A DNA stretch of 64,000 nucleotides, from assembly GCA_043808175.1 (NCBI GenBank), contig JAZDFE010000028.1, positions 17,079 through 81,078 of the forward strand. The letters are read 5' to 3'. The notes below the pieces were generated by a model that saw nothing but the letters and a program-made list of their open reading frames with translations, had not been told where the DNA came from and made no database searches. The position numbers and the translations under genes were made by a program. The DNA comes from Candidatus Omnitrophota bacterium (GTDB lineage Bacteria; Omnitrophota; Omnitrophia; Omnitrophales; Aquincolibacteriaceae). This document shows positions 1 to 64,000 of this stretch, piece by piece. How positions within the stretch are numbered: the stretch's first letter is position 1; each line of letters begins with the position of its first letter.

Positions 1-870
1 CCACCCGTGGGCAAACACGAGTTTCGGCATTTCGACGCCCATGGCCTTAAGCATGATCGGCCAAAAAACGGCGTGTTGACGGAGAATGTCTTTCCCTACT
101 AGCTGAAGGTCGGCCGGCCAAAGCGACTTGAATTTTTTATCATCCGTCAGATATCCGGCGCCTGTCACATAATTTAAAAGCGCATCAAACCAGACATAAA
201 CCACATGGTCCTTGGACCCCGGATACTCGATCCCCCAGGTGAGGCGCGCCTTGGGCCGGGTAATGCACAGATCCTCGAGCGGCTCCTTTAAAAATCCAAG
301 CACCTCGTTCTTGCGATAATCCGGTTGGATAAAGTCCGAGTTTTCCTGAATATAACCCTTTAACCAATCTTGATATTTTGAGAGTTTGAAAAAGTAATTT
401 TCTTCTTCGAGTCGATCCACCTCCCGGCTGCAGTCCGGACACTTCCCCTCTTTAAGCTGCAATTCGGTCCAGAACGATTCGCAGGGCGTGCAGTAGCAGC
501 CATGGTACGACGCCTTATAAATATCCCCTTTCGCTTCGAGATCGCTTAGGACTTTTTGGACCGTTTTTTTGTGATAGTCATCGGTGGTACGGATGAAGTG
601 GTCATACCGGATCCCAAGCACATGCCAGAGTTCCTTGAACTGAGGCACGATCTCATCCACAAAGGCCTTGGGATCCTTGTTCTGTTCAAGCGCGGCTTTC
701 TGAACCTTGATCCCGTGCTCATCGGTCCCGGTGATGTAAAAAACCTTTTCTCCTATCATCTGGTGAAAACGCGCGAACGTATCGCACAGGATGCTCGTAT
801 AGGCATGGCCGATGTGCGGCTTGCCGTTCACATAATAGATCGGCGTTGTCAGATAATACGTTTTCGTCAT
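1..870 (-). CDS. metG: Methionyl-tRNA synthetase, N-terminal part (gene runs off the left edge)
   Basis: My own translation from ATG 870..868 reads MTKTYYLTTPIYYVNGKPHIGHAYTSILCD. This is the class I HIGH region as PHIGH. Cys-knuckle codons follow further downstream. The frame stays open to position 1. The ATG overlaps the holB stop (ATGA). Confidence 0.85.
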   Translation of the reverse strand, partial: MTKTYYLTTPIYYVNGKPHIGHAYTSILCDTFARFHQMIGEKVFYITGTDEHGIKVQKAALEQNKDPKAFVDEIVPQFKELWHVLGIRYDHFIRTTDDYHKKTVQKVLSDLEAKGDIYKASYHGCYCTPCESFWTELQLKEGKCPDCSREVDRLEEENYFFKLSKYQDWLKGYIQENSDFIQPDYRKNEVLGFLKEPLEDLCITRPKARLTWGIEYPGSKDHVVYVWFDALLNYVTGAGYLTDDKKFKSLWPADLQLVGKDILRQHAVFWPIMLKAMGVEMPKLVFAHGW

Positions 871-1733
871 AAAGAAACCACCTTCTGAGACGGAAAAAGA
901 CGCGCGAGCCTGATCGCAAGCCGTGTCGCCATCAGTTTCTGATTCACATTCATGTCGAGCGCTGCCTTGGAGTCATAAAGAAGGTCCATGGCCTCGAGCC
1001 ATAAGTTCACCTTTGCGGGATCCGTGTCATCGCCCGACACGAGCTGATAGATCTTCTCCCGTGAAGTGGACATGAGCCCGTCAAGTTTCCGCTTCACTTC
1101 GTCACGCGGCATCGTCGGAAAAGTCTCAAAGACCTCTCGAACCGGCAGGGCCTCAAGTGACCCCGCACTCATCGGAACGGACGGGGATGACATCGGCATG
1201 AGACGGATCTCGAACGAACGCGATTGAATCGTTTCCAAAAGATTGTTCTTATTCTCCACTAGAAGGCAAAAAACCGTATGCTCGGGCGGCTCTTCAAGGG
1301 TTTTCAGAAAAGCGTTCGCCGCCACTTCGGGCAACCGTTCCGCGTTGAGCACAATGCAAACTTTCCATGTGCCTTCAAAAGGTTTCATGGACGCCCAATG
1401 GATCGTTTCACGGACCGTCTCGATCTTGATCGACCGTTCGGTGAGGTCCTCCCCCAGCCATCGAACATCCGGATATCCGTGTTTCCATATCCGCTGCAAG
1501 AGCCCGGCGTCTTTAAAGTTAAAAAGCTTTGGATCTCGACTTTCAAGCGCATAGGCAAATGCCACTGCAAATTCTTCTTTAATGTCCGAGCTGTGCCGTT
1601 CGCCGCCCATCTCAGCCATTTCCCCTTCATCCCCACACCCGCTAAAAATGTAGGAAGACGCGACACGTCCTTCACGGATATGGGACTCAAGAATACGCAC
1701 CGCCAGCTTCTGGGTGTTATTGGCCAAAAACAC
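867..1733 (-). CDS. holB: DNA polymerase III delta-prime subunit (clamp-loader AAA+)
   Basis: 288-aa ORF. LKTLEEPPEHTVFCLL and ETIQSRSF are typical delta-prime / RFC-box motifs. It is translationally coupled to tmk upstream and metG downstream. Confidence 0.75.
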   Translation of the reverse strand: MFLANNTQKLAVRILESHIREGRVASSYIFSGCGDEGEMAEMGGERHSSDIKEEFAVAFAYALESRDPKLFNFKDAGLLQRIWKHGYPDVRWLGEDLTERSIKIETVRETIHWASMKPFEGTWKVCIVLNAERLPEVAANAFLKTLEEPPEHTVFCLLVENKNNLLETIQSRSFEIRLMPMSSPSVPMSAGSLEALPVREVFETFPTMPRDEVKRKLDGLMSTSREKIYQLVSGDDTDPAKVNLWLEAMDLLYDSKAALDMNVNQKLMATRLAIRLARLFPSQKVVSL

Positions 1734-2334
1734 GTTCGAGCCTTTCCCGGACTATTGCGCTCACCCATTCGATGGGTTTGCTGGTATCGAGAACGACTAT
1801 TCGCCGGGGTTCTTTTTTCGCGAGCGTAAGAAAGCCCCGGCGCACCCGCCGGTGAAAACTCAAAGCCTCACGCTCGATCCGGTCATGCCGGCCCCCGCGC
1901 TCAAGGCCCCTGGCAATATCAATATCCAGCACAAAAGTAAGGTCCGGTTTGAGCGTCCCCCGGACCAGACGGCTTGCCTCTTCGATGGTTGCCAAAGAAA
2001 GTCCGCGGCCAAACCCCTGGTAGGCGCGCGTTGAATCCTCGAAACGGTCACAGATCACGACCTTGCCTTTCCTAAGCGCCGGAACAATCTTTTCATGAAC
2101 GATCTGCGCGCGCGCCGCAAGATAAAGAAACAGCTCGGTCACGGGATCCATCTCCTTCAGATCTTTATCCAGAAGGACCGCACGGATAGCCTCGCTGATG
2201 CGCGTACCGCCCGGCTCGCGGAGCATGACCACCGAACGGCCTTTTCTTTTCAGGAAAGCGACAGCCTTCCGGATCTGCGTGCTCTTTCCGCTCCCTTCCG
2301 CACCTTCGAATGTTATGAAATATCCTTTTTTCAT
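1717..2334 (-). CDS. tmk: Thymidylate kinase
   Basis: P-loop FITFEGAEGSGKST, LREPGGT and DRFEDS motifs. I trimmed the start to MKKGYFITFEG (ATG at 2334), which leaves the 2346..2410 repeat intergenic. Confidence 0.85.
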   Translation of the reverse strand: MKKGYFITFEGAEGSGKSTQIRKAVAFLKRKGRSVVMLREPGGTRISEAIRAVLLDKDLKEMDPVTELFLYLAARAQIVHEKIVPALRKGKVVICDRFEDSTRAYQGFGRGLSLATIEEASRLVRGTLKPDLTFVLDIDIARGLERGGRHDRIEREALSFHRRVRRGFLTLAKKEPRRIVVLDTSKPIEWVSAIVRERLERVFGQ

Positions 2335-2345
2335 CGACGCTTTCT

Positions 2346-2410
2346 GTCGTCCTGAGCGAAGCAAAGGATCTCATTTTGAGATTCTTCGGCCTGCGGGCCT
2401 CAGAATGACG
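2346..2410. repeat. Palindromic intergenic element, copy A (GTCGTCCTGAG...GGATCTC...GAGATTC...CTCAGAATGACG)
   Basis: The outer arms GTCGTCCTGAG / CTCAGAATGAC and the inner arms GGATCTC / GAGATTC are inverted repeats. It lies between the cysS stop and the tmk start. Related copies are at 32597..32680 and 36155..36260. Confidence 0.7.
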
Positions 2411-2419
2411 TTGTATTAT

Positions 2420-3895
2420 TTATCGTTTAATATCCCAAGCCCTGCGGACTTTTTTGACGGTTGAGGGTTCTCCCGGCCGGCCGTCCTTGACGAGCCAGCC
2501 CAATTGTTTTATTTCTTCACGTAACTTATCTGATTGCTTCTGCAGTTCAATATCTTCCTTAAATTTTGGATTGTTGCGCACCTCAAGGCGGCTTCCGTAC
2601 AACTTTATAAACCTATCAGATTCCGTTCCTTTCGATGCTGAGGTAATATCAAGACCCAATAAATTATCCAGATTATGGAAAAACTCACACGCCACGGAGA
2701 TATCTTGTCCGTTCGCGTTATTTTCGGCAATAGCCCGATTAATTAATCGAATACTTTCAAACAAAATCGAAAAAGCGGCTGAAATATTCAAGTCATTGCA
2801 AAGACTATGGTCCATTTCCTTCCAACTTTTGCGAAGAGCATCATCAAGATTAGAACTTGATGATTTTGATTTGACTCTTTCCCACCAAGTTGGATCGAGC
2901 ATTTGACCAAGGACCAGATAATAGCAATCATCGAGTTTCTCGATCACTTCCCGGGCCTCTTTTAAACTTTCAAAAGTAAAATTTAACTGATGCCGGTAAT
3001 GCACGGAAAGGAGTGCGTAGCGGATCGCCATCGGGTCATAGCCTTTTTCCAGGAGGTCACGAAGCGTGAAAAAATTACCTTTGGATTTCGACATCTTCTC
3101 GCCGTTCACAAGAAGATGTTTTGCGTGAAGCCAATACTTCACGAAAGGTTTCCCCGTTGCGGCTTCCGATTGCGCGATCTCATTTTCGTGGTGCGGGAAC
3201 ACAAGGTCCTCGCCGCCCGCGTGGATATCGACCGTTTCGCCTAAATGCCGCATGCACATCGCGGAACATTCGATGTGCCAGCCCGGACGGCCTTTCCCCC
3301 AAGGCGAATCCCAGGACGGTTCGTCCTCTTTGGCTTTTTTCCAGAGAACGAAGTCCGCACCTTGCTCTTTATCATATTCATCCACATCCACACGCGCGCC
3401 GGAAATATTCCCGTCCAGCTTCTTCTTGGAAAGTTTCCCGTAACCCGGGAATTTTGCAATGCGGTAATAAACGGAACCATCGTCTGCAAGATAAGCGATC
3501 TCTTTTTCGATCAGTTTTTGAATCAGCGCAACAATGTTATCGATAGAATCAGTTGCCCGCGGCTGAACTTCCGGAGGAAGCATGTTGAGTGTCTTCATGT
3601 CCTCCAAAAAGGCCTCGGTGTAAAATTCCGTATAAGCCGAAAGTGACTTCTTCTCACGGTTCGCTCCGGCGATGGTCTTGTCGTCCACATCCGTAATGTT
3701 CATTACATGCCGGACCTTGAGGCCCTTGAACTCGAGGAACCTGCGCAAAAGGTCCTCGAACACGAAGGTCCTGAAATTTCCGATATGAGCATAATGGTAA
3801 ACCGTGGGGCCGCAGGCATAAAACATCACTTTGCCGTCTTTGAGCGGTTTGAATTCCTCGAGTTTTCCCGAAAGCGTATTATGGAATCGGATCAT
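2420..3895 (-). CDS. cysS: Cysteinyl-tRNA synthetase
   Basis: 491 aa. The N-terminus [20 protein letters not shown] carries the HIGH-type motif, and EKMSKSKGN is the KMSKS motif. Length and order are typical of CysRS. Confidence 0.9.
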
Positions 3896-5094
3896 GACGT
3901 CATTTTTCTCATGCTGATCACGGCCTCACAAGTCACCGCCAGACCTTCACCTTCGGGGCCCAGCCCTTCCCGGGTGCGGGCCTTGATGGAGACGTCCTGT
4001 TCGGGAAGTTCGAGACACTTTGCGACACTTTTACGGATCCTGGACTTATGAGCGTAGAGTTTCGGGGATTCCAAAATAATGTTCGTATCCGCGTGAAAAG
4101 GACGCCATCCCCGCCTTTTCGCCTCCGCGAGGATCACTCTAAGGATCTTCGTGCTGCGGATATTCTTGAATTTCGGATCACGATCCGAGAAACACTCCCC
4201 GATATCCCCGGCCCCGATCGCGCCCAGGATCGCGTCCGCGAGCGCGTGCAACAGCGCATCCCCGTCCGAATGACCCAGCGCGCCCTTAGGCGACGGGATC
4301 ACGACGCCGCCGAGATAGAGTTTACGGCCTTTGACCAGCCTGTGCGTATCAAATCCGATCCCGACACGGACTTCCGGGGAACTATCTTTTTCCGTTATGG
4401 CTTTAGCAAGCATCAGGTCCGTCAAGGTGGTAAGTTTCGGGTTCCAGCCCCCGTGGGACACCACTCGCACGCGGGCGCCGATCGCTTCCAAAAGACCCGC
4501 TTCGTCCGTCGCTTCAAACGCTTTTGGGTTTTGCTCGTACGCTTTCAGAATGACTTCACGCCGGACGAACTGGGGCGTTTCGGCTTCATAAAGTGTGCCC
4601 CGGTCCACCGTTTCGCGAATGTGTCCGTCTTCCGTCAGAACTTTTTTGATCGTCGGCACCACTTTACGGGCCAAGATCACACCGTCCCAATCCTTGCCGG
4701 CTCTTAGGACCTGCCGGATCGCTTGGGGTGTCACGAGCGGCCGTGCCCCGTCATGCACCATGATCCATTCGGAGTGCGGTGAAGTTTTTTTGAGTGCGTT
4801 CCATACGGACTCCGCGCGGGTCTTACCGCCTAAGATCCACCGGACCTTCAAGCCCTTGATCGAACGCGCCCATCCTTTTATTTCCGGACGCATCTCCGGG
4901 CTAATAGCAACGATCGTTTCATGGATCCCGAGGATCTTGTCGAAAGCGCGAAGAGTCCTAAGAAGCACGGGTTCCCCATTCAGTTGATAAAAAAGCTTGG
5001 AGGAACACGAAGAAACTTTCTTGGCAGAACGATTCAGGCTTTGCTGAAAACGACTACCAAGCCCGGCGGCAGGAATGATGAGGGAGACTCGCAT
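3892..5094 (-). CDS. ispDF: Bifunctional IspD/IspF (MEP cytidylyltransferase / MEcPP synthase)
   Basis: The N-terminal half has IIPAAGLGSRF (IspD). The C-terminal half has RVGIGFDTHRL and GHSDGDALLHAL (IspF). Confidence 0.85.
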   Translation of the reverse strand: MRVSLIIPAAGLGSRFQQSLNRSAKKVSSCSSKLFYQLNGEPVLLRTLRAFDKILGIHETIVAISPEMRPEIKGWARSIKGLKVRWILGGKTRAESVWNALKKTSPHSEWIMVHDGARPLVTPQAIRQVLRAGKDWDGVILARKVVPTIKKVLTEDGHIRETVDRGTLYEAETPQFVRREVILKAYEQNPKAFEATDEAGLLEAIGARVRVVSHGGWNPKLTTLTDLMLAKAITEKDSSPEVRVGIGFDTHRLVKGRKLYLGGVVIPSPKGALGHSDGDALLHALADAILGAIGAGDIGECFSDRDPKFKNIRSTKILRVILAEAKRRGWRPFHADTNIILESPKLYAHKSRIRKSVAKCLELPEQDVSIKARTREGLGPEGEGLAVTCEAVISMRKMTS

Positions 5095-5099
5095 TCACC

Positions 5100-6263
5100 C
5101 TACCTCCCTCCCTCATGAATCTGGGGGCTCTGCGGGTTCGATGGATTTTGATAGGACTGATGGCTCTGTCGGTCGTGACCGTTACGCGGACGGCGGGGAT
5201 CATTCCCATGGCCGCTCCGATTATCACGCCAACGCTCTGCGCCGCGTTCCGGATAATGGCCGTTATCATCGGAAAGTTTCGCGAAGATCATACGCCCGGC
5301 CTGGGTCTGGAGCACGCTCGTGATCGTGACTTTCACCGTATGGCCCAAACGGCGCTTGCCGTTGTCCACCACCACCATGGTCCCGTCATCAAGATACGCC
5401 ACACCTTGTTCATGCTCCTTGCCCTCCTTGAGGATCTTGATCTCCATCTCTTCCCCGGGCATGACCACGGGTTTCAGCGCGTTTGCAAGATCGTTGATAT
5501 TGAGGACTTTCACGCCCTGCAGCTCGGCGACCTTGTTGAGGTTGTAATCGTTCGTGAAAACCTTGGCCTGAAGCACCTGGCCCATCTTGACCAGCTTGGC
5601 GTCCACGGTGTTGAATTCCTGGAAATCCAACTCGTGGATCTTCACCGTGATATTCGGGTTGGATTGGATCGCGTTCAAAACATCGAGACCGCGGCGCCCG
5701 CGAGCACGCTTTAAGGGATCCGAGGAATCCGCAATGAGCTGCAATTCCTTCAACACAAAACGCGGCAGGATCAGCTTGCTTGAAAGAAAATGCGTATTCG
5801 CGATGTCCGCGATGCGGCCGTCGATAATAACACTCGTATCCAAAAGGATCATTTCCTCGCCCGGGCCTTTGGAATCAAGCTGCACGAACGGGATCATCAA
5901 GCTGAATTCGTCTTGCCCGCGAAGGACCGTGATGATCCCAAGGTAGGAAAAAATGATCGCTGTCGCGATCCCGAAATTACGCGTGACTTCCGAGGTAAAA
6001 TGGGCGTAAGCGACCACCATCATAAAAAGCCGGTGCGTCAAGAGCCCGAGCGCCAATCCCAAGATGACGGCAAGAATATTACGGACCGTGTATTGCTTAA
6101 AAAAGATATCAATCGAAACAATGAGAATGCCGACCAGCCCCCCGATGGCCGCCGAGATCCACTCGCTGTGAGGCACCTGAAGGTTCAAGAGCCATTGAAT
6201 TTGCGCAAGATACCCGAACAAGGTACAACCTAGAATAAAAATAAACCTTATGGCAAGAATCAT
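5100..6263 (-). CDS. Membrane PIN/TRAM domain protein (YacL-like)
   Basis: The N-terminus has hydrophobic helices. A PIN-like [14 protein letters not shown] follows, then a C-terminal TRAM-like [24 protein letters not shown], then a basic disordered tail. Confidence 0.6.
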
Positions 6264-6335
6264 GATGACTGCTCCTTTGATGTTGTGCGTATAACGTGTA
6301 TGAATGGTTCATATTCATCGGTTCCTCCGAACAGG

Positions 6336-7145
6336 TCATGCCAGAAAGAGAAGGTACCACTTTCTTTTGTCTTTCGAGTCTTTTTTAAGGAGCTTCCAGG
6401 GATGCGCCCGAACATCCTTCACGAACGCGTCCATCTCCTTATAAAGCTCGTCTTCCATCAAGAGTTTCCCAAGCGTCCCATCTCCTTTTTCGACTTTTCC
6501 AAGGATGTTGCTCAGAGAAGCACTGGAAGACTCGATGTTTTGGAAACTTTGATGCACATCTCCGTCCGGCTTGAGAGAAGTATTCAACGCCCCGCTCAGC
6601 GACGCAAGATTGCTGATCATCGTTTTCAAGTCCTTGACGGTTCCCTGATCGTCAACACCAGCCCTGAACTTACCCAAAATCGCGGCAAGGTGATCCAAGA
6701 TCTCATGAGCCCGGTCGATCAGTTCTTCCACCGCAACCAAAGGCACTCCTTCTACCAATGCACCCTTATGGAGCAGCGGAAAAGTCCCGGGTTTCGGTGA
6801 GATCTCCACATGCGGCTCGCTCAAGACATGCGTGCCCCGTATCGTGAAGGTGTAATTTTCCCTGATTTCCACTCCCTTTTCAATGAAAAGTTTAACCTTT
6901 ACGCGATTATTCTGCTTCGCTTCGTCATAAACGATGTCCAGCCGGCTCACTTCCCCAACCCGGACCCCCGCCATACGCACCGGCGCCCCTTGGTTGAGAA
7001 TGCTGACATAGTTAAACATCACATCCACGGTATACCCTGAACGAAACAAATAAACCCCGCTGACAAAAAAAAGCACTAACGTCAAAAAAATGAACCCGAG
7101 GATCACAAAAACCCCCACCGACACCTCATTACTTTTCTTTTTCAT
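6336..7145 (-). CDS. mlaD: MlaD / MCE-domain periplasmic component
   Basis: A single N-terminal TM helix is followed by an MCE-like segment (GAPVRMAGVRVGEVSRLDI). It lies directly downstream of mlaE and mlaF. Confidence 0.75.
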   Translation of the reverse strand: MKKKSNEVSVGVFVILGFIFLTLVLFFVSGVYLFRSGYTVDVMFNYVSILNQGAPVRMAGVRVGEVSRLDIVYDEAKQNNRVKVKLFIEKGVEIRENYTFTIRGTHVLSEPHVEISPKPGTFPLLHKGALVEGVPLVAVEELIDRAHEILDHLAAILGKFRAGVDDQGTVKDLKTMISNLASLSGALNTSLKPDGDVHQSFQNIESSSASLSNILGKVEKGDGTLGKLLMEDELYKEMDAFVKDVRAHPWKLLKKDSKDKRKWYLLFLA

Positions 7146-7912
7146 AATAACTCCATCTCCTTTTGCTGCTTATCCGTGATCGGACCCCGCGCCGATCCGG
7201 TAATGAATTGCTGAATAATCGGGTCGGGAGAATACCTGATCTCATTGGGTGTTCCGATGCCGATGATCCGTCCCTCGAAAAGCATGGCGATCCGGTCTGC
7301 CACTTTGTAAGCACTTGTCATATCGTGAGTCACCACGATCGAAATCACTTTCAGCCGCTTCTGCATCCTCAAAATAAGTTCATTAATAACGTCCGCGTTG
7401 ATCGGATCGAGACCCGTGGTCGGCTCATCATAAAGAATGATCTTCGGTTCATTGCAGATCGCCCGTGCCAGACCCACCCTTTTTTTCATTCCTCCTGAAA
7501 GACTGGCGGGCATCAGATTCTCAACCTCCCCAAGACCCACCATACGTAACTTTTCCAAGACTTTCTGACTGATCACTTCCTCAGAAAGATTGGTGTGCTC
7601 AAAAAGAGAAAATCCGACATTCTCGAGCACGGTCAGAGAATCAAAGAGCGCGGCGCCCTGAAAGAGCATCCCGAGCTGTAACCGGAACTGATCCTGCTCT
7701 TCCGGCGTCATCGAGAACATGGAACGTCCGTCGATCCGGATATCGCCTTCATCAGGTTCCAAAATCGCCATGATATGCTTCAAGAGAACACTTTTTCCAC
7801 ATCCCGAACGGCCGATGATCACGATGGTCTCCCCTTCCTTAATGGTTAGGTCGACCCCCTTCAGGACATGGTGTGTTCCGAACCACTTGTGAATGCCTTG
7901 GATATGGATCAC
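7142..7912 (-). CDS. mlaF: ABC transporter ATP-binding protein MlaF
   Basis: Walker A GRSGCGKS, signature LSGGMKKR and Walker B ILYDEPTTGLD. It sits in the mlaE-mlaF-mlaD order. Confidence 0.8.
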   Translation of the reverse strand: MIHIQGIHKWFGTHHVLKGVDLTIKEGETIVIIGRSGCGKSVLLKHIMAILEPDEGDIRIDGRSMFSMTPEEQDQFRLQLGMLFQGAALFDSLTVLENVGFSLFEHTNLSEEVISQKVLEKLRMVGLGEVENLMPASLSGGMKKRVGLARAICNEPKIILYDEPTTGLDPINADVINELILRMQKRLKVISIVVTHDMTSAYKVADRIAMLFEGRIIGIGTPNEIRYSPDPIIQQFITGSARGPITDKQQKEMELL

Positions 7913-7930
7913 AAAACACCGTTCTTTCGT

Positions 7931-8743
7931 TTAAAAGAAATAAAAGATCGCCGAAAAAAGCGCGTCCGAAGCAATGACCATGATAAGCGAAACCACCACT
8001 GCAAGCGTTGTCGCCCGTCCCACACCTTCGGCCCCCCCACGGGCCGTAAACCCGAAATAGCATCCAACGATCGAAATGATCCCCCCGAAGAAAAAGGCTT
8101 TGATAAGTCCCGTCACGACATCCTTGACCACCAGGGCGTCGATCCCGCGTTTGATGTACATGTGCGAACTCATACCGAGTTTAAAAACCGAAATGAGGTA
8201 GCCCCCGAACATCCCGATCACGTCTGCATAAATGGTCAACAAAAAAAGCATGAACAACGCCGCGATAAACCTTGGGATAACAAGATACTGAATGGGATTC
8301 GTGGCAAGAGCCTTTAAAGCATCAATTTGTTCGGTCACCTTCATGGTTCCGAGTTCCGCGGCGATCGAAGCTCCCACACGCCCGGCCACCACCATCGACG
8401 TGAGCACCGGTCCAAGTTCACGGCACAGCGAAACCGATATAAGGTCGGCGGTAAATTTCTCGGCAGAAAAAAGGCGAAGTTGATAAGCCGATTGCAATGC
8501 AAGAACCATGCCCGTAAAAAATGCCGTAAGAAAAACCAAGGGGAGCGACTGCACGCCGATCTTATTCATTTGATCAAGCGTGGCCTTCCAGCGGATCTTT
8601 TTGGAAACCAATAAAGCGCAAGTGTCCTTAAAAAGAAGCGCGATCCCGCCGGCGCCCTCAAAGATATCCAGACTTCCGGCCCCGAACTTTTGCAGCCATG
8701 CCCGGACCGATACGGCCCGCCTCAGATCATCCCAATGCGACAT
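7931..8743 (-). CDS. mlaE: ABC transporter permease MlaE
   Basis: 270-aa polytopic membrane protein of MlaE-like length and context, upstream of mlaF. Confidence 0.7.
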   Translation of the reverse strand: MSHWDDLRRAVSVRAWLQKFGAGSLDIFEGAGGIALLFKDTCALLVSKKIRWKATLDQMNKIGVQSLPLVFLTAFFTGMVLALQSAYQLRLFSAEKFTADLISVSLCRELGPVLTSMVVAGRVGASIAAELGTMKVTEQIDALKALATNPIQYLVIPRFIAALFMLFLLTIYADVIGMFGGYLISVFKLGMSSHMYIKRGIDALVVKDVVTGLIKAFFFGGIISIVGCYFGFTARGGAEGVGRATTLAVVVSLIMVIASDALFSAIFYFF

Positions 8744-8846
8744 GAATCTCCTCCAAAATCAACACATCCATAAGACCAGCCACATGCCACCGTCAGATCT
8801 GTCCAACGATCTGTGGCGAACAGAAATAGCAACAAAACTCCTCTTT

Positions 8847-10772
8847 TTAAAACTTCAGCTTGGGACCGAAAAGGACCTTCCGTTCATCCTTTTCATCATC
8901 CTTGCCATCACTCTCATCGGCATCGGACTTTGACCTCTGAGAATGGGCCTCTAACACCGAAAATTCTCCCCAACCCCCCAGTTTTGAACTGTTCAATTCC
9001 AGGCTACTGTCCTTTTCATGGAGGGCCGCCTCGATGCCCTTCCAGATCACCAGGTTATCTGGTGTCTGTATTTTTACTCCCGCGAATATATTGTCAAGCT
9101 TCAAATCCAGAGCCCCGTTCAGAAAGAAAACGGTCCGGCCCTTCCAGATCTTGGAATCCCTTAACGGCAAGTAGGGAAGAAACCCACGAAGCTGAATGAT
9201 ACCACGGTCATAATCAAGTTGCCCCCATTTTCCGTCATGAATATTAAAAACACCTGAAACCTCGGGTTTTGCGAGATTCCCTTCCACGGAAAGCGTCCCC
9301 TCCAGAAGCCCCCCCAGCGCCCTAGGCAAAGGTTTTGCCGCGAACTGATGCACAGTTCTAAGGTCAAAATCCGCCACCCGCAGCAGGAGTTTTAGATATG
9401 GATTTTTCCGGAATTTCGTCACTTGTCCTGTCATTTGGAATTCTTTTCCCCACGTGCTCCGGATACCCGTGATCCCGGCAGGACTTAATTCAAAAACCCC
9501 CTTTAAGTCCTCGAATGGCTGACGGTCCAGAATGAAATAATCAGTCTCATACTCCCCTCTAAAAAATAGATCGCGGCCATTCCAACGCGGCGATACGGAA
9601 TGAAGAAAAAGCCTTCCCCGCGTCACAAGATCCATGCCAAAAATCTTGATGTGATCTAAATGAAAGTTGAACATAAAATCCAACCCGCGGAGATTGGAGT
9701 GGATCGCCATCCGCTTCGCGCCTTTTTCAAAACCTAGCTCATAGTTTCCGCTGGCAAAATCAAGTTCTCCCCGACCCTGGTACCCCGAGCCCAAAGCGAT
9801 CGAATCCACTACAAAACGCTTCCGGTCCTGGTGGACTTTCCCGTGGAAATCAAAAACCCGCCCCTCCATGGGCTGAAAAGTTCCCTCGAGTGTCTGATGC
9901 GGCAGGCTCAACGCAAAGTCCAGTTTCATCCAGGGAACGTCTTTTCCGATCCGGACATGCGCGTTCACCTCGGGCTGCCCTTCACGATTCAAAAAAGCTC
10001 CGGAAAGTTTCGCATGCCATCCGTACAATGTCCCCTCCAAGCCATTAAAAAAAAGATCCTGTCCCACCCAACGGACTTTTCCCTTGAGCGCTTTGAACGG
10101 AAGCGGAATATCCTGTGCGAAATCCATGTCATCCAGTTCCAGCCAAAGATCGTGCGTGCTCTTGGAGGAATCCACCACGCCATAAATGTGGACACGTCCG
10201 TTCACCATGCCGGTCATCCGGGCGCGCACGTCCACCTGGACTGTTTTATCAAGAGACGGCAGGATCCTGCCTTCCACTTCTTTGAGCAGGATCTCCTTGC
10301 CAAGCGACGAAAGCAGATAACGGATCTCTCCCCCTTTAAAATCTAAAGACGGCACAGAAAGGCCGGAAGCTCCCCCGGGGGCATTCTCAAAATAGCGATA
10401 AGGAAATTGATCCTGCTCGATCAGGATTGCGGGATTCTTCAACACGACGCCTACGGGAGCATCGAACTTCCGGCTCCAGAGCTGTTTCAGATCATAGCGA
10501 AAAAGAAGGCGGTCAGCACGGATCAATTGGGAACCGCCCCTCGCGGAAGGAGTTTCGATAAGAATCTTCTCAAGCGCCAGTTGGTTCAGATGGTAGGGCC
10601 TTATCTCACCGATGTGGACCGTAGCCTTGAGATATTCGCCGACCCTTTTCTCAGCAAAACGCTTAAAATCCGGCGAATGCGCGATACGGCCCAGAAGAAA
10701 ATTAAAAAGCAGCACACCGCCCACGAAGAAAAGCATGAAGAAAAAGAGAAGGGCCTTCAGAAAAGAGCGCAT
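8847..10772 (-). CDS. Membrane-anchored hypothetical protein, possibly AsmA/TamB-like
   Basis: 641 aa with one N-terminal TM helix and a long, mostly beta-type periplasmic body. It is adjacent to the mla operon. I recognised no specific catalytic motif. Confidence 0.35.
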   Translation of the reverse strand: MRSFLKALLFFFMLFFVGGVLLFNFLLGRIAHSPDFKRFAEKRVGEYLKATVHIGEIRPYHLNQLALEKILIETPSARGGSQLIRADRLLFRYDLKQLWSRKFDAPVGVVLKNPAILIEQDQFPYRYFENAPGGASGLSVPSLDFKGGEIRYLLSSLGKEILLKEVEGRILPSLDKTVQVDVRARMTGMVNGRVHIYGVVDSSKSTHDLWLELDDMDFAQDIPLPFKALKGKVRWVGQDLFFNGLEGTLYGWHAKLSGAFLNREGQPEVNAHVRIGKDVPWMKLDFALSLPHQTLEGTFQPMEGRVFDFHGKVHQDRKRFVVDSIALGSGYQGRGELDFASGNYELGFEKGAKRMAIHSNLRGLDFMFNFHLDHIKIFGMDLVTRGRLFLHSVSPRWNGRDLFFRGEYETDYFILDRQPFEDLKGVFELSPAGITGIRSTWGKEFQMTGQVTKFRKNPYLKLLLRVADFDLRTVHQFAAKPLPRALGGLLEGTLSVEGNLAKPEVSGVFNIHDGKWGQLDYDRGIIQLRGFLPYLPLRDSKIWKGRTVFFLNGALDLKLDNIFAGVKIQTPDNLVIWKGIEAALHEKDSSLELNSSKLGGWGEFSVLEAHSQRSKSDADESDGKDDEKDERKVLFGPKLKF

Positions 10773-10789
10773 ACACGCGTGTTCTCGCG

Positions 10790-13255
10790 CTACGTCGCTT
10801 TTTCAAAAGAGATCCTTTCCCCACGGATCTCCGCCACGATTTTATCCCCCTCCTCGAACTTCCCGCCCAGGATCTCTTCGGCCAACACATTTTCAATATA
10901 ACGCTGGATCGTTCTTTTGAGGGGACGGGCCCCGAAGACCGGATCATACCCCTGATCGATCAAGAACTTCAGAACCTCGTCGGAAAGGATCAGCTCCATC
11001 TTCTTGTCCTTGAGACGATCGTGCACTTCTTTGAGCTCGATATGGATGATCTGCTCCAGGTCCTGACGCGTCAACGGATGAAAAACGATCATGTCATCGA
11101 CGCGGTTCAGGAATTCCGGACGGAAAACTTTTTTTGTTTCATCCAGAAGCTTTTGCTTCAATCCTTCGTAATTCATCTCGTCTTTTTTAGGCGCAAATCC
11201 AAGATCGCCCTGTTTCCGGACAAGTTCCGCCCCGACATTCGAGGTCATGATCACGACGGTATTCCGGAAATCCACCTTGCGACCGAAAGAATCCGTCAAA
11301 CGCCCTTCTTCCATGAGCTGGAGAAGGATATTGAAAACGTCCGGATGCGCCTTTTCGATCTCATCCAGGAGTATCACCGAATACGGACGCCGACGCACCT
11401 TCTCCGTGAGTTGTCCGCCCTCTTCATAGCCGACATACCCCGGAGGCGCCCCTACGAGACGCGAAACGTTGAATTTTTCTCCGTATTCGGAGCAATCCAC
11501 CACGACCACCGCGTCCTGATCACCGAACATGAAATCCGCAAGCGCACGGGCAAGAAGCGTCTTGCCGACACCGGTCGGACCTAAAAAGATAAACGATCCT
11601 ATGGGCCTACGCGGGTTACGAAGCCCGGAACGGGACCGGCGTACCGCGTGCGATATCGCACGGATCGCTTCGTCCTGGCCGATGATCTTCTTGTGGAGCT
11701 CTTCTTCCATTTTGAGAAGACGCGCCGTTTCTTTCTCTTCGAGACGCGCAAGAGGTACACCGGTCCACTTGGAAACCACGAACGCGATATCCTCTTCCGT
11801 CACCTGGACCTCGATCTCGGATTTGGATTCCTTCCAGCTCTTTTTCATTTTCTGGAGTTCTTCCTTGGCCTTACGCTCATCATCCCGCATCTTCGCGGCC
11901 TTTTCGAAATCCTGGGCCTTGATCGAAGCCTCTTTCTCGCGGCGAAGGGATTCGATCTCGGTCTCAACCTTCTTCAGGTCCTTGGGCATGGTCGTAACAG
12001 ACAATCTCGCACGCGAAGCCGCTTCATCAATGATATCGATCGCTTTGTCCGGAAGGAAACGGCCGGAAATGTAGCGGTCAGAAAGTTTCGCCGCAGCTTC
12101 AAGCGCCTCGTCAAGGATCTTCACCCGGTGATGGGCTTCATATTTGTCGCGCAATCCTCTCAGGATCTGGATCGTATCCTCCACGGACGGAGGTTCCACG
12201 ACCACGGTCTGAAAACGACGGGCCAGGGCCGCGTCCTTTTCAATGTACTTCCTGTATTCGTCAAGCGTCGTCGCTCCGATACACTGGATCTCACCGCGGG
12301 AAAGGGAAGGCTTCAAGATATTCGAAGCATCGATCGCGCCCTCGGCGCCTCCGGCGCCAACCAAGGTATGCAATTCATCAATAAAGATCATGACATTTTC
12401 CGTGCGGCGGATCTCGTCCATCACGGCCTTGATACGCTCTTCGAACTGGCCGCGGTATTTCGTCCCCGCCACCATCAGCGCAAGATCGAGCACGACGATA
12501 CGTTTATCCGCCAGGATCTCCGGCACATCGCCGGCGATGATCATCTGCGCGAGACCTTCCACGATCGCGGTCTTTCCGACCCCGGCTTCTCCCAAAAGCA
12601 CGGGGTTATTTTTTGTGCGCCGCGCGAGGATCTGGATCACGCGCTGGATCTCGTCTTGCCGGCCCACGACCGGGTCTAGTTTTCCTTCTCGAGCGAGTTG
12701 TGAAAGATCGCGACCAAATGCGTCAAGCGCGGGCGTTTTTGTCTTGGACTTCCCGCCGGCCCCGCCCCCGGGACCACCCATGGGGAGCGACGGCGCACCG
12801 GGTTCCGCATTCGGCGTCGTGGAACCCAAGAGTTTGATCACTTCGGAACGCACCTTGTTGAGGTCAAGCCCCACATTCATGAGCACATGGCTCGCCACAC
12901 CCTCACCTTCTTTGATGAGACCCAGAAGCAAATGCTCGGTCCCGATGTAGTTATGCCCGAGACGACGCGCCTCATCCATCGCCAACTCGATCACTTTCTT
13001 GGCCTTGGGCGTGAACGGGATATCCCCGGAAACAACCGTGCTCGGTCCGAATTGGACAAGTTTTTCAACTTCCAAGCGGATCGTATCAAGCGACAGCCCG
13101 AGATTCTGGAGCACCGCCGCCGCAACACTTTCCCCCTCCTTGATAAGCCCGAGCAAAATATGCTCGGTCCCGATGTAATCGTGATTGAATCTTTTCGCTT
13201 CTTCCTTGGCGAGAATAATGACCTTACGAGCTCTTTCCGTGAAACGATCGAACAT
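10790..13255 (-). CDS. clpC: ATP-dependent Clp protease ATP-binding subunit ClpC
   Basis: 821 aa. It has tandem Clp_N repeats ([10 protein letters not shown] and [10 protein letters not shown]), two AAA+ modules (GEAGVGKT and GPTGVGKT) and a UVR-like linker. Confidence 0.9.
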
Positions 13256-13321
13256 TGTGAACCTCCAAATTAATTAAACCGTTGTAAGACTGACTATAAT
13301 AACGGAGATTTATGTGATTCT

Positions 13322-14386
13322 CTAAAGAACGACTTTCGCGAAATATTCACGGATGCGAGAAGCGCGACGGGCATCACGTTCCGTAGTTCCAAGTTCTTTG
13401 CCGTTCATCTTCTGGAGATGCGCCGGCTGGATCAAAAGAAAAAGCTGGTTCAGATCCGTGTGAGTCACCTGTCCTTCCAAAACCCCGACATCGATCCCGA
13501 CCTGCACAAGTGACAAGAGCTGAATCGCCTCGGAGGAGGACATCATACGTGCCGATTTGAGCACCGCCAGGGCCCGCCAAATCTGATCTTCCATTTTGCT
13601 TTTGCGTTTTTTCTTGAGATACTCCCGGGCCTCGCGTTCATGCGTGATCACTTGCCGGATCACGCCCTCAAGATTCGAAATGATTTCACCTTCCGGCTGT
13701 CCCAATGTGATCTGGTTTGAAAATTGGAAAAAATTCCCGCTCGCTTGTGTTCCCTCGCCGTAAAGTCCGCGCACTGCAAGATTAAGCTTTGAAAGGGCCT
13801 GCAAAACTTTGTGAACCTGTTTGGTCAGAACAAGGCTCGGCAGATGCAGCATGCACGAGGCCCGGATGCCGGTTCCGACATTCGTCGGACAAGCCGTCAA
13901 ATACCCAAGCGTCCCGTCGAAGGCAAAATCCAGATCTTTTTCAAGTTCATTATCGATCTCATCGGCAATACGCCAGGTTTCGACGAGATTGAGACCCGAC
14001 TGGAACACTTGGAGCCGCAAATGGTCTTCTTCGATCATCATCAAACTCACCATTTCATCCGGCGTGATCACGACCGCACTCCTGCCCTCTTCCAAGAAAA
14101 GCTCCCGGCTGACCAAATGGCGCTCCAGAAGAAATTGCCGATCGAGTTCGGAAAGTTCTGTCGAAGAAATAAAATAAGCGTTTTTAAGGAAATTAGATCT
14201 CTTAATCGCCTCTCCAACTTCTTGAATGATCGCGATGCGCTGCTCGCCCGCAAGGCGGCTTAAAAAAGGATAACTCGCGAGATTGCGCGCCATGCGCAGG
14301 CGCGAGCTGATCACCACGTCACTTTCAGGCCCTGTAGCCCGGAGCCAATTCACCGGCTGGTCAATAAAACGATCGATCTCACTCAT
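13322..14386 (-). CDS. mcsB: Protein arginine kinase McsB
   Basis: Phosphagen-kinase-type core (CPTNVGTGIRASCMLHLP). I trimmed the start to MSEIDRFIDQP (ATG at 14386), which overlaps the mcsA stop by 8 nt. The longer ORF-track N-terminus lies out of frame inside mcsA. Confidence 0.8.
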   Translation of the reverse strand: MSEIDRFIDQPVNWLRATGPESDVVISSRLRMARNLASYPFLSRLAGEQRIAIIQEVGEAIKRSNFLKNAYFISSTELSELDRQFLLERHLVSRELFLEEGRSAVVITPDEMVSLMMIEEDHLRLQVFQSGLNLVETWRIADEIDNELEKDLDFAFDGTLGYLTACPTNVGTGIRASCMLHLPSLVLTKQVHKVLQALSKLNLAVRGLYGEGTQASGNFFQFSNQITLGQPEGEIISNLEGVIRQVITHEREAREYLKKKRKSKMEDQIWRALAVLKSARMMSSSEAIQLLSLVQVGIDVGVLEGQVTHTDLNQLFLLIQPAHLQKMNGKELGTTERDARRASRIREYFAKVVL

Positions 14387-14900
14387 CTTTTGGTCTCTTC
14401 GCTTTCTTGAACTTGGCCAAAGCTTGTTTAATCTCGTCCCGCAAGTGCGCCGCCTCCTCGAACGCTTCTTCTTGAATGCTTTTGCGGAGTTTTTCCTGTA
14501 GCTGGCGCAGGTCGTGGACGCTGCGCGTTTCCTTCGGGATACGGGATGGTTTTTTACCGACATGAGAACCCGAACGCTGGACTTGTTTGATGACGGTCGC
14601 AAGCGGTTTTTGAAAAGAGACATAGCATCCCGCACAGCCGAGACGCCCGTTCTTGGCGAAATCTTCGTAATTCATACCGCAGTCTTTGCAAACGAGCGGT
14701 ATTTTCTTGCCTGAAGCGCCGGGCACCGGCTCAAGACCCGGCATACCGGTCAGCAGATCTCCAAAATTGAAATAGGTTTTAAACTCCGTGCCTTTTTCTT
14801 CGGCGCACGCTTCGCAGATATGGACCTCGGCCATCTGGCCGTTGACAATCTCGGTCAGATGGATGGTCGCTTCTTTTGTGCCGCAAATATTGCAGATCAT
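14379..14900 (-). CDS. mcsA: McsA, activator of protein arginine kinase (zinc fingers plus UVR)
   Basis: CNICGTKEA...HICEACAEEKG and VCKDCG...GCAGCY are Cys4 pairs. A C-terminal UVR-like helix follows (FEEAAHLRDEIK). Confidence 0.8.
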   Translation of the reverse strand: MICNICGTKEATIHLTEIVNGQMAEVHICEACAEEKGTEFKTYFNFGDLLTGMPGLEPVPGASGKKIPLVCKDCGMNYEDFAKNGRLGCAGCYVSFQKPLATVIKQVQRSGSHVGKKPSRIPKETRSVHDLRQLQEKLRKSIQEEAFEEAAHLRDEIKQALAKFKKAKRPKDE

Positions 14901-14928
14901 GATGGGCTGGCTCCGGACTCGCGAAGGA

Positions 14929-15834
14929 TCAAAGCGTGTAGCGCACGCCGTCTTTATGGGTCATTTCCCGAAAATCCCTGAGAAGCATGTTCGTGATCTT
15001 CCCCGGCTTGCCCTCGCCGATCCCGCGCCCGTCGATCTTCACGACCGGAATGACCTCCGCCGCCGTGCCGGTCAGAAATACCTCGTCCGCATTAAAAAGA
15101 TCATGCCTCGTAATGATGCGTTCCTCAAAAGGCAACTTGATCCTTGCCGCGATCTCGAGGATAGCCTGGCGTGTGATACCCCTGAGCGCTCCGAGATAAG
15201 TGGGCGGCGTGAGCAGGATATGATCTTTCACCGTCTGACCCTTGCCTGTTTTTTTGACCATGAATACGTTGTCGCCGGTACACTCCGTCACATAGCCCTG
15301 ATGATTGAGCATGAGCGCTTCCATGCAACCGCCGTTCTTGGCTTCGATCTTCGCCATGATATTGTTGAGGTAGTTCAGGCTCTTGATCGAAGGATTCACG
15401 GCCTCCGGAAGGTTCCGCACCGTCGGCACAGTAATGATCCCCAGACCCTTTTGATAAAGGATCTTGGGATAAAGCGCGATCTTGTCCGTAATGATGAAGA
15501 CCGTGGCTTTTTTGCAAAGCCAGGGTGAAAGCCCGAGATCCCCCACGCCGCGCGTCACCACCACGCGGATATAAGCATCCATCAGCCCGTTCTTCTTGAG
15601 CGTTGAAAGGATCGCGGCTTTCATAGCCTTCACGTCCATGGGGATCGTGAGCATCAGGGTATGCGCCGATTCCCAAAGCCGTTCCAAATGTTCATCCAGT
15701 TTAAAAACCAGTCCGTTATAAGCGCGGATCCCTTCAAAGACACCATCGCCGTACAAAAGTCCGTGATCAAAGATCGAGATCTTCGCTTCGCTTTTGGGAT
15801 ACCATTTGCCATCCATGTAGATCTGAAGTTCCAT
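14929..15834 (-). CDS. ilvE: Branched-chain amino acid aminotransferase (class IV PLP fold)
   Basis: 301 aa. FDHGLLYGDGVFEGIRAY and the later TGTAAEV segment are typical of BCAT / class IV aminotransferases. Confidence 0.7.
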   Translation of the reverse strand: MELQIYMDGKWYPKSEAKISIFDHGLLYGDGVFEGIRAYNGLVFKLDEHLERLWESAHTLMLTIPMDVKAMKAAILSTLKKNGLMDAYIRVVVTRGVGDLGLSPWLCKKATVFIITDKIALYPKILYQKGLGIITVPTVRNLPEAVNPSIKSLNYLNNIMAKIEAKNGGCMEALMLNHQGYVTECTGDNVFMVKKTGKGQTVKDHILLTPPTYLGALRGITRQAILEIAARIKLPFEERIITRHDLFNADEVFLTGTAAEVIPVVKIDGRGIGEGKPGKITNMLLRDFREMTHKDGVRYTL

Positions 15835-15857
15835 TTTCTTCTCCTGGGTTCTTACCT

Positions 15858-16592
15858 TTATAAAACCGGTTTATTGTTAATGATCGTTTCCGGGGCCGGA
15901 ACCTTCGACTGCCCGGGAATCAGGACTCCGTCCTGCAAACGATAGGAGCGTGCATATCTTGATGCCATCTCCTCATCGTGAGTCACGACCAGAAATGCCT
16001 GACCTTCCTGTTGATTAAGTTCGTTCAGAAGCGTCATCACTGAGCCCGCGGTCTCAGGATCCAGATTCCCGGTAGGTTCATCACAAAGCACCACGGCCGG
16101 ATGGTTCACAAGCGCCCGCGCGATTGCCACACGCTGCTGCTCACCGCCCGAAAGCTCGGAGGGGTAATGGGTCCTGCGGTTCCAAAGACGCACGCGCTTC
16201 AAAATTTCCTTGACCCACGGCTTGTTGGGCTTTCCCGCGATCAGAGTCGGCAAGAGCACATTTTCAAAAACGGTCAATTCAGGCAGCAAGTGATAGAACT
16301 GGAACACAAAACCGACTTGATGACTTCGCAACCGCGCGAGTTCCCTTTCCGACATCTCGACCATATCTTTGCCTTCAAAGAAGATCTTCCCGTCAGTCGC
16401 CCGGTCCAAACCGCCGAGAATGTGCAGCAGGGTCGATTTTCCGCAACCCGACTTTCCGGTAATAAAAACCATCTCCTCCTTGCGAACGATCAATTGAACC
16501 GAACGCAAGATCTCCAGTGTCCCAACCGGTGTCTCGTAATCTTTACGGACATCGAACGCGCTTAGCAAGGGGGCTTCTACAATGTCACTCAT
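15858..16592 (-). CDS. lolD: Lipoprotein-releasing ABC ATPase LolD
   Basis: Walker [10 protein letters not shown], signature LSGGEQQR and Walker [11 protein letters not shown]. It lies downstream of a LolC/E-type permease. Confidence 0.75.
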
Positions 16593-17892
16593 AGCGGAGC
16601 GCCTCGACCGGATTGAGATTCGCCGCCCGGTGTGCCGGATAAAAACCCGCCACCACCGCCACGATCAGCGCAAAACCGACGATGGTCAAAACGTCTGGCA
16701 TATGCACCTCGGATGGAATGCGATCGAAAAGATAGATATCGCTCGGGAACACATCAAGCCCGGTGGTTTTTTTAAGGAAATCCGCCACGGGATTCAGATT
16801 ATACGCAAGCGCAAGCCCCATCACCGCCCCAAGAATGATCCCCAGAGATCCGATGCTGAATCCTTCCATGACAAAGATCCTGCGAATGCTCATGCGTGTC
16901 GCCCCAAGCGCCCGGAGGATCCCGATGTCTTTGGTCTTTTCCATCACGACCATGGTAAGGGTCGAAATGATATTGAACGCCGCCACCAGGATAATGAGCG
17001 CCAGGAGGATCGTCATCACGCTCTTTTCGACCTTAAGCGCCTGAAAAAAATTCTGGTTCATATCATACCAGGAACGGAAAAAATACTGATTTGAAAAATC
17101 CCCAGCGATCACCCACTTCCATTTTTCCGCATCGTCCACATTCTTAAAACGCATGCTGATCCCGGATACCTTGTGTCCCATCTGATAGACCTTTTGAGCC
17201 TGATCGATAGCAACAAGCGCGAGTGAAGTGTCAAAATCGTTCATCCCCACGCGATAGATCCCACGCACCAGGAACGGCCAGGTTCGTACGTGCATCGGAA
17301 GCGGGACGAACGGATTTTCGGGTTCAGGGATCGGCGTGATCATGTAGATCACATCCCCCACTTGGGCGCCAAGCGATGCCGCTAAATTCTCCCCGATAAC
17401 AACACTGCCGTAACGCGTCTCGATCTTGTGTTTAAAGAACCAAAGGAACCGCTTGCGCTCAATCTGCACGGAATCTTTAAAATTCAAAGTCCCGGATACC
17501 AAGTTCTTCTCAAAGATGTTCAGATCTTCCGACTCCGGATCAATCCCCTTGACCACAACACCGGTCGCATTCTTGGTGCTCCGGAGAATGGCCTGTCCTT
17601 CGACGAATCTTGACGCGGAAACAAGCCCGGGAATGTTATGTCTCCGGATCGCGGCAATGTCACGGTCCGCATCCTCGATCCCATCCACTTTTTCGATCCT
17701 CAAGTGCGGCTGAACGCCCACGATCTTGTTTTTCAACTCACGGTCAAAGCCGCTCATCACCGCAAGCACAACGATCAGGGCCATGACCCCGATCGCCACC
17801 CCGCCGACCGAGATCATGGAGATGAGTGAAATAAAACCCGTCTTGCGCCGCCGTGTCAGATGTCTTCCTGCGATAAAAGTTTCAAATCCCAT
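16585..17892 (-). CDS. lolC: Lipoprotein-releasing system permease LolC/E (FtsX/MacB-type)
   Basis: 435 aa. An N-terminal TM helix is followed by a large periplasmic domain and a C-terminal FtsX-like 3-TM bundle. It overlaps lolD by 8 nt. Confidence 0.7.
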   Translation of the reverse strand: MGFETFIAGRHLTRRRKTGFISLISMISVGGVAIGVMALIVVLAVMSGFDRELKNKIVGVQPHLRIEKVDGIEDADRDIAAIRRHNIPGLVSASRFVEGQAILRSTKNATGVVVKGIDPESEDLNIFEKNLVSGTLNFKDSVQIERKRFLWFFKHKIETRYGSVVIGENLAASLGAQVGDVIYMITPIPEPENPFVPLPMHVRTWPFLVRGIYRVGMNDFDTSLALVAIDQAQKVYQMGHKVSGISMRFKNVDDAEKWKWVIAGDFSNQYFFRSWYDMNQNFFQALKVEKSVMTILLALIILVAAFNIISTLTMVVMEKTKDIGILRALGATRMSIRRIFVMEGFSIGSLGIILGAVMGLALAYNLNPVADFLKKTTGLDVFPSDIYLFDRIPSEVHMPDVLTIVGFALIVAVVAGFYPAHRAANLNPVEALRYE

Positions 17893-17901
17893 AAGAGCTC
17901 C

Positions 17902-19302
17902 TTAAGACTCCGCCTCGGCCTGTTCGATCGTTTTTTTTTCCGGCTTCAATTGAGGAAATAAGATCACATCCCGGATGGAAGCCTGATTGGTAAGAAGCAT
18001 GACCAGTCGATCAATTCCGATCCCTAGCCCGCCGGCAGGCGGCATCCCGTATTCCAATGCCATCAAAAAATCCTCATCGACCTCTTTTGATTCTCCAATA
18101 AGCTCTTTTTGTTCCATGAGACGCTCACGCTGGATCGCGGGATCGTTCAGTTCAGAAAAGGCATTTGCGATCTCCATCTTTGCGACAAAAAGCTCAAACC
18201 GGTATACCAGCTCCGGGTCCTCAGTCTTGGCCTTCGCCAAGGGCGTCATGACCGTCGGGTAATCGATCACAAAAACAGGGTCCCAAAAATCCTTCTCGAC
18301 CTTCTCCCCGAAGATCTCGTTTAAGATATCGATATCGTCCATGTTATCGGCAATTTCCACGCGAAGTTTCTTCGCCGCGTCCCAGACATTGGCCTTCCGG
18401 AAATCCATGCCTGTCGCCGCTTCAAGCGCGCCATAAAAGGAAACGCGCTTCCAGGGCCGTTTAAAGTTCAGGGTCTTGTCACCGTACGGGATCTCTTCTT
18501 TGCCGTAAAGCATCGTCACGAGGTGATGCGTCAGTTCTTCCGTGATAGCCATCATGTCCTCGTAATCCGCATACGCCTGGTAAAGCTCCATCATCGTAAA
18601 TTCGGGATTATGGCGGACGGAGATACCCTCATTGCGAAAATTGCGATTGATCTCATAGACTTTTTCAAAACCTCCCACGAGAAGGCGTTTGAGATAAAGC
18701 TCCGGCGCCACACGAAGAAAAAGATCGGTGTGGAGCGTGTGATGATGCGTGACAAAAGGCTTTGCCCGAGCGCCGCCGGCCAGGGGCTGCATCATGGGTG
18801 TTTCCACTTCCATAAAATCCTTCTTGTCAAGAAACGCGCGGATCTCGCGAATAATGCGGCTGCGCGTTTTAAAGGTTTCTCGCACTTCATCATTCGAGAT
18901 CAGGTCGACATAACGGTGGCGGTAGCGGGTCTCCACATCTTTCAGGCCGTGCCATTTCTCAGGCAATGTGCGAACTATTTTGGAAAGCCGCTCGAACTTC
19001 TCGATCTTGATCGTGAGCTCCCCCGTTTTGGATTTGAAGAGTTCTCCCTCGAGCCCGAGGATGTCCCCAAGCGAAAGCCCCGTAAAGAACTTATAGCTTT
19101 CTTCGCCGAGCATATCCTGTTTGGCGTAGATCTGCATGCGTGCGCCTTCGTCCTTCAGGTCCGCGAACACGCTCTTTCCCATGTCACGACGGGTCATAAG
19201 GCGTCCTGCCACACGTACCTTGCGGCCCTCCCGGAAATTCGTCCGGATCTCCGCAAGAGAGTCCTTGGGGAGAAATCTTTGCCCGTAATCCGATATGTTC
19301 AT
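17902..19302 (-). CDS. lysS: Lysyl-tRNA synthetase (class II)
   Basis: 466 aa with an OB anticodon-binding N-terminus, class II motifs (FRNEGIS and PPAGGLGIGIDRLVM) and typical LysRS length. Confidence 0.9.
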   Translation of the reverse strand: MNISDYGQRFLPKDSLAEIRTNFREGRKVRVAGRLMTRRDMGKSVFADLKDEGARMQIYAKQDMLGEESYKFFTGLSLGDILGLEGELFKSKTGELTIKIEKFERLSKIVRTLPEKWHGLKDVETRYRHRYVDLISNDEVRETFKTRSRIIREIRAFLDKKDFMEVETPMMQPLAGGARAKPFVTHHHTLHTDLFLRVAPELYLKRLLVGGFEKVYEINRNFRNEGISVRHNPEFTMMELYQAYADYEDMMAITEELTHHLVTMLYGKEEIPYGDKTLNFKRPWKRVSFYGALEAATGMDFRKANVWDAAKKLRVEIADNMDDIDILNEIFGEKVEKDFWDPVFVIDYPTVMTPLAKAKTEDPELVYRFELFVAKMEIANAFSELNDPAIQRERLMEQKELIGESKEVDEDFLMALEYGMPPAGGLGIGIDRLVMLLTNQASIRDVILFPQLKPEKKTIEQAEAES

Positions 19303-19432
19303 TTAGACTTATCCTTATTCCTTGATGCAGAATGATTTAAGACGATTTGAGGCGTTATTATATGTTAGTTTTCAGGCGGGGTCAATTGACGGATAACCTC
19401 TATTTACCTTGACCCTCCTTCTCCATTTGCCT

Positions 19433-20605
19433 ATGATTCCACTCCTTATGGAAATCATCGCGAATGCTACGTTATTTCTCCTCCTCTTCATTCTGGCAGG
19501 CTGGGTCTATCGCAGCTGGCGATCGTTATCCGAGTTGAAACAAGCGCCCACCCTGAAGCTCGCGGGGCCTGCACCCCGCCAAGGAAAAGTTTCGATCCTC
19601 ATTCCCGCCAAGAATGAAGAGAAGAATATCGCGGATTGCGTCCAGCCTCTCCTCGCCCAACTTCGTGAGAACGATGAGATTTTTGTCATCAATAACTGTT
19701 CCGAGGACAGGACAGAAGCGGTCCTTAAGAAACTTGGGGCTGTTGAGGTCCGGTCCGAAGATCCTTCAGGGAATTCACGCGCAAAGTTCAAATACCTCAA
19801 CACCCCCTCCACCCCAGGGGGATGGACAGGCAAGAATTTCGCCCTCCATCTCGGGATCGAACATGCGGCAGGCGACTGGCTTCTTTTCACCGACGCGGAT
19901 ACTCGCCACGAACCCGGGAGCCTCAACGCGGCCCTTTCCTTTGCGGAAGGACGAAAGCTCGACCTTTTGACACTCCTGCCTCGCTGCCTTGCCCATGGCT
20001 TTTGGGAAGAAGTGATCCAACCTTGCGCGATGGGCTATATGGGGCTTTGGTTCCCCGTCCGAAAGATCAATGATCCGAAATCCAAGGTTTATTTCGGGAA
20101 TGGACAGTACTTGCTCATACGTGCGGAATATTATCGAAAGATCGGCGGACACGAGGATGTGAAGGAAGCCTTTCTCGAAGACTTTGCGTTGATGCAAAAG
20201 ACGAAAGAAACGGGAGCCCGCGGGATGTGCGCTTTCGGAATGGAAATCTACGGCACAAGAATGTATGAATCCTTTGGCGCGATCTGGCGGGGCTGGCGGA
20301 GGATCTATCTTCATGCATTTGAACAAAAGCCGCTGCCAATCCTGAAATGCGGCCTGAGTGTTTTCTTTTTTTCTTTCTTCCCCTTTATAGTACTGGCCAC
20401 GCTGCCTTGGTCTTTCTCCTTTTCTCTGCTTCTTTGTCTCTTTATTCTTGCTATTATTTTCGCCACCGCAGCCACGGCCTACGCGATCGTCAGAGCCAGG
20501 AAGCGTTATGCCCTGCTTCATCCGCTCGCAGCGCTGGTCTTTACGGCCATTCTCTTCGACGCCTTTCAAATGGCCTTTTTCCAACGCCAAACCCACTGGC
20601 GCTAA
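19433..20605 (+). CDS. Membrane glycosyltransferase family 2
   Basis: This is the only plus-strand gene. VSILIPAKNEEKNI and LLFTDADTRHEP (DxD-type) are GT2 motifs, flanked by TM helices. The ORF track starts at a TTG (19409). ATG 19433 (MIPLLMEII) is my preferred start. Confidence 0.7.
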   Translation: MIPLLMEIIANATLFLLLFILAGWVYRSWRSLSELKQAPTLKLAGPAPRQGKVSILIPAKNEEKNIADCVQPLLAQLRENDEIFVINNCSEDRTEAVLKKLGAVEVRSEDPSGNSRAKFKYLNTPSTPGGWTGKNFALHLGIEHAAGDWLLFTDADTRHEPGSLNAALSFAEGRKLDLLTLLPRCLAHGFWEEVIQPCAMGYMGLWFPVRKINDPKSKVYFGNGQYLLIRAEYYRKIGGHEDVKEAFLEDFALMQKTKETGARGMCAFGMEIYGTRMYESFGAIWRGWRRIYLHAFEQKPLPILKCGLSVFFFSFFPFIVLATLPWSFSFSLLLCLFILAIIFATAATAYAIVRARKRYALLHPLAALVFTAILFDAFQMAFFQRQTHWR

Positions 20606-20608
20606 CAC

Positions 20609-20647
20609 AAAAAAAGCGTTACCTCGGGTTTGTATCCAAGATAACGC
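20609..20647 (-). terminator. Rho-independent terminator for the minus-strand unit ending at 20668
   Basis: On the minus strand, GCGTTATCTTGG-ATACAAAC-CCGAGGTAACGC forms a 12-bp stem including two G-U pairs. It is followed by TTTTTTTGTG. Confidence 0.7.
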
Positions 20648-20667
20648 CTCTCCGAAATAAACGATTC

Positions 20668-20997
20668 TTAGTTAGAACTATTTTTGCTTGGTTTGGACTT
20701 CTCAGAACTCAACTTGCTACTTTTCTTGGAGGAAGACTTTTTCACAGAACTCTTTTTCGCTTTCTTCTTTTTCGTTTCTTCCGTTTTCTTCTTCTCTTTT
20801 GTCGTACCGACCTCATTCACCGCGTTACTCGTCTGACCAGCCGCCATTGCACTCACGGGGCTTTCACTTGTCACGGTCGCCTGGGGCTCCGGAGAGACCA
20901 TCGGATCCAGATCCCGGGAGATCTCTGCACCTGCGCTTGGAATCCAAAAACCCAGGACAGTTAAAATCAATATTGAGATCATGGCTTTTTTCATCAA
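20668..20997 (-). CDS. Small secreted Lys/Ser-rich protein (hypothetical)
   Basis: The signal peptide is MMKKAMISILILTVLGFWIPSAGA. A low-complexity basic tail follows (KKKTEETKKKKAKKSSVKKSSSKK). Confidence 0.45.
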   Translation of the reverse strand: MMKKAMISILILTVLGFWIPSAGAEISRDLDPMVSPEPQATVTSESPVSAMAAGQTSNAVNEVGTTKEKKKTEETKKKKAKKSSVKKSSSKKSSKLSSEKSKPSKNSSN

Positions 20998-21031
20998 AAT
21001 TTCTCCTTAGGGGTTGATTATGATGTTATTC

Positions 21032-22129
21032 TTAGATGGCTAGATAACCGACTTTAACGGCATAACGGACCAGTGTCTTAAGAAAGGCGTGATCGGTCTT
21101 CGGCATCGGGATCCCAGTGTCGCGCAGGATCTCGCGAGTATTGGTGTTATCAAACGTGAGACGCCCGTTCAGATAGCCCAGATAAGGCTCCAGCATCGCA
21201 AAAACCATCTGCTCCTGCGCGCCCATCTTGCTTTTCATGAAATGTTTAGGATCGATCACCTCGATCGGAGGAACGGTCGAGTATTCCTCTTCTCCCACCC
21301 GCAGAAGCATGCCGATCGAAGGCGGCTTGGGCGCCACCACATGGAAAGTCTTATTAATGCTCCGCGGATCCTTCATGATTGCGCAGGTTGCCCGGATCAC
21401 AAAATCAATGGGTACGATATTGAACGTATTCTCACGATGGGTGGGGATCTTTGAAAGAACTCCGTGGGCGAAAAGCTTGATAAAAGGATAGATCACATTG
21501 AAATCCGAGACTGCGCCGGTTTCCGAATGACCTACCACAATACTCGGACGGATGATCGTGACTGGAAGACCCTTTGCCATCGCCTCGCGCACCTTGGTCT
21601 CGGCCTTGTATTTACTCGACTCGTAGTAGTTCGCGAACACAGGTTTGGCTGGTAGTTCATCCTCTTTTGAATAATGGTCCCAGACGCTCCCGGCCACAAA
21701 CGCCGTACTGAAATAGACAAACCGCTCAAGTTTTCCTTTTTTGCGGAGATCCCAGGCCAGCTCGAGCGCGTGTTCCGTGCCTCCTACATTGATCTGCTGG
21801 CATTCCTTTTCGGTCCCGTTCAAAGCCGTAAGCGCCGCAATGTGATAGAAAACCTTGCACTCGCGCTCCAGGTACTCAAGCTCCGTTTTTTTGATCCCAA
21901 ATTTGTGATGGGTCACGTCCCCCTCGATCACATGGACGCGAGAACCTAGATGAGAATCAATGCCGATCGATGCAAGGATTTTTTTGACCCTCTCCGAATG
22001 GGAGGCGCGGTTTTTCGCGCGGGCCAGGAGCGCGATCTGGGCGTTCGTGGTCCGAAGCAGTTCCTTGACAAGGTCCTGCCCCAACACGCCGGTCGCACCG
22101 GTCATAAAGATCAAGTTATGAGTCATCAT
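21032..22129 (-). CDS. Standalone thioester (acyl-ACP/CoA) reductase, extended SDR / NAD_binding_4 type
   Basis: Rossmann motif FMTGATGVLG, GDV....FGI, a YYESSKYKAE (YxxxK) catalytic motif and IIRPSIVVGHSETG. This pattern resembles terminal reductase (R) domains. It overlaps the upstream KS gene by 14 nt. Confidence 0.65.
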   Translation of the reverse strand: MMTHNLIFMTGATGVLGQDLVKELLRTTNAQIALLARAKNRASHSERVKKILASIGIDSHLGSRVHVIEGDVTHHKFGIKKTELEYLERECKVFYHIAALTALNGTEKECQQINVGGTEHALELAWDLRKKGKLERFVYFSTAFVAGSVWDHYSKEDELPAKPVFANYYESSKYKAETKVREAMAKGLPVTIIRPSIVVGHSETGAVSDFNVIYPFIKLFAHGVLSKIPTHRENTFNIVPIDFVIRATCAIMKDPRSINKTFHVVAPKPPSIGMLLRVGEEEYSTVPPIEVIDPKHFMKSKMGAQEQMVFAMLEPYLGYLNGRLTFDNTNTREILRDTGIPMPKTDHAFLKTLVRYAVKVGYLAI

Positions 22130-23423
22130 ATCTTCTCAAAGCTAAACAAATGTTCTGACCCCCGAACCCAAACGAGTTGGAGAGTGCTATATTCACATTC
22201 GAGCGCCGGGCTGTGTTCGGCACATAGTCCAGATCACACTCGGGATCCGGTTCTTCATAATTGATCGTCGGCGGGATCACCGAATCACGCATGGCCATTA
22301 AGCAAATAATCGCTTCGACCCCGCCGGCCGCCGCGATCATGTGCCCGAGCATGGATTTCGTCGAGCTTATCGGAACTTTCGGCGCATAATCCCTCATCAC
22401 TTTTTTGATGACGAGGGTCTCCAGCGAATCGTTCACTGCGGTGGAAGTTCCGTGCGCATTGATATAATCAATATTTTGAGGCCCAACGCAAGCTTTTTCC
22501 ATAGCAATTTCCATAGCACGCACCGCGCCACGACCCTCCGGGTCCATATCCGTAAGACGGTACGCGTCCGCCGTCGAGCCGTAACCCACGACTTCCCCGT
22601 GGATCGAGGCCTTGCGCCTGCGTGCGTGCTTCAACTCTTCCAGGATCAACACCCCCGCGCCTTCGCCAATCACGAACCCATCCCGTTTTTTGTCGAACGG
22701 CCGCGAGGCTTTTTCGGGTTCCTCGTTGCGGGTGGAAAGCGTCGTCAATAAACCAAATCCGGCAACCCCCATCGGATAGATCATGGAATGGGAACCTCCG
22801 GCCATCATAATGTCGGCATCACCGCGCCTTATCCATTCAAAGGCTTCCCCGATCGCCTGTGACGATGCCGCGCACGCCGTCAAACAATTTGAGACCGGTC
22901 CGCGAATATCAAAAAGACGTGTCAGATGTGTCACGGTCATGAACGGCTGGTTTTCAAGCTCCCGCAAGGCGCTCATATTCTCATTCGCAAGTTGAAGATA
23001 TTTTCCTTTATCCACAACGTCGGTACCCCCGACGCCATCCTTCGTAAAGGACGCCACCAAAGTTTTAATGAACGGATCAAAATCGATCCCGCTGTCGCCC
23101 GCGCCAAAATAAATACCGAAACGGTTCGGATTTACGGCGAGCGGCTCTAGGCCGGCGCCCTTGTAAGCCTCCGCGGCGGCCTGGAGCGCAAAGAAAGTGC
23201 TCCGGCTCGCGCAGCTGAGCGGCGGATTGCGCTCAAGCCATTTTTCAAATGAGAATCCCTTGACCTCACCTGCAATGCGCGTCGGAAAACGGCTTGCATC
23301 GAAAAGCGTGATGGGGCCGATCCCCGACTTCCCTTGTGTCAGACGAAGCCAGGTATCACGCACCGAATTTCCAAGGGGCGTGACGGCGCCCATCCCAGTA
23401 ACCACCACTCTGCGTTTTAACAT
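22116..23423 (-). CDS. Beta-ketoacyl synthase (FabF-like, catalytically intact)
   Basis: The Cys-His-His triad is present: LTACAASSQAIGEA, NAHGTSTAVND and STKSMLGHMIAAAG. Confidence 0.8.
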   Translation of the reverse strand: MLKRRVVVTGMGAVTPLGNSVRDTWLRLTQGKSGIGPITLFDASRFPTRIAGEVKGFSFEKWLERNPPLSCASRSTFFALQAAAEAYKGAGLEPLAVNPNRFGIYFGAGDSGIDFDPFIKTLVASFTKDGVGGTDVVDKGKYLQLANENMSALRELENQPFMTVTHLTRLFDIRGPVSNCLTACAASSQAIGEAFEWIRRGDADIMMAGGSHSMIYPMGVAGFGLLTTLSTRNEEPEKASRPFDKKRDGFVIGEGAGVLILEELKHARRRKASIHGEVVGYGSTADAYRLTDMDPEGRGAVRAMEIAMEKACVGPQNIDYINAHGTSTAVNDSLETLVIKKVMRDYAPKVPISSTKSMLGHMIAAAGGVEAIICLMAMRDSVIPPTINYEEPDPECDLDYVPNTARRSNVNIALSNSFGFGGQNICLALRRYDDS

Positions 23424-24703
23424 TTTTTAAATACCAGAGACGCGTTTTGGCCGCCCAATCCGAATGTGTTCAAAACAGCCACGTTCACTTGGCAAGATTT
23501 CGCTTTATCCTTGACGAACGGCAGTGAACATTCGGGATCCGGGCTCTCAAGATTAATGACCGGAGGCACCTGTCCTTTTTTCGTGGTCATGGCCGCGACC
23601 ACAGCCTCCACGCTCCCGGTTCCATAAACCAGATTCCCGGTCACAGGCTTTATCGTAGTAACGTGAAGCTTTTTGAAAGTGGAAGCATAGAAAGAATGGA
23701 CTGCGAGCGACTCCTGGACATCCTCCTGCGGGATGCCGCTCCCGTTCGCCACAAGGACATCGACATCCGAGGGTTCAAGTGCGGCGTCTTCGAGGGCCCG
23801 GCGGATCGCCACGCGCTTTCCCGTGAAGTCATCCGGATCGCGCGGATCATAATTAAAATCCGAGGAGGATCCATACCCCGCAATCTCGGCATAGACCGAT
23901 GCCCCGCGTTTTTTCGCACTCTCGAGAGATTCCAGCACCAAGATCCCCGCACCTTCGCCCAGAACGATCCCGTCATGTTTTTTGTCAAAAGGACAATAAA
24001 CTTTCTCGGGTAGTTCTTCTCGCGTTGAAAGAAGACCGAGAAGCTGGAAACGCGAGATCCCCATTGCGTTAAGTTTGGAGTCCGTGCCGCCCGCAAGCAT
24101 GATGTCCGCATCCCCGCGCTCGACCACGCGGTACGCTTCCCCGATTGCTTGCGTGCCCGCGGCCGAAGACGTCGTGATGGTATTGTTCGGACCCCGGAGC
24201 TGATTTGCAACGGAGATATGACAGGCCGGCATATTCGGAAGATATTTCAGGAACCAGAGTGGGAAAAGCGAGCGGATGCCGTCTTGTCCGAACTTGGTCA
24301 TGGAGAAATGTCCGTTCTCATCCAGGCCGTTCCGGAAGCCCACCCCGATCTCATCGAGATCGTTATTGATGATCCCGGTCCCAAGCGTCACGCCGATGCG
24401 CGTGGGATCATAGTTTTCCAGGGAAAGTTTGGCGTCCTTAAGTGCTAGGCGGCTTGCGGCAACGGCCATCTGGATCTCGCGGGACATCAGCTTGATGGAT
24501 TTCCGGTTCTCGATGAATTCTTTCGGTTCAAATCCGGACAACATCCCGGCGTATTTAAAAGAGGGACAGTGGAGCCTAAGAGGATCGGAGCTTCGGATCG
24601 CAGAACACCCGTGAAGTGCGGCATCCCAGTAAGGTTCCCAGCCGTTCCCGCACGGCGTGATGACCCCGAAACCTGTGATGACGACACGGCGTTTTTCACT
24701 CAT
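23417..24703 (-). CDS. KS-like partner lacking the catalytic triad (chain-length-factor-like)
   Basis: It aligns with the neighbouring KS, but the triad positions read Ser-Asn-Asn: TTSSAAGTQAIGEA, ANGSGIPQED and KPVTGNLVYGTG. Confidence 0.7.
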   Translation of the reverse strand: MSEKRRVVITGFGVITPCGNGWEPYWDAALHGCSAIRSSDPLRLHCPSFKYAGMLSGFEPKEFIENRKSIKLMSREIQMAVAASRLALKDAKLSLENYDPTRIGVTLGTGIINNDLDEIGVGFRNGLDENGHFSMTKFGQDGIRSLFPLWFLKYLPNMPACHISVANQLRGPNNTITTSSAAGTQAIGEAYRVVERGDADIMLAGGTDSKLNAMGISRFQLLGLLSTREELPEKVYCPFDKKHDGIVLGEGAGILVLESLESAKKRGASVYAEIAGYGSSSDFNYDPRDPDDFTGKRVAIRRALEDAALEPSDVDVLVANGSGIPQEDVQESLAVHSFYASTFKKLHVTTIKPVTGNLVYGTGSVEAVVAAMTTKKGQVPPVINLESPDPECSLPFVKDKAKSCQVNVAVLNTFGLGGQNASLVFKKC

Positions 24704-25137
24704 GAAGATCGTATGATTTTCTCGCGAACGTTAAAATGTTTCATGAAAGCCTCGTGGAATGTGATGGACTTCGTCTGCTCCGCGGAAAGACCCCTCACCG
24801 CCACGAGCAAAAGTTTCGCTCGCGCCACCAATCCTTCGGCGCATGTGATCGTCGCCTCCAACCAGCCGCCTTCGGCCCCGAGACTTTCGGACCAGGCCTC
24901 GATCTGAAGGGGGGTGCCGAACTTCGGAATGTTTGTGATGGTCACGTTCTCGATCTTTGCGAAAATGAGATCTTTTTGGTAATCGCTTTCCGCACCGACC
25001 AAGAGACCGCCGGTTTGCGCCATCATTTCGATGAAGAGAACTTCCGAGCTATAGGGAGTCCGGGGAACTTTGGCGGAAGCAACGGCTTTTTCTCCTTTAC
25101 GAATCGAATGGACTTTCTCAAGAAGAAGCCAACGCAT
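24700..25137 (-). CDS. Hotdog-fold protein, FabA/FabZ-like without the HxxxxG-type His motif
   Basis: 145 aa. IEMMAQTGGLL resembles the FabZ central-helix motif. I found no HFP-type catalytic His segment. Confidence 0.5.
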   Translation of the reverse strand: MRWLLLEKVHSIRKGEKAVASAKVPRTPYSSEVLFIEMMAQTGGLLVGAESDYQKDLIFAKIENVTITNIPKFGTPLQIEAWSESLGAEGGWLEATITCAEGLVARAKLLLVAVRGLSAEQTKSITFHEAFMKHFNVREKIIRSS

Positions 25138-25138
25138 G

Positions 25139-25579
25139 TTATCTCCAGATCATGGCCTGCGCGCCCACCAGGTCCCCGCTCCGGAAAAAATGCCCTTCCC
25201 CGCGATAAAGCTTCTTGGTACGCCCGGTCCGCCATTCCATCTCAAAGTGATCTCCTCCGCACCGTTTCATCCGCATGCCCTGAAACCCCTCGAGCCCCAT
25301 CCAGGCTTCACCGCAAGCCTTGAAGAACGCCTCCTTGGCTGTAAAAAGTTCGGCGAATTCTTGCAGGGAAAGACGCTTGAAGGAACGGCGTTCCGAAAAA
25401 TTCAGAAAACGTTCGCGAACATAACCCTTATGGCGAGAAAGAAATCGCTTCACACGATCGCGGGACACCAGATCGACACCCACGCCGCACAGCGTGGCAG
25501 ACCGTCTCTCGATTGTTTTCTGGCAGTTGGACGAATTTCGCCCTGAGTGACGGGAAGATTTTTGTTTTACGAGCAACAT
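25139..25579 (-). CDS. acpS: 4'-phosphopantetheinyl transferase (AcpS type)
   Basis: GVGVDLVSRDRV and FTAKEAFFKA are AcpS-type motifs. The true start may lie downstream of the ORF-track start. Confidence 0.65.
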   Translation of the reverse strand: MLLVKQKSSRHSGRNSSNCQKTIERRSATLCGVGVDLVSRDRVKRFLSRHKGYVRERFLNFSERRSFKRLSLQEFAELFTAKEAFFKACGEAWMGLEGFQGMRMKRCGGDHFEMEWRTGRTKKLYRGEGHFFRSGDLVGAQAMIWR

Positions 25580-25980
25580 TGATCGGAGCAGGAACTCTTG
25601 CCCAAGCGGTCACTAAGATAACGAAGGAGCATTTTCACCGTAAAGCAGTCCGCCAGCTTTGTGATCTGCGGATCTTTGGCGAATTCTTCGAGTTCGAGAT
25701 AAGGGAGCTTCACACGAAGTTCCACAAGCCCTTCCGCCGTGACCATACCTTCCTTCACGAAACGTTCATCATTTAAAAGATGGCTCGGGAAAAGATCCCC
25801 GGCCGGGATCTTGAGATCGAAGGCTTTTTCAAGGCGGAAAACAATATCGATGAAATCGATGGACTCCGCGCCAAGGTCCCGCTTCAAGGAAGCCTCCGGC
25901 GTGATCTCTGATTCATCCACACCCAGCGCGCCAGCAAGTGTTTGCTGGACTTTCGTAAAGAGCTCTTTCTCCATGATCAT
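25567..25980 (-). CDS. Acyl carrier protein with a ~55-aa C-terminal extension
   Basis: DLGAESIDFIDIVFRLEKAF is a PP-binding motif with the attachment Ser. At 137 aa it is far longer than the usual ~80 aa. It ends in the Cys-rich tail SSCSDQCCS. Confidence 0.7.
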   Translation of the reverse strand: MIMEKELFTKVQQTLAGALGVDESEITPEASLKRDLGAESIDFIDIVFRLEKAFDLKIPAGDLFPSHLLNDERFVKEGMVTAEGLVELRVKLPYLELEEFAKDPQITKLADCFTVKMLLRYLSDRLGKSSCSDQCCS

Positions 25981-26002
25981 TCTAGCGTCCTTCCTAAGTT
26001 GT

Positions 26003-26422
26003 CTACGACAATGCTGATGATTGCGGGTTCTTCACTTTGGCCAACGTTAACTTGGCCGATACGGCGACGTCACCATGATAAAATAATTTCGCATCCCAGA
26101 TCGTTTCCTCGCCCTCGCTTTGCATGAGCATGAGCCGGCTTTCCCATTCGTCCCCGGGCCTGAGATATTTCGTGAATCGGGTCGCGCGGATCTGCTTCAA
26201 AAAATAATGCTGTCCCTCACCGCTCGCGATCGATGCCAAATACCGCTCCGCGGTCTGCTTGAGCATCTCAAGCGCCAACACCCCGGGTAACACCGGAAAT
26301 CCAGGAAAATGATCTTTGAAAAATTCGGAGTCTTCTGGAATACGGCCGCACGCCGTAATCCCCTCTCCCTCTTTCATCCAAAGAACCTTTTCGATCGAGA
26401 GCACTGTCATGAGCCTCCTCAA
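26003..26422 (-). CDS. FabZ-like beta-hydroxyacyl-ACP dehydratase
   Basis: FFKDHFPGFPVLPGVLALEMLKQTA matches the FabZ His and central-helix motif. Confidence 0.75.
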   Translation of the reverse strand: MRRLMTVLSIEKVLWMKEGEGITACGRIPEDSEFFKDHFPGFPVLPGVLALEMLKQTAERYLASIASGEGQHYFLKQIRATRFTKYLRPGDEWESRLMLMQSEGEETIWDAKLFYHGDVAVSAKLTLAKVKNPQSSALS

Positions 26423-26442
26423 CTAGGATAAGGTCTTAGGCG

Positions 26443-27288
26443 TTAAGATCTTATTCCTTCCAAAACATAGATCCCGTTCAAAATTCGGAATCCCGAAAGC
26501 CAAGTATGAAAACTTTTAAAAGAACTGACTTCAAAACCAGCCACTCTAAAGAATTCCCGCCACTCGTCATCCTTACGAAACTGATGTGGATGCGTCATGA
26601 ACTCCATATTGAGGAGCCTGTCACGGCAAATGGTCCAGAACCGGCCGACCCCATGATGATAAAGATCTTCGACTACCACGACCTTTTGGCGCGTCACCCG
26701 CCGCACTTCTTTGAAAAGTGCTTGCGGATCCGGCACGTGATGAAGCATGGTTATGAGAATCGCCACATCAAAACTTTGATCCGGAAATGGGATCCTGGAG
26801 CCATCATACAGCACCACCGGAGCCTTCTGGTAACCGGGGTTTACGACATCCAGAACCAGATGCTCATGTCCTCTCGTCTTGAGAGGTCCGGCGTAAAAAC
26901 CCCAACCCCCTCCGAGATCCAAGATCCGGCTTCCCAGCGGGATCTGATTTTCAAAAAGCCGAACGATCTTTTCTGCCCGGACCTCAAGAGCACTATGAGC
27001 AAAGTGCCTGACAATCCCGTCCAGCACCCGGCGCTGAAAGACCCGCAGATTATTCTTAATGGTGTTCACGATCTCGATTGCAATAGTTTTTGAGCGGGAA
27101 ATTATAGCATAGGGCTTGTTTTTGCCCCAAGAATCTTTTTTAGATAAATGTCCCTCTTGAGCCTTGATTACAGTATCCGTCAAAAATTCAATCTTAAAGG
27201 CTTTTACGACGCCCCACTTTTTTGTGGCCCACAGTAAGAGGTAGCTCCAACAATCCAACACAACACCCGATGCTAGATCACTCGTCAT
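26443..27288 (-). CDS. Class I SAM-dependent methyltransferase
   Basis: ILDLGGGWGFYA (motif I), FDVAILITMLHHV and RQKVVVVED. I trimmed the start to MTSDLASG (ATG at 27288), which abuts the def stop at 27291. The longer ORF-track form overlaps def out of frame. Confidence 0.7.
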   Translation of the reverse strand: MTSDLASGVVLDCWSYLLLWATKKWGVVKAFKIEFLTDTVIKAQEGHLSKKDSWGKNKPYAIISRSKTIAIEIVNTIKNNLRVFQRRVLDGIVRHFAHSALEVRAEKIVRLFENQIPLGSRILDLGGGWGFYAGPLKTRGHEHLVLDVVNPGYQKAPVVLYDGSRIPFPDQSFDVAILITMLHHVPDPQALFKEVRRVTRQKVVVVEDLYHHGVGRFWTICRDRLLNMEFMTHPHQFRKDDEWREFFRVAGFEVSSFKSFHTWLSGFRILNGIYVLEGIRS

Positions 27289-27290
27289 TA

Positions 27291-27785
27291 CTATTTGCCA
27301 AATGGACGAGGAAAAAGATCCGTCTTGAGGCAAGTCACATGATCGATAAAAAGAACGCCCTCTAGATGATCGACCTCGTGTTCTACGCAAACCGCTTCGA
27401 TCCCGGTGCTGATCTTTTCGTGGAATTCGCCGCGTTCGTTCTGCCAGCGAAAGCGGACCCATTTGTGACGTCTTAGAAAGGCTGTGTAATCCGGAAAACT
27501 CATACAACCTTCTTTGCGTATTTCCTGATTTTTTTTTTCAAGGATGACGGGATTGATAAGAACGAGACGTTTTGTTTTCGGATCACGTTTCGAAACATCT
27601 ACGATCGCGACGGCCTTTGCAACCCCGATCTGTGGCGCGGCAATGCCGATCCCGTACGGCTGGCTTTTCATAACACGAACCAAGGTAGCCACAAGCTTCA
27701 AGAGTGTACGGTCGAACACTGCAACCGCTTGTGTTTTTTTTCTAAGGATCGGATCGGGAAAGGTCCGGAGAAGAATGGGTTTCAT
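27291..27785 (-). CDS. def: Peptide deformylase
   Basis: GIGIAAPQIG, EGCMSFP and HEVDHLEG are the three PDF motifs. Confidence 0.9.
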   Translation of the reverse strand: MKPILLRTFPDPILRKKTQAVAVFDRTLLKLVATLVRVMKSQPYGIGIAAPQIGVAKAVAIVDVSKRDPKTKRLVLINPVILEKKNQEIRKEGCMSFPDYTAFLRRHKWVRFRWQNERGEFHEKISTGIEAVCVEHEVDHLEGVLFIDHVTCLKTDLFPRPFGK

Positions 27786-27791
27786 CGGAGA

Positions 27792-28343
27792 TTACAAGGA
27801 AACACGTTCCAAGGGTTTGACCTGGATCTCGATCTTCAACTTCCTCGCGACCTTCGCTAAAAGAGTTTTGAGCTTCGCCAGAACTCCCTTATCCGGCACA
27901 TCTACTTCCAAGAGCATCGCGTAAGTGGTCTTGGCGCCCTTACCCAGGATCCGGCTGTCGAGATCCGTAATGTTGACGCCCAACCCCGCCAGCGCGCGGC
28001 TCACTTCATAAACGATCCCGGTGCGGTCCTTGCCGAACGCGGTGATCATGCAGGAAAGAGAGCCCTTCGCGTGTTTTTTCCCGTGCGGGATCTTCCCCTT
28101 CAACTCGGTCACATGACAATCCAGGAACCAGGGAATACCTCTGAGGAGCTCCAAACCTTGCAGCACACGGACCCCGGACACCATCGATGGCAGGCAGGCA
28201 GTCATCATCATGGCGAATTGCCCCTCCAAAAGGGTCATGCTGATATCCTCAAGGTTACATCCCCGGGCAAACAAAAGACCGCTCACCTTGGCGATGATAC
28301 CGGGCTTATCTTTACCGCTGACCGTGATCAGTATTTTTCTCAT
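27792..28343 (-). CDS. Tandem ACT-domain protein (GcvR-like)
   Basis: Two ACT-like repeats are visible: ITVSGKDKPGIIAKVSGLL and ITAFGKDRTGIVYEVSRAL. Confidence 0.6.
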   Translation of the reverse strand: MRKILITVSGKDKPGIIAKVSGLLFARGCNLEDISMTLLEGQFAMMMTACLPSMVSGVRVLQGLELLRGIPWFLDCHVTELKGKIPHGKKHAKGSLSCMITAFGKDRTGIVYEVSRALAGLGVNITDLDSRILGKGAKTTYAMLLEVDVPDKGVLAKLKTLLAKVARKLKIEIQVKPLERVSL

Positions 28344-29971
28344 TTTTTCTTACCCCCAAGGATTTTAGAAAGCGCGCTCACGCCCTGTTGGATCATTTGG
28401 TCCTGCTCCGAAAGAGCCCCCTGCGATTGCGTGGAACCGCCGAGGCTTGCGATCTTCCCGGCTTTCTTGCCCCCCAGAAGCCGCTCCACTCCGCTGCTTA
28501 AAAGTTGATCCGCCCCGCTCTGCAACAGCTTTGAACCGATATAACCTAGGTCCGGCTGGACCGCGGCGTTCGGGAAAATACCGCGGTAACTGAACGGGAT
28601 CATGACTTGGCCGTTCCGGTCCGCGATCAATTCCATTTCGCGGATCTTTTTCATTAAATAGGCTGAGATGGCTTGAGATAACAACAACTGCATGGAACCT
28701 TCGACACGCTTGTCCAGGATCCCATAGGTCCCCCGGCCGGACAACTGATAGTTGGAATGTGTCAGCCGGAATTCGCTGATCCGCACAATCCCAGTCTCTA
28801 CCCCACACACCACTTGCAAGGACTGGAACGGCGTGTCACGTTCCTTTAACATTTCATTCAATTCCGGCGGAAGCTCCCCACCAAGGGCATTCGTGATCGC
28901 AAGCACGGGGGAAAGACGGTCAAAAACCTCCTTGATGAGATTCCGGTTCTTGAGAGCCCCGTCCAGGATCTCGATCGTTCCCTGTCCCTTAAGAGATCGT
29001 TGGAGCATGGCGGGATTCGCTCCCTCGAAGGAAAGCTGCGCCTTGACACTAAGACGTCCGGTCACATAATCACCGCTCTTATAAACGGCCGGGATCACTG
29101 ATTCCATGTCCAGGTCACGCACCTCAAGAGTTCCCTCAAAATGTGGCAAGGTGTTGACCATTTTGAGACGACCTTTGAACACCGCTTTTTCAGGACCGTA
29201 ACGCAGCAGAAAAACCAGCGACCGCAACCCCAGGTCCAGATCCCCCTGCGCTTCCAGGTTTCTTTTGGAGGAGTTAAACACAGACCCCCCCGCCGTAAAA
29301 TGGAATAGTGAAGCGGAAGTTTTCTGCAAGACCTCAGCCTCCAGCTTTTCGATCTTCAGTTTATAGACCGGCTCGATTGTCTCATCCGTGAAGTGGATGG
29401 TCGCATTCCGCACGAGGATCTTCCCAAGCCTGAATTCCCAACCTTGGGCAATACGGTCCAGATTCTTCAACGAAATACTTTCCGTTCCTTCCGAAGCTTC
29501 GGCCGTCGGAATAAGACGCCCCTGAGGGTGCGCGGGCGCAACAGCCTGAGCAGAAGCAGCGGGTTCTTTAGCCGCTTGAAAATTCCAGGCCCCTCCCCGG
29601 CTACGCTTGAGAAAGATCTCGGGACTCTGGATCACGACTTGAGACATGCTGAAATGCTTCTGTAGGGCCGAAGTCAGATCGGCATCGATCCGGATCTGAT
29701 CGCTTTGCAGGATCTTTTCGAGAGTCTTGGGATGATAGAATTTGAGACCGGCCACCTGAAGCTGCGGCTGGAGCTTCCATTGGAACTTGATATCGCCAAG
29801 CTCCACACGAAAACCGGTCTGCTGGGTGAGATACTTTTCGAATTCCGCCCGGAACATATTGGGATCAAAGTTACGGATCGCAAAGTAACCGACCCCCCCA
29901 AGGATGATTCCGAGGATCAAGAGCGCGGCAAGAAGACCTCCCAGGAATTTCAGGAAACCTCGTAAGACCAT
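28340..29971 (-). CDS. asmA: AsmA family outer-membrane biogenesis protein
   Basis: An N-terminal TM helix is followed by an AsmA-like start (FDPNMFRAEFEKYLTQQTGFRVELGDIKF) and a long beta-rich body. Confidence 0.6.
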   Translation of the reverse strand: MVLRGFLKFLGGLLAALLILGIILGGVGYFAIRNFDPNMFRAEFEKYLTQQTGFRVELGDIKFQWKLQPQLQVAGLKFYHPKTLEKILQSDQIRIDADLTSALQKHFSMSQVVIQSPEIFLKRSRGGAWNFQAAKEPAASAQAVAPAHPQGRLIPTAEASEGTESISLKNLDRIAQGWEFRLGKILVRNATIHFTDETIEPVYKLKIEKLEAEVLQKTSASLFHFTAGGSVFNSSKRNLEAQGDLDLGLRSLVFLLRYGPEKAVFKGRLKMVNTLPHFEGTLEVRDLDMESVIPAVYKSGDYVTGRLSVKAQLSFEGANPAMLQRSLKGQGTIEILDGALKNRNLIKEVFDRLSPVLAITNALGGELPPELNEMLKERDTPFQSLQVVCGVETGIVRISEFRLTHSNYQLSGRGTYGILDKRVEGSMQLLLSQAISAYLMKKIREMELIADRNGQVMIPFSYRGIFPNAAVQPDLGYIGSKLLQSGADQLLSSGVERLLGGKKAGKIASLGGSTQSQGALSEQDQMIQQGVSALSKILGGKKK

Positions 29972-30414
29972 ACGCCCTCGCCTTTTTTCCTGGCTTCCTC
30001 CTGAACTTTCAGGAACTTGTCTTTTTGGCCGAAGTCCTGGGTCTCGGCCACTTTCGCGGCGCCGACCTTCACCAGGAATTCATTGATAAGGACCTCCTGC
30101 TCATCGGGGATATCATCTAGTTTTGCGGGAAATTTCAAGTATTTCGCCTTGAGGTACGCGTAGGCGAATTCCTTGGCCCCCGGCACGGGATTAGTGATCA
30201 ATTGAAGCTGCAGATCCTGCTTTTGAGCAAGCACCCGGAGGACCGAGATCCCTTCCGCGTCCATTTGAACCCCGACGAGGACCACCTGCTTGCCGCTCTC
30301 AAGCGTCAACGTCCCGTCCGTTCCGACCTCCGTCACGATCTCTGCGCGAAGAACAGAAGAAAAAAGACAGAGGCCCGGCAAGAGCAAAAACAGCCATTGC
30401 TTTTTTGAGTTCAC
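29950..30414 (-). CDS. Secreted SNase-fold-like protein (catalytic residues not evident)
   Basis: It has a signal peptide. The layout TDGTLTL...VVLVGVQMDAEG...FAYAYL...LINEFLVKVGAAKV...EEARKKGEGVWS mirrors thermonuclease topology. The Ca/Arg/Glu catalytic positions are not conserved. Confidence 0.35.
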   Translation of the reverse strand: MNSKKQWLFLLLPGLCLFSSVLRAEIVTEVGTDGTLTLESGKQVVLVGVQMDAEGISVLRVLAQKQDLQLQLITNPVPGAKEFAYAYLKAKYLKFPAKLDDIPDEQEVLINEFLVKVGAAKVAETQDFGQKDKFLKVQEEARKKGEGVWSYEVS

Positions 30415-30842
30415 GACACCCTGACTCTTCCGTCGTTAGAATCTATCTCGTTTAAGCCCAGCTTCACGGTCCGGTATTTTTTCCGGAGAGCCTTCAGTTC
30501 TTCTTGACCCACGGGAGCATATTGGTAGTAACGCACCAGCTCTTTTTTATTCAATACCACGGCGTCGCTATAGGCGGCCGGGATGCTCCAGAACCAAGTT
30601 AACCACATGATGTTCCAGAGATATTTTTCGTCGGACCCATAAGCGAGATACCCATATCCCGCAAAGGGCAATAAGCACAGCCATGCGGCAACGGCAGGAT
30701 CCTTGATCTTCACATTGCAGGTATTGACCCCGTAGGATTTCAACTCATACACCGCATTTTTCTCGGATTGAGTGAGCGACACACACCCGGAAAGCATCAC
30801 CACCAGCAACAACACCGCATTCAATTTCAAGAAATGATTCAT
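30411..30842 (-). CDS. Lipoprotein, hypothetical
   Basis: The signal peptide carries the lipobox VVMLSGC. Hydrophobic segments follow. Confidence 0.45.
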   Translation of the reverse strand: MNHFLKLNAVLLLVVMLSGCVSLTQSEKNAVYELKSYGVNTCNVKIKDPAVAAWLCLLPFAGYGYLAYGSDEKYLWNIMWLTWFWSIPAAYSDAVVLNKKELVRYYQYAPVGQEELKALRKKYRTVKLGLNEIDSNDGRVRVS

Positions 30843-30855
30843 TGCTCGATCCTCC

Positions 30856-32223
30856 TTACGGGGTTTGCGATTTACGGACTGCGCTTTCTAACCATTTTAG
30901 AGCATCTTCCCTGTTTTTGAAACGACCTTCTAGCTGCAAAACAAAAGCTTCCTCCAAAACAGGCTTCATCGCCCGTCCGGGTTTCATGCCAAGCTCCATG
31001 AGATCATGACCGTTCACGAGCGGCTTGGGTTTTAATTCTTCATGTTCATATTCCTTGAGCTTGTCCCGGAGAAACGCGAGATTGTCCAGCATCCCGTGGC
31101 TCGCGGTGCAATCCAAACGATGGAGCTCCATTTCTTCTTCAAAATACGGACGGCTGATGAATTGCTTGAGTTTCCCGGCCCGCATTTTCTGCACATCCAT
31201 GAATTTCATATGATTGGCCACGCACTCCGAAACCCCCTCGATCTCCTCGTTTGAAAAACGCAGCCGTCGCATGATCTCGCGAGTGATCTTCACGCCCTCG
31301 CCGGAATGCTCGTAAAAGGTCAAACGGCCCTTGCGTACCTCGGACGTCTTAGGCTTTCCGATATCATGAAAAAGCGCGGAGAAAGCAAGAAGGGTCGAGA
31401 CCGGAGGCCGGAGGTGCTCCAAAAGAAGCCGCGTATGTTCATAAACATCGCCTTCGGGATGAAAATTCTCCGGTTGTTTCACGCCGCGCATCGCTTCCAC
31501 TTCAGGCAGTATTTCTTTCATAAGTCCGGATTCAGAAAGCAAGGTGAAGCCGCGCGCCGCGCCTGACCGCGTAAAGATCTTCACAAGCCCTTCACGGACC
31601 CGTTCGGGACTCACTTCGCGGATCTTGGAAGCTTTTCCGCGAAGCGCCTCCCAGGTTTTCGTCTCGATCTCAAAACCAAGCGTCGAGGCAAAGCGGATCG
31701 CCCGGAGAAGCCGCAGTTTGTCCTCTTCAAAGCGAGCCGCGGGATCGCCGATGGCGCGTATCACTTTGGGGGGCAGGTCTTTCACCCCCCCCACGAAATC
31801 GATCACCTTCTCCGCGAAGGGATCATAGAACATGCCGTTCACCGTAAAGTCACGGCGTTTGGCGTCTTCCTCGGGCTGGATAAATGAAACCTGGGTAGGA
31901 TGGCGACCGTCCTGATATCCTCCTTCGCAACGGAACGTCGCAACCTCGAAGGGGATCTCTTCTTCGACTACGATCATCACGCCGAATTGCTTGCCGACGG
32001 GGATCGTCCGGCGAAAGATTTTTTCGACCTCTTCAGGTGTCGCGGTCGTGGCAATATCAAAATCCTGAGGCTTTTGACCTCTTAAATGGTCTCGGACACA
32101 ACCGCCCGCGAAATACGCGGTAAATCCTTTGTCTTTAAGGGTCTTCGCGATCGCGCGCGCCAGCCGTCCTTTTGACTCGCTGAGGTCCATCGGGCCCGGG
32201 TCCATGTCGCTCCGTGATGTCAT
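30856..32223 (-). CDS. cca: CCA-adding tRNA nucleotidyltransferase with HD domain
   Basis: GGCVRDHLRG...DFDIAT is the pol-beta NTase motif. A C-terminal HD domain follows (LFHDIGKP). Confidence 0.8.
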   Translation of the reverse strand: MTSRSDMDPGPMDLSESKGRLARAIAKTLKDKGFTAYFAGGCVRDHLRGQKPQDFDIATTATPEEVEKIFRRTIPVGKQFGVMIVVEEEIPFEVATFRCEGGYQDGRHPTQVSFIQPEEDAKRRDFTVNGMFYDPFAEKVIDFVGGVKDLPPKVIRAIGDPAARFEEDKLRLLRAIRFASTLGFEIETKTWEALRGKASKIREVSPERVREGLVKIFTRSGAARGFTLLSESGLMKEILPEVEAMRGVKQPENFHPEGDVYEHTRLLLEHLRPPVSTLLAFSALFHDIGKPKTSEVRKGRLTFYEHSGEGVKITREIMRRLRFSNEEIEGVSECVANHMKFMDVQKMRAGKLKQFISRPYFEEEMELHRLDCTASHGMLDNLAFLRDKLKEYEHEELKPKPLVNGHDLMELGMKPGRAMKPVLEEAFVLQLEGRFKNREDALKWLESAVRKSQTP

Positions 32224-32249
32224 GCAACAAAGTTTATTGGAAACCAGTA

Positions 32250-32582
32250 TTAGACGTTAAAAAAATCGCGGGCGGCTTTATCTCCCGCGGCTTTTTGATA
32301 ATCCAGATAATCGATCAACATGAGATCGGGCCGCTTCTCGCCGAGACGCTTGGCCAGCTGGAACCGCTCGGAGGGATGGGTTTCAAGACGCCGGCTCGCG
32401 ATATACTTGAACACCGTCCCGCATTTCGGACAGGCTTTGGTATCGTAGGCGTTTATTCCAAGCTCGTTGCAGGAAGCGCAATTTCCCGAAAGGTCTCCGA
32501 TGATCAGGAGATTTTTTTTGACCTCCTCAAGCACGAAGGGTTTGTAAGTGCGAAGGTAATGCTGGGCCATGGATTTCCTCAC
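32250..32582 (-). CDS. Hypothetical zinc-ribbon protein
   Basis: 110 aa with CASC...CPKCG. I recognised no other motif. Confidence 0.35.
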   Translation of the reverse strand: MRKSMAQHYLRTYKPFVLEEVKKNLLIIGDLSGNCASCNELGINAYDTKACPKCGTVFKYIASRRLETHPSERFQLAKRLGEKRPDLMLIDYLDYQKAAGDKAARDFFNV

Positions 32583-32596
32583 TCGGTGAAAAAAAT

Positions 32597-32680
32597 CATC
32601 ATTCTGAGCCCCAAAGAGGGCAAAGAATCAAACCAGATCCTTCCCCCGTTGCTTCACAAAGCAACAGGGTCAGGATGACG
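32597..32680. repeat. Palindromic intergenic element, copy C (divergent)
   Basis: The termini CATCATTCTGAG ... GGTCAGGATGACG are inverted. It is intergenic and belongs to the same family as the copies at 2346 and 36155. Confidence 0.55.
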
Positions 32681-32688
32681 CTAATGCG

Positions 32689-33132
32689 TCATTTTTTGAA
32701 TACCAGGTCTCCGGCGCGGACACGGGACTTTACTTGAACGCCAAAATCATCGCCCTTTTTTGCGATCATGACCGGCTGGTGATCGATCTGCATCGAAACA
32801 ACCTTTTGCTTGAAATCCGTAGTATGACCTTTAAACAAAAGCTCATCCCCGATCCGGATCTCCCCGGTCTTGATCTTGAGCACCGCGGCATTCACATGCG
32901 GAAAATAGTGTGTGACTTCCGCCGTCGGCAGAGCCGCCAGAGCAACTTTCACCATCCTTGTTTGTTTTTTAGCCACGGCTTTTTTTGAAACTTTCTTCTT
33001 AGCAGGCTTGGCCGCTTTTTTCTTGCCGGGCTTGACCGTTTTCTTTTTAGAAACTTTCCCCTTGGATTTTACGGCCTTCTTGGACTTGGTCGAACCGAAA
33101 ATGGCCTTACCGATCTTTTTTAAAAATTTCAT
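32689..33132 (-). CDS. Lys-rich N-terminal tail fused to an EF-Tu domain-2-like beta-barrel
   Basis: The N-terminal ~60 aa are histone-H1-like (KKAVKSKGKVSKKKTVKPGKKKAAKPAKKKVSKK). The C-terminal half is GEIRIGDELLFKGHTTDFKQKVVSMQIDHQPV...GDDFGVQV. Confidence 0.45.
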   Translation of the reverse strand: MKFLKKIGKAIFGSTKSKKAVKSKGKVSKKKTVKPGKKKAAKPAKKKVSKKAVAKKQTRMVKVALAALPTAEVTHYFPHVNAAVLKIKTGEIRIGDELLFKGHTTDFKQKVVSMQIDHQPVMIAKKGDDFGVQVKSRVRAGDLVFKK

Positions 33133-34244
33133 GGTGTCCCTCCGCTGGATGGCGAAATGGTTTGAGAATCCTTTTCTAAAGCGATCTCTTTGGGCGTCGG
33201 CCCCACGACCTGCCCCTGATGTTGTTCCAGAACATTCAGACGGTTCCTCAATTTCTGGAACCGCTGTTCCGTTTTTTCGTACGCCGTACGGGCGTGAGCC
33301 AAATGCCCGCCGATCTTTTCAAAATCCGCCAGGCATTGTTCAAGATCCACTTCCAGCTGACCTAAATTTTCAAGGATGATCTGCGCCGAGCGCTCGATCC
33401 TCATGCCCTTAAGCCCGCGCACGATGGACTGGAGATAGACATAAAAACTGTTCGGCGAAACCGGGATCACCTTGCGCCTCATGGCATACGCCGAAAGACT
33501 TTCGTTCTGCGCATCATCTTTAATGATCGTTTCATAATAAATGCTTTCGGACGGAATATACATAAGCGCGAACTCAAAAGTCCCTTCCTCCGGCAGGATG
33601 TACTTCGCCCCGATATCGTCGATATGTTTTTTGACGTCCCGCCAGAACCCCTTGCGGGCTTCGGCCTGCTTTTCGTCACTCCCCGCCTCCAGGATACGTT
33701 TGAAATTCTCGAGCGGGAACTTCGCGTCCACCGGGATCAATCCGTCGCCGAGCCGGATAATGGCGTCCACCTGGGAACCGTTCGCGAAACGGTACTGAAG
33801 CGAGAAATGATCTTCCGGGAGGATCTGACGCAGAAGTTCCGCGAGGAGTAACTCCCCCATCCCACCGCGGAGTTTCGGAGCGCGGAGAATGTCATGGAGG
33901 GACGAGATGTCCTTCCCGATATCCATCATGGACTGCGTGGCATGCTGCAAGACGCCGAGCCGGTGCTGGACATCTCCCATGATCTGGCGGTAATTCTGCT
34001 GGTTCTCCTGGAGGAACTGGGAATTCTGTTTCATCTGGTCGTTCATCTGGCGCGCGAGTGTTTGGATCTGGTCCTGCAGAGTCGTATTGAGATTATGGAG
34101 TTCTTGCTGGAGCTGAAGAAAAGGCTGGAAGGTCTTATCGTCGGCAGTGGCCCGCTTGGACAAACGCTGGAAAATCCAGAGGACCGCGGCAAAACCGCAA
34201 AAAGATGCCGCAACCGTGATGAGGACTAGCAGCGAGACATTCAT
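33129..34244 (-). CDS. rmuC: DNA recombination protein RmuC
   Basis: An N-terminal TM helix and coiled coil are followed by the RmuC nuclease-like core (QVDAIIRLGDGLIPVDAKFPLENF). I trimmed the start to MNVSLLVLI (ATG at 34244). Confidence 0.7.
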   Translation of the reverse strand: MNVSLLVLITVAASFCGFAAVLWIFQRLSKRATADDKTFQPFLQLQQELHNLNTTLQDQIQTLARQMNDQMKQNSQFLQENQQNYRQIMGDVQHRLGVLQHATQSMMDIGKDISSLHDILRAPKLRGGMGELLLAELLRQILPEDHFSLQYRFANGSQVDAIIRLGDGLIPVDAKFPLENFKRILEAGSDEKQAEARKGFWRDVKKHIDDIGAKYILPEEGTFEFALMYIPSESIYYETIIKDDAQNESLSAYAMRRKVIPVSPNSFYVYLQSIVRGLKGMRIERSAQIILENLGQLEVDLEQCLADFEKIGGHLAHARTAYEKTEQRFQKLRNRLNVLEQHQGQVVGPTPKEIALEKDSQTISPSSGGTP

Positions 34245-34383
34245 GGGCGGATTATAAACTATTATTGCCTTGGTGTCATTGCGGGGTTGCACAACTCGTG
34301 CCACGGCCCACGCGCCACGAACCACGTGGCCCGTGGTGCGTGGTTCGTGGAACATATGATTTTATGTCCATCGGGCATTTGTA

Positions 34384-36117
34384 CTATTTAATGAACGTGA
34401 TATTGATATCTTCGCGATGCGCGGTCGGCTCGGAATAGATCGAAATGCGGCTCCCCGTGTTCTTCTCGAGGAACTGCAGCGCCTTTTTTTCCTGCTGGAG
34501 CAACCGTTCCGCGACATCCGGATGCACGTACGCATTCACGATGCGGTCTCTGGAATCCTTCAGAGACTTGCGCAATTCCCGTATGACCTGGATCGACATG
34601 GTCGCGGTCGACTTGATATTACCCTTGCCCTCGCAATACGGGCAGGTGTCGTAGACCGCGCTCTCAAGCGACGGACGTATTCTCTGGCGCGTCATCTGGA
34701 TCAGCCCGAGCTCGGAAACCTGCACCAGATGGGTCTTGGCGCGATCTTTGCTCACCGCCTCTTTGAAAATATTAAAAAGATTGCGGCGATGCTGGCCCTG
34801 TTCCATGTCGATAAAATCGATCACGATGATCCCGCCGATGTCCCGGAGCCGGAGCTGGCGCGCGATCTCCTGCGCGGCCTCGATGTTATTTTTATACACG
34901 GTTTCCTCAAGACCCCGGTTGTTACCGGTGAATTTCCCCGTGTTCACGTCGATCGCCACAAGACCCTCGGTCTGTTCGATCACGACATAACCGCCCGACT
35001 TAAGGTAAACATTTTTTTGGAACGTTCGCTCGATCTCTTTTTCGATCCCGTGACGTTCAAAGAGACTTCCCTTTTCCTTCGCAAACTCGATATTCAGGTC
35101 CTGCCCCGGCATATAGACCGAAGTGAAGCGCTTGAGCTTCTTGAAGATCTCGGGATGATCCACCACGATCTTGGCGGTTTCTTCGTTCACGTGATCACGG
35201 ACCACGCGTTCCACAAGGCCGAGCTCCTGATGGATCATGACCGGCGCTTTCTTGGCCGAGATCATGCCGTGGATCTTCTTCCACAGCCGGATCAAATAAC
35301 GGATATCCCGCGTGAAATCCGCGTCGCTTTTTCCTTCGGCATTCGTCCGCACGATGAACCCGACGCCTTTCGGGATCTCCAGGCTTCTGAAAATGCCCCG
35401 GATGCGCTCGCGTTCCGAACGGCTCTCCACGCGCCGCGAAATCCCGATCTTCGATTCGCCGGGCATCATCACAAGATAACGCGCCGGGATCGAAAATTGC
35501 GTCGTGAGACGCGGCCCCTTGTTCCCAAGCGGCTCTTTTACGACCTGCACAATGACCTTCTGTCCGACCTTCAGGACCTCTTCGATCCTCGGACGCCGCT
35601 GATGCTGATAATGCTGTTGCGGCGGCTGATTCCGGCTGCCTTGGCGTCCCCCTTGCTGCTGCCTTCCGCGCCCGCGGTCCCGTCCCCCATGCCGCCCCTG
35701 GCCTCGCCCTTGCCCTTGAGGTTGTCCTTGTACCTGTCCTTGAGTTTGACCCTGAGTTTGGCCCGACACAGGGGGCTGTCCCTGGACATTACCTTCGATC
35801 ACGACTCCTTCCGGGGGCTTCACTTCGGTAACAGTTCCTTCCGTTTTTTTCTCTTCTCCATCGTCAAATTCCGCATCGAGGTCCAGCGGCGAACGGAGCG
35901 CATCGCCGACATAAAGAAAACCGTCTTTCCCTGTCCCGATATCCACGAACGCGGCGTCGATCCCCGGGATCACGGTCTTCACGATCCCTTCGTAGATATT
36001 CCCGAAAAGCTTCTTCGAGTCCCCGCGCTCGATGTAGAACTCCTCCAACCGGCCGTCTTCGAGAATGGCGACCTGTTTTTCATTGGCATCCTGTGAAATT
36101 AAAATTTGTCTTTCCAT
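34384..36117 (-). CDS. rng: Ribonuclease G/E family endoribonuclease with a Q/G/R-rich insertion
   Basis: S1 domain (GNIYEGIVKTVIPGIDAAFVDIG), RNase E/G catalytic core (VIDFIDM) and a Zn-link CPYCEG. The insertion covers about aa 75-177. Confidence 0.8.
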   Translation of the reverse strand: MERQILISQDANEKQVAILEDGRLEEFYIERGDSKKLFGNIYEGIVKTVIPGIDAAFVDIGTGKDGFLYVGDALRSPLDLDAEFDDGEEKKTEGTVTEVKPPEGVVIEGNVQGQPPVSGQTQGQTQGQVQGQPQGQGRGQGRHGGRDRGRGRQQQGGRQGSRNQPPQQHYQHQRRPRIEEVLKVGQKVIVQVVKEPLGNKGPRLTTQFSIPARYLVMMPGESKIGISRRVESRSERERIRGIFRSLEIPKGVGFIVRTNAEGKSDADFTRDIRYLIRLWKKIHGMISAKKAPVMIHQELGLVERVVRDHVNEETAKIVVDHPEIFKKLKRFTSVYMPGQDLNIEFAKEKGSLFERHGIEKEIERTFQKNVYLKSGGYVVIEQTEGLVAIDVNTGKFTGNNRGLEETVYKNNIEAAQEIARQLRLRDIGGIIVIDFIDMEQGQHRRNLFNIFKEAVSKDRAKTHLVQVSELGLIQMTRQRIRPSLESAVYDTCPYCEGKGNIKSTATMSIQVIRELRKSLKDSRDRIVNAYVHPDVAERLLQQEKKALQFLEKNTGSRISIYSEPTAHREDINITFIK

Positions 36118-36154
36118 GACCTTCTTGATCCTTTCGTTTGATTAAATTTAAAAA

Positions 36155-36260
36155 TCGCTTAGCCGTCATCCTGAGTCGCTGAAAGACGACGAAGGATCTC
36201 GCTTCGAGATTCTTCGCCTGATTCTTGCTTTCGCAAGAAAGCATTAGGCTCAAAATGACG
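36155..36260. repeat. Palindromic intergenic element, copy B (longest)
   Basis: GTCATCCTGAG...GAAGGATCTCGCTTCGAGATTCTTCG...CTCAAAATGACG. It lies between the pilQ stop and the rng start. Confidence 0.7.
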
Positions 36261-36439
36261 CGGCTTTTTGTTAAGGCTCTCAATGAGAGCGTGTTTATTC
36301 GCGGTGAAAACTGCGGAACTTAGGCGGGCGCAAAGCTTGTGGAAAGAAAAAGCGTCAACTTATTCCGAGGCGGAACCTTCACGAACCTTAAGGCCTGTCG
36401 AGAACCTTCCTGAAAGAACTTAAACGACCGGACCTAAGC

Positions 36440-38104
36440 TCAGGCCGGTTTGTCCTTGTTCGCGTTTTCCGAAGGTACTACCTTCTCAGAATCTTTCACG
36501 CCCGGCGCGGCATCCGTGGCAGCCGTTTTCTGCTGGGCTTGATCGTCTTTTGACTGGTCTTTCTTCCCGTCAACTTTGGCACCCGCAGGCTGTCCCTGCG
36601 AATCCACCGTAGTAACTGTTACAAAAAAGAGCGTTTCAACCTTCTGCGTGCTTGGATTGGCGTCATTAGATGGGTTTTTCGACCTAAATAATTTACCCAC
36701 CAGCGGAATATCTCCCAAAAAAGGCACTTTATCTTCCCTAATACCCGTTTGATCGGACAACAGACCCCCTATGGCGATCGTCTGCCCACTTTGGATTAAG
36801 ACCTGCGTTTTGGCTTTAGTCGTATCGAATCGAGGCGCCTGTATCTGATCCGTACCAAAAGTCTGATTGATTCCGACAGCACTCACTTCAGGGGCCAGAT
36901 CTACCAAAATCTCATCCGCAGAATTAATATGCGGTGTCACATTCAACACCACACCGGTATTCCGGTAAGCAAAACCCGTGACTTCCATACTCCCTGTTGT
37001 TTCATTCCTCTCAAAACTTGGGATGGGAATCTCCTGACCGACCTGGATCGTCGCCGTCTGATTATTCAAAACAACCACCCGTGGATTCGATACCACCTTC
37101 GTATTGGTCCGAGTCTCCAAGAAATTCAACATCGCGGTAAAACTTGAAAAATCCAATGTCCCGTAATTAAAAGTGTTCCCTCCGGGTACCGCAACACCAG
37201 GATATGGGAAAGTGCGCGGGTCATTCGAGTTCTTTCCGGCCGTATTCTGAATGGGGAAAAATTGATTCATTACAGGGCCAACGGAATCGGCTGTCTGAGT
37301 AAATGGAAATGTAGTGGGACGCTGAGAACCCGTTAACTCGCCAGTGACATTCCAATTAATGCCAAGTTTTTCCGTATTCGAAAGATCTGTCTTCACGATC
37401 TTTGAATCCACAAAAGCCTGGGCGGTGACTTTATCGAGTTTTTTGATCACTTCCCCGATGCGGTAGAGGTTCGTGGGGATGTCGGTCACGACGAGCATGT
37501 TGGAGCGTTCCGAGGACTTTATCTTACCGCGCTCGCTCAGCATATCCATGACCGAGGCCTGGATCTCCTTGGCCTTGGAATAATTCAGGATAAAGGTTTT
37601 TGTCTCAACGGGCTCGAGCTTCATTTCTTCGCGGGATGTCACGCGGATAATATTCCCATCCCGCTCGAAAACATAGTTGTAGGTCCTTAAGATCACAGCC
37701 AACGCCTTTTCCCAGGGGACGTTGTCCAGGCGGACCGTCACGAGACCTTTTACTTCCGGGCCGGTCACGATATTGACGTTACTCTTCATGCTCAGCACGC
37801 GGAGCACGCTCCCGATCTCCGCATCCTTGAAATCCAAACTGATCGTGTCATCCTCCGCCGCAGGACCGGGTGCCGCGACAGCGGCGGGAGCAGGAACAGC
37901 TTGGGTGCCAGGAGCTGTAGGAGCCGGAGTCGCGTCGGGCACGGAAACCTTTTGCGCCACGGTGGCCGGATTTGGGTCTGCGGCAAAAACAACACCCGTC
38001 ACGCCGGAAAAACACAAGAAAAACGCAAAAAAAACAGAGGCCCACGGTCTTACAGCCTGGGTCTTTTGCGAGGGCGGGATAAATTTATGAGACGATCGTT
38101 CCAT
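36440..38104 (-). CDS. pilQ: Type IV pilus secretin PilQ
   Basis: It has a signal peptide, an N0/secretin-N module (ISLDFKDAEIGSVLRVLS) and a C-terminal secretin core (IPFLGDIPLVGKLFRS). The ORF track starts at TTG 38164 inside pilP. ATG 38104 is my preferred start. Confidence 0.85.
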   Translation of the reverse strand: MERSSHKFIPPSQKTQAVRPWASVFFAFFLCFSGVTGVVFAADPNPATVAQKVSVPDATPAPTAPGTQAVPAPAAVAAPGPAAEDDTISLDFKDAEIGSVLRVLSMKSNVNIVTGPEVKGLVTVRLDNVPWEKALAVILRTYNYVFERDGNIIRVTSREEMKLEPVETKTFILNYSKAKEIQASVMDMLSERGKIKSSERSNMLVVTDIPTNLYRIGEVIKKLDKVTAQAFVDSKIVKTDLSNTEKLGINWNVTGELTGSQRPTTFPFTQTADSVGPVMNQFFPIQNTAGKNSNDPRTFPYPGVAVPGGNTFNYGTLDFSSFTAMLNFLETRTNTKVVSNPRVVVLNNQTATIQVGQEIPIPSFERNETTGSMEVTGFAYRNTGVVLNVTPHINSADEILVDLAPEVSAVGINQTFGTDQIQAPRFDTTKAKTQVLIQSGQTIAIGGLLSDQTGIREDKVPFLGDIPLVGKLFRSKNPSNDANPSTQKVETLFFVTVTTVDSQGQPAGAKVDGKKDQSKDDQAQQKTAATDAAPGVKDSEKVVPSENANKDKPA

Positions 38105-38136
38105 GAAGTTCACAGGCTCCCATTTTATCACAAAAC

Positions 38137-38493
38137 CTATGTTTTTTCCTCTTCCCTTATCCAAAGCGTCTTTTCCTCTCCGTCTATAGAGACGACGACA
38201 CGATCCTTCAATATCTTAACGACCGTCGCGTGCTCAACGACATCGCCCTTCTGATAGGACTTTCCGTTCAGAATGGCCATCGAATGTCCGCCCGGATCAT
38301 AGATAATGCCCTCCAGTTTGATGCTGGATGAGGCCGTGGTCACTGAAGTGCCTTCTCCTCCTTCAAGCGGCACGAAGGGATCCCGCCTGTTACCCGAATC
38401 GTAGAGAACCTCAGAAGCGGCAAACGACCCTGATGCCGAGGCCAGCAGCACGATCACCAAAGAAAACGCTTTGATCGTCTTATTTTTTAGCAT
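38137..38493 (-). CDS. pilP: Pilus assembly protein PilP
   Basis: It has a signal peptide, an RDPFVP motif and a small beta domain (LEGIIYD...AILNG...GDVV). It sits between pilO and pilQ. Confidence 0.65.
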   Translation of the reverse strand: MLKNKTIKAFSLVIVLLASASGSFAASEVLYDSGNRRDPFVPLEGGEGTSVTTASSSIKLEGIIYDPGGHSMAILNGKSYQKGDVVEHATVVKILKDRVVVSIDGEEKTLWIREEEKT

Positions 38494-39160
38494 TTTTCGC
38501 CTTGGCTACATTTTTCGCCTTCGCCTTCGCGGGCGGTGCTGCTTGCGGCGGAGCCTTTATGATCGCCCAAAGTTTCAGTGTCGCGATATGCCGGTCCGGC
38601 GTTTTTTCCGCCGGCACGATCCCAAGACTTTGTATTCTTAAAAGTTTATCGTGACCTTCAATGCGGCTCACCAAATTGCCGAGGTCATGATAACGGCCCT
38701 GGACCTTGAATTCATAACCGCGCGGCCGATAGATCAAGTGATAGGGCGCCGCAAAAACAGTTTTCTCGGTCAAGGGCTTCGATGTCAACACGTCCACATG
38801 CGACTCACTCGCCATTTTTGAAGCGGAACCCAATAGCGTATCTATATTCTCGACCGTAAAAACACGCGCCCGGGTACTTTCAATGAGCGAACCCAACACC
38901 TTCCGGTCCTCTTCCCAGCCCGGCCGTTTCTTGATCAGGTCATTGACCAGACGGATCTGGATCTCCATGCTTTGAATATCACGCCGGAGCAGAGGACGCT
39001 CGATCCACGCCGGAATGACCAGAAAAACGATCAACAGCAAAGAAACCGTCCCGCACGAAAGAACGGTCACCCAGACTTTTTTATCGACACTTTTCAGAAA
39101 TGCTATAACGTCGGCGAAAAGCAAGTTGAGCGGCTTCATGGCTTTGGGGTCACTCTCCAC
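38480..39160 (-). CDS. pilO: Pilus assembly protein PilO
   Basis: 226-aa bitopic protein with a coiled coil and a ferredoxin-like C-terminal part. The call rests on its position between pilN and pilP. Confidence 0.6.
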   Translation of the reverse strand: MESDPKAMKPLNLLFADVIAFLKSVDKKVWVTVLSCGTVSLLLIVFLVIPAWIERPLLRRDIQSMEIQIRLVNDLIKKRPGWEEDRKVLGSLIESTRARVFTVENIDTLLGSASKMASESHVDVLTSKPLTEKTVFAAPYHLIYRPRGYEFKVQGRYHDLGNLVSRIEGHDKLLRIQSLGIVPAEKTPDRHIATLKLWAIIKAPPQAAPPAKAKAKNVAKAKNAKK

Positions 39161-39714
39161 TCAAGCTGGGCGGAAAAAAAGGTCCCCCCTGTCTTTTCTT
39201 TGGCTTCTTTGGAAGTCGTGAGCGCGACCGTTGTTTGAGGCGGCAATTTTGTCTTCAGTTTCTGAAAATATTCTTCGATCTGCTCAATGTCGGTCTGCGC
39301 GCGAGACGCCAACACCACACCCTTCAAGGTCACCCGGCACCCATCGCCCTCCCGCTCCGCTTTGAGTTCCGTGAGCCATCCCCTGGGGGGCAGATAATAA
39401 CTTGCCAGGAAAAGCATCTGGGTCACGGGCTCTTTATTGAGCACGTTCTTTTCCAGAAAATCTTTTTCTCCCTTCATGTCAATTGCGACCTGCTTCTCCA
39501 GGGCCTTAAGCTGTGCCATGAGGGGATTCAACCTTGCCCATTCCGTATACACGTTTTTATAAGCGGAACGCGCCTTGAGATAATCCCCGTAGAAAAAAAA
39601 CGTCATGAGAAGAAAAAGAACGCCCGCCAGAAGGGCCAGCGGAACGTACGGAACGCGCGTCGCGTTCACTTTCCCTTTCAAGAGCTCTGGAGGCAAGAGA
39701 TTGATCTTGATCAT
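39136..39714 (-). CDS. pilN: Pilus assembly protein PilN
   Basis: The MIKINLLPPEL N-terminus is the conserved PilN motif. A TM helix follows. Confidence 0.7.
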   Translation of the reverse strand: MIKINLLPPELLKGKVNATRVPYVPLALLAGVLFLLMTFFFYGDYLKARSAYKNVYTEWARLNPLMAQLKALEKQVAIDMKGEKDFLEKNVLNKEPVTQMLFLASYYLPPRGWLTELKAEREGDGCRVTLKGVVLASRAQTDIEQIEEYFQKLKTKLPPQTTVALTTSKEAKEKTGGTFFSAQLEWRVTPKP

Positions 39715-40808
39715 TCTTCGCGAAGCCCCAGCCCCATCGCCACGGGCAACAGAGACACATTGGCCTTGAGAAGTTCAGTATCAACGCCGGGGTCCCATTT
39801 GATCTTCGGAAGGATGTCCATACTGACCACGGGGAGTTGCAATCCTTCACTCAACGCCTTCAAAACCGCGGGATGAGACACCACACCGCTCAGAAAAAGC
39901 CTTGCGATAGGTTTTGCTTGCCCGGATTGATCATGGTAGTAGTCAAAAGAAGCGCGCAGGTCCCGGATCAACCCTTCAAGACTTTCCGTGATCGCTTGCA
40001 TTTCATCGGCCGTCGGAGCTTCATTGTTCTCAAAAATCTTTTCGATCTTTTCGTCCGCAAGATTGGAACGGGTCTTGAACCGTTTGAAAAGGTCGTAGGC
40101 CCCGTAAGAAATGTCGCGGACAAAGCGGGGTTTTCCGTCCCGGACGATCCCGAGGGTCGATATCTCGGTACCAAGGTCCAAAATGCCGCTATGCCTGGAG
40201 AAATCTTCGGGATGAAAATATTCCAAAGCGGCCATCGCCGAAAGAATGTCGACGTCCACCACCGACAAGCGGCATTCCAGATTGCGGAAGATCTCAAGCG
40301 TCGGCTCAAGTTCCTGGCGTTTGATCACGACCAGCATCACTTCCATCTTGACGCCGTCATCGGTCGCGAGGGCTTCCTCCACCACTGCGCAATCGAGCAC
40401 CACATCGTTCAGCTCGAACGGGATATACTGCTCGGCTTCATATTTCATGGCGCTGCGGAGATCATCCACCTTCATTTTTGGAAAAGGGATGAAACGGATC
40501 ACGACCCCGTGCCCCTTGAGGGCCACGCGAACCCCGTCCTTCCGGAACTTCTTTCCGTCCAGGAACGGTTTCAGGATCAAGGACGGTTTCTGGTCCTGAG
40601 AAGCGTTCTTGATGATATCGAGATGGTGGACAAAAAGATGCCCCGGGCGCTTTTCAACTTCAAGCAGCACCGTCCGCATGCGGCCAAGATCACACACTGT
40701 GACCTTGGAAGCAGTCCTTTTTTTCGACAGGATCGTGGAGGCAATGCCTTCCAAAAAACTGGAGAACTGTTGTTTCAGCAAAATCAGCTTGTCGAGACCA
40801 TTATTCAT
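39711..40808 (-). CDS. pilM: Pilus assembly protein PilM (actin-like ATPase fold)
   Basis: It has FtsA/actin-like segments (ILDLGTEISTLGIV) and precedes pilN. I trimmed the start to ATG 40808, because the ORF-track GTG start (40859) lies inside the pilin terminator hairpin. No clear SD is present. Confidence 0.7.
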   Translation of the reverse strand: MNNGLDKLILLKQQFSSFLEGIASTILSKKRTASKVTVCDLGRMRTVLLEVEKRPGHLFVHHLDIIKNASQDQKPSLILKPFLDGKKFRKDGVRVALKGHGVVIRFIPFPKMKVDDLRSAMKYEAEQYIPFELNDVVLDCAVVEEALATDDGVKMEVMLVVIKRQELEPTLEIFRNLECRLSVVDVDILSAMAALEYFHPEDFSRHSGILDLGTEISTLGIVRDGKPRFVRDISYGAYDLFKRFKTRSNLADEKIEKIFENNEAPTADEMQAITESLEGLIRDLRASFDYYHDQSGQAKPIARLFLSGVVSHPAVLKALSEGLQLPVVSMDILPKIKWDPGVDTELLKANVSLLPVAMGLGLREE

Positions 40809-40846
40809 GTGAGAGAGATTAGCAGAAAACCTCCAAGAAAACAGCC

Positions 40847-40883
40847 AAAAAAAACCCACCCTGCTTTAAAAAAGCAGGGTGGG
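40847..40883 (-). terminator. Rho-independent terminator after the pilin gene
   Basis: On the minus strand, CCCACCCTGC-TTTTTTAAA-GCAGGGTGGG forms a perfect 10-bp GC-rich stem. Eight T residues follow. Confidence 0.8.
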
Positions 40884-40914
40884 CCCAAAAACACTTCTTT
40901 CTTTTCCTTATTGC

Positions 40915-41394
40915 TTAGCCACCAATGGCCGTACCACCCGCACAACCCCCAACCGCAGCGGTCGGCGCTACGCCTACCGTCGGACCATAAACAACACCCG
41001 CTTGGTCGATGCAGTAGGTGTTCTCTGCAGCAGCCGTCGGTGTCGCCAGCATGGAATATGTGCTGCTAGGAGCGACGTCCGTAAGGTACGTCAGAGTGAA
41101 CCCGTGCTTAACCCCGCCTTCAACCCACGAGGCATCAAGATACGCAGGGCCCGTCGCCGGCGGCGTCACCAGTGTGAGAATATCAGCCGCATAAGTCGGA
41201 GGATTCTGCGCTGCGCGATAGCTTTCATTAGCTCCGCTGAATGTCCTCAGATCCGACTTAATGGCGCCTTCATTGGCATTGATACGCGCCCGTAGAAGAT
41301 TGGGGATGGCAATAGCGGCCAAGAGCCCGATGATCGCGACTACGATCATGATCTCCACGAGCGTAAAGCCTTTCCTATTTAATTTGATAAACAT
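40915..41394 (-). CDS. pilA: Type IV major pilin (prepilin with class III signal)
   Basis: MFIKLNRKGFTLVEIMIVVAIIGLLAAIAIPNLL gives a G/F cleavage site with Glu at +5. A C-terminal Cys pair is present. The RBS GGGAGG lies upstream of ATG 41394. Confidence 0.85.
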   Translation of the reverse strand: MFIKLNRKGFTLVEIMIVVAIIGLLAAIAIPNLLRARINANEGAIKSDLRTFSGANESYRAAQNPPTYAADILTLVTPPATGPAYLDASWVEGGVKHGFTLTYLTDVAPSSTYSMLATPTAAAENTYCIDQAGVVYGPTVGVAPTAAVGGCAGGTAIGG

Positions 41395-41434
41395 GTTATT
41401 CCTCCCGTTTCTATGTTTGCCACTGCCTACTACT

Positions 41435-41463
41435 AGTCTAAACTGTTGTACATCATACGACAA
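41435..41463 (-). promoter_or_regulatory. Candidate sigma-70 promoter for the pilin gene
   Basis: The minus strand reads TTGTCG-N17-TAGACT about 40 nt upstream of the pilin ATG. This rests on hexamer and spacing match only. Confidence 0.3.
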
Positions 41464-41586
41464 GAGCTAAGATAACTAAACTAGTTTTTTGGGTATCCGA
41501 GTTATAACCCATAACTTTAAAAAGCATCGTAGAGGAGCTCCGAGGGCAGATTCCCACAGGGTTTTCCGGCAAAGAAGGGTATTTCG

Positions 41587-42825
41587 TTATTTGATCGCCT
41601 GAGTAAGCGTAAGAATGGGGAGAAAGAGAGCGATCACAATGCCGCCGATCACGATGCCCAGAAAAGCGATGATGAGCGGTTCAATGAGGGACGTAAGGCC
41701 TGAAACAGCGGTGTCCACCTGGACGTCATAAAAGTCCGCGATCTTTGTGAGCATCTCTTCCAATTCCCCGGTCTCCTCCCCGATCGCGATCATACGAACC
41801 ACCATAGAAGGAAATACTCCGCTTTTATCGAGAGGCCAGGCAATGCTTTCCCCGCGCGTCACGGATCCCATAAGATCGGTGATGACTTTCTCGATGCGGG
41901 CATTGCCCGAAGTCTTCGAAACGATCTCTAAGGCCGCTAAAATCGCCACACCGCTGCTCACAAGGGTCGCAAGCGTGCGCGCGAATTTGCTCACCGCGAC
42001 TTTCAAAATGATCGGACCAAAGATGGGCATTCGAAGCGTGAAGGAATCCCAGGGCAGCCGGCCCAACGGAGAGCTAACGAATTTCTTGAAAAGAAAAATA
42101 CTCCCGCCCAGGATGACAAAGATCCACCACCAGTTTGCCGCGAGATAATTGCTGATGGCGATCAGGATCTGAGTCGGTGCGGGAAGCTTCGCCCCCAAGC
42201 CTTCGAAGATCGTCGCGAATTGAGGGATCACGAAAGCAAGCATAAAAAACGTGATCGCAAAGGCCATGGCCGAAACGGCCATTGGATACATGAGCGCCGC
42301 TTTGACCTTTTTTTGAAGCGCGTTGGACTTTTCGAAATAATGGGCCACACGATCCAGGATATCCTGTAGCTTCCCGCTCATCTCGCCCGCGCGGACCATG
42401 TGAATGAAAAGCATCGAAAAGACCTTGTGGTGTACTTGCATAGCCTCGGAAAAACTTTTTCCGGTTTGCACATCGCTATGCATCTGCAGGATGATCCGCC
42501 GGAATTTTTCTTTATCCATCTGATCGGCCAAAATGTCAAGGGCCTGAATCAAGGGGATCCCGGCAGCGACAAGCGTGGCCATTTGCCTTGAAAAGATCAC
42601 GAGGTCGTCCAGCTTGACCTTCCCGGACTTTCCCTGCCGGGCCTTGGGGGCCGGCCCCTTCTGAACACTCAGAATGGCGGATCCCTTTTTGGCCTGTTCC
42701 ACACGCACCACAAGATAACCCTGCGTCTTCAGCTGGTGGACAAGCTCTTGCACGTCCTTGGCGTCCTGAGAGCCCTTCAGATCTTTTCCCGTCTTGTCCT
42801 TGACCCAATATTCGAACAATGGCAT
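41587..42825 (-). CDS. pilC: Type IV pilus platform protein PilC (GspF family)
   Basis: 412 aa with duplicated T2SS-F repeats and three TM segments. It lies adjacent to pilB. Confidence 0.85.
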   Translation of the reverse strand: MPLFEYWVKDKTGKDLKGSQDAKDVQELVHQLKTQGYLVVRVEQAKKGSAILSVQKGPAPKARQGKSGKVKLDDLVIFSRQMATLVAAGIPLIQALDILADQMDKEKFRRIILQMHSDVQTGKSFSEAMQVHHKVFSMLFIHMVRAGEMSGKLQDILDRVAHYFEKSNALQKKVKAALMYPMAVSAMAFAITFFMLAFVIPQFATIFEGLGAKLPAPTQILIAISNYLAANWWWIFVILGGSIFLFKKFVSSPLGRLPWDSFTLRMPIFGPIILKVAVSKFARTLATLVSSGVAILAALEIVSKTSGNARIEKVITDLMGSVTRGESIAWPLDKSGVFPSMVVRMIAIGEETGELEEMLTKIADFYDVQVDTAVSGLTSLIEPLIIAFLGIVIGGIVIALFLPILTLTQAIK

Positions 42826-42828
42826 GGT

Positions 42829-44523
42829 TTATTCCTCACTTGAAACGCGAAGCACTTCCTCAAGCGTGGTCACGCCGGCCTTGAAGAGTCCCAGAGCGTT
42901 CTCGAAAAGCGTTTCCATACCTTTCTCAACGGCAAGCTGATGAATAACATTACTCGATTTTTTCTGGATCACAAGCTCCCGGATATCCGGGTCCACAAGC
43001 AGCACTTCACTGGCGCCGGTCCTGCCGAAATATCCCGTCATGTTGCACTTGGGACAACCCTTTCCCGTGAACGGAGCGATCCTGTCCAATTCCGACTTGG
43101 AAAGCTTGCAACGGAGCAAAACCTCCGCGGGTATGACGGCCGGTGCCCTGCAATGCGGGCAGATCTTCCGAAGCAGTCGCTGGGCGCCAACGCATACGAC
43201 CGACGAAGCGATCAGAAAAGGCTCCACTCCCATATCCATCAGGCGTGTCATCGCGCCGGCCGCGCTGTTCGTATGGAGCGTGCTGAACACCAGATGGCCC
43301 GTCAAAGCGGCCTTTACGGCGATATCCGCCGTTTCCGAATCACGGATCTCCCCCACTAAAACTATATCCGGACTTTGGCGAAGCAACGCACGAAGACCGC
43401 TCGCAAAGGTCAGCCCGATCTCCGGCTGCACCTGCGTCTGAGTGATCCCTTCAACCTGATATTCGACAGGATCCTCCACGGTCATCAGATTTTTTTGTAT
43501 CGTGTTAAGGGAGTTCATGATCGAATAAAGAGTCGTGGATTTTCCGCTGCCCGTCGGCCCGGTCACCAGGATCAGTCCGTAAGGCTTCTTGATCGCTTCA
43601 GCGAGAGCGCGGGTCGGTTTCTCCGTAAAACCCAGCTTGTCGAGTCCGGCTTTGATACCGCTCCGGTCCAGAACGCGCAGGACTATCTTCTCGCCGAAAT
43701 AGGTCGGCAGCACCGAAACACGGAAATCGATCTGACGGTCCTTGAGTAATAGTCGGAACCGTCCATCCTGAGGCAAACGTCTTTCAGTGATGTCGATCAC
43801 AGAAATGATCTTGATGCGCGCCACGAGGGCCGGATAAAGCTCCAACGAGTGAGAGAACGATTCTTTTAAAGCTCCGTCGACACGGTACCGGATACGGAAT
43901 TCTTTTTCATAAGGCTCGAAATGGATGTCGGAAGCGCGCGATTTGAGCGCTTTTTCGAGGACGGAATTGACCATCTTGACAACCGGCGCGTTGTCCGTTC
44001 CGGTCTGCACGACGGACGGCGAGGCCTTTTCACTCCATCCCTCTATCTCCAGGTTGGAGGCGTCTTTTCCGGCAAGAAACTCGGCAAAGTTTTTGGTTTC
44101 CGCGTAATGGTCGCTGATGGCAGCGATGATCCGGGCGGGGGCCACCAACACCAGGTTGACACTGCATCCTGTCATGTGTTTAATCTCATCGAGGACCCCC
44201 AATTTGAACGGATCGCTCGTCGCCACCGTCATAAGCTTTCCGATGCGCCCCACCGGGAAAACGTGATGCTGCTCGATGAATTTCCTGGGAAACATCTTCA
44301 GCACTTCATCCTCAAACTGCATCCCCTGAAGGTTGAGGATGGGAATTCCAAGCTGGTCGCTCAAAAAATCCATGACATCTTCTTCCGGCAGGAGCTTTTC
44401 TTCAAGTATGATCTTGGGAATGCTTTCGTTGAGTCTCTGCGCGGCCATTTCCACACGGTCGCACGCTCCGGGGGCAAGCCCCATTTTTTTCATCCACTCC
44501 CGGGCGATCTTCGGATCAATCAT
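42829..44523 (-). CDS. pilB: Type IV pilus assembly ATPase PilB (GspE family)
   Basis: Walker A GPTGSGKSTT, GEIRD, a His box (TGHLVFSTLHTN) and the tetracysteine CPHC...CPKC. Confidence 0.85.
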   Translation of the reverse strand: MIDPKIAREWMKKMGLAPGACDRVEMAAQRLNESIPKIILEEKLLPEEDVMDFLSDQLGIPILNLQGMQFEDEVLKMFPRKFIEQHHVFPVGRIGKLMTVATSDPFKLGVLDEIKHMTGCSVNLVLVAPARIIAAISDHYAETKNFAEFLAGKDASNLEIEGWSEKASPSVVQTGTDNAPVVKMVNSVLEKALKSRASDIHFEPYEKEFRIRYRVDGALKESFSHSLELYPALVARIKIISVIDITERRLPQDGRFRLLLKDRQIDFRVSVLPTYFGEKIVLRVLDRSGIKAGLDKLGFTEKPTRALAEAIKKPYGLILVTGPTGSGKSTTLYSIMNSLNTIQKNLMTVEDPVEYQVEGITQTQVQPEIGLTFASGLRALLRQSPDIVLVGEIRDSETADIAVKAALTGHLVFSTLHTNSAAGAMTRLMDMGVEPFLIASSVVCVGAQRLLRKICPHCRAPAVIPAEVLLRCKLSKSELDRIAPFTGKGCPKCNMTGYFGRTGASEVLLVDPDIRELVIQKKSSNVIHQLAVEKGMETLFENALGLFKAGVTTLEEVLRVSSEE

Positions 44524-46289
44524 TGACCTCTCCCAAGGGACTTCGGCCCGACATCCGCGATCGTTACGCGGAAAACCTCGTCGAGCGATGTCTCGCCCGC
44601 GAGGGCCTTTTGGATTGCGGCTTCGCGAAGTGTGTTCATCCCGTGCTTCCGGGCCCTCTCCTTGATCAGATCCGCGGAAGTACCCTGCATGATCATCTCT
44701 AAAATATCCGGTTTCATTTCAAGAATTTCGGTGATCACGCTCCGGCCCTGGTACCCCATCTGGCGGCATTGTGAACATCCCTTGGCTCTCCAGAATTGCA
44801 GTTTTTTTTGCGGATTCAGACCCAGGATACTATACATATTGGGCTCGAGATCATATTGAACGCGACAGCGTGAACAAAGCCTGCGCACCAAACGCTGGGC
44901 CGAGATCATCAGAACGGTCGACGCGATCAAAAACGGCTCGAGCCCCAGATTCGCCATGCGGGTCACCGAACTCACCGCGTCATTGGTGTGAAGCGTACTC
45001 AGGACGAGGTGCCCCGTCAGTGCGGCCTTGATGGCGATATCGAGCGTTTCCGTGTCGCGGATCTCCCCGATCAAGATGATGTCCGGATCTTGACGCAGGA
45101 TCGAACGAAGAGCGCTCGGAAATGTCAACCCGATGGATTCGCGAACATTGACCTGATTGATACCAACCATCTGGTATTCTACAGGATCCTCGACCGTCGT
45201 GATATTGACCTGCGGGGAATCCAAATATTTGAGGATTGAATAAAGCGTGGTCGTTTTTCCGCTCCCGGTCGGCCCTGTCACAAGGATCATCCCGTGAGGT
45301 TTCTTGGCACAAGCCCGGATTACCTCCTGCTCCGGCGCCGTAAATCCGAGTTTTTGAATATCATGGGACTGTGCCCCGGTATCGAGAATGCGCAGGCAGA
45401 CCTTCTCGCCGAAGCTGGACGGCAGGATGGAAACGCGCATATCCACTTCCCGTCCCTGGGTCTTGATCTTGAAACGGCCGTCTTGGGGAACGCGGTGTTC
45501 CGAGATATTAAGCTGACTCATGATCTTAATACGCGAAACGATAGCGGCTCCAAAACTTTTTTGAGGCTTGACGAGCTCCTCAAGGATGCCGTCGAGACGC
45601 ATGCGGATCCGGACATAACCCTCCCAAGGTTCAATGAAAATATCACTCGCTCGGCGGCGCACCCCTTCCACGAGCACCATGTTGACAAGTTTTACGACCG
45701 GCGCCTGATTGGCCTGCTCCATGAGGTCCGCGGCCTGCTGCGGCCTAATAAGGGTCGCCTCGCTGTCGACCAGATTGGCAAGACTCACGAGGTCTTCGGA
45801 GCCCTCATCAGAAGCGGGCTCTTGCGGGGTCCCAGTCTCTCCCCGATAGGATTTCTGTATGCACTCCTTGATCTGGGAATATTCCGCCACCATAACATTG
45901 AGACGCTTTCCGGTGAGGGATTTAAGTTCGTCGAGGACCTTGATATTGATGGGATTTGCGGTAGCGACCGTTAAAGTATTTTCAAGCAGGGATAACGGGA
46001 GACACCCATAGGCCTCGGCGATTTTCTGGGGAACAAGCTTCAGGACATCTTTTTCAATGACGATTGTTTTGGGACTGGCAAGGCGCTGGCCGAATTCCTC
46101 GCAAAGAACCGTCACGAGTTTTTTCTCATCGCACTTTCCGGTCTGAAGAAGAATGTCCAATAAATGAAGTTTCTTCGGGCCTCGGGCCTGTTCCTGGACC
46201 GCCTGCTGGAGTTCCGCGGAACTTACGACCCCGGCCCGGAGAAGGGCTTCTTTCAGGTCCGGTGATGAACTTGACTTTGGTTCTGTCAT
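44520..46289 (-). CDS. Second GspE/PilB-family ATPase (tandem paralog)
   Basis: Walker A GPTGSGKTTT, GEIRD, TGHLVLSTLHTN and the tetracysteine CSRC...CSQC. It has its own N-terminal T2SSE_N-like region. It overlaps both neighbours by 4 nt. Confidence 0.8.
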   Translation of the reverse strand: MTEPKSSSSPDLKEALLRAGVVSSAELQQAVQEQARGPKKLHLLDILLQTGKCDEKKLVTVLCEEFGQRLASPKTIVIEKDVLKLVPQKIAEAYGCLPLSLLENTLTVATANPINIKVLDELKSLTGKRLNVMVAEYSQIKECIQKSYRGETGTPQEPASDEGSEDLVSLANLVDSEATLIRPQQAADLMEQANQAPVVKLVNMVLVEGVRRRASDIFIEPWEGYVRIRMRLDGILEELVKPQKSFGAAIVSRIKIMSQLNISEHRVPQDGRFKIKTQGREVDMRVSILPSSFGEKVCLRILDTGAQSHDIQKLGFTAPEQEVIRACAKKPHGMILVTGPTGSGKTTTLYSILKYLDSPQVNITTVEDPVEYQMVGINQVNVRESIGLTFPSALRSILRQDPDIILIGEIRDTETLDIAIKAALTGHLVLSTLHTNDAVSSVTRMANLGLEPFLIASTVLMISAQRLVRRLCSRCRVQYDLEPNMYSILGLNPQKKLQFWRAKGCSQCRQMGYQGRSVITEILEMKPDILEMIMQGTSADLIKERARKHGMNTLREAAIQKALAGETSLDEVFRVTIADVGPKSLGRGQ

Positions 46290-46744
46290 GATGGCCTGTC
46301 CGTCGCGCCCTCGTGATAAATAAAGAAGATGGCGTTCAATACCTCGGAGATCCGGGCAAGGAACACCTGGGGCATGCGCCCAGTCATCGTTCGGATCTTC
46401 TCAACGGCCACGTCGTTCATGGGATCTGTCACCGCGACATAGACTTTTTTGTGGTCGCAATCGAACGCTACGACCATGTTTTCATGGCAAAAATCCGCCG
46501 TCAGCATATTGGCCATGTCGGGATTGATCGCGTAATTCTTAAGCGGGATATAAGGAACTTTGAACTGCCTGCCCAAAGCGCCGATCAGCGACTCTTCGTT
46601 CACAAGTTTTTTTTCAATGAGGATCTGTCCGATCATGCCGCCTTTTTCCTTCTGAAAAGCAAGGGCTTCCTCGAGCTGAGCCTTGGACAAAAGCCCATCC
46701 TCGATCAAGATCTCTCCGATCTTTCTCTTTTTCTTGGGTTCCAT
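46286..46744 (-). CDS. Standalone T2SSE_N / MshEN-type domain protein
   Basis: 152 aa. KIGEILIEDGLLSKAQLEEALAFQ and MIGQILIEKKLVNEESLIGALGRQ fit the tandem MshEN pattern RLGxx(L/I/V)(L/I/V)xxG(L/I/V)(L/I/V)xxxxLxxxLxxQ. There is no ATPase domain. Confidence 0.65.
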   Translation of the reverse strand: MEPKKKRKIGEILIEDGLLSKAQLEEALAFQKEKGGMIGQILIEKKLVNEESLIGALGRQFKVPYIPLKNYAINPDMANMLTADFCHENMVVAFDCDHKKVYVAVTDPMNDVAVEKIRTMTGRMPQVFLARISEVLNAIFFIYHEGATDRPS

Positions 46745-46820
46745 TTTACCTCTCGATCAATTCACTTATCTTTAAGTAACGGCATAAGTTGTAAAGAATT
46801 TTATATCTTTCGCCCGTGCT

Positions 46821-47504
46821 TCAGAAAAACCGCTGAAGAGGACATGTCTCACAACGGGGAACTTTCCGGCAATGATCCTTCCCCGTTCGAACGATCTGAG
46901 CGTGGAAATCGTTATAAAGGTCCCGGTTTTCCGGCAATGCCCGCATGAAGATCTCCCGCCATCGTTCATAAGTTTCATGGTCTTTGGCCAACCCATGCCT
47001 CGAAAAGATCCTTTTAGTGTAAGCGTCGATCACAAAGGACCTCTTACCCAGCGCGTAGAGGAGGATAGAATCTGCGGTCTCAGGCCCCACCCCTTTGACA
47101 GCGAGAAGTTTTTCACGGAGCACGGGCATCGTTTTCTGTTTCAGTTTTAAAAGATCGCCTCGGCATTCCCGGTCCAGAAAATCCATGAAGGCCTTAAGCC
47201 GGTCCGCCTTGACATTGAAATATCCGGACGGCCGGATCCACTGCGCGAGCTTCTTTGACGGAACCCGGCGCAAGGCCTCGAACGAAAGCTTTCTGGCCTT
47301 CTTGAGATTCAGAATGGCTTTTTCGACATTCGTCCAGGCGGTATTCTGCGTGAGGATCGCCCCGATGATGACCTCAAAAGGGGTATCCCCCGGCCACCAC
47401 TTCTGATGTCCAAAAGCCTTCCGCAATGCCGTGTAAACCCGGCATAGCTGTGAAGTTTTAAGTTTACGTTTTTTTTGACAGCGGATAGGTTTCAAGGATC
47501 TCAT
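46821..47504 (-). CDS. Endonuclease III-related HhH-GPD protein
   Basis: FEVIIGAILTQNTAWTNV, an HhH segment (LLAVKGVGPETADSILLY) and C-terminal Cys residues. The start is uncertain (ATG 47504 or 47546). Confidence 0.65.
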   Translation of the reverse strand: MRSLKPIRCQKKRKLKTSQLCRVYTALRKAFGHQKWWPGDTPFEVIIGAILTQNTAWTNVEKAILNLKKARKLSFEALRRVPSKKLAQWIRPSGYFNVKADRLKAFMDFLDRECRGDLLKLKQKTMPVLREKLLAVKGVGPETADSILLYALGKRSFVIDAYTKRIFSRHGLAKDHETYERWREIFMRALPENRDLYNDFHAQIVRTGKDHCRKVPRCETCPLQRFF

Positions 47505-48057
47505 AACGAACGCCTTCCGGAAGACAGTGACTTTGATAGAGAACAAAATGATCTGCGGTTTTTGCCGGGATCGGTAATTCGAACGGGACCTTCGTCACGA
47601 GCGGCTTAAGATCTTTGCTTTTCCGCTTCACACGACCGATCGTCGCATGGGGTTGGAATGGCCTTGCCTCGATCTCAAAACCAAGCGTCCGGACCTCCCC
47701 TTGAATAGCCTTCTGCAAGGAGAGAAGTTGGCCGGCATGCTCTTCGACCTCAAGCCAAATAATATTCGGCCTTTCAAGACTTGGGAATCCCCCGACCCGG
47801 CCCAGGCTCAGATGAAGTGGCGAAAAAAGAAATGCCACTTTTTTTGAAAAAAGACGGATTAGTTCGATCTCTTTTGTGGAAACGGAGCCGAAGAAATGAA
47901 GTGTCAGATGAACCTTAAGGGGCTCGACCCACCGGACACCGGAGATCTCGCGGCGAAGCGGGCCCAGGAGGTTCTCTATTTCCTGACGGAAGATCCCATA
48001 AAGAGGGATCGCGAGGAATACCCGCGCCACGGCCTGTTTTAGCAGATCTTCCGCCAT
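47464..48057 (-). CDS. thpR: RNA 2',3'-cyclic phosphodiesterase (2H family, ThpR/LigT)
   Basis: Two HxT/S motifs are present: HLTLHFFG and HATIGR. Confidence 0.75.
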   Translation of the reverse strand: MAEDLLKQAVARVFLAIPLYGIFRQEIENLLGPLRREISGVRWVEPLKVHLTLHFFGSVSTKEIELIRLFSKKVAFLFSPLHLSLGRVGGFPSLERPNIIWLEVEEHAGQLLSLQKAIQGEVRTLGFEIEARPFQPHATIGRVKRKSKDLKPLVTKVPFELPIPAKTADHFVLYQSHCLPEGVRYEILETYPLSKKT

Positions 48058-49259
48058 AGGTATTCAAGCGCTTTCGTCGCGGCCTTGTCCTGGATCTGAT
48101 GACGCTCCCCCCAGAAAACATGCTTCCAGGTCCGGACCGTTCCGTCGGGTGATGCAAGACCGATATAAACAAGACCGACGGGTTTTATGGAACTTCCGCC
48201 GCCGGGCCCAGCAATTCCCGTAATGCCGATCCCGAAACTTGATCCCATACGGATGCGGACCGATCTCGCGAGCTGAGAAGCGACCTGAGTTGAAACCTCT
48301 CCGTACTCCTTGATGAGCTTTCCCGAAACGCCAAGATCCGTTTTTACATTCGCATGGTACACGACCACTCCCCCGCGGAAATAAGCACTGGCTCCGGGAC
48401 AGGCCGTAAGGCGTGAAGCCAAAAGCCCGCCCGTGCAGCTTTCCGCAACGGCAAGTGTTTGCTTTTTTCTTGTCAGGATCTTTGCGATTACGACGGAAAG
48501 GGGCGTTTCATCCCAGCCGTAAATCCAGTCCTTGAGGCGGGTCGCGATCTTCTTTTTGAGCCGCCCGAGGACAGCGGTTTTCTCCGCAAGAACGCGGATC
48601 GTGATCTCACCGGCCAAAGGATAGATCCCGAAATCGAACGGATCGTCAAAAAAATCTTTTCCGAGCCTTTTCATCACATCCGGCTCCGAAATACCGGCCA
48701 TTTTCACGATCAACTTCCGGCCTTTAAAAAGGTCCCCGTATTTCTTTTTCAGGAACGGTAGGACCACGTCAAAATACATGTTCTGAAGCTCCGACGGAAC
48801 GCCGGGGAGCGCGATCACGATCTTGGATCCGGTCTCGATCGAGAATCCGAGCGCGATCCCAAAACGGTTGACAAGGGGTTTTGCGTTCTCGGGATAAAAG
48901 GCTTCGCGCTTTACAAGAGGAGGGACGCGTTTGCCGTAACGCTGATAGACTTTTTGGAGGCGGCTGTACTGCCGGGCTGAAAAAACAAGCGGGACCTTGA
49001 AATGCGCGGCGATACCTTCACGGGTCACATCATCGGGCGTCGGCCCGAGCCCTCCCATCATGACGACCAGATCCACGCGACGGAGCACCTCGCCCAACCG
49101 GAAGCGGATCGCTTCCATTGAATCCGGGCAGACGCCGTGAGAGATGACCTCGAATCCCAGGCCGGAGAGCTCACGGCCGAGGAACGCGGCATTCGTGTTG
49201 ACCACGCTCCCGCGCAAAACTTCATTGCCGACAGAGAGGATAGCAGCCGTGGGCTTCAT
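48039..49259 (-). CDS. cinA: CinA (MoCF-binding domain plus NMN amidohydrolase PncC domain)
   Basis: The N-terminus is AAILSVGNEVLRGSVVNTNA, and the C-terminal PncC-like domain has AESCTGGLL. I trimmed the start to ATG 49259, which overlaps the upstream stop (ATGA). Confidence 0.8.
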   Translation of the reverse strand: MKPTAAILSVGNEVLRGSVVNTNAAFLGRELSGLGFEVISHGVCPDSMEAIRFRLGEVLRRVDLVVMMGGLGPTPDDVTREGIAAHFKVPLVFSARQYSRLQKVYQRYGKRVPPLVKREAFYPENAKPLVNRFGIALGFSIETGSKIVIALPGVPSELQNMYFDVVLPFLKKKYGDLFKGRKLIVKMAGISEPDVMKRLGKDFFDDPFDFGIYPLAGEITIRVLAEKTAVLGRLKKKIATRLKDWIYGWDETPLSVVIAKILTRKKQTLAVAESCTGGLLASRLTACPGASAYFRGGVVVYHANVKTDLGVSGKLIKEYGEVSTQVASQLARSVRIRMGSSFGIGITGIAGPGGGSSIKPVGLVYIGLASPDGTVRTWKHVFWGERHQIQDKAATKALEYLWRKIC

Positions 49260-50269
49260 TTGAAGATCACGAACAGGATGATCCAAGCATAGAGCCCGGC
49301 ACCCAGATCGTCGGCCATGATACCCCAGAAACGCGGGATATTCTCAAGCGACCGCACGGGGAAAGGTTTGAACACGTCAAAAACCCGGAACAATACGAAC
49401 CCAAGGATCACGGAAGACCAGGTCATCGGGATTAGCATGAACGTTACGAAAATACCGCAGACTTCGTCGATCACAATATATTGTGGGTCCGGGTCCGGGT
49501 CCGTGATCCGTTCGTAAGCCAAAGCGCCCCACACGACAAAGAACACAAAAACCGCTCCGTAAAGCCCGTTGCTCCACCGGGTCAGGAAAACCAGAAAAAC
49601 ACCGAGCAAACTTCCCCACGTCCCGGGGGCTTTTGGGAAGAGCCCCACCCCCGCCGCGAGAACGAACCTATTGAACGCTTCGGATCCAAAATGAGCCCGT
49701 TGGTTCCAGAGGAACATGCCGCCCGAGACAAGCGTCAGTGCGACCGTCGTGATCAGAAGAACCGGAATAAGATAATAAAGAATACCCGTCACTGCATCGA
49801 GAGCAGGATAGGGATTCAGAAGTAAATAGGCAAAGGCGATCCACACCGTGACCGTCTGAAAACCGAATTTCAGTTTGCCCATCATCTCGGCCCCCAAGGA
49901 CTTCCCTTCAAGAAGCCATCCAGTCCGGCAGAATCTCACCAGGATCTCACGGAAAAAGATCGGGACTACCCACCAGATCGAATAAAAATGGAGGGCCGCA
50001 AAAGCAACCATCGGCGCCAGGATCAGGATCTTGTCATTAAAGGGATCGATCCACCTGCCAAAGTCGGATTCGAGTTTATACTGACGGGCGATCCAGCCGT
50101 CGAAATAATCGGTGATCGCGCCCACGATGAACAAAACAAAGGCCCAAAGATGCCCTGCCGGGCTCGGCCGCAGGATCAGGAATGGCAGAGAAAGCCCGAT
50201 CAGACCGCGCGCGATGCTCAGCACGTTCGGATTCAGGAGAGAGTATTTATATTTCGCCCACGAGGTCAT
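49256..50269 (-). CDS. pgsA: Fusion of CDP-alcohol phosphatidyltransferase (PgsA-like) and phosphatidylglycerophosphatase A (PgpA)
   Basis: The N-terminal half carries DYFDGWIARQYKLESDFGRWIDPFNDK, the D-x2-DG-x2-AR...G-x3-D-x3-D motif. The C-terminal half carries PGTWGSL...VIDEVCG...FDVFKPFP...GIMADDLGAGLYA, which is PgpA-like. Confidence 0.7.
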   Translation of the reverse strand: MTSWAKYKYSLLNPNVLSIARGLIGLSLPFLILRPSPAGHLWAFVLFIVGAITDYFDGWIARQYKLESDFGRWIDPFNDKILILAPMVAFAALHFYSIWWVVPIFFREILVRFCRTGWLLEGKSLGAEMMGKLKFGFQTVTVWIAFAYLLLNPYPALDAVTGILYYLIPVLLITTVALTLVSGGMFLWNQRAHFGSEAFNRFVLAAGVGLFPKAPGTWGSLLGVFLVFLTRWSNGLYGAVFVFFVVWGALAYERITDPDPDPQYIVIDEVCGIFVTFMLIPMTWSSVILGFVLFRVFDVFKPFPVRSLENIPRFWGIMADDLGAGLYAWIILFVIFK

Positions 50270-51578
50270 AGTCTTGCGTATCCGTGATCTTGACGGTATA
50301 AAATTTTCCGGCCGTTATTTCTTTTGTCGTTCGGATAAGAACACTGCCATCCACTTCCGGCGCGTCCATGAAGGAACGCCCGGTCCACATACCCGGGTCT
50401 TTCTTATTCTGCGTTTCGACCAGCACCCGGAGCTCTTTGCCAAGATAACGGCGGTTCACTTCCCGCGCGATCTCCTGTTGCTGCAGCATAGCCCGGTGAT
50501 AGCGTTCCTCTTTGATCTTTTCGGGAACCTGCCCGGAGAACTCCGCGGCTGCGGAACCCTCTTCCTGGGAATACCGGAAGATCCCGAGACGCTCGAATTT
50601 CGTTTCGCGCATGAACGCCAGAAGCCCTTCAAAATCCTCTTCCGTCTCGCCCGGGAATCCCACGATAAAACTCGTCCGGATCACCCCCCCGGGGATCATG
50701 GCCCGTAATTTCCCGATCAGCTCCACGATCTGCTTCTTCGTACTCCCCCGCCGCATGGCTTTGAGTATTTTATCACTAATATGCTGGAGCGGTAAGTCTA
50801 TGTAGCGGCAGACCTGTTTTGACTTTGCGACGGCCCGGATGATCTCATCTGTCAACGTTGAAGGATAGGTGTAAAGAAGACGCACCCACTTGACGCCCCG
50901 CACCGTCTCCAAGACTTCCAGAAGTTGAGGCAAGAGTGACTTGCCGGCATAATCCCATCCGAATCTCGTGATGTCCTGACCGATCACGACGAGCTCCTTG
51001 GCTCCCTCGTCGGCCAATTGCTTCGCTTCCCGGACAAGGTCCGCGATGCGACGGGAACGGTAACATCCTCGAAGCTTGGGGATCACGCAAAAAGAGCACG
51101 CATGATCGCAGCCTTCCGAGATCTTAAGATAGCGGGAATGGGGGGGCGTCAGAGAGACGCGCGCTTCATCGGCCCCGGCAAGGTAACCGGCCTTGTGAAC
51201 ACTGACAAATTTCTGTCCGCCCGTGACCTTCTTCAGGACTTCGGCGATCCGCATATAGTCCCCGGAACCGAGAAAGGCGTCGACCTCGGGAAATTCTTTC
51301 TGGAGTTCCTCCGCATAGCGCTGGACCAAACATCCCACCACGACCACCCCGAGCAGTTTCTTTTCTTTCTTCAGCTCGAGCAATTTCAGAAGCGCGTCGA
51401 TCGACTCCTGCTTGGCGTCCCGGATGAACCCGCAGGTATTAAGCAATACCACATCGCTTTTTCCGATATCCTGCGTGATCGAATAACGGGCGCCACGGAC
51501 CTTGCCCAGGATGACCTCGCTGTCCACAAGCGTCTTGGAACATCCCAAGGACACGATCCCAACTCTGATCTCTTTCAT
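50247..51578 (-). CDS. rimO: Ribosomal protein S12 methylthiotransferase RimO
   Basis: It has a UPF0004 N-terminal domain (VSLGCSK), the radical-SAM cluster motif CDHACSFC and a C-terminal TRAM domain. Confidence 0.85.
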   Translation of the reverse strand: MKEIRVGIVSLGCSKTLVDSEVILGKVRGARYSITQDIGKSDVVLLNTCGFIRDAKQESIDALLKLLELKKEKKLLGVVVVGCLVQRYAEELQKEFPEVDAFLGSGDYMRIAEVLKKVTGGQKFVSVHKAGYLAGADEARVSLTPPHSRYLKISEGCDHACSFCVIPKLRGCYRSRRIADLVREAKQLADEGAKELVVIGQDITRFGWDYAGKSLLPQLLEVLETVRGVKWVRLLYTYPSTLTDEIIRAVAKSKQVCRYIDLPLQHISDKILKAMRRGSTKKQIVELIGKLRAMIPGGVIRTSFIVGFPGETEEDFEGLLAFMRETKFERLGIFRYSQEEGSAAAEFSGQVPEKIKEERYHRAMLQQQEIAREVNRRYLGKELRVLVETQNKKDPGMWTGRSFMDAPEVDGSVLIRTTKEITAGKFYTVKITDTQDYDLVGEI

Positions 51579-51621
51579 TGAACGGACTCCATGGATTTAC
51601 CGAAAGATAAAAAGGAGAGGC

Positions 51622-51651
51622 ATTGTAAGGTTTTTCTCTATTGAATTGGAA
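51622..51651 (-). promoter_or_regulatory. Candidate sigma-70 promoter upstream of rimO
   Basis: The minus strand reads TTCCAA-N18-TACAAT. A GGAG lies 8 nt before the rimO ATG. This rests on hexamer match only. Confidence 0.25.
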
Positions 51652-51689
51652 GATTTTTATCAGCCCTGTGGATTAGCGAGAAAACAACC

Positions 51690-54600
51690 TTACGCGGCTT
51701 TCAAGATCTGCCGGAACGCTACATAGAGAGCTGAAATATTCTTGAGAGCGCTGAGACTCTCCGCATTGATTACGATGCGCTTTCCTATAACAAAAAATCC
51801 TGGTTTTTGTCCGGATTCCGCGACCTGTTTCAGCAACGCAATATTTGCGTCACTATTTACTAGCCCTCTTTGATTGATGCTTTGCGCTGCCTTCACGACA
51901 GCGCTCCATACCCTCGGATCGCTGGCGAAATCTTTATCCTCCCAAAGACGCAGTGCATTCACTCCATCGAACTCAAAACCGAGCAGATCAAAAGCCGCAT
52001 CAGTGCCAGAAACAACATAGCCGTTTAGGAACTTCCTAACTTCCCTTTCCCTTTGAGCTTTCGGAGAGCTCATATTGCTCACCATGACATTTTTGATCAT
52101 CTTGGATGCAAACCCAGGCTTCTTGAATTCCACGGCGATCGCACGGATCAAATCCGAAAGCTGATCCGCACTCACAGCACCGCCCAACGCGAGCACTTTA
52201 AACTCTGCATTGGGATTTAACAGATAAGCGACAAAAAGCTCTCTGAGAAATTGTCTTGCGCTCGGCACATCCGCAAACCCGCTTTCAAGGAGTCGCGCCG
52301 GCTTGCCGCCCGCATCACTCATCGGCACCGTACTGTTCGGCACCGCTTTTTGCAATTTCCTGGAAAGATCGGCATTATCCACCAGTGTTGCGATCTGCGC
52401 TAAAATGTGGACGGCCGCTTCCACACTCTCCTCCGTCGCAAGCGGCACAAGGCCACGCGTCAGAATCAACGTGACCTGCATTTCGGGCGATAGATCATCT
52501 ACCCCGACGCCTATGTCGTTTGCGATCTTGTGGAGCGCAACAAAGGAAGTCCCCTCCAGGGTCACTCTTTCACCATTCTTCAACCCTTCCCTGATCACCG
52601 CCGCCACATCCTTTTCCGCTTCTGTTATCTGCGTCTTAGCACGGGCTTGAGTCGATCCCACAGATTCCCTCGCCTCAGCGCGGGTTTCTGATCTGATCGG
52701 GGTCGTCATGCCTGTCCCAGACTCAGCAGGCGGCATTTCTTCACTAGACTGCCGGGACTGATATTCTAAAATTGCGTCAAGATAACGGTCGATTTGATTC
52801 GCATCCTCATCCGAAATATGATGCGCCAACGTCTGATCTGCCCTTCTCCTGTTAAGCTTTTTGCTTTCTTCGACGCGAATATAACGAGCATCCAGAATAA
52901 AAAGACCGTAGTTGTTTTGCAAACGCTCCATTATTTCTGCTCTTCTGGGATCCTGGCCTCTTATCATTTCAAAGTAGTCATCACTCAATAGTTCCGCCCC
53001 CGTATAGGGAAAACCAGGGCCAGAGGCGGACATGCCGCCCGCTTGCTCCTGTTGGAGAATGGATGGAACACGGAAAATCAGCATCGGCCCGAGTTCGCCT
53101 ATTTGCTCCGAGAACTGAGAAGCCTCGATTCGCTCTTCCCAACTTGCAGGGAACTTGCCTGTGGCACGATAATTGGTTTGCACGGCCGTGCCCGTCATGA
53201 TCCCTGTCTTCGAAATATTTTCCAGTTCCTGCATGCTCATTATGCGATACCGCTCTTCCCAATAAACATATTTTCCATCGGCCATTTGATCGACCTCAAA
53301 AACATACATCCGTGGGTTTTCTAACGAACCGGCAACTTTTCTAGCCAATTCGATACGGCGAGCTTTTTCAGCTTCAACAATTCCTTCGTCATAAATAATA
53401 TAAAAAAGCTCTAAACGTGCCGCCCAGGCAAGCGCCCATTGCACGTGAGCCGCCGGTTGAGCCATATGCCGCTTTATCGGGCCAACCCCTCGAGTCACAT
53501 CAAGCCATCCGCCCTCCGGTTGTCCGAATAACTTCCCGCCAACAACTAAATGGGGGATTACTGTCTTTAGTTTTGATTCCAAATCTTTTTGCTCGTGAAC
53601 CGTACGACGAAATTCCTGAACTTGCTTGATCGCAAGCTTCGTATTTTCGATAACATTGCCGGACGCCTCCGAACTAAGTTCTTCCCTTGCTTCGGAGCGG
53701 CGCTCTCCTTCACTTGTTTCTGGCACTGCCGCGGCCGGTTTCTTTTTTGTAGCCATTACATTCAGAACCAAATTGCTTTTGTCCGGGTCATAACCCATTT
53801 CTTCTTTAATATAAACAAACTCGGTCACAAATCCGCCCTGCTCATTGGCACGGTCGAATACAGTTCCTTTAAAAAGTTCCCTAAGGGAGGACAACTCCGT
53901 TTTTTTCTCCTCCGACTCGCTGGCTACTTGTTGCAATTTTTGATAATCTAAAAGGAATGGCAAGAATTTTTCACTTCGGTATTCCGAAAAAAACGACAAG
54001 ATTCCTGAAGTTGGAATATTTGCACTTGTTTCGGCTTTCTTCCGGAGAACGGGGAGTCGCTCTCGAAAAGCACGATACTTCCCAAGAACCTCCTGCCCTG
54101 CCTCTCCCCCTCTCCGATCCAATTCTTCAAAAGCCCTTTCCACCATGACCACCAATGTCATTGGGTTAATGATGTCGGTGATGGTCATGACGGTGCCCTC
54201 CGCCATTTTTTTCAAGAACTCCTCCGTAAAGTGGTTCCCGCGATCCCCAACGTCCAGACCGATCCAGTGAAGATTAAAAACAGGAGGGATGCCGTAGTGA
54301 TCACCTGACGGTGAGATCTGGATTTCACCGACACGCTCCTCCTCCCCTGGACTGTCCATCCGAACAATGGAAAAAGAGTGCAGTGGCGTGGGCGCGTCAT
54401 CATCCCTCCCTTCCTCATACTGAAGCCCGTATCGCGCGGCATCCTCCCCCGTTATTTGATAGTTCTGGATCTCTTCTAAAAATGGCCTGTCTTCGCTCGA
54501 AACATCCCTAAAAAGTTCCCCCCGCATTTCGGAACGTGGTTCCCCTTCGCCGGGGCTTACTATTTCTTCAAGCGCATTGACAACTTTGGGGTCGAACTTC

Positions 54601-57600
54601 GCAGGATCTTGACGCAACGCCGCGATGACTTCCTGTGGGGTCGACGGAGCATGATAAGGACGCTCCGAGGTCCGAGCGTCAAAGTAATCTGCCACGGTCA
54701 CAATGCTCGTCAGACGATTGACATGATTTTCTGCGTGGTGCATTTCAACGATCTTCTGCACGATCTCCCGGTACGGAACTCCCGTCGGAACCAACGCAGC
54801 ACCCGTCTGGGGGTGAAGATCCATCACGGTTTTCTCAGAAAACTCCAACGCTCTGGGTTTTTGAAGAATGCTATCCGGTACTACGATCTTTCCGAGATCG
54901 TGAAACATCGCGGCATCAGACAGGATCGTAGCATCCGCCGGACTCAATCCCATCTGCTTCGCGATCAAAAGGCTGAGATCCCGCACCCGCACTGAATGCT
55001 CGTAAAGTTCCGGATCTTTGGCCTGAAGATCTTTGATCGCGTTCTCAAAGCTCATCAGCGGCGATTCCTCCCGCATTTCGGAGCGGCCTGCGATAAGCAC
55101 AGAATAAGGCACGCGACGGCCGCCTAATTCCTCCAAGGCTTGTCTGGCTTTTTCGCGCTGAGCCTTGTGGTAAAGAGAAAGAAGCGCTTCTGCTTTGGCA
55201 GGTTTGAATGTGAGGATCTGACTGTATTTTCCCCGTTCCACGTCCATGGCTTTTTCGAGATCTTCCGGGGAAACTGCCTTTACCACTTCCGAAAGCCACG
55301 CTGTCATGCTCATGATACTGTTGATCTTAAAAAGAGGGGTGAGGTGTTCTTTTTGGACATTGATCAGTAGAAGCCGGGGAGACGTCGTTTTAGGAACTCC
55401 GGGGATCTCGCTAAGACGCCCCTTTAATTCCAACGCCAAACTGTCTAGTGTTTCAACTGTAGGCGGACCACGGTTTCTTTGGGCATCTTGATGAAACGCT
55501 GCCACCATTCCGTCCGGAGCCACCCGGAAAAGGATCGTTCCCTTTCCAAGCATCTCCTGGACCGTCTCTCCGTCTTTGATCCCAAAAAGTTCGCGTGCGA
55601 TCCCGGAAACAGCCGTGATGGTCTCATCCCCTCTATCGTAGCCGATCTCGCTTTGAAATTCATGGAACGCCCTCTCTACCGTCTTCCCCTCCGTGTAGCC
55701 CTGGACCGTGAGATGGCTCATACCGTCGATTGCGGCCTCTTTTTCCCGAACCGCTGCCTGCCCGGCCGTTTCCGTCAAAAAGCCTGTGAGCGTATCCACG
55801 ATCTCCGGATCATTTTTCTCAGAGCGGAATTTCCGTTCCTCGATCTTTTTCGCTTCTTTTTCGACCTTTGCCGGTGTCACCGCAGTTTTAACAAAGAGCC
55901 CGACAGCAGCCTGATTCCTTCCCTTATTCTTTGCTTCCGAAAGCGCGTCATTGGCCAGGCGCATCGACCACAAAGCAAATAATCCCATGCGGTTAGGCCT
56001 TAAAGTTTCTACGCCGTCTTTCATGAAAGTCCAATAATCCCCTCCGTCCTCATCCTTCACGTTCTTCATCACATCTTGTAAATACTTTAACGTCTTACCG
56101 GCGGGGACTGCGCCGATAGAAACGCTGAAAAATCCCCGCTCAGGGGTTTCGAATTGGACCCCAGAAAGCTGATCGCCTTCCAATCCCAGTTCCGTATGGA
56201 TCTTTTGCAAAAATCCGCTCCATGCCCCTTCCCCGCTCAGTTTCTGCCTGTCGACAAGAATATAGGTACCGCCCGCATAATGCGCCGCGCTAAGTACAAG
56301 GGGATCTTCCTTCAAACGCAACGTTTCAGACACGCTGAGAGTTTTAGTTTCATCCACCACCAGAACCGCATAACGTTCCCGAAACGCTAAAGTGAATTCT
56401 CGAATGACGCTCTTCAGTTCTTCCTGACCGAACTTTTCGTTTGCCAGGATCATGAATTCATCCCCGCCGGAACCACGAAACACTTTTGCTTTATATTTTT
56501 CCAAAAGCTTGAACCATTCTTCCCTCAATTTAAAGAAAGGTGATTCATTGGGTGGAAAAAGATGGTCAACCGATTTCAACAGACTTAGAACCCCTACGAT
56601 CGCTTTACCGCCGAGCGCTAAATTTTGGGCGCCGGCCTTATCGAGATCTCCGGTAATGAAAAGGAATTTTTCAAGATGAGCCACCTCGGGATGTTCCCGC
56701 AAATAATCCAAAAGTTGTTCCGTTCCTTCAGTTTTTGTTTTCCAAAAATCCCTCCAACTACCGGTCACCCCCTGCGTCATCACCCCCGTCCGCACCTCGG
56801 AACGTGGGAGGGCCATGTGTACCGCCACATCCCCAAGAGACAAGCCAGGATTCCCAAGTAAAAAGTTCCTCATTTCGGAACGTTGTTTTCCGATTTTTGC
56901 TTTTTGCGGACTTGGTTTTACGGTTTTAGGAGCAGCCTTTAAGATAGGGTCCAATTGCCGTGCGTACTGGGCGAGCTCCGGGGTCAAACGTTCTACGGCA
57001 TCTTCCGCATCGCGAACGGCCCCAGCCGCCTCTCGCTTGATAATTTCCCATTCGGCCGTTGTGTACCCTTTGGGGGAATATGCGTTCAATTTTTCGAGCT
57101 TCCGTCTGGCATCGCCGAGATATTTTCGTTCCAGGTCAGTTAAATTCTTCAAGTTAATACTGAGGCGTTTTCTCTCCCCTTGAAACCTTTTGCGATCACG
57201 TTCGTTTAAGGGTATTTTTTCTTTGAGTTTTTCCTCGAGCTTTTCCCCTTTAATTTTGTCCGCTAAGGCCTCGGCGTCCCGGATCCTGCGAAGCGCATTG
57301 GTAAGAGGCGCATTAACGTTTTCTACTTGATAGAGATCCACCGTGAGGTTCTTGAACAGCGTTACCGTATGTTGCCGGTAACTTTCGCTCAAGGCTTCCC
57401 CCATGGTTTGTTCCACCAACTGTGCTGCGAACGTTTTAACAGCAATTGCTTTCAAGTAGGTCGCAAGTCCGAAATGAAGGTTGGCTTCCTCCCCCTCGTT
57501 CCTGGGCTTTGCGGTATCTCCCAGATAAGGCGTATTGTATTTTCCGTGGAACCGCGGCCACCCGTCCTTCTCCCCGGGCCGGCCTGCAACATCCTGGGCC

Positions 57601-58301
57601 GTAGGCTCCATACGAATGTAAATGAATAGCCGCCACAGGAGATGCTGCAAAGTCGGGTCCAAGGCGATACTTTCCCGGATGGTTCTCATTTCCTTTGTAT
57701 TCAAATTGTTGTATGTTGCCGCCCGAAGCGCCTTGTAAAAAGCGTCCACGCCGGGAGTCCAATTTTTTTCTATGAGCTGCCTTACGGAACTGTCTTCGGG
57801 TGCTAGCATCGCCTCACGGAAAACATCGACCGCTGATTGAGCCTCGATCTGGAAGGGACCTGCCGCGGGACCTTTTTTCTTTTGATAAGGTTCGAACGTC
57901 GGATTTTCGAGATAGGTTAGATAGATCGCGGCGAAGGCCAAATGCTGGATGCGCTCTGCACGTTCTTTTTCGCTGGCGTTGGGATAAAGAGTGGCCTCGG
58001 AATCCCTTAAGAAAACTATGGTGTCCAGATAGTGACGGATAATACGCTGCATCTGTTCGTTTTGTATATTCTCCGTATCGATCGCCGTCAAATTACCCTG
58101 CAGCGCTTCAAGATCAAATGGGGTAAGCACTCTCACCGGTGCGACGGCCGTACTCGTTCCGGGCTCGACCACCGGCGATGCATTGTGGAACACGTAATAG
58201 ACCGCTCCTCCACTCAGCAACACCAACGATAGTGTGCCAATAGCAAATGTTAGTTTGATGCGCTCAAGCTCGGATTGGGGAATTCTTATTCGCACTCGCA
58301 C
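51690..58301 (-). CDS. Giant multi-module protein (2203 aa): TM anchor, SLT-like, GGDEF, degenerate GGDEF, HD-GYP-like and three unassigned modules, separated by RSExR linkers
   Basis: It is one uninterrupted ORF. The GTG start at 58301 overlaps the upstream giant gene by 16 nt. It has a TM helix (LTFAIGTLSLVLLSGGAVYYVF), a GGDEF motif (FRGSGGDEFMIL), an HD motif (FHDLGK) and six in-frame RSExR motifs. Confidence 0.8.
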   Translation of the reverse strand: MRVRIRIPQSELERIKLTFAIGTLSLVLLSGGAVYYVFHNASPVVEPGTSTAVAPVRVLTPFDLEALQGNLTAIDTENIQNEQMQRIIRHYLDTIVFLRDSEATLYPNASEKERAERIQHLAFAAIYLTYLENPTFEPYQKKKGPAAGPFQIEAQSAVDVFREAMLAPEDSSVRQLIEKNWTPGVDAFYKALRAATYNNLNTKEMRTIRESIALDPTLQHLLWRLFIYIRMEPTAQDVAGRPGEKDGWPRFHGKYNTPYLGDTAKPRNEGEEANLHFGLATYLKAIAVKTFAAQLVEQTMGEALSESYRQHTVTLFKNLTVDLYQVENVNAPLTNALRRIRDAEALADKIKGEKLEEKLKEKIPLNERDRKRFQGERKRLSINLKNLTDLERKYLGDARRKLEKLNAYSPKGYTTAEWEIIKREAAGAVRDAEDAVERLTPELAQYARQLDPILKAAPKTVKPSPQKAKIGKQRSEMRNFLLGNPGLSLGDVAVHMALPRSEVRTGVMTQGVTGSWRDFWKTKTEGTEQLLDYLREHPEVAHLEKFLFITGDLDKAGAQNLALGGKAIVGVLSLLKSVDHLFPPNESPFFKLREEWFKLLEKYKAKVFRGSGGDEFMILANEKFGQEELKSVIREFTLAFRERYAVLVVDETKTLSVSETLRLKEDPLVLSAAHYAGGTYILVDRQKLSGEGAWSGFLQKIHTELGLEGDQLSGVQFETPERGFFSVSIGAVPAGKTLKYLQDVMKNVKDEDGGDYWTFMKDGVETLRPNRMGLFALWSMRLANDALSEAKNKGRNQAAVGLFVKTAVTPAKVEKEAKKIEERKFRSEKNDPEIVDTLTGFLTETAGQAAVREKEAAIDGMSHLTVQGYTEGKTVERAFHEFQSEIGYDRGDETITAVSGIARELFGIKDGETVQEMLGKGTILFRVAPDGMVAAFHQDAQRNRGPPTVETLDSLALELKGRLSEIPGVPKTTSPRLLLINVQKEHLTPLFKINSIMSMTAWLSEVVKAVSPEDLEKAMDVERGKYSQILTFKPAKAEALLSLYHKAQREKARQALEELGGRRVPYSVLIAGRSEMREESPLMSFENAIKDLQAKDPELYEHSVRVRDLSLLIAKQMGLSPADATILSDAAMFHDLGKIVVPDSILQKPRALEFSEKTVMDLHPQTGAALVPTGVPYREIVQKIVEMHHAENHVNRLTSIVTVADYFDARTSERPYHAPSTPQEVIAALRQDPAKFDPKVVNALEEIVSPGEGEPRSEMRGELFRDVSSEDRPFLEEIQNYQITGEDAARYGLQYEEGRDDDAPTPLHSFSIVRMDSPGEEERVGEIQISPSGDHYGIPPVFNLHWIGLDVGDRGNHFTEEFLKKMAEGTVMTITDIINPMTLVVMVERAFEELDRRGGEAGQEVLGKYRAFRERLPVLRKKAETSANIPTSGILSFFSEYRSEKFLPFLLDYQKLQQVASESEEKKTELSSLRELFKGTVFDRANEQGGFVTEFVYIKEEMGYDPDKSNLVLNVMATKKKPAAAVPETSEGERRSEAREELSSEASGNVIENTKLAIKQVQEFRRTVHEQKDLESKLKTVIPHLVVGGKLFGQPEGGWLDVTRGVGPIKRHMAQPAAHVQWALAWAARLELFYIIYDEGIVEAEKARRIELARKVAGSLENPRMYVFEVDQMADGKYVYWEERYRIMSMQELENISKTGIMTGTAVQTNYRATGKFPASWEERIEASQFSEQIGELGPMLIFRVPSILQQEQAGGMSASGPGFPYTGAELLSDDYFEMIRGQDPRRAEIMERLQNNYGLFILDARYIRVEESKKLNRRRADQTLAHHISDEDANQIDRYLDAILEYQSRQSSEEMPPAESGTGMTTPIRSETRAEARESVGSTQARAKTQITEAEKDVAAVIREGLKNGERVTLEGTSFVALHKIANDIGVGVDDLSPEMQVTLILTRGLVPLATEESVEAAVHILAQIATLVDNADLSRKLQKAVPNSTVPMSDAGGKPARLLESGFADVPSARQFLRELFVAYLLNPNAEFKVLALGGAVSADQLSDLIRAIAVEFKKPGFASKMIKNVMVSNMSSPKAQREREVRKFLNGYVVSGTDAAFDLLGFEFDGVNALRLWEDKDFASDPRVWSAVVKAAQSINQRGLVNSDANIALLKQVAESGQKPGFFVIGKRIVINAESLSALKNISALYVAFRQILKAA
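54567..55019 (-). other. HD-GYP-family phosphohydrolase domain with degenerate GYP
   Basis: HSVRVRDL, FHDLGK, DLHPQTG and VADYFDARTSERPY are present. HHAENHVNRL stands in place of HHExxDGxGYP. Confidence 0.6.
55497..55799 (-). other. Second, degenerate GGDEF-like domain (RGDET)
   Basis: It starts with DTLTGFL and has YDRGDET (55620..55634) where GGDEF would be. Confidence 0.45.
55902..56684 (-). other. GGDEF (diguanylate cyclase-type) domain with intact GGDEF
   Basis: FITGDLDKAGAQN (metal-site-like), SGGDEF (56454..56468), SVSIGAV and ANDALSEAKNKGRNQ follow the canonical GGDEF order. An internal insertion is present. Confidence 0.65.
57612..57974 (-). other. Lytic-transglycosylase (SLT)-like segment within the 2203-aa protein
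   Basis: YLENPTFEP...GPAAGPFQIEAQSA...ALRAATYNNL parallels the SLT pattern ES...GxxGLMQI...AYNxG. The match is loose. Confidence 0.35.
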
Positions 58302-61300
58302 TTCGGAGCGGGTGGAGGGAGGCTGTTGTTCTTCGGCTTTGGCGCTATCATCGATCCGGCATTCGCACGAGGCTCTGCCAGAGCATTGATCAATGCATCG
58401 ATCCGCGCGGATCTTCCTGCGTCCAGGCGGTCCGCATTTTGTTCTTTGATTACACTCAAAGCCTGCCGGACCGTTGCCCCAAGAGCCTCTTGCCGTATCC
58501 GTATCAAGCTCAGAATGTCTTCCGACGTCCCACCGAGGAACCTCTGAAGATCCTGGGGGTCGATCGAAGCCACATCGCGTACGGCTTGAACCAGGAACTC
58601 AGGACTCATTTCACTCAACGCATCCAACACCAAGGGACCATCGAATGAGAACGGTGTACCGATCGGCTGGATCTCGGTGGCATTGGTCAGATCAAAAAGG
58701 GCATAGTAGCGGCGTCCGTCGATCCTGGACATGCCAACATTGTGATCCAGCTTGAAATCCGTAGCTCCGGTAAGCGCCAAGAACGCTAGGATCCTTTCAA
58801 TACCCGAGGTGCGCGACTCGACCAATTCCGGCAAAGTTAGTTCTTTCGCATCACGGGATAAAATGGCATTTATAAAACCCAGCTGATCGATGTCGTAGCC
58901 TAAGCCCATAATCTGGGCACTCCAATAACGTAAAAATTTTTCGGGCATCGATAGATCTTCTACGGAAGTCTCGGTCCAACGTGGGGTATTCACGCCTACA
59001 AGCGCTGCCAAACGGTATCCTCTTACTTCTTTCTCCATTTCACGCGGGTCATCCACTTTCAAATACCATTTTTCATTCGTAGTCCTGTCATTGACGTACC
59101 AAGCGTACTCGGGAACTCTTTTCAAAACCTCTAAATCGGCCGCTTTGGGAAACGCCGACGGTTGCTCGCCTGCCCGCGCTTCGGAGCGGGCTAAGAGTTG
59201 CTCGCCTTCCCTTCCTTCGGAGCGCTTGCCCTCAGCAGCTTTGGTAAAAGCAGCACTGGATTTCCGGATGATGACGTAATGGATGTCGCGATCTTCCAGC
59301 TTCCCGGCGCTGAAGGATTCGATCCCGGTCTCGGCTTGTTCTTCTGGAGAGCCCCTGACACTGCCTGAGATTGTCGGAACTTCACCCTGCGGATAAGCCA
59401 CCACCAAGATCCCGCCGGGTCTGACCTTGTCTCGAAAAATACCCGCCAGTGTTTGAGAAGAAAGAACGGCGCTCGGCACAACCACCCAAGCGGCCAGCCC
59501 CTCACTTTGCCCGAAATCTCCTTGTTCATTCATGACAAGACCGCCGGCAGCAGTATCAATTCCCAAGTCAAAACGTTCAGCAATTTCCTGAATACGGCTT
59601 GCCACCCAGGCCACGGTCGAAACACTTATTTGATCCGCTGCCTGCTGAGGTTTTCTTTTCGAACCAACAGTTTCCCACTCAACCTTGGGCCTTGGATGAA
59701 GCTGCATCCTGGTTTCTATGATTTCCCGGATCCGGGAAATACCTCCGTCCTCACTCCCCGCCACTCCCCTAACTTCGGAGCGGGCTTCGGGTCCTTGTTC
59801 CGCTGACCGCGCCGACGCACCGGACATGGGCGCGAAGTAAGCATCGAACTCTCTTTGTTCACGCTGGTAGTAGCCGGTGAATGCATCGCCGTAGGGTTTT
59901 CGGTAATTACGGATATCTAGCAGCGGCACCAGCTCCCCGGCAAAAGAATGGTCATCCGCGATCCGATGATCAAAAACCGTGGCCGTCGCGCCGGTATAGA
60001 AAAAACGCTCCCCTCCTTCAGATTGCCGAAGAATATTGATTTCCTCGGGAGTGAGTATTTCGGATAGAGACGGCATCGGACGGATAGAAATCGTCGTGAC
60101 CTGAGCTCCGTCGATACCGGTGAGCATTTCCTGGACACGGCTGGTCATGTATGGAACGGCTACGATCACTTTCGGCTGGAGAAGCCCCCACTTCCGGTAA
60201 TAATCCGCAACCGATTTAATCGTGTTGTTGAGCTGCTCACCGCTATACGCCGCATCGTCGACGATTAAAAACGTACCGATCCCCTGGTCGGCCATATTTT
60301 TGAGCGACTGGGTCATGGGTTCAGCCCGTCCCTGGAAATAGTTCGCCGCAGCGGCAGGCCTGCTTAACAAGGTTTGAAGCAGCGAATAGGTCCAGCGTCG
60401 CGATGAATGTGGCTTGTAGTCCCAAAGGGCCGCGTAGGGGCGGCCGTCTTTTTCGATTTCCTCGTTGATACGACCTGCAAGCTCACGCAGGCTGAAACGG
60501 AATTCCTCGAAAGTCACATGATGGAAAGCGCCGAGAAGCTTTTGCTTCACCGCAACGGCTTCGGGGCTTCCAGACATCTTCCAAACATCCGCCTTTCCCA
60601 TATCGAGCGCGACGGTACCCGGCTCGGGAACGTCCGTGGAGGGCAAAACAGACGGCGGCTCGCCTGCCCGCATTTCCGAGCGCTGTTTTCCAAGAACTTC
60701 CGTCGCTTCGGTTGGAACTTCGGGTTTTGCGGCAGGAGGTAGTACGGCTGGTCCTTCGGTACCTGGTACCGTTGCGGCCGCTTGCAATTTCAATATCGCT
60801 TTTTTCAGAGCTAGGATCGCTGCCTCAGATTCCTCTTTCGTGATCCTGTTTTGATCGGTCGTAAAAATGCAATCAATGATGCCTACAACTTCGAAGATCC
60901 TTTTTCCATTTTCAAAGCCAACTTCCCGAATAATGTAATTGCTTGGATTTTCATCCCAAAAGAGCAACTGCGGCTTTTTTCCCATGATATCACGGATCAT
61001 TTTTTCGATCTGATCGGCGACATCCTTTAACTCTTCATGGCTTAATCGATTGGCAACTTTATCAAGCGGAAGATCAGGGAACCATTCACGGACCACGGCA
61101 ACGGCTTTCCTGTCATTCGTCTGGATCTCCCCATACAATTTCGGGATGCCTTTCATTCCTTGGGTTATCCGCAAAACGGCCGCTTCGTCAGAAATATTTT
61201 CCGAGGATTTTCCCGGATCCAGGGTCCCGATAAGTCCTCCCACCATCTTGATCGCCACTTCTTGACCGTCCACTTTTCCATGATACGTATCTCCAAATGT

Positions 61301-63736
61301 CCGGCGATGAAAGAGATCCTTCTTAGGGTTCATGATGCCCAAGGCCGCCAAAATTTGTCTTTGATAATCGATGATGTCCTGCCCTTCCTTTTTCCATGGG
61401 TCGATTTTGCTAATGACACCACCTTTCGCATCAAAAGAGATGGTTCTTGTTTGACGCACCTCGGAGCGCACCGGTTTTGCCACCTCGGAGGTGGCAGAGC
61501 GGGTTGAGAAAAACGCTCCCATCGCCTGGGCAACCGTGGCGGCAAATTCAGCCGTAGGGACTCCCGCATTTGCCGCACCTACAGATACAAGATCCCGAAC
61601 GTCACTTTCGGCCTTAGCCGCCTCTGGTGCTTTGACTTCGCCTGCCTTAATCGCGTTCTGCGTTGTTTCCCCAACTTGTCCAAGCTGACCTGCTAATCGC
61701 ATCGCGAAAACCACTGCCGCAGGATTTGTAGTTGGTAAGGCTGTACCCGCCATGGTTCCAACGACGTCCCGGATCTGAAAAGGTGTCGCAAGAATTTTCC
61801 CAATGTCGAATGCAGATACCTGTGTTTGGATTTTCGTTGAAACAACCTTGTAAAAATTTTGTCCCGTTTTTTCGATCCGGATTTCCGCACGGACTGCCAT
61901 TTCAGACTTGTTAAATATTTGAACGGCATCCTCCACACTGCCAGCCTGCCCGACAGCGCCAATAGCCCGTAATTCGGACTTAAGACGGCCTGCCATGGCA
62001 GTTTTCCCGATCTGTGCCACTTGCACTGTCAGGGGCATCAATGGCGACGTAGTCTCCAAGTACGATAGTTCAAAAAGACTGGGTTTGTTTTGTAACATCA
62101 CGTTGCGATATAGGTTTTCGTTTGATTTTTCGCTGAGGCGCGGGGTGAGGGTGCCGTAGCTTATTTCATGTTCCCTTAGGAGTTCCGTGATCCCGTCCGT
62201 GTGGAAACCGCCGGTAATGAGCACCGCTTTGTTGAGCGACTCTTTCCGCATCACCGAATCGATCTTTTCGTAGAAAACGTCTTCGCGCTTCCGAGCCGCC
62301 TCGTAGAACCCGTAGGCCGCCGTCTGAACCCCTACCACTTCTCCACGGAATTTGGGATTGACCGGCTTTGTCTCGAAATTGGAAAGTGGCAAGCCGGACT
62401 CCTGACTTACCGCCGTTCCAATCTCCTTAAGTTCCGCGACGAGTGGATCCATCGCGAGTAGGTCTTTTTTTGCGAGGACCTCCTGCCAGTCCTTACGGGT
62501 CAATTCGAGGTTAAGGAGCTTACGGACCAATTCTTCGCTCCGGTACAGCTCCAGCAATTTTTTCTCGCGCTGGCTTACGGCCAGCTGATCCAGGATCCGC
62601 GTGAACAGGACCCTGATCTCGCCAAAAAGCCCTTTCGGGTCCATTTCGCTTTTGAGGATGAGATAACCGGCATAAAGACTGAAATGCGGATAATTGTAAA
62701 AATAAAAACCTTTAGGCCCTGCCTCGGTGACGAGTTGCTCCATCAGGTCGCGCGGCTCGACCGGTGCCGCCGCGCCGCCCCGAGTCCCTTGCAGCACGGT
62801 CACCTGCTGGTCCCGGAAATTCTCGATCGCTGTAATGAGGTTCGCCGAGACCCGTTTTTCTTTGAGGAATTTGATCAGTTGGTCCCGTTCCGCCAGGCCC
62901 TTTTGCATATCCAGTTCTTTTTCCATTGTCTGGAGCACTAGAAGCCGTGTGATCTGCGGCCACTCGATCTGAGAAAGCAGGCTTTCGAGGTCGATGCCGA
63001 GCACTCGCTTCGACTCGGCTGCGAGGCCTTTCACATAAGGCATGAACTCCCGATGCCCCGCTTCAAATTTTTTCCATTCCCCGAGAAGCTTCAGCAGGTC
63101 CTTCGAGAAAACCTTGGAAGCCAGCGACGAGAGCCGCCCCTCGAAACCGTTCAGATAACGCTTCACCGTCACTTCCGCGCCAAAGACTTTTTTGAGCGCT
63201 TCGTAGTTCTCGCGGTAAAGTCCCGCATCTTCGATCCCATGCGCCTTCGGTGTGCTCAACGCCTGTTTTCCTTCCGTTGCGCTGTCTTGTTCCATTAAAT
63301 ACAACTCCGCGCCCGTGAGTTCCCCTTGTTTCGCCAAAAATTCCGCAAGCTTCAGGTTCCGCTCCCGGTCCGGGAACATCTTGAGATAATCGGGATTAAG
63401 ATCTTCCGAAGCGCCTTCCACGAAGATCGTTTTCATCGCGTAATGCCTCTCTAAGTACTGCAGAAGCTCTTTAATCTTTTGCTGCGCTCCGTAATTGGCG
63501 TGCGCATTCTGAATGTGGAGAATGAGTTTAGGGTCTTGCCGCGGAGGCGCTTCATACAATCCGTCAAGCGTTGCGAGTTCTGAGGGGATATCGATCCTGA
63601 GAAAACTGGGCAATTCCCGGCTGACCGCGATCTCGATCCCGGCACCGGGATTTGCGAACGCGACCTGGGAAACAAGAAAAAATCCCATTGTCAGTAAACT
63701 GACCGCCCGAGTCATTATTTTCTTTTTAGTTTTCAT
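58286..63736 (-). CDS. Giant secreted multi-module protein (1816 aa): signal peptide, ChaN/Tiki-like, protein-kinase-like, PRTase-like, unassigned and HipA/PI-kinase-like modules, separated by RSExR linkers
   Basis: It is one uninterrupted ORF with the RBS GAGGAG before ATG 63736. The Sec signal peptide is MKTKKKIMTRAVSLLTMGFFLVSQVAFA. There are five in-frame RSExR motifs. Confidence 0.8.
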   Translation of the reverse strand: MKTKKKIMTRAVSLLTMGFFLVSQVAFANPGAGIEIAVSRELPSFLRIDIPSELATLDGLYEAPPRQDPKLILHIQNAHANYGAQQKIKELLQYLERHYAMKTIFVEGASEDLNPDYLKMFPDRERNLKLAEFLAKQGELTGAELYLMEQDSATEGKQALSTPKAHGIEDAGLYRENYEALKKVFGAEVTVKRYLNGFEGRLSSLASKVFSKDLLKLLGEWKKFEAGHREFMPYVKGLAAESKRVLGIDLESLLSQIEWPQITRLLVLQTMEKELDMQKGLAERDQLIKFLKEKRVSANLITAIENFRDQQVTVLQGTRGGAAAPVEPRDLMEQLVTEAGPKGFYFYNYPHFSLYAGYLILKSEMDPKGLFGEIRVLFTRILDQLAVSQREKKLLELYRSEELVRKLLNLELTRKDWQEVLAKKDLLAMDPLVAELKEIGTAVSQESGLPLSNFETKPVNPKFRGEVVGVQTAAYGFYEAARKREDVFYEKIDSVMRKESLNKAVLITGGFHTDGITELLREHEISYGTLTPRLSEKSNENLYRNVMLQNKPSLFELSYLETTSPLMPLTVQVAQIGKTAMAGRLKSELRAIGAVGQAGSVEDAVQIFNKSEMAVRAEIRIEKTGQNFYKVVSTKIQTQVSAFDIGKILATPFQIRDVVGTMAGTALPTTNPAAVVFAMRLAGQLGQVGETTQNAIKAGEVKAPEAAKAESDVRDLVSVGAANAGVPTAEFAATVAQAMGAFFSTRSATSEVAKPVRSEVRQTRTISFDAKGGVISKIDPWKKEGQDIIDYQRQILAALGIMNPKKDLFHRRTFGDTYHGKVDGQEVAIKMVGGLIGTLDPGKSSENISDEAAVLRITQGMKGIPKLYGEIQTNDRKAVAVVREWFPDLPLDKVANRLSHEELKDVADQIEKMIRDIMGKKPQLLFWDENPSNYIIREVGFENGKRIFEVVGIIDCIFTTDQNRITKEESEAAILALKKAILKLQAAATVPGTEGPAVLPPAAKPEVPTEATEVLGKQRSEMRAGEPPSVLPSTDVPEPGTVALDMGKADVWKMSGSPEAVAVKQKLLGAFHHVTFEEFRFSLRELAGRINEEIEKDGRPYAALWDYKPHSSRRWTYSLLQTLLSRPAAAANYFQGRAEPMTQSLKNMADQGIGTFLIVDDAAYSGEQLNNTIKSVADYYRKWGLLQPKVIVAVPYMTSRVQEMLTGIDGAQVTTISIRPMPSLSEILTPEEINILRQSEGGERFFYTGATATVFDHRIADDHSFAGELVPLLDIRNYRKPYGDAFTGYYQREQREFDAYFAPMSGASARSAEQGPEARSEVRGVAGSEDGGISRIREIIETRMQLHPRPKVEWETVGSKRKPQQAADQISVSTVAWVASRIQEIAERFDLGIDTAAGGLVMNEQGDFGQSEGLAAWVVVPSAVLSSQTLAGIFRDKVRPGGILVVAYPQGEVPTISGSVRGSPEEQAETGIESFSAGKLEDRDIHYVIIRKSSAAFTKAAEGKRSEGREGEQLLARSEARAGEQPSAFPKAADLEVLKRVPEYAWYVNDRTTNEKWYLKVDDPREMEKEVRGYRLAALVGVNTPRWTETSVEDLSMPEKFLRYWSAQIMGLGYDIDQLGFINAILSRDAKELTLPELVESRTSGIERILAFLALTGATDFKLDHNVGMSRIDGRRYYALFDLTNATEIQPIGTPFSFDGPLVLDALSEMSPEFLVQAVRDVASIDPQDLQRFLGGTSEDILSLIRIRQEALGATVRQALSVIKEQNADRLDAGRSARIDALINALAEPRANAGSMIAPKPKNNSLPPPAPKCECE
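58289..59173 (-). other. C-terminal HipA / PI3-PI4-kinase-like module
   Basis: WYLKV (Lys), EVRGYRLAALVGV and LTGATDFKLDHNVG...YYALFDL resemble the GxxDxHxxN...(A)YD/DFG layout. Confidence 0.4.
60230..60271 (-). other. Phosphoribosyltransferase-type PRPP-loop motif
   Basis: FLIVDDAAYSGEQL matches four hydrophobic residues, two acidic residues and xx(S/T)Gx(T/Q)L. I verified the codons on the minus strand. Confidence 0.5.
60842..61339 (-). other. Protein-kinase-like module
   Basis: VAIKM supplies the beta-3 Lys. WDENPSNYI has the D-x-x-P-x-N catalytic-loop pattern. IIDC is the DFG-equivalent Asp. They occur in the canonical order. Confidence 0.5.
62132..63529 (-). other. ChaN/Tiki/TraB-superfamily-like region (tentative)
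   Basis: ILHIQNAHANYGAQ...IFVEGAS near the start and VLITGGFHT near the end resemble the GxxH...E...GxxH layout of that superfamily. This is pattern-level similarity only. Confidence 0.3.
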
Positions 63737-64000
63737 ATCGCTCCTCTAAAAATCCAAAAAGCATTTCTAATTCCTTCGAAAGTCAAGAGTTACCAGCATC
63801 GAAATATGTCGAAAAAAACAGCTGCAATTTTCGAATTTATATTTTTATTAAATGTACTTATTTAATCGCTAAAGCTATATTTTGCAATACGCTGTATCTC
63901 CTTATATCTAAAAAGTAGCTTATGGGCATTATTTTGTCAACATGGATATATTATATTTATAATATTTCGTAACTATATGTAATTAAACAAGTTAAGACAA

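Follow-up and report, generated by a model that had tools for sequence, protein, structure and literature searches.

Cluster I of anammox bacteria (KustE3603-3608) encodes amxACP, amxFabZ and the FabF paralogues amxFabFmut/amxFabF2 (Granatino et al., bioRxiv 2026, 10.64898/2026.05.19.726425; Rattray et al. 2009, PMC2649909). amxFabFmut is encoded directly upstream of amxFabF2, and their heterodimer has been shown experimentally to decarboxylate malonyl-ACP (10.64898/2026.05.19.726425). The stretch of Candidatus Omnitrophota DNA analysed here (64,000 nucleotides, hereafter the window) contains an operon that shares with Cluster I a FabF paralogue whose Cys-His-His triad is lost, encoded directly upstream of an active FabF paralogue, a dedicated unusual ACP, a variant FabZ and an origin in the PVC superphylum, and by analogy the amxFabF2/amxFabFmut heterodimer is the closest characterised analogue of its ketosynthase (KS) pair. 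Unlike Cluster I, the window has neither a B12-radical-SAM enzyme nor a phytoene-desaturase homologue, its non-catalytic KS partner carries Ser rather than Val/Thr at the Cys position, and a phosphopantetheinyl transferase (PPTase), a His-less hotdog protein, a SAM methyltransferase, a terminal thioester reductase (TR) and a GT2 glycosyltransferase are added. B12-radical-SAM genes are present in some Omnitrophota variants of the locus. Ordinary FabF gives better scores with both KS and partner than do chains B and C of PDB identifier 9s5h, the putative anammox heterodimer, and the two pairs are thus not clearly orthologous.

We consider it most likely that the operon assembles a fatty chain attached to a dedicated carrier protein and frees it by reduction, and its product is probably destined for an envelope glycolipid. 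Pfam and NCBIfam profile searches recovered all eight minus-strand genes with the domain content first described for them (Table 1), and in most cases the stop codon of one gene overlaps or abuts the start codon of the next. The operon runs from a conserved promoter to a strong terminator. In over 15 Omnitrophota species the promoter motif precedes the methyltransferase gene, regardless of which gene lies beyond it. The first-pass annotation had started the methyltransferase at 27288; however, the 208-aa relatives align from the GTG at 27069, and the supposed N-terminal extension is conserved promoter DNA with an in-frame stop in the close relatives L007 and L010, so that the stretch 5' of this GTG is non-coding. 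The dehydratase likely starts at the ATG at 26410, behind GAGGAGG, and the PPTase, whose orthologues are 125-127 aa long, either at the ATG at 25579 or, with a GVGVDL-type start, at the GTG at 25483.

Table 1. Features of the operon and its convergent neighbour (positions in the window)
Feature	Position	Strand	Remarks
Integral-membrane GT2/GT21-type glycosyltransferase (HpnB/CruG-like)	19409..20605	+	convergent; start 19409 to 19448; Glycos_transf_2 and Glyco_transf_21
Intrinsic terminator	20609..20650	-	13-bp stem, 8-nt loop, U7; between operon and convergent GT2 gene
Small secreted Lys/Ser-rich low-complexity protein	20668..20994	-	signal-peptide-like N-terminus; final gene ahead of terminator
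Stand-alone thioester reductase/fatty-acyl reductase-type SDR (TR)	21032..22129	-	NAD_binding_4, 190 bits
Active FabF-like beta-ketoacyl-ACP synthase (KS)	22116..23423	-	Cys-His-Lys-His intact
Non-catalytic FabF paralogue (chain-length-factor-like partner)	23417..24703	-	ketoacyl-synt N and C domains
His-less hotdog-fold dehydratase partner	24700..25137	-	hhalign to dehydratase family
AcpS-type 4'-phosphopantetheinyl transferase	25139..25579	-	PF01648 (ACPS), 42.9 bits
Acyl carrier protein, 137 aa	25567..25980	-	PP-binding, 47 bits; motif AESIDF
FabZ/FabA-like 3-hydroxyacyl-ACP dehydratase	26003..26410	-	PF07977, 46.5 bits; catalytic His and Glu present
Class I SAM-dependent methyltransferase, 208 aa	26443..27069	-	Methyltransf_11 and Methyltransf_23; GTG start
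Promoter, sigma-70-type	27101..27130	-	-35 TTGGGG (27130-27125), 18-nt spacer, extended -10 TGCTATAAT (27109-27101)

The catalytic set of the KS is intact in 37/37 true orthologues, and among PDB entries it matches B. subtilis FabF best (4ls5, 382 bits). The partner, for which FabF is also the best model (354 bits, cut-off 494), has Ser/Asn/Lys/Asn at the equivalent Cys/His/Lys/His positions. Orthologue alignments reveal that active-site residues drift in the partner and never in the KS: the Cys position is Ser in 37 partner orthologues, Ala in two and Thr in one, and the first His position is Asn in 38 of 40. In the phylogenetic tree, the KS falls in a clade with the KSs of related cassettes (bootstrap 89-99) and the partner groups with other cassette partners (bootstrap 77-78), and the parallel branching of the two clades is that of a co-evolving pair. 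The earlier reading of an active KS with a non-catalytic partner, paired hotdog proteins and a dedicated ACP-dependent chain builder is thus supported. Similar to the KS-alpha/KS-beta pairs of type II polyketide synthases (PKS), such as those of actinorhodin and ishigamide (Iga11/Iga12), the two are encoded by adjacent genes and accompanied by a dedicated ACP. However, the claim that this is type II PKS logic rather than that of fatty acid synthesis (FAS) was overstated, because both proteins match FabF models best (486 and 354 bits for KS and partner, against 219 and 190 bits with polyketide KS models). Furthermore, the partner has Ser and not Gln at the active-site position, and the operon has dehydratases, with an enoyl-reductase-type SDR adjoining it in most relatives. 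An aromatic type II PKS identity was rejected on these scores and on the absence of cyclases and aromatases from the operon.

The phosphopantetheine-bearing Ser of the ACP is kept in 41/41 orthologues. The protein had been described as extended, and its extra length holds, but an AlphaFold2 model (pLDDT 84.8) places it as a ~50-residue insert that separates helix II from helices III/IV, and not as a tail. The PPTase scores 30-38 bits against AcpS models, under their cut-offs. The dehydratase keeps its catalytic His in 36/36 orthologues and its Glu in 35/36. The second hotdog protein gave no match in a Pfam search of the window proteins, but hhalign relates it to the dehydratase family with 97.7% probability (E 1.5e-12); it has lost the DHFPG loop, with an 11-residue deletion, while keeping the Glu (41/41 orthologues) and a conserved C-terminal TFHxxFMxHFxVRxK. 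Two variant loci (L046 and L047) are devoid of the His-bearing dehydratase gene.

The last enzyme, the TR, bears the motifs TGATGVLG and YESSK, and matches TIGR01746 over its full length with 175 bits, under the cut-off of 213. Its best PDB match is the reductase domain of MxaA (E 1e-30), which performs reductive chain release. The TGxxGxxG, the Thr and the YxxxK are kept in 34/34 orthologues, and since this terminal TR/fatty-acyl reductase-type SDR thus keeps all its catalytic motifs, release as an aldehyde or alcohol, as proposed earlier, is supported as the best reading. The methyltransferase aligns end to end with orthologues of 208-209 aa and falls into no specific family (DVU_1556-type 43 bits, cut-off 155; BioC 22 bits).

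The cluster had been regarded as an orphan, but the same eight-gene order is found in 31 species-level genomes of the uncultured phylum Omnitrophota, with 31-96% protein identity, and the core cassette is kept beyond the phylum in Planctomycetota. Uncharacterised Planctomycetota-type cassettes with FabF/FabF-mut, two hotdog proteins and an insert-bearing ACP (L004, L053, L055 and L052) share the core order of dehydratase, ACP, second hotdog, inactive KS and active KS. Their ACP is of the same family (47-57% identical, with the same insert), and their KSs and partners form sister clades to the Omnitrophota ones. They differ in that the FabA Pfam model still recognises the second hotdog protein, the cassettes themselves include KR or radical-SAM genes, and off-loading falls not to a TR and GT2 but to an alpha/beta-hydrolase with an OlsH-like GH3 amido-synthetase and OlsG-like methyltransferases, or to an LpxL-type acyltransferase. 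Related cassettes are in this way coupled to other lipid head-group enzymes (OlsH-like GH3, alpha/beta-hydrolase or LpxL-type acyltransferase), as would be expected of a reusable module supplying a special acyl chain.

Genes for a ketoreductase (KR), enoyl reductase (ER), acyltransferase or MMPL exporter are absent from the 64-kb window. The earlier statement that the pathway has no KR, ER or acyltransferase therefore holds for the window. In 27 related genomes, a FabL-type enoyl-reductase-like SDR (Y-x6-K; best model FabL, 304.8 bits) is divergently encoded next to the methyltransferase gene. Deep-branching relatives also carry an MMPL exporter near the operon. Given the FabL-type enzyme in most relatives, a saturated chain is likelier than a polyene, and the unsaturated product suggested at first is not favoured. 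It should be noted that the GT2, SDR and MMPL genes share a broadly syntenic region with Lnt, LysS and LolCDE, so that adjacency alone is weak functional evidence.

Heterocyst glycolipids of cyanobacteria are made by multidomain type I proteins, namely HglE/HglC-type PKS, with a terminal reductase and a glycosyltransferase, following a logic in which the chain made by a KS/chain-length-factor-type builder is released reductively as a fatty alcohol, glycosylated and exported to an outer layer. We hypothesize that the operon follows the same chemical logic, and that it is a self-contained type II FAS-like module with release by the TR and subsequent glycosylation of the lipid alcohol by the GT2; we give this full reading about an even chance of being correct. 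The AcpS-type PPTase would activate the dedicated insert-bearing ACP, on which the FabF-like KS and its Cys-less paralogue, acting as a KS/chain-length-factor-type heterodimer, would elongate the chain with malonyl units. This heterodimer may decarboxylate malonyl-ACP, as its anammox analogue does, and so prime itself; this would account for the lack of a starter enzyme in the operon. The His-bearing dehydratase and the His-less hotdog protein plausibly form a dimer with a single active site; ketoreduction would fall to an enzyme encoded elsewhere, and enoyl reduction to the FabL-type SDR adjoining the operon in most relatives. The stand-alone TR would then accept the finished acyl-ACP and yield a fatty aldehyde or alcohol, the latter perhaps glycosylated by the convergent membrane GT2 and, in deep-branching relatives, transported toward the outer membrane by the MMPL pump. 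The methyltransferase presumably methylates the product. A literature search found no Omnitrophota lipid data and no paper on the eight-gene cluster.

Alternatively, the operon might be the main FAS elongation machinery of Omnitrophota, with a heterodimeric KS and dehydratase, from which the TR diverts some acyl-ACP to fatty alcohol. This could be so because the KS nearly reaches the FabF equivalog cut-off (486.4 bits against 493.75 for TIGR03150 fabF), and exceeds the cut-off of the KAS II subfamily model NF005589 (478 bits against 387), and because an AcpS-type PPTase is encoded within the operon. The near-consensus extended -10 promoter, the location among core genes with phylum-wide conservation and the FabL-type enoyl reductase as conserved neighbour point the same way. 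Also, neither the window nor ~800 kb of related loci revealed another fabF, fabH, fabD, plsX or canonical acpP; however, these loci comprise the surroundings of the eight-gene cluster only, and this absence thus says little about a second FAS set. A single FAS copy is possible, since the source data of Seymour et al. (2023) give only the presence or absence of FabF, FabZ, ACP and AcpS, for three Omnitrophota groupings. Against such a housekeeping role, the ACP is atypical in its length, its insert and a basic motif of helix II (ESIDFIDIVFRLEK), as well as in scoring under the NCBIfam AcpP cut-offs, and the dehydratase reaches only 65 bits against FabZ models (cut-off 113). Moreover, the KS groups not with E. 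coli FabF but with the cassette KSs of Planctomycetota-type contigs, whose assignment to Planctomycetota rests only on their ACP relatives. Multiple fabB/F paralogues have been reported from planctomycetes, with a standard fabF in addition in K. stuttgartiensis (PMC2649909). On balance, we consider a housekeeping role unlikely.

The GT2 indeed converges on the operon, as annotated at first. Its best models (Glyco_transf_21; HpnB, 136 bits; CruG, 120 bits, the latter two under cut-off) place it in a lipid-acceptor glycosyltransferase family, and an orthologue converges on the operon in 29 related loci (47-85% identity). The fatty alcohol or aldehyde could instead enter ether lipids, wax esters or other non-glycosylated lipids, with the GT2 an unrelated syntenic neighbour: it is transcribed separately from the opposite strand, in a region syntenic throughout, and this GT2 type is not found beside the TR gene in L028 and L030. 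Fatty alcohols and ether-linked chains occur in anammox bacteria, which are related members of the PVC group (10.64898/2026.05.19.726425, introduction). However, the GT2 stays at the TR end of the operon even in lineages with rearrangements on both sides (the window, L006, L007 and L010), the extended operon of L028 has a different GT2 in its place, transcribed in the same direction, along with three B12-radical-SAM enzymes, and no ether-lipid enzymes of the AGPS, PlsA or ElbD types lie near the cluster in any locus examined. The convergent GT2 is therefore probably a pathway member and not a bystander, and a non-glycosylated product appears quite improbable.

The aryl polyene (APE) cluster of E. 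coli CFT073 (ApeA-R) resembles the locus and its relatives in its generic parts, viz., a methyltransferase, a KS and partner, an ACP, two hotdog proteins, a GT2 and an MMPL pump. BLAST against the CFT073 Ape proteins bore out the mismatch noted earlier: ApeB, ApeC (a 240-aa short chain-length factor), ApeH, ApeJ and ApeK have no match in the cluster, the methyltransferase included in the case of ApeB, and what remains is generic KS, ACP and SDR similarity (KS 34% identical to ApeR; MMPL 27% over 157 residues). An aryl-polyene identity was accordingly rejected. That an aryl-polyene-like or other polyene pigment is released as a polyenal or polyenol and then glycosylated, as in carotenoid glycosides, is very unlikely even though ER and KR genes are absent from the window, dehydratase orthologues have precomputed ApeI-like Pfam matches and the CruG-like GT2 and MMPL pump are reminiscent of pigment pathways, given that the KS pair stands apart from ApeO and ApeR in the tree, aryl-starter activation is absent, the TR takes the place of thioesterase and LPLAT, and the neighbouring SDR of most relatives is of the enoyl-reductase type.

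At the distal end of the unit, the terminator annotated at first is real, its hairpin folding with -26.5 kcal/mol (z = -3.5), and it was missed by a simple consensus scan for terminators. The small Lys-rich secreted protein encoded just ahead of it is likewise present, with a signal peptide, and is restricted to close relatives (43-63% identity), outside the phylum-wide gene set.

The first-pass annotation had described eight consecutive minus-strand genes in the window, and ORF listing together with Pfam and NCBIfam scans bears out both their arrangement and their content (see the table). The flanking features stand as well, namely a small, Lys-rich secreted protein closing the unit, the GT2 glycosyltransferase converging on it (recognized by Pfam) and the terminator (20650-20609, -26.5 kcal/mol, z = -3.5), which a simple consensus scan missed and direct folding confirmed. 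The start proposed for the methyltransferase at 27288, giving a protein of 281 aa, is wrong. This longer form was rejected because the orthologues are 208-209 aa long and align from GTG 27069, which is the start, and the supposed N-terminal extension has an in-frame stop in the closest relatives. The upstream stretch is instead the promoter: positions 27130-27101 carry TTGGGG, an 18-nt spacer and TGCTATAAT, a near-consensus extended -10 promoter that is conserved in more than 15 species, both where def lies upstream, as it does in the window, and where a divergent SDR gene does. Having its own promoter and its own terminator, the operon is one transcription unit. The dehydratase probably starts at ATG 26410, preceded by GAGGAGG.

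Genes of the operon and the small secreted protein, with the evidence for each
Feature	Position	Strand	Evidence
Thioester reductase-type SDR	21032-22129	-	NAD_binding_4 (PF07993), 190 bits; TIGR01746 aligned full length
FabF-like KS	22116-23423	-	Cys-His-Lys-His intact
Second FabF-like protein (KS partner)	23417-24703	-	Ser/Asn/Lys/Asn at the same four positions
Hotdog protein, 145 aa	24700-25137	-	Without Pfam match
AcpS-type PPTase	25139-25579	-	ACPS domain
ACP, 137 aa	25567-25980	-	PP-binding domain
FabA/FabZ-like dehydratase	26003-26410	-	His and Glu both present
Class I SAM methyltransferase	26443-27069	-	Methyltransf_11/23
Small secreted Lys-rich protein	20668-20994	-	

The cluster had been taken for an orphan, which it is not, as the same gene order recurs throughout the related Omnitrophota loci. 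With the KS partner as query, the matches, 56-95% identical, fell into 120 or more clusters built at 90% identity, and all named ones belong to Candidatus Omnitrophota. An alignment scan with the hotdog partner, using one genome per species, gave 44 loci, about 41 of them with the cluster and all source-named ones from Omnitrophota; this count is a lower bound since the scan relies on exact peptide patterns. In a synteny table built with tblastn, the order methyltransferase, dehydratase, ACP, PPTase, His-less hotdog protein, inactive KS partner, active KS and thioester reductase is kept wherever a locus is long enough to span it, which is the case for 31 loci; 29 loci have a convergent GT2. 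The surroundings vary: deep-branching lineages have an MMPL/HpnN-like pump after the GT2, the sub-lineage of the window (loci L007, L010 and L021) has def upstream in place of the SDR gene, and a 90%-identical relative has a 7691-aa protein upstream and signalling genes downstream of a still intact block of the eight genes, small protein and GT2. The operon is real and is conserved across a phylum.

The reported lack of a ketoreductase and an enoyl reductase holds within the window, where no SDR, AKR, MMPL or Lnt homologue was detected. In 27 of the loci in the synteny table, a divergent FabL-type SDR gene adjoins the methyltransferase gene. This SDR has the motif YGAIGISK, with the Y-x6-K spacing of FabI and FabL, and scores 304.8 bits against the FabL model NF005975, just below its cut-off of 328, versus about 172-180 bits against FabG models. 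It was considered as the missing ketoreductase and rejected, because the Y-x6-K spacing and the best score to FabL place it among enoyl reductases.

The active FabF-like KS and its inactive KS-like partner are both recovered as first described, with the partner gene directly upstream of the KS gene and overlapping it, and the four catalytic positions reading C/H/K/H versus S/N/K/N. In a census of catalytic positions covering 34-41 orthologues, the KS triad is invariant; in the partner, 37 orthologues have Ser, two have Ala and one has Thr at the Cys position, the first His position is occupied by Asn, and the second by Asn, His or Asp. Judged by profile scores, both proteins are FabF-like. The KS is a near miss to the FabF equivalog TIGR03150 (486.4 bits, cut-off 493.75) and passes the subfamily model NF005589 (478 versus a cut-off of 387), the best FabF score of the partner is 354 bits, and the polyketide KS model PRK07103 gives 219 bits for the KS and 190 for the partner, versus 486 and 354 for FabF. 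The closest solved structures for both are ordinary FabFs, and the two share 36% identity. Thus, of the earlier proposal that the pair follows type II polyketide or aryl-polyene logic rather than that of housekeeping fatty acid synthesis, the non-catalytic KS partner stands and the polyketide affinity does not, since FabF models match best.

FabF-like proteins with a degenerate triad are many, as a search of 1.84 billion representatives revealed. In a neighbour-joining tree, a fast distance method with poorly supported deep nodes here and computed with type II PKS sequences left out, the KSs of the Omnitrophota operon and of related cassettes group together with a bootstrap of 89-99, and the partners form a clade of their own (77-78); E. 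coli FabF, ApeO and ApeR fall outside both. The parallel branching of these clades suggests a predicted KS/partner heterodimer that may have malonyl-ACP decarboxylase activity. A stand-alone KS at 2018-3307 of locus L054 (P0130) has an intact triad, is 45% identical to the inactive partner in the window and falls within the clade of the partners, of which it may be an ancestral form that has kept its activity.

A pair of this kind has been described from anammox bacteria, where amxFabFmut, encoded just upstream of amxFabF2, forms with it a KS/chain-length-factor-like heterodimer, which decarboxylates malonyl-ACP and can therefore start synthesis, prefers its own ACP, and was presented as the first chain-length factor in a fatty-acid pathway (Granatino et al., bioRxiv 2026, 10.64898/2026.05.19.726425). 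Cys-less fabF paralogues of anammox bacteria and Rhodopirellula had already been listed by Rattray et al. 2009 (PMC2649909). The operon shares with the anammox Cluster I a triad-less FabF gene directly upstream of an active FabF gene, a dedicated non-canonical ACP (137 aa with an insert here) and a variant FabZ. Unlike the window, Cluster I includes a cobalamin radical-SAM enzyme and a phytoene-desaturase homologue. Chains B and C of PDB 9s5h, an entry with two different KS chains that is a candidate for the anammox pair, gave 298 and 177 bits, versus 382 and 286 for ordinary FabF, and neither the Omnitrophota nor the Planctomycetota-type cassette proteins are closer to these chains than to ordinary FabF. 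These PDB scores do not support orthology with Cluster I. By analogy, the logic of the operon would be the same as that of the anammox pair, and we regard the operon as a FabF/FabF-mut cassette with a reductase and a glycosyltransferase at its end.

An aromatic type II PKS was rejected on the profile scores and on the presence of Ser, Ala or Thr, not Gln, at the active site of the partner. The first-pass annotation had seen no match to the aryl polyene cluster, in agreement with BLASTP against the E. coli CFT073 ape locus, which gave only generic KS, ACP and SDR similarity, and no match to ApeB, ApeC (a short chain-length factor), ApeH (the aryl-activating ligase), ApeJ or ApeK; we therefore rejected this cluster type as well.

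The protein described as a His-less hotdog is indeed homologous to hotdog proteins, with 97.7% probability when its profile is compared with that of the dehydratase family; an 11-residue deletion takes out the DHFPG histidine loop and leaves the catalytic Glu. This Glu is invariant among the 34-41 orthologues, as is the His of the dehydratase. The His-less protein and its orthologues also have a conserved C-terminal TFHxxFMxHFxVRxK (residues about 124-140), which the catalytic dehydratase does not share. In the two Omnitrophota versions that diverge most (L046, 4916-6780, and L047, 3-1630), no gene for a His-bearing dehydratase separates the methyltransferase gene from the ACP gene, and the His-less protein is kept. 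The dehydratase in the window scores under the FabZ cut-off and matched FabA only, and its orthologues have precomputed ApeI-like Pfam matches (PF22818). The ACP is indeed extended, at 137 aa, and its Ser is invariant in the same census; a single AF2 model (pLDDT 84.8) indicates that the roughly 50 extra residues would be inserted after helix II, ahead of the last two helices, and a C-terminal tail was dropped in favour of this internal insert. The methyltransferase could not be assigned as DVU_1556-type, BioC-like or ApeB-like, each being far under cut-off or without a match. In the stand-alone thioester reductase, positions 2-371 of the 371 of TIGR01746 are aligned (175.3 bits, under the curated cut-off of 213.35), and the glycine motif (TGxxGxxG), Thr, Tyr and Lys are invariant in 34 of 34 orthologues; its closest solved relative is the MxaA reductase domain.

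The genomic context of several of the FabF-like proteins with a degenerate triad reveals a recurring cassette elsewhere, in the order dehydratase, optional ketoreductase or B12-radical-SAM, ACP, second hotdog, inactive KS and active KS, in which the ACPs carry an insert and are 126-143 aa long. This ACP family is abundant, and its source-named members are all Planctomycetota. The off-loading genes of the Planctomycetota-type cassettes differ: a GH3 enzyme, an alpha/beta-hydrolase and methyltransferases in L004, L053 and L055, a trio resembling OlsH, OlsI and OlsG of planctomycete ornithine-lipid synthesis (PMC12493201), and an LpxL-type acyltransferase in L052. The L055 contig, which holds dehydratase, ACP, AcpS, hotdog, inactive KS, active KS and GH3 genes, also encodes, at 2979-5444, an 821-aa MFS/TLC (ATP/ADP translocase-like) protein with HEAT repeats, which hints at an energy-parasitic lifestyle of this organism. 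Together, the operon and its Planctomycetota relatives suggest that heterodimer cassettes of this kind occur widely across the PVC superphylum, where they appear to be reused as modules with reductive release and glycosylation, amino-acid conjugation, or acyl transfer.

Among the Omnitrophota variants of the operon, B12-radical-SAM genes occur only in L028, where three genes for B12-binding radical-SAM proteins and one for a different GT2 come after the thioester reductase gene on its own strand (14160-19710), and in L046, where a gene of this type (B12-radical-SAM +DUF4070) lies ahead of that for the methyltransferase (3102-4874). These additions are lineage-specific decorations of the same operon that recall 'ladderane-type' lipid clusters, and the presence of such enzymes beside it suggests alkyl-chain tailoring in some lineages. 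A metagenomic study reported antiSMASH 'ladderane' clusters in Omnitrophota MAGs (PMC9902471), and at least some of these plausibly correspond to this operon.

The most likely mechanism is chain building on a dedicated ACP, reductive release and glycosylation. The ACP would be loaded by its own PPTase, the putative KS/partner heterodimer would elongate the chain and possibly prime itself, and a putative hotdog heterodimer with complementing His and Glu would carry out dehydration, with reductases supplied in trans or from the neighbouring gene. The thioester reductase would then release the chain, and the membrane GT2, whose best models (GT21, HpnB and CruG) represent a lipid-acceptor family, would glycosylate the product. 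The compact operon (about 6.5 kb plus the GT2) points to a lineage-specific envelope lipid. Our searches found no publications on this cluster in Omnitrophota or on a system combining a KS/chain-length-factor pair, thioester reductase, glycosyltransferase and MMPL, and no Omnitrophota lipid data in the literature; to our knowledge, the phylum has no isolated member.

The main rival reading is that the operon is the principal fatty acid synthase of the phylum. tblastn with E. coli PlsX, FabH, FabD, FabG, AcpP and FabF against the window and the fetched loci, that is, this neighbourhood only, matched the cluster and the SDR and nothing else, and a fabD-fabG-acpP gene context is likewise absent from the window and these loci; the KO tables of Seymour et al. 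record presence or absence only. On a further reading, which we consider improbable, Omnitrophota would be without a canonical FabF/AcpP system, the heterodimeric KS/chain-length-factor-type cassette would make all or most acyl chains, and its thioester reductase and GT2 branch would produce a phylum-specific outer-membrane alkyl-glycoside, a fatty-alcohol glycolipid. If true, such an alkyl-glycoside would add a new class to the envelope lipids of bacteria and might serve as a biomarker for this widespread, uncultured phylum.

Around the operon, the window encodes MlaD, MlaF, MlaE, a DUF748 protein, LolD, LolC/E and an AsmA/YhdP-like protein (6336-10772, 15858-17892 and 28340-29971), and these envelope-lipid transport neighbours fit an outer-membrane destination of the product without proving it. 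A single ORF at 49256-50269 (minus strand) fuses a CDP-alcohol phosphatidyltransferase (PgsA-like) to a PgpA phosphatidylglycerophosphatase domain; thus, the organism appears to make ordinary phosphatidylglycerol too. The minus strand also bears a type IV pilus/type II secretion-like cluster (36440-46744) with a secretin, PilM, a pilin with an N-methylation motif, a T2SSF protein, two tandem T2SSE/MshEN ATPases and a small protein with an MshEN domain only. At 10790-14635 (minus strand), a ClpC-type AAA+ chaperone adjoins an ATP:guanido phosphotransferase (McsB-like protein arginine kinase), a pairing better known from Firmicutes. At the end of the window, the minus strand carries two overlapping ORFs of great length, 2203 aa (51690-58301) and 1816 aa (58286-63736), and giant proteins are found near the lipid operon in relatives as well, with 7691 aa in L006 (1-7423) and 5287 aa in L001 (1-286).

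Follow-up and report, generated by a model that had tools for sequence, protein, structure and literature searches.

At the junction studied here, which lies within a 64 kb window (the whole stretch of DNA that was analysed), all genes are on the minus strand, and so are all features given below. ORF A (58286..63736) starts with ATG, codes for 1816 aa and is NCBI protein MFH1208772.1. ORF B (51690..58301) codes for 2203 aa when read from the GTG at 58301; the public annotation, in which both products are hypothetical proteins (1,816 and 2,201 aa), starts it two codons later (GTG 58295, MRIRIPQ...), and the version of B with an M at 58301 is accordingly not found in the protein collection. A reading made previously from the sequence alone (the sequence-only reading) had placed the end of A 16 nt inside B, with the two frames -1 apart, and coordinates and codon positions agree with this, the B frame being -1 relative to that of A: the A codon AAG occupies 58303-58301, the B GTG begins at 58301, and A has the C-terminus ...PPPAPKCECE, followed by a TAA which is read from the sequence at 58286..58288.

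The last cassette of A (A1522-1800, 58337..59173) shows 75% identity to residues 2068-2370 of the ORF from the related locus L001, where RSEMR follows it in frame. The first cassette of B (B1-473, 56883..58301) consists of a basic stretch and a transmembrane helix, followed by a conserved domain without assigned function. The helix (LTFAIGTLSLVLLSGGAVYYVF, B17-38, 58188..58253) resembles an N-terminal signal anchor and is an internal transmembrane segment in relatives. A PDB profile search with the first cassette of B as query gave no significant match; we take its resemblance to a lytic-transglycosylase motif (ENPTFEPY...GPAAGPFQI) as a candidate likeness.

The RSExR motif at the junction

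Upstream of the B start, the B frame translates to ...RIDDSAKAEEQQPPSTRSE-V-RVRIRIPQ. This includes an RSEVR motif (58296..58310, CGC TCC GAA GTG CGA) which extends across the GTG start of B and bounds the last cassette of A and the first cassette of B. It had been described as the twelfth RSEVR of the gene pair. The motif is indeed present at this position, but the count of twelve holds only for the relaxed form RSExR, as exact RSEVR occurs just three other times. The 11 copies which are in frame within A and B have M, V, A, T, or G at position x. Those in A are RSEVR at A757 (61454..61468) and A1319 (59768..59782), RSEMR at A1019 (60668..60682), and a tandem pair of RSEGR (A1505) and RSEAR (A1517; both within 59174..59224). 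Those in B are a pair of RSEMR (B474) and RSEVR (B500; both within 56790..56882), RSEMR at B1073 (55071..55085) and B1256 (54522..54536), RSEAR at B1535 (53685..53699), and RSETR at B1870 (52680..52694), directly after which the C-terminal tail follows.

Only about 0.04-0.06 copies of RSE.R per protein are expected from composition, and the nucleotide pattern CGYTCCGARNNNMG has 12 matches compared to 0.67 expected. The junction motif could still be a chance off-frame match that is uninformative on the genes, and in favor of this the opening of the B frame upstream of its start is ordinary for this sequence. The frame had been reported as open for at least 225 nt (to about 58526), and it is in fact open for 100 codons, up to the TGA at 58599..58601 that bounds it. 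Such openness is unremarkable, however: in the -1 frame of A and B, 20-25% of the positions are found in open runs of at least 87 codons, and the stretch from the TGA to 58338 is ordinary off-frame sequence. The open frame was thus rejected as evidence. Against a chance match, off-frame RSE.R occurs only three times in the six-frame translation of the window (ca 128,000 codons), the junction copy fits the codon-level consensus of the motif, and the linker which precedes it is homologous to that of a relative. As the ortholog alignment already refutes the chance reading, we attribute a practically negligible probability to it.

Relatives and family architecture

A protein family was defined from 99 database matches (A itself and 98 relatives) and two loci (L001 and L002). 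Its members range from 1 to 6.3 kaa and share a common plan, with head and tail on the same polypeptide: a signal peptide with a conserved head of ca 640 aa (about 600-650), a variable set of RSExR-bounded cassettes, and a tail of ca 320 aa ending with [AS]A. Signal peptide and head correspond to residues 1-640 of A (61817..63736, including HIQNAHANYGAQ) and were matched in 99/99 database hits; the head is thus found in all 98 relatives retrieved with A, and also in the closest related locus, while B is devoid of it. The tail was detected by an iterated profile search and corresponds to B1892-2203 (51693..52628, ...FRQILKAA; E-value 2e-84). It is located at the extreme C-terminus in 52/52 matches, and A was never matched. 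An [AS]A ending as in B was found in 80/100 relatives (the 98 relatives and what is visible of the ORFs in L001 and L002). These two counts are kept separate because the tail profile drifted beyond iteration 8, from where on the closest relatives were no longer matched. Taken together, A and B carry the head (A), the tail (B), and cassettes bounded by 12 copies of RSExR, and they are members of this family.

The closest relative is P0101 (from L001), a single ORF of 6,270 aa with 75-79% sequence identity, which has the head of A, the last cassette of A (75%), and the first cassette of B (79%). In P0102, the last cassette of A passes straight to RSEIR. When orthologous loci were compared as to whether the junction is fused or split, it proved to be fused in L001/P0101 and in P0102. 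The exact linker is common only to the window and L001/P0101, the linker of P0102 being shorter and different. In both related loci (from genome_contigs), the region is spanned by one ORF which exceeds 5,700 codons, and the gene is followed by RimO, PgsA, and CinA in both loci as well as in the window. A word-indexed protein search with A1522-1816 plus B1-482 as query returned no match, probably because its candidate list was swamped, while an exhaustive search found 11 relatives. The first cassette of B is internal in 8/10 relatives, at positions between residue 670 and residue 3898, and P0101, P0102, and P0103 have its basic stretch and helix at an internal position, in each case preceded by RSExR.

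These data bear on the possibility that A and B evolved as separate, translationally coupled genes, with the RSEVR before the B start being a relic or a coincidence. The 16-nt overlap resembles that of coupled gene pairs, the public annotation has two proteins, other family members also consist of two adjacent large ORFs, and the basic stretch and helix at the N-terminus of B would serve as a signal anchor, which is compatible with an independently functional B. However, the end of the upstream gene does not contain a start codon that has a ribosome-binding site: the GTG of B lacks a Shine-Dalgarno sequence and has the worst score of the 42 starts in the window (+1.9 kcal/mol, upstream sequence CCTCCCTCCACC), whereas A has AGAGGAG. 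Furthermore, the family tail is absent from A and the family head from B, the putative anchor is internal in the three relatives mentioned above, the relatives examined are fused at the junction, and the splits in other genomes are at different, non-homologous positions. The last 16 residues of A are the conserved linker and motif read off-frame. We thus consider it very improbable that A and B are two genes which evolved separately.

A single-base difference in the linker

In the protein comparison, L001/P0101 reads ...INALAELNINAGSTVAPKAEEQQPPVTRSEMR, the counterpart of the last cassette of A continuing in frame to ...APKAEEQQPPVTRSEMR, whereas the window reads ...INALAEPRANAGSMIAPK in the A frame, with the last matching residues ...APK, and AEEQQPPSTRSEVR in the B frame. 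The corresponding DNA differs by a single base at the break (CCAAAGCC in the window versus CCAAAAGCC in the closest relative). Aligning GCGCC-AAAGCCGAAGAACAACAGCCTCCC from the window with GCGCCAAAAGCC... from L001 requires one gap, after which 21 nt are identical. This places a one-base deletion in the A-run at 58338..58340, which is AAA in the window and AAAA in the closest relative. In the B frame upstream of the B start, the linker AEEQQPPST (58311..58337) is homologous to AEEQQPPVT of the relative, and the final 16 residues of A (PKNNSLPPPAPKCECE) are the out-of-frame reading of this linker and of the motif. It is thus shown that the sequences are homologous, that a single base is missing, and that the relatives have one ORF. 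In view of the head and tail architecture throughout the family, it is very unlikely that AAAA in L001 is instead an insertion which fused two genes.

The sequence-only reading had offered a single gene as one explanation for the pair, and the closest relative bears this out, as its linker and motif share one frame and its A-run is longer by one A. It had also confined a switch of frame to about 58315-58345, with A-AAG near 58340 as the only slippery-like element, and the extra A of the relative pinpoints exactly this site. In addition, the peptide predicted across the two frames (...IAPKAEEQQPPSTR) agrees with ...VAPKAEEQQPPVTR of the relative except for two positions.

Based on the ortholog alignment and the family architecture, we consider it highly probable (about 93%) that one gene of ca 4,015 codons, which belongs to a modular giant-protein family of Candidatus Omnitrophota, comprises A as its 5' part and B as its 3' part. 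In the window, head and tail are on two ORFs in different frames; once a single A is restored at 58338-58340, one ORF of 4,015 codons (51690..63736) would contain the head, the RSExR-bounded cassettes, and the tail. The frame would break in the linker past the last cassette of A, where the window has AAA instead of AAAA. Past the deletion, the A frame would continue for 16 nonsense codons (PKNNSLPPPAPKCECE) to the TAA, while the true continuation, AEEQQPPST-RSEVR and the next cassette, would be in the -1 frame. ORF callers begin B at the GTG within RSEVR because this is the first start codon of the B frame.

The two frames can be told apart at the peptide level. The peptide AEEQQPPSTR can be made only when the B frame is translated ahead of the GTG, whether the gene is in frame or a -1 shift takes place, and ANAGSMIAPKPK... 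together with the ...CECE end is diagnostic of the shifted A product.

Origin of the frame break

If A and B are parts of one gene, the break might be bypassed during translation. A real lesion might be combined with a programmed or functionally relevant -1 slip at CCA-AAG, which would give the full 4,015-aa protein beside the 1,816-aa product. In the A frame, CCA (58342-58340) and AAG (58339-58337) form the CCA AAG sequence at 58337..58342. This is the sole place where a -1 slip of tRNA-Lys (from AAG to AAA) restores the ancestral reading; the slip would yield the orthologous peptide APKAEEQQ exactly, and linker and motif are intact in the B frame. A-AAG is among the tetranucleotides known to be prone to -1 shifts, with examples in dnaX (A-AAA-AAG), in IS elements (IS911), and in B. 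subtilis cdd (CGA-AAG). The window resembles these sites in that an A-AAG lysine codon is found precisely where the frame switches and that the long product is restored by a -1 shift. It differs from them by having neither a heptamer nor a Shine-Dalgarno-like stimulator, a downstream hairpin, or conservation in relatives. That a canonical X-XXY-YYZ heptamer is absent and only the A-AAG tetranucleotide is present had been stated before and was confirmed; CCA AAG is noncanonical as a heptamer, and G-CCA-AAG re-pairs poorly in the P site. Compared to shuffled sequences, neither the downstream 90 nt (z -0.57) nor the 121-nt context (z +0.40) shows a stimulatory fold, and a GGAGG-like element was not seen by eye in the 25 nt upstream. 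The frameshift arrangement is not conserved, since L001/P0101 and P0102 are in frame at the junction, and other family members have their frame breaks at unrelated places. Because the relative has a near-identical sequence in frame with an extra A, there is no evolved recoding signal here. We thus regard a programmed frameshift as unlikely, and it is the least supported of the three options (a recently split gene, an assembly indel, or a frameshift fusion) in the sequence-only reading.

The A/B split is an ordinary frameshift or an assembly indel and involves no new mechanism. As to the missing base itself, we see about an even chance that it is due to a real mutation which arose very recently in the assembled population, and a somewhat smaller one that it is an indel of assembly or consensus; neither origin looks programmed. 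In metagenome_contigs, there was no match for the peptide patterns of the corrected junction nor for a 28-base DNA pattern that allows A3 or A4. The other ca 40 genes of the window are full length when compared to their profiles, which argues against a generally indel-prone assembly, though a single local error may have occurred. Overlapping ORF pairs in the window were considered as candidates for further frameshifts. Four of them (867/1717, 46821/47464, 26443/27291, and 28340/29950) were rejected, being different complete genes; the pair 38480/39136 had no Pfam match.

The frame is disrupted relative to intact orthologs, as in a frameshifted pseudogene. Further decay is not seen downstream of the lesion: the open frame of B extends over 2,203 codons, and alignments of its cassettes to relatives (54-76% identity) show no break. 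The lesion would thus be very recent, compensated, or artefactual, and the long open frame of B suggests that selection acted on B until very recently or still does. If the lesion is real, the cell would make a secreted 1,816-aa fragment with the head and five cassettes. The remainder of 2,200 aa would be produced only via inefficient re-initiation (at GTG 58301 or 58295) or via rare -1 slippage of tRNA-Lys at CCA-AAG. Because the break is in a linker, both pieces keep whole cassettes.

Other split members of the family are P0002, L003, L004, and L005, with the frame breaks at non-homologous places such as a G8 run in L004 and the inside of a domain in L003. With several family members being split, splitting could be a tolerated or recurring part of their biology and not an error. 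It also affects how many giant genes are counted in Omnitrophota: 5 of the ca 100 family members examined are broken likewise. The present locus should be represented as one gene of ca 4,015 codons which is flagged as frameshifted or for read-level verification.

RSExR as a cassette boundary and known giant proteins

Throughout the family, RSExR bounds interchangeable cassettes (314 sites compared to 4.3 expected) and stands out as five sharply defined residues in otherwise unconserved linkers between modules. The motif differs by family lineage (RSExR, GARLA, or ASLG). Conservation extends to the codon level, with CGY TCC GAR RYG MGG being nearly invariant and synonymous positions being constrained. 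When the window is compared to L001 and L002, homology blocks begin and end at motifs, and the junction in the window joins flanks from two boundaries of the relative, the left flank being from one and the right flank from the other. The junction copy thus shows how precisely RSExR marks cassette boundaries. The idea that translation initiates internally at an ATG or GTG in position x was rejected, because 37% of the x residues family-wide are A, T, or S, which never have start codons.

A cleavage site alone is insufficient to explain RSExR because synonymous codon positions are also constrained. As a speculative proposal, which we currently consider improbable, RSExR might be a cassette boundary signal at two levels: a site at which the protein is cut or separated into individual enzymes (with GARLA and ASLG having this role elsewhere), and a 15-nt nucleic-acid core for the in-frame gain, loss, or exchange of cassettes by recombination or for a codon-dependent translational event. 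If this were true, the break in the window, which shortly precedes a boundary motif, would lead to two products that mimic normal processing, which would account for the tolerance and recurrence of splits in the family.

A literature search for RSEMR, RSEVR, and RSEAR returned no relevant paper. Giant proteins of 30 kaa or more (West-Roberts et al. 2023, 10.1101/2023.11.21.568195) and of 10 kaa or more (Nielsen and Lui 2026, 10.64898/2026.06.07.730766) have been described from Omnitrophota. The phylum is the same, as the nearest loci and the database matches obtained here are from Omnitrophota MAGs. The proteins are similar in that a long polypeptide with signal peptide and transmembrane segments is tiled with unrelated enzyme-like domains; in the family studied here, an HD domain was assigned by Pfam, while GGDEF-like, kinase-like, and PRTase-like signatures were noted by eye only. 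Type IV pilus/T2SS-like genes are found near the locus. The gene in the window is much shorter (ca 4 kaa), and the preprints give no account of a conserved head, a conserved tail, or an RSExR delimiter. RSExR is mentioned in neither of them, and the text by Nielsen and Lui has 0 occurrences of motif, linker, and cleavage. Because the cleavage points are called unknown by West-Roberts et al., a motif which is short, family-wide, and codon-conserved is a concrete candidate delimiter. With respect to RSExR only, viral polyproteins provide an analogy, as they also have short motifs, used as cleavage sites, between independently folding modules; for RSExR, cleavage is a candidate role, and the constraint on synonymous codon positions is a difference.

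The closest precedent for the split itself is from West-Roberts et al. (2023), who found that two adjacent giant genes on one contig became one gene of 74,983 aa once a local assembly error was corrected, and that errors had also terminated giant genes. The window likewise has two adjacent large ORFs which are one base apart in frame. The difference is that an assembly error is only a candidate here: no other broken gene was seen in the window, and A3/A4 is a short homopolymer.

Two giant ORFs and the break between their frames

The giant ORFs A (58286..63736, minus strand, 1816 aa, ATG start) and B (51690..58301, minus strand, 2203 aa, GTG start) overlap, the C-terminus of A (...APKPKNNSLPPPAPKCECE-TAA) reaching 16 nt into B, and the frame of B is -1 relative to that of A. 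A is NCBI MFH1208772.1, and the public annotation of B begins at GTG 58295 (2201 aa). B starts with V-RVRIRIPQSELERIK, followed by a hydrophobic helix. Upstream of the GTG, its frame reads ...SAKAEEQQPPSTRSE, which completes an RSEVR motif (58296-58310). The sequence-only reading had described the same overlap and frame offset and had placed a twelfth copy of the motif across the A/B boundary. Coordinates and reading frames agree with this: the motif lies in B's frame, across the GTG, and with the fourth position left free (RSExR) there are 11 other copies in frame (five in A, six in B), each within a linker rich in P, E, A, and K. The open frame upstream of B, also reported there, extends up to a TGA at 58601-58599, but its openness carries no information because 20-25% of the -1 frame of A and B lies in equally long runs.

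One genome per species was scanned for related loci, and two were found, L001 and L002, both in Candidatus Omnitrophota MAGs. A comparison of the junction with such loci had been proposed; in both, the B-homologous region lies inside a single ORF that is already open where the fetched locus begins (>5,700 codons), and this ORF is followed by the genes for RimO, PgsA, and CinA as in the window. The last cassette of A (residues 1512-1815) shows 75% identity to L001 residues 2068-2370. Where the L001 protein then continues ...NAGSTVAPKAEEQQPPVTRSEMR, the frame of A in the window encodes ...NAGSMIAPK and the frame of B AEEQQPPSTRSEVR. The sole DNA difference is one base (window GCGCC-AAAGCCGAAGAACAACAGCCTCCC vs. 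L001 GCGCCAAAAGCC...), so the frame break is a one-A deletion in the run 58338-58340; the final 16 residues of A are linker and motif translated off-frame. The run belongs to the A-AAG (CCA 58342-58340, AAG 58339-58337) that had been singled out near 58340 as a switch element, and the one-A gap falls there.

Head and tail of a protein family

With A as the query, 99 proteins were retrieved, virtually all of them from Omnitrophota, and the signal peptide and ~640-aa head of A are common to all of them. The tail was analyzed in 100 relatives, namely the 98 matches that are left when A is set aside and what is visible of the ORFs in L001 and L002. A profile built iteratively from the last 320 residues of B placed it at the extreme C-terminus in 52 of 52 matched relatives and did not find it in A. 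The C-terminus is [AS]A in 80 of the 100, as in B (...FRQILKAA). When B's first cassette (56883-58301, minus strand, B residues 1-473) was searched exhaustively, 11 proteins were recovered, one being the publicly annotated B; in eight of the other ten the cassette is internal, starting between residues 670 and 3898. P0101, the best match, represents the complete L001 gene and is one 6,270-aa polypeptide that combines an A-like head, the last cassette of A, the first cassette of B, and the tail. In P0101, P0102, and P0103, RSExR stands in frame before the "signal-anchor-like" start of B (basic stretch and helix). From the distribution of head and tail and the internal position of B's cassette, we infer that A and B are the two pieces of one family member. 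The earlier proposal of one split or frameshifted gene is thus supported by the single ORF of L001/P0101, the one-A gap, and the separation of head and tail between A and B.

Members of the family span 1,000-6,270 aa. Between the ~640-aa head and the ~320-aa tail ending in [AS]A they carry 0 to >16 unrelated, RSExR-bounded cassettes, and the shortest are approximately head plus tail. B's first cassette, which has a stand-alone homolog (P0109, 443 aa), had no match in Pfam or in a PDB profile search. It contains ENPTFEPYQKKKGPAAGPFQIEAQ, invariant across three relatives and presumably resembling the lytic-transglycosylase ES...GLMQ motif.

Origin of the split

Programmed -1 frameshifting, by which ribosomes would pass from A into B, could draw on the A-AAG tetranucleotide, but G-CCA-AAG offers nothing further: the canonical X-XXY-YYZ heptamer is absent, as already noted from the sequence, the predicted fold of the downstream RNA is no more stable than those of shuffled sequences (z -0.57 and +0.40), and relatives have the same sequence in frame in the DNA comparison with L001. 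For these reasons we consider programmed recoding very unlikely; what stands of the proposed frameshift fusion is that unprogrammed low-level tRNA-Lys slippage at A-AAG is possible. An evolved arrangement of A and B as two genes is rated lower still, because among 42 window starts the GTG of B, with CCTCCCTCCACCCGCTCCGAA upstream of it, shows the poorest Shine-Dalgarno complementarity. A clear GGAG-type site precedes about half of the window genes, A included.

That the one-A deletion is a real lesion we put at about 0.5, and an assembly artefact is somewhat less probable. Judged by their Pfam or NCBIfam profiles, about 40 other window genes are full length, and of five overlapping ORF pairs that looked suspicious, four are different complete genes (the fifth is without Pfam match), which argues against a generally error-prone assembly. 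Caution is advised by published cases in which local assembly errors terminated or split giant genes, correction having merged two adjacent ones into a 74,983-aa gene (West-Roberts et al., 2023, 10.1101/2023.11.21.568195). Any real lesion would be very recent, since B keeps 2,203 intact codons.

Four other family members are likewise split into two adjacent large ORFs: P0002 (1,374 aa, then a 4,347-aa ORF with 31-nt overlap on its contig), L003 (about 5560, inside a methyltransferase-like domain), L004 (16539-16576, at a G8 homopolymer), and L005 (13222-13267; 1,073 aa and >3,386 aa). Their break positions are unrelated, which is consistent with lesions or errors that arise sporadically in targets of great length, not with a shared mechanism.

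The delimiter motif and comparison with known systems

By composition, ~0.05 copies of RSExR are expected per protein. The underlying nucleotide pattern has 12 matches in the window vs. 0.67 expected, and RSE.R has 314 sites in 101 family proteins vs. 4.3 expected (permuted controls 4-9; RAE.R 88). Position x is occupied in these proteins by V, A, M, L, T, S or I, and the flanks are without conservation. Homology blocks shared by the window, L001, and L002 start and end at motifs. The junction at 58296-58310 combines the L001 left flank at residue 2367, the motif, and the right flank of 3330, ~960 residues (two cassettes) between these boundaries being missing from the window. Judged from these alignments, cassettes seem to be gained and lost with breakpoints exactly at the motif.

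Codons were counted at 51 RSExR sites from six genomes (12 window sites, 52680-61468, plus L001, L002, L003, L004, and L005). Serine is TCC in 43/51 (background 0.21, p 1e-21) and AGY in 0/51, the first arginine is CGY in 45/51 (background 0.36, p 1e-14), and valine at x is GTG in 11/13 (background 0.31), the consensus being CGY TCC GAR RYG MGG. Because the cassettes themselves are just 30-80% identical, synonymous sites should have randomised; we have no explanation at hand for this constraint and consider it the most interesting loose end. Other family lineages lack RSExR and have GARLA (13 times in P0104, 5,059 aa) or ASLG (5 times in P0084, 2,642 aa) at linker positions; delimiters appear to be lineage-specific.

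Two close motif pairs, at 59174-59224 (RSEGR-EGEQLLA-RSEAR) and 56790-56882 (RSEMR, 21 aa, RSEVR), are either mini-cassettes or duplicated boundaries. Two further nucleotide-motif matches that do not lie in the giant gene's reading frame (54661-54675 and 15187-15200, plus strand; one antisense within B) are probably due to chance, as 0.67 are expected per window. The 641-aa ORF at 8847-10772 (minus strand) had no Pfam or NCBIfam match, and the ORFs at 38480-39160 and 39136-39714 (both minus strand) had none in a Pfam scan.

Genes split by one-base indels are already known, as events or as artefacts, which makes this finding ordinary; the junction itself is of moderate to low note, and the motif which it helps to define matters more. 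The cleavage points of giant proteins are stated to be unknown by West-Roberts et al. (2023), and neither the head-cassette-tail architecture nor the delimiter is mentioned in that paper or in Nielsen and Lui (2026, 10.64898/2026.06.07.730766). A type IV pilus/T2SS-like cluster (36440-46744), encoding an MshEN-domain protein, two PilB-like ATPases, PilC, PilM, and a PilQ secretin, lies ~5 kb downstream of the giant gene, and secretion loci have likewise been reported near Omnitrophota giant genes. The window protein is much shorter than the catalogued long proteins of Omnitrophota, but it belongs among their modular "multi-enzyme" representatives.

What the first reader, a model, noticed from the sequence alone, without database searches (positions are those of the whole stretch)
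58289..61468. A Sec-signal-bearing protein carries two kinase-like modules and a PRTase-like module, an effector-like repertoire
**Observation.** The 1816-aa protein starts with a classical signal peptide, MKTKKKIMTRAVSLLTMGFFLVSQVAFA. Downstream it carries modules normally found in the cytoplasm:
- A protein-kinase-like core: VAIK, then WDENPSNY (D-x-x-P-x-N), then IIDC.
- A phosphoribosyltransferase-type loop: FLIVDDAAYSGEQL.
- A C-terminal module with WYLKV ... GATDFKLDHNVG ... ALFDL, which resembles HipA or PI3/4-kinase catalytic loops.

**Interpretation (inference).** ATP- and PRPP-utilising enzymes have no obvious substrate supply in the periplasm or outside the cell. Exported nucleotide-dependent enzymes are typical of effectors delivered into another cell. 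This would fit a host- or prey-associated lifestyle. The adjacent type IV pilus locus is compatible with cell-cell contact but proves nothing.
Basis: partly seen in the sequence, partly recalled or inferred. Interest (0 to 1): 0.6.

Follow-up and report, generated by a model that had tools for sequence, protein, structure and literature searches.

The report
Enzyme cassettes strung by RSExR junctions
The signal-peptide protein with two kinase-like modules and a phosphoribosyltransferase-like module is real, but it is one stretch of a roughly 4,000-residue Omnitrophota chain of self-contained enzyme cassettes, each separated by the same five-residue motif (Arg-Ser-Glu-x-Arg), which could be the missing cut sites of this phylum's giant proteins.

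Summary
**Observation: confirmed.** ORF 58286..63736(-) encodes 1816 aa.
- It starts with a signal peptide whose -3/-1 cleavage pattern is kept in 67 of 76 homologs.
- Residues 762-1018 are a minimal Hanks-like kinase.
- Residues 1024-1318 belong to the PRTase-CE family (Pfam PF24390).
- Residues 1522-1800 model confidently as a protein-kinase fold. The nearest structures are H. pylori CtkA and PI4KIIalpha. Lys, Asp, Asn and Asp are invariant in 17 homologs.

- The protein belongs to a multi-copy family found almost only in Omnitrophota: signal peptide, conserved ~530-aa head, variable cassettes and, in at least nine members, a conserved tail.
- Junctions between cassettes carry R-[S>A>P]-E-x-R: 277 copies of RSExR in 99 proteins against 4 expected.
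- The next ORF (51690..58301) is the same protein continued after a 1-nt frameshift, giving about 4,015 aa.
- Internal membrane or signal-like segments, including twin-arginine (Tat) signals, start just after the motif. Their charge bias places the preceding cassettes on the cytoplasmic side.

**Best reading (0.4).** This is a polyprotein separated at the motif. Only units with their own signal leave the cytoplasm, so the kinases and the PRTase probably work inside the cell.

**Rival (0.25).** The exported-effector reading remains possible.

Neither cleavage nor location has been shown.

The parts
63653..63736 (-). Sec type I signal peptide, residues 1-28 (MKTKKKIMTRAVSLLTMGFFLVSQVAFA | NP)
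   Evidence: Read directly from the sequence. The aligned cleavage site keeps the -3/-1 rule in 67 of 76 homologs. A GAGGAG Shine-Dalgarno sequence lies 6 nt upstream of the ATG.
62057..63652 (-). Conserved head domain (NTD), residues 29-560. It has an alpha/beta core with a large helical insert. H79, E107, G108 and GGFH(509-512) are invariant.
   Evidence: This is the only region shared with 98 homologs. The AF2 model has mean pLDDT 79, mostly above 90 for residues 50-545. No Pfam, PDB-sequence or significant Foldseek match was found. It always lies at the N-terminus.
61469..62056 (-). Post-head region, residues 561-756. It is partly structured and contains degenerate KSELR and KSEM..R copies.
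   Evidence: It is shared with only some homologs. AF2 confidence falls below 60 after about residue 635.
61454..61468 (-). Junction motif RSEVR (residues 757-761)
60683..61453 (-). Cassette 1, residues 762-1018: a minimal Hanks-type (ePK-like) kinase. Key residues are K830 (VAIK), E851, D928/N933 (WDENPSN) and D955 (IID).
   Evidence: The profile search of PDB finds PknA four times (E 0.0075), aligned through the catalytic loop. Only two homologs were listed among the best 150 of 168 hits. Both are internal cassettes of giant head-bearing proteins, bounded by RSExR motifs within about 5-22 residues. No structure was predicted.
60668..60682 (-). Junction motif RSEMR (residues 1019-1023)
59783..60667 (-). 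Cassette 2, residues 1024-1318: PRTase-CE-type phosphoribosyltransferase. Conserved features are WDYKPHSSRRW, FLIVDDAAYSGEQ, VPY.T and FDH..D..S.
   Evidence: Pfam PF24390 gives E 0.0027 for the cassette alone. Of 39 family members, 32 hit it, best E 5.8e-12. Many stand-alone homologs of about 300 aa exist, including one in Candidatus Levybacteria.
59768..59782 (-). Junction motif RSEVR (residues 1319-1323)
59225..59767 (-). Cassette 3, residues 1324-1504: unassigned module
   Evidence: No Pfam or PDB match. One partial homolog was found, P0137.
59174..59224 (-). Double junction RSEGR (residues 1505-1509) and RSEAR (1517-1521)
58337..59173 (-). Cassette 4, residues 1522-1800: protein-kinase-like fold of the CtkA / PI4K type II / HipA kind. 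Key residues are K1560, D1660, N1666 and D1682.
   Evidence: These residues are invariant in 17 sequences. The AF2 model has pLDDT 88.6 and pTM 0.85. Foldseek against PDB gives CtkA at E 3.8e-4 with probability 1.00 and PI4KIIalpha with probability 1.00. hhalign against E. coli HipA gives 46% probability.
58337..58340 (-). Frameshift site (CCAAAGCC). The reading frame of relatives continues in the -1 frame from here.
   Evidence: The relative's linker APKAEEQQPPVTRSEMR matches the A frame up to APK, then the B frame as KAEEQQPPSTRSEVR. In relative L005 one HSP spans the junction of the fused reading. B's GTG has no Shine-Dalgarno sequence.
58296..58310 (-). Junction motif RSEVR in the downstream frame. 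Its Val codon is the GTG called as the start of the next ORF.
58188..58253 (-). Internal transmembrane segment LTFAIGTLSLVLLSGGAVYYVF, 14 aa after the motif. Its N-flank has 5 Lys/Arg and its C-flank has none.
   Evidence: The same cassette is internal in the 6270-aa relative P0100 (76% identity over B residues 1-478).
51690..58301 (-). Continuation of the same protein, called as a separate 2203-aa ORF. It has six more RSExR motifs, a GGDEF-like motif (56454-56474), an HD cassette (54537-55070), a PD-(D/E)XK-like cassette and the tail domain.
51693..52679 (-). Conserved tail domain (CTD), ending ..YVAFRQILKAA
   Evidence: It is found exactly at the C-terminus of nine head-bearing family members.

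Best explanation
**What is shown.** The 1816-aa ORF is the front half of a cassette-array protein of about 4,015 aa from an Omnitrophota genome.
- Its order is: cleavable Sec signal peptide, conserved head domain, a string of autonomous single-domain cassettes, then a conserved tail domain.
- In the first half the cassettes are an ePK-like mini-kinase, a PRTase-CE phosphoribosyltransferase, an unassigned module and a CtkA/PI4KII-like kinase.
- In the second half they are a membrane-anchored module, a GGDEF-like module, an HD module and a PD-(D/E)XK-like module.
- Every cassette is flanked by the pentapeptide R-[S>A>P]-E-x-R, with flanks that AF2 predicts with low confidence.
- The kinase and PRTase cassettes keep their catalytic residues, so they are probably active enzymes.

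**What is inferred.** The pentapeptide is the signal at which the chain is separated into individual proteins, most simply by an endoprotease acting on the cytoplasmic side.
- Each product would then follow its own targeting information.
- The head would leave through Sec.
- Cassettes that begin with a signal peptide, Tat signal, lipobox or anchor would be exported or inserted.
- Cassettes without a signal, including both kinases and the PRTase of this finding, would stay in the producer's cytoplasm, where ATP and PRPP are available.
For: **Family and motif**
- Only the head is shared among 99 proteins of 1,000-3,100 aa. Relatives of up to 7,165 aa also begin with it.
- RSExR occurs 277 times against about 4 expected. 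All copies lie after the head and no flanking position is conserved.
- Position 2 accepts Ser 274, Ala 82 and Pro 14 times, against 4, 6 and 2.8 expected.
- Motif density is 1.33 per 1,000 aa in head-bearing ORFs and 0.105 in the other open frames of the same loci.

**Cassettes are units**
- Homology blocks begin and end near motifs, within about 5-22 residues, in other proteins: P0100, P0101 and P0104.
- HD and HPr domains each fill one cassette.
- Stand-alone proteins match the whole PRTase cassette.
- AF2 confidence drops below 50 next to the motifs.

**One gene**
- The linker homology switches frame at 58340.
- The fused reading aligns unbroken to a relative.
- B's first cassette is internal in P0100.
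- B's last cassette is the family's C-terminal domain.

**Separation and cytoplasmic side**
- Internal hydrophobic segments start within 15 aa after a motif in 25 of 83 cases, against 5.9% by chance.
- Canonical twin-arginine signals (DRRDFLK; SRRDFV with an LTGC lipobox; SRRNLLLG) lie 8-18 aa after motifs.
- The first internal hydrophobic segment has the more positive flank on its N side in 32 cases against 9. With the motif's own arginines excluded the count is 18 against 7.
- Receiver, HPr and GlgA-like cassettes lie between the head and the first internal membrane segment, or in proteins that have none.

**Enzymes**.
Against: - No cleavage product has been observed and no protease has been identified.
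- The head is always first and the tail always last. That polarity is easier to explain if the chain acts or travels as one unit.
- Internal signal-anchor sequences also work in uncut polytopic proteins. An internal Tat signal is known in the Streptomyces Rieske protein (from memory).
- The hydrophobicity and charge analyses are crude. DeepTMHMM was not available, and the motif itself adds arginines to the N-flank.
- Cmk and GlgA cassettes of relatives score below the equivalog cut-offs. They are therefore not plainly the housekeeping enzymes.
- Several cassette types are classic conflict effectors: PRTase-CE, the CtkA-like kinase, and Fic, ART-PolyVal and NUDIX in relatives.
- The codon bias inside the motif is not predicted by a purely protein-level cut site.
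Confidence: 0.4

Rival explanations
1. Exported multi-effector array. The N-terminal signal peptide takes the whole unfolded chain through Sec. The cassettes fold outside and may be released there at the motif, for example by the head domain acting as a hydrolase. They then act in or on a prey or host cell, as MARTX toxins and polyvalent proteins do.
For: - The signal peptide is conserved.
- The head is always first and the tail always last.
- The head has an invariant His/Glu/His set, with weak, non-significant Foldseek hits to erythromycin-esterase-like proteins.
- The cassette repertoire overlaps conflict effectors: PRTase-CE, ART-PolyVal, Fic and NUDIX in relatives, and the invasive-element PRTases of PMC5512222.
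- The nearest structure to cassette 4 is CtkA.
- The literature favours extracellular or effector roles for signal-peptide-bearing Omnitrophota long proteins.
Against: - No route across the outer membrane or into another cell was found.
- The pilus locus is not conserved next to relatives.
- The orientation of the first internal membrane segment is mostly N-in.
- Tat signals after motifs imply folding in the cytoplasm.
- Receiver, HPr and GlgA-like cassettes are unlikely effectors.
- ATP and PRPP are absent outside the cell.
Confidence: 0.25
2. Uncut membrane-associated multi-enzyme scaffold. The chain stays whole and weaves across the inner membrane at its internal hydrophobic segments. The pentapeptide would be a docking or hinge motif for a common partner, such as a chaperone, translocon factor or regulator, rather than a cut site.
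For: - The 2026 preprint finds that 39% of long proteins combine a signal peptide with membrane helices (SP+TM) and 46% have membrane helices only.
- In P0100 the order signal peptide, membrane segment at 3918, Tat-like segment at 4398 gives a consistent alternating topology.
- The fixed head-to-tail polarity fits a single functional unit.
Against: - In several proteins consecutive isolated membrane segments all have positive N-flanks (NN, NNN).
- The first internal segment is N-in in 32 cases against 9.
- Of 74 head-bearing proteins, 30 have no internal membrane segment at all, which would put whole enzyme arrays outside the cell.
- A strict five-residue motif at every junction is unusual for a hinge.
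Confidence: 0.15
3. The motif is primarily a nucleic-acid or translation-level signal. It could be a short DNA or RNA element (consensus CGY-TCC-GAR-NNG-MGG) that promotes cassette shuffling between paralogs. Alternatively it could be a recoding or ribosome-skipping site that separates products without a protease.
For: - Codon bias goes beyond amino-acid need. The first Arg is CGY in 82% of cases against 40% background. Ser is TCC in 53% against 20%. The x codon usually ends in G. The last Arg is AGG or CGG in 58% against 39%.
- The same cassettes occur in different orders and contexts in paralogs.
- Genomes carry several paralogs each.
Against: - The last Arg uses both AGG and CGG, and x varies freely at the first two codon positions, so only about 9 nt are fixed.
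- The motif is always in one frame of the coding strand.
- Only 34% of x codons are ATG or GTG (about 40% counting CTG and TTG), so internal initiation cannot be general.
- No comparable bacterial skipping signal is known.
Confidence: 0.1

Closest known systems
Omnitrophota very long 'multi-enzyme' proteins and Archaeovorins (West-Roberts et al. 2023, bioRxiv 10.1101/2023.11.21.568195; Nielsen and Lui 2026, bioRxiv 10.64898/2026.06.07.730766)
   Same: - Same phylum.
- Many unrelated enzyme domains (kinases, methyltransferases, NUDIX, HD, GGDEF, receiver, sugar enzymes) tile one polypeptide.
- An N-terminal signal peptide and scattered membrane helices are common.
- The same paradox arises: cytoplasm-type enzymes sit behind an export signal.
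   Different: - Those papers treat proteins of at least 10,000 or 30,000 aa. This one has 1,816 aa as called and about 4,015 aa when fused.
- In the passages I searched and read, neither paper mentions a conserved head domain, a tail domain or a junction motif. One states that cleavage points are unknown.
Polyvalent proteins of phages and conjugative elements (Iyer et al. 2017, PMC5512222)
   Same: - They have 2-15 unrelated catalytic domains in one chain, including kinases, PRTases of a distinct invasive-element group, HD domains and ADP-ribosyltransferases.
- Release of domains by proteolysis is proposed.
- Cassette 2 falls in Pfam PRTase-CE. A relative carries ART-PolyVal.
   Different: - These proteins are chromosomal, multi-copy and sit next to housekeeping genes.
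- tblastn of cassettes 2 and 4 finds no phage match, and cassette 2 finds no plasmid match.
- No embedded zincin-like peptidase was detected.
- They have a Sec signal peptide, a head domain and a fixed junction pentapeptide.
MARTX toxins and polymorphic toxins (established knowledge)
   Same: - A conserved N-terminal delivery part is followed by a variable array of effector domains.
- In MARTX these are released by site-specific cleavage between domains.
   Different: - There are no RTX repeats and no cysteine protease domain.
- There is no type I, V, VI or VII secretion context.
- The cut signal, if it is one, is a strict pentapeptide rather than a Leu-X site.
- The cassettes include signalling and metabolic domains.
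Helicobacter pylori CtkA, PI4K type II and HipA kinases (for cassette 4)
   Same: - Cassette 4 has a protein-kinase-like fold, and these are its nearest structures.
- GATD....N resembles the HipA catalytic loop, recalled from memory as ATDGHAKN.
- Lys, Asp, Asn and Asp are conserved.
   Different: - Sequence similarity is marginal: hhalign 46% probability, PDB profile E about 1.7, and the HipA_C Pfam model hits only 2 of 17 sequences at E 0.04.
- The Asp-to-Asn spacing is 6 and varies.
- The cassette has its own helical C-terminal extension.
Viral polyproteins (established knowledge)
   Same: - One reading frame encodes many proteins.
- They are separated at short conserved junction motifs.
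- The products have different locations.
   Different: - This is a cellular genome.
- No protease has been identified.
- Cleavage has not been shown.

Membership tests
Sec (type I) signal peptide | Positive n-region, hydrophobic h-region, small residues at -3 and -1, and no Pro at +1 | tested here: met
   The N-terminus is MKTKKK..R, then an 18-aa uncharged core, then AFA|NP. The pattern is conserved in 67 of 76 homologs. This is a heuristic check; SignalP was not run.
Protein-kinase-like superfamily, Hanks type (cassette 1) | Beta-3 Lys, catalytic-loop Asp-x4-Asn and a Mg-binding Asp (the DFG equivalent) | tested here: met
   K830, D928 and N933 are kept in all three known sequences. The third sequence has an Asp one position from D955, not aligned by MAFFT. 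The loop aligns to HRDVKPGN of PknA.
Protein-kinase-like superfamily, Hanks type (cassette 1) | Significant match to a kinase family model, or a kinase fold | tested here: inconclusive
   The PDB profile search finds PknA four times at E 0.0075-0.011 over 79 columns only. There is no Pfam hit at E<=10.
PRTase-CE (Pfam PF24390; cassette 2) | Score above the Pfam gathering threshold | tested here: not met
   The cassette alone scores 18.1 bits against a cut-off of 27. Of its 39-sequence homolog family, 32 match at E<=0.01, best 5.8e-12. I file it as a divergent relative.
PRTase-CE (Pfam PF24390; cassette 2) | PRPP-binding loop: a hydrophobic strand followed by an acidic pair (DD) and a small or Gly turn | tested here: met
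   The loop is FLIVDDAAYSGEQ. D138 (local numbering) and Q145 are invariant. D137, Y141 and G143 are conserved in at least 90% of sequences.
CtkA / PI4K type II / HipA-like kinases (cassette 4) | Protein-kinase-like fold | tested here: met
   The AF2 model has pLDDT 88.6. The 50 best matches shown are all kinases. CtkA and PI4KIIalpha both have probability 1.00.
CtkA / PI4K type II / HipA-like kinases (cassette 4) | Conserved ATP-binding Lys, catalytic Asp and Asn, and metal-binding Asp | tested here: met
   K1560, D1660, N1666 and D1682 are invariant in 17 of 17 sequences.
HipA family proper (Pfam HipA_C) | Match to the HipA_C model | tested here: not met
   The cassette gives no hit. Two of 17 homologs hit at E 0.04. 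hhalign against E. coli HipA gives 46% probability.
Omnitrophota giant proteins (Archaeovorins / proteins of at least 10,000 aa) | Length of at least 10,000 aa (2026 preprint) or at least 30,000 aa (2023 preprint) | tested here: not met
   The protein has 1,816 aa as called and about 4,015 aa when fused. Relatives reach 7,165 aa.
Omnitrophota giant proteins (Archaeovorins / proteins of at least 10,000 aa) | Omnitrophota origin, with many distinct enzyme domains in one chain and a signal peptide and/or membrane helices | tested here: met
   The identical NCBI protein is labelled Candidatus Omnitrophota. Of the 79 related loci kept (212 confirmed), all are labelled Omnitrophota/Omnitrophica, 'uncultured bacterium', or (one) Candidatus Taenariivivens.
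Polyvalent proteins (Iyer et al. 2017) | Encoded by a phage, plasmid or conjugative element | tested here: not met
   The neighbours are housekeeping genes. tblastn finds no phage match for cassettes 2 and 4 and no plasmid match for cassette 2.
Polyvalent proteins (Iyer et al. 2017) | Several unrelated catalytic domains in one polypeptide | tested here: met
MARTX toxins | RTX repeats, a cysteine protease domain and type I secretion | tested here: not met
   Pfam and NCBIfam scans of both ORFs find none of these.
Erythromycin esterase / ChaN / TIKI / TraB superfamily (head domain) | Shared fold with a His...Glu...His active-site set | tested here: inconclusive
Polyprotein with site-specific processing | Observed cleavage at the junction motif | not testable with these tools
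   Only indirect evidence is available: motif statistics and the position of targeting signals.

The most novel reading that the evidence does not exclude
Omnitrophota encode a sizeable part of their proteome as true bacterial polyproteins, in effect operons written in one reading frame. A dedicated protease or a translational skipping event would separate these at R-[SAP]-E-x-R. Each released unit would carry its own Sec, Tat, lipoprotein or anchor signal, or none. The giant proteins of the phylum would then be precursors rather than functional giants.
Probability: 0.3. Interest if true: 0.9.

Novelty: new variant of a known kind. Interest (0 to 1): 0.66.

Why it matters
Omnitrophota are widespread ultrasmall bacteria, some of them predatory or parasitic. 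Their huge multi-enzyme proteins are unexplained.

Two preprints ask whether these chains are cut and on which side of the membrane the enzyme domains sit. One states that cleavage points are unknown.

A junction motif found across the Omnitrophota genomes sampled supplies concrete candidate cut sites. It also gives a rule for splitting any such protein into units for structure prediction, localisation prediction and proteomics.

That paradox is ATP- and PRPP-using enzymes sitting behind an export signal. It would also be the first large-scale use of polyproteins by a cellular organism.

If they are exported whole, the motif defines a new multi-effector delivery format.

Separately, cassettes 1 and 4 are two uncurated kinase families. 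The head and tail domains are also uncurated families.

Tried and rejected
- **Whole-protein scans.** Pfam, NCBIfam and PDB sequence searches gave only a weak PRTase hit.
- **Word-indexed homolog searches.** Searches with the C-terminal 1,055 aa and with the cassette-4 alignment found nothing but the query or nothing at all. The exhaustive representative search was used instead.
- **One alignment for all four cassettes.** MAFFT misplaced the distant cassette-4 homologs, so cassette 4 was modelled alone and cassette 1 has no model.
- **Cassette 1 versus cassette 4.** hhalign shows no relationship.
- **Cassette 3.** Nothing was found.
- **Lytic transglycosylase motif.** A motif seen by eye after the internal membrane segment (57813-57914) is not supported by Pfam or the PDB profile search. 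I do not use it as evidence.
- **Programmed -1 frameshifting as a family trait.** One relative also has an overlapping -1 downstream giant gene. Others are stand-alone or separated by a gap. This is not recurrent.
- **Tail domain as the protease.** It has no conserved catalytic set.
- **Cassettes as the cell's housekeeping enzymes.** Cmk and GlgA cassettes of relatives fall below equivalog cut-offs.
- **Ser of the motif as a nucleophile or modification site.** Rejected, because Ala and Pro replace it.
- **Phage or plasmid origin.** tblastn gave no phage match for cassettes 2 and 4 and no plasmid match for cassette 2.
- **Literature.** No relevant paper with the motif strings was seen among the results listed and none contains 'PRTase-CE'.
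- **Promoter and terminator scans.** Nothing informative at the ends of the gene.

Full report
**1. What is at the coordinates**

The window's last large ORF, 58286..63736 on the minus strand, encodes 1816 aa. It is identical to an NCBI 'hypothetical protein' from a Candidatus Omnitrophota metagenome-assembled genome. The stated range 58289-61468 covers residues 757-1816 and begins exactly at a pentapeptide RSEVR.

That pentapeptide recurs at residues 757, 1019, 1319, 1505 and 1517. It cuts the C-terminal part into four modules. The next ORF downstream (51690..58301, 2203 aa) carries six more copies.

**2. Signal peptide**

The N-terminus has the classical layout, MKTKKKIMTR / AVSLLTMGFFLVSQV / AFA|NP. 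In an alignment of 76 homolog N-termini:
- the residue aligned to -1 is Ala in 49 and Gly in 19;
- 67 of 76 obey the -3/-1 rule;
- Pro follows at +2 in 61;
- the median presequence is 25 aa, and the n-region has a median net charge of +3.

SignalP was not available, so this is a heuristic test. It is nonetheless a conserved, typical type I signal.

**3. The modules**

*Cassette 1 (762-1018).*
- Among the 150 best of 168 hits from an exhaustive search of 1.84 billion representative proteins, only two homologs matched this cassette. Both are internal segments of giant proteins.
- A profile of the three sequences finds M. tuberculosis PknA four times in the PDB (E 0.0075-0.011). The alignment covers strands 4-5, the hinge and the catalytic loop, with WDENPSN opposite HRDVKPGN.
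- K830, E851, D928 and N933 are kept in all three. The third sequence has an Asp (LID) one position from D955 that the gap-free alignment does not match.
- It is a minimal kinase, with only about 60 residues after the DFG-equivalent Asp.

*Cassette 2 (1024-1318).*
- It has many stand-alone relatives of about 300 aa. One is from Candidatus Levybacteria.
- Of 39 aligned members, 32 match Pfam PF24390 PRTase-CE, with a best E of 5.8e-12. The cassette itself scores 18.1 bits, below the 27-bit cut-off.
- D138 and Q145 of the PRPP-type loop are invariant, and D137, Y141 and G143 are nearly so. A Ser and a Trp are also invariant, and His and Asp positions are at least 90% conserved.

*Cassette 3 (1324-1504).* It remains unassigned.

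*Cassette 4 (1522-1800).*
- It has 16 usable homologs. K1560, D1660, N1666 and D1682 are invariant.
- AlphaFold2 gives pLDDT 88.6 and pTM 0.85.
- Foldseek against the PDB returns kinases only. H. pylori CtkA leads (E 3.8e-4, probability 1.00) and PI4K type II alpha also has probability 1.00.
- The link to HipA is weaker: hhalign 46% probability and PDB profile E about 1.7.

**4.

*Shared head, variable cargo.*
- Ninety-eight other proteins of 1,000-3,147 aa share only residues ~1-560/640 with this one.
- Their remaining parts carry different domains: (d)CMP kinase, HATPase, NUDIX, Fic, ART-PolyVal, APH, GlnE-type nucleotidyltransferase, methyltransferases, receiver, HPr, FHA, trypsin, glycogen synthase, PEP-utilising enzymes and FBPase II.
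- Relatives of 4,000-7,165 aa begin with the same signal peptide and head.
- A scan of one genome per species found 212 loci. The 79 kept are labelled Omnitrophota/Omnitrophica, 'uncultured bacterium', or (one) Candidatus Taenariivivens. Several paralogs occur per genome.

*The head domain.*
- It models well (pLDDT 79, above 90 over most of residues 50-545). It has a small alpha/beta core, a large helical insert and invariant H79, E107 and GGFH512.
- No Pfam, PDB-sequence or significant Foldseek relative was found.
- The only hint is non-significant hits to erythromycin-esterase-like structures.

*The junction motif.*
- RSExR occurs 277 times in these proteins against about 4 expected. All copies lie after the head and no flanking position is conserved.
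- Position 2 is Ser 274, Ala 82 and Pro 14 times, against 4, 6 and 2.8 expected. The Ser is therefore not a nucleophile or a modification site.
- In the fetched loci the motif density is 1.33 per 1,000 aa in head-bearing ORFs and 0.105 in other open frames.
- Homology blocks begin and end near motifs, within about 5-22 residues. Cassette 1 sits between motifs in P0100 and P0104, and cassette 4 does so in P0100 and P0101. HD and HPr domains each fill one cassette.
- AF2 confidence falls below 50 in the residues next to motifs.

**5. One gene, not two**

- After cassette 4, the relative P0100 reads ...NAGSTVAPKAEEQQPPVTRSEMR. The window matches this in the A frame up to APK, then in the -1 frame as KAEEQQPPSTRSEVR. 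This points to a one-base difference at CCAAAGCC (58337-58340).
- The fused reading aligns to relative L005 in one unbroken segment across the junction.
- The 'start' GTG of the second ORF is the Val codon of that RSEVR. It has no Shine-Dalgarno sequence, whereas the first ORF has GAGGAG.
- The second ORF's first 478 residues, including its membrane helix, are 76% identical to an internal stretch of P0100.
- Its last 329 residues are a domain found exactly at the C-terminus of nine head-bearing proteins.

The natural unit is therefore about 4,015 aa: signal peptide, head, about ten cassettes with 12 motifs, then tail. I cannot tell whether the frameshift is a sequencing error, a mutation or a slip on A-AAG. 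Such splits are not recurrent in relatives.

**6. Where do the cassettes end up?**

- Internal hydrophobic segments are not placed at random. In 25 of 83 cases they start within 15 aa after a motif (5.9% expected), and in 45% within 30 aa (11% expected).
- Many look like N-terminal signals. Three canonical twin-arginine signals lie 8-18 aa after a motif: DRRDFLK; SRRDFV followed by an LTGC lipobox; and SRRNLLLG.
- In head-bearing proteins the first internal hydrophobic segment has its more positive flank on the N side in 32 cases against 9 (p = 4e-4). With the motif's own arginines outside the flank the count is 18 against 7.
- By the positive-inside rule, that places the preceding cassettes in the cytoplasm. 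This clashes with an uncut chain whose front part was exported through the N-terminal signal.
- In relatives, receiver domains are the first cassette after the head with no membrane segment in between. The same holds for an HPr cassette. A glycogen-synthase-like cassette sits in a protein with no internal membrane segment at all.
- In this protein no hydrophobic segment lies between the head and cassette 4. The only internal one follows the motif after cassette 4, with five Lys/Arg on its N side and none on its C side.

**7. Mechanism**

The simplest model that fits all of this is a polyprotein.
- The chain is separated at R[SAP]ExR on the cytoplasmic side.
- The head leaves through Sec.
- Units that begin with their own signal are exported or inserted.
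- Units without a signal, including both kinases and the PRTase of this finding, stay where ATP and PRPP are available.

I give this model 0.4. The modular anatomy, the motif statistics, the enzyme assignments and the position of the signals are shown. The cut itself, its agent and its compartment are inferred.

Points against the model:
- no protease was found;
- the head is always first and the tail always last, which suggests a chain that acts or travels as a unit;
- internal signals can work in uncut polytopic proteins;
- my topology measures are crude.

It is supported by the conflict-type repertoire and the CtkA resemblance. An uncut membrane scaffold has 0.15.

A nucleic-acid or translation-level role for the motif has 0.1. 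It is prompted by an unexplained codon bias: CGY for the first Arg in 82% against 40% background, TCC in 53% against 20%, an x codon ending in G, and AGG or CGG for the last Arg.

**8. Comparison with what is known**

- The general phenomenon is described in two preprints: Omnitrophota long proteins tiled with unrelated enzymes, often behind a signal peptide. They treat proteins of at least 10,000 or 30,000 aa. In the passages I searched and read they mention no head, tail or junction motif. One says that cleavage points are unknown.
- Polyvalent proteins of phages and conjugative elements (PMC5512222) are the closest concept and share PRTase, kinase, HD and ART domains. This family is chromosomal, has no detected embedded peptidase and gives no tblastn match in phages (cassettes 2 and 4) or plasmids (cassette 2).
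- MARTX toxins share the logic of an effector array released by cleavage, but none of the parts.
- Searches of the open-access library for the motif strings listed nothing relevant. This does not exclude a description elsewhere.

**9. Verdict**

The finding is real and its observation is correct. Its interpretation is only partly supported. The protein is a new variant of a known kind. The most valuable result is the junction motif and its link to internal targeting signals, which makes the question 'are these giants processed, and where do their enzymes sit?' directly testable.

**10. Limits**

- Two of the three word-indexed homolog searches failed.
- Cassette 1 has no structural model, and cassette 3 and the head have no fold assignment.
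- All statements on localisation rest on sequence statistics.
- Statements about CtkA being secreted, HipA catalytic residues, erythromycin-esterase catalytic residues and the Streptomyces Rieske Tat signal come from my own knowledge, not from tool results.

Noticed in passing
window 58337-58340 (minus strand, CCAAAGCC): A one-base frameshift splits what relatives encode as a single ORF. The upstream frame ends 16 codons later. The downstream ORF has no Shine-Dalgarno sequence. A -1 slip of Lys-tRNA from AAG to AAA would restore the homologous peptide APKAEEQQ.
   Followed up: partly
all R[SAP]ExR motifs in the window (e.g. 61454-61468, 60668-60682, 58296-58310) and in loci L004-L082: There is a strong codon bias inside the motif, with consensus CGY-TCC-GAR-NNG-MGG. 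It goes beyond what the amino-acid conservation requires.
   Followed up: partly
window 51693-52679 and the C-termini of P0009, P0012, P0024, P0025, P0032, P0035, P0041, P0042, P0045: The conserved tail domain always ends ..(L/I)x(A/E)AFxx(I/L)xxAA-COOH. A C-terminal Ala-Ala recalls ssrA/tail-specific-protease recognition tails. No catalytic set is conserved.
   Followed up: partly
P0034 residue 827, P0040 residue 1285, P0100 residue 4398: Canonical twin-arginine (Tat) signals lie inside very long proteins, each 8-18 aa after an RSExR. One is followed by an LTGC lipobox.
   Followed up: partly
window 56454-56474 (residue 610 of the downstream ORF): A GSGGDEF motif typical of diguanylate cyclases sits in a cassette that gives no Pfam GGDEF hit. 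It may be a very divergent or degenerate GGDEF domain.
   Followed up: no
window 57813-57914: YLENPTFEP...GPFQIE lies just after the internal membrane helix. By eye it resembles the lytic transglycosylase ES...GLMQ motifs. Pfam and the PDB profile search do not support this.
   Followed up: yes
window 49256-50269 (minus strand): A single ORF fuses a CDP-alcohol phosphatidyltransferase (PgsA-like) domain with a PgpA phosphatidylglycerophosphatase domain. These are two consecutive steps of phosphatidylglycerol synthesis.
   Followed up: no
window 42829-46744 (minus strand): Two tandem PilB/GspE-type ATPases (589 and 564 aa) are preceded by a 152-aa ORF that consists of an MshEN domain alone. PilC and PilM follow.
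   Followed up: no
L051 (DCTJ01000069.1, UBA1443), locus positions 2319-19220: A related giant gene is broken into at least four overlapping open frames that carry RSExR motifs. This suggests multiple frameshifts in that older assembly.
   Followed up: no
L045 positions 9971-21618 and L064 positions 9890-21694: Short head proteins of about 1,080-1,180 aa are followed on the same strand by motif-rich open frames of more than 2,700 aa that lack a head. In L064 the second frame is the same frame after a 150-nt gap. Head and cassette array can therefore also be separate genes.
   Followed up: partly
P0110 / P0249 / P0250 (stand-alone homologs of cassette 2): Stand-alone PRTase-CE-like proteins of 307 aa occur on large (127-182 kb) contigs of Candidatus Levybacteria (CPR/Patescibacteria). 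The cassette family is thus shared between two ultrasmall-cell lineages.
   Followed up: no
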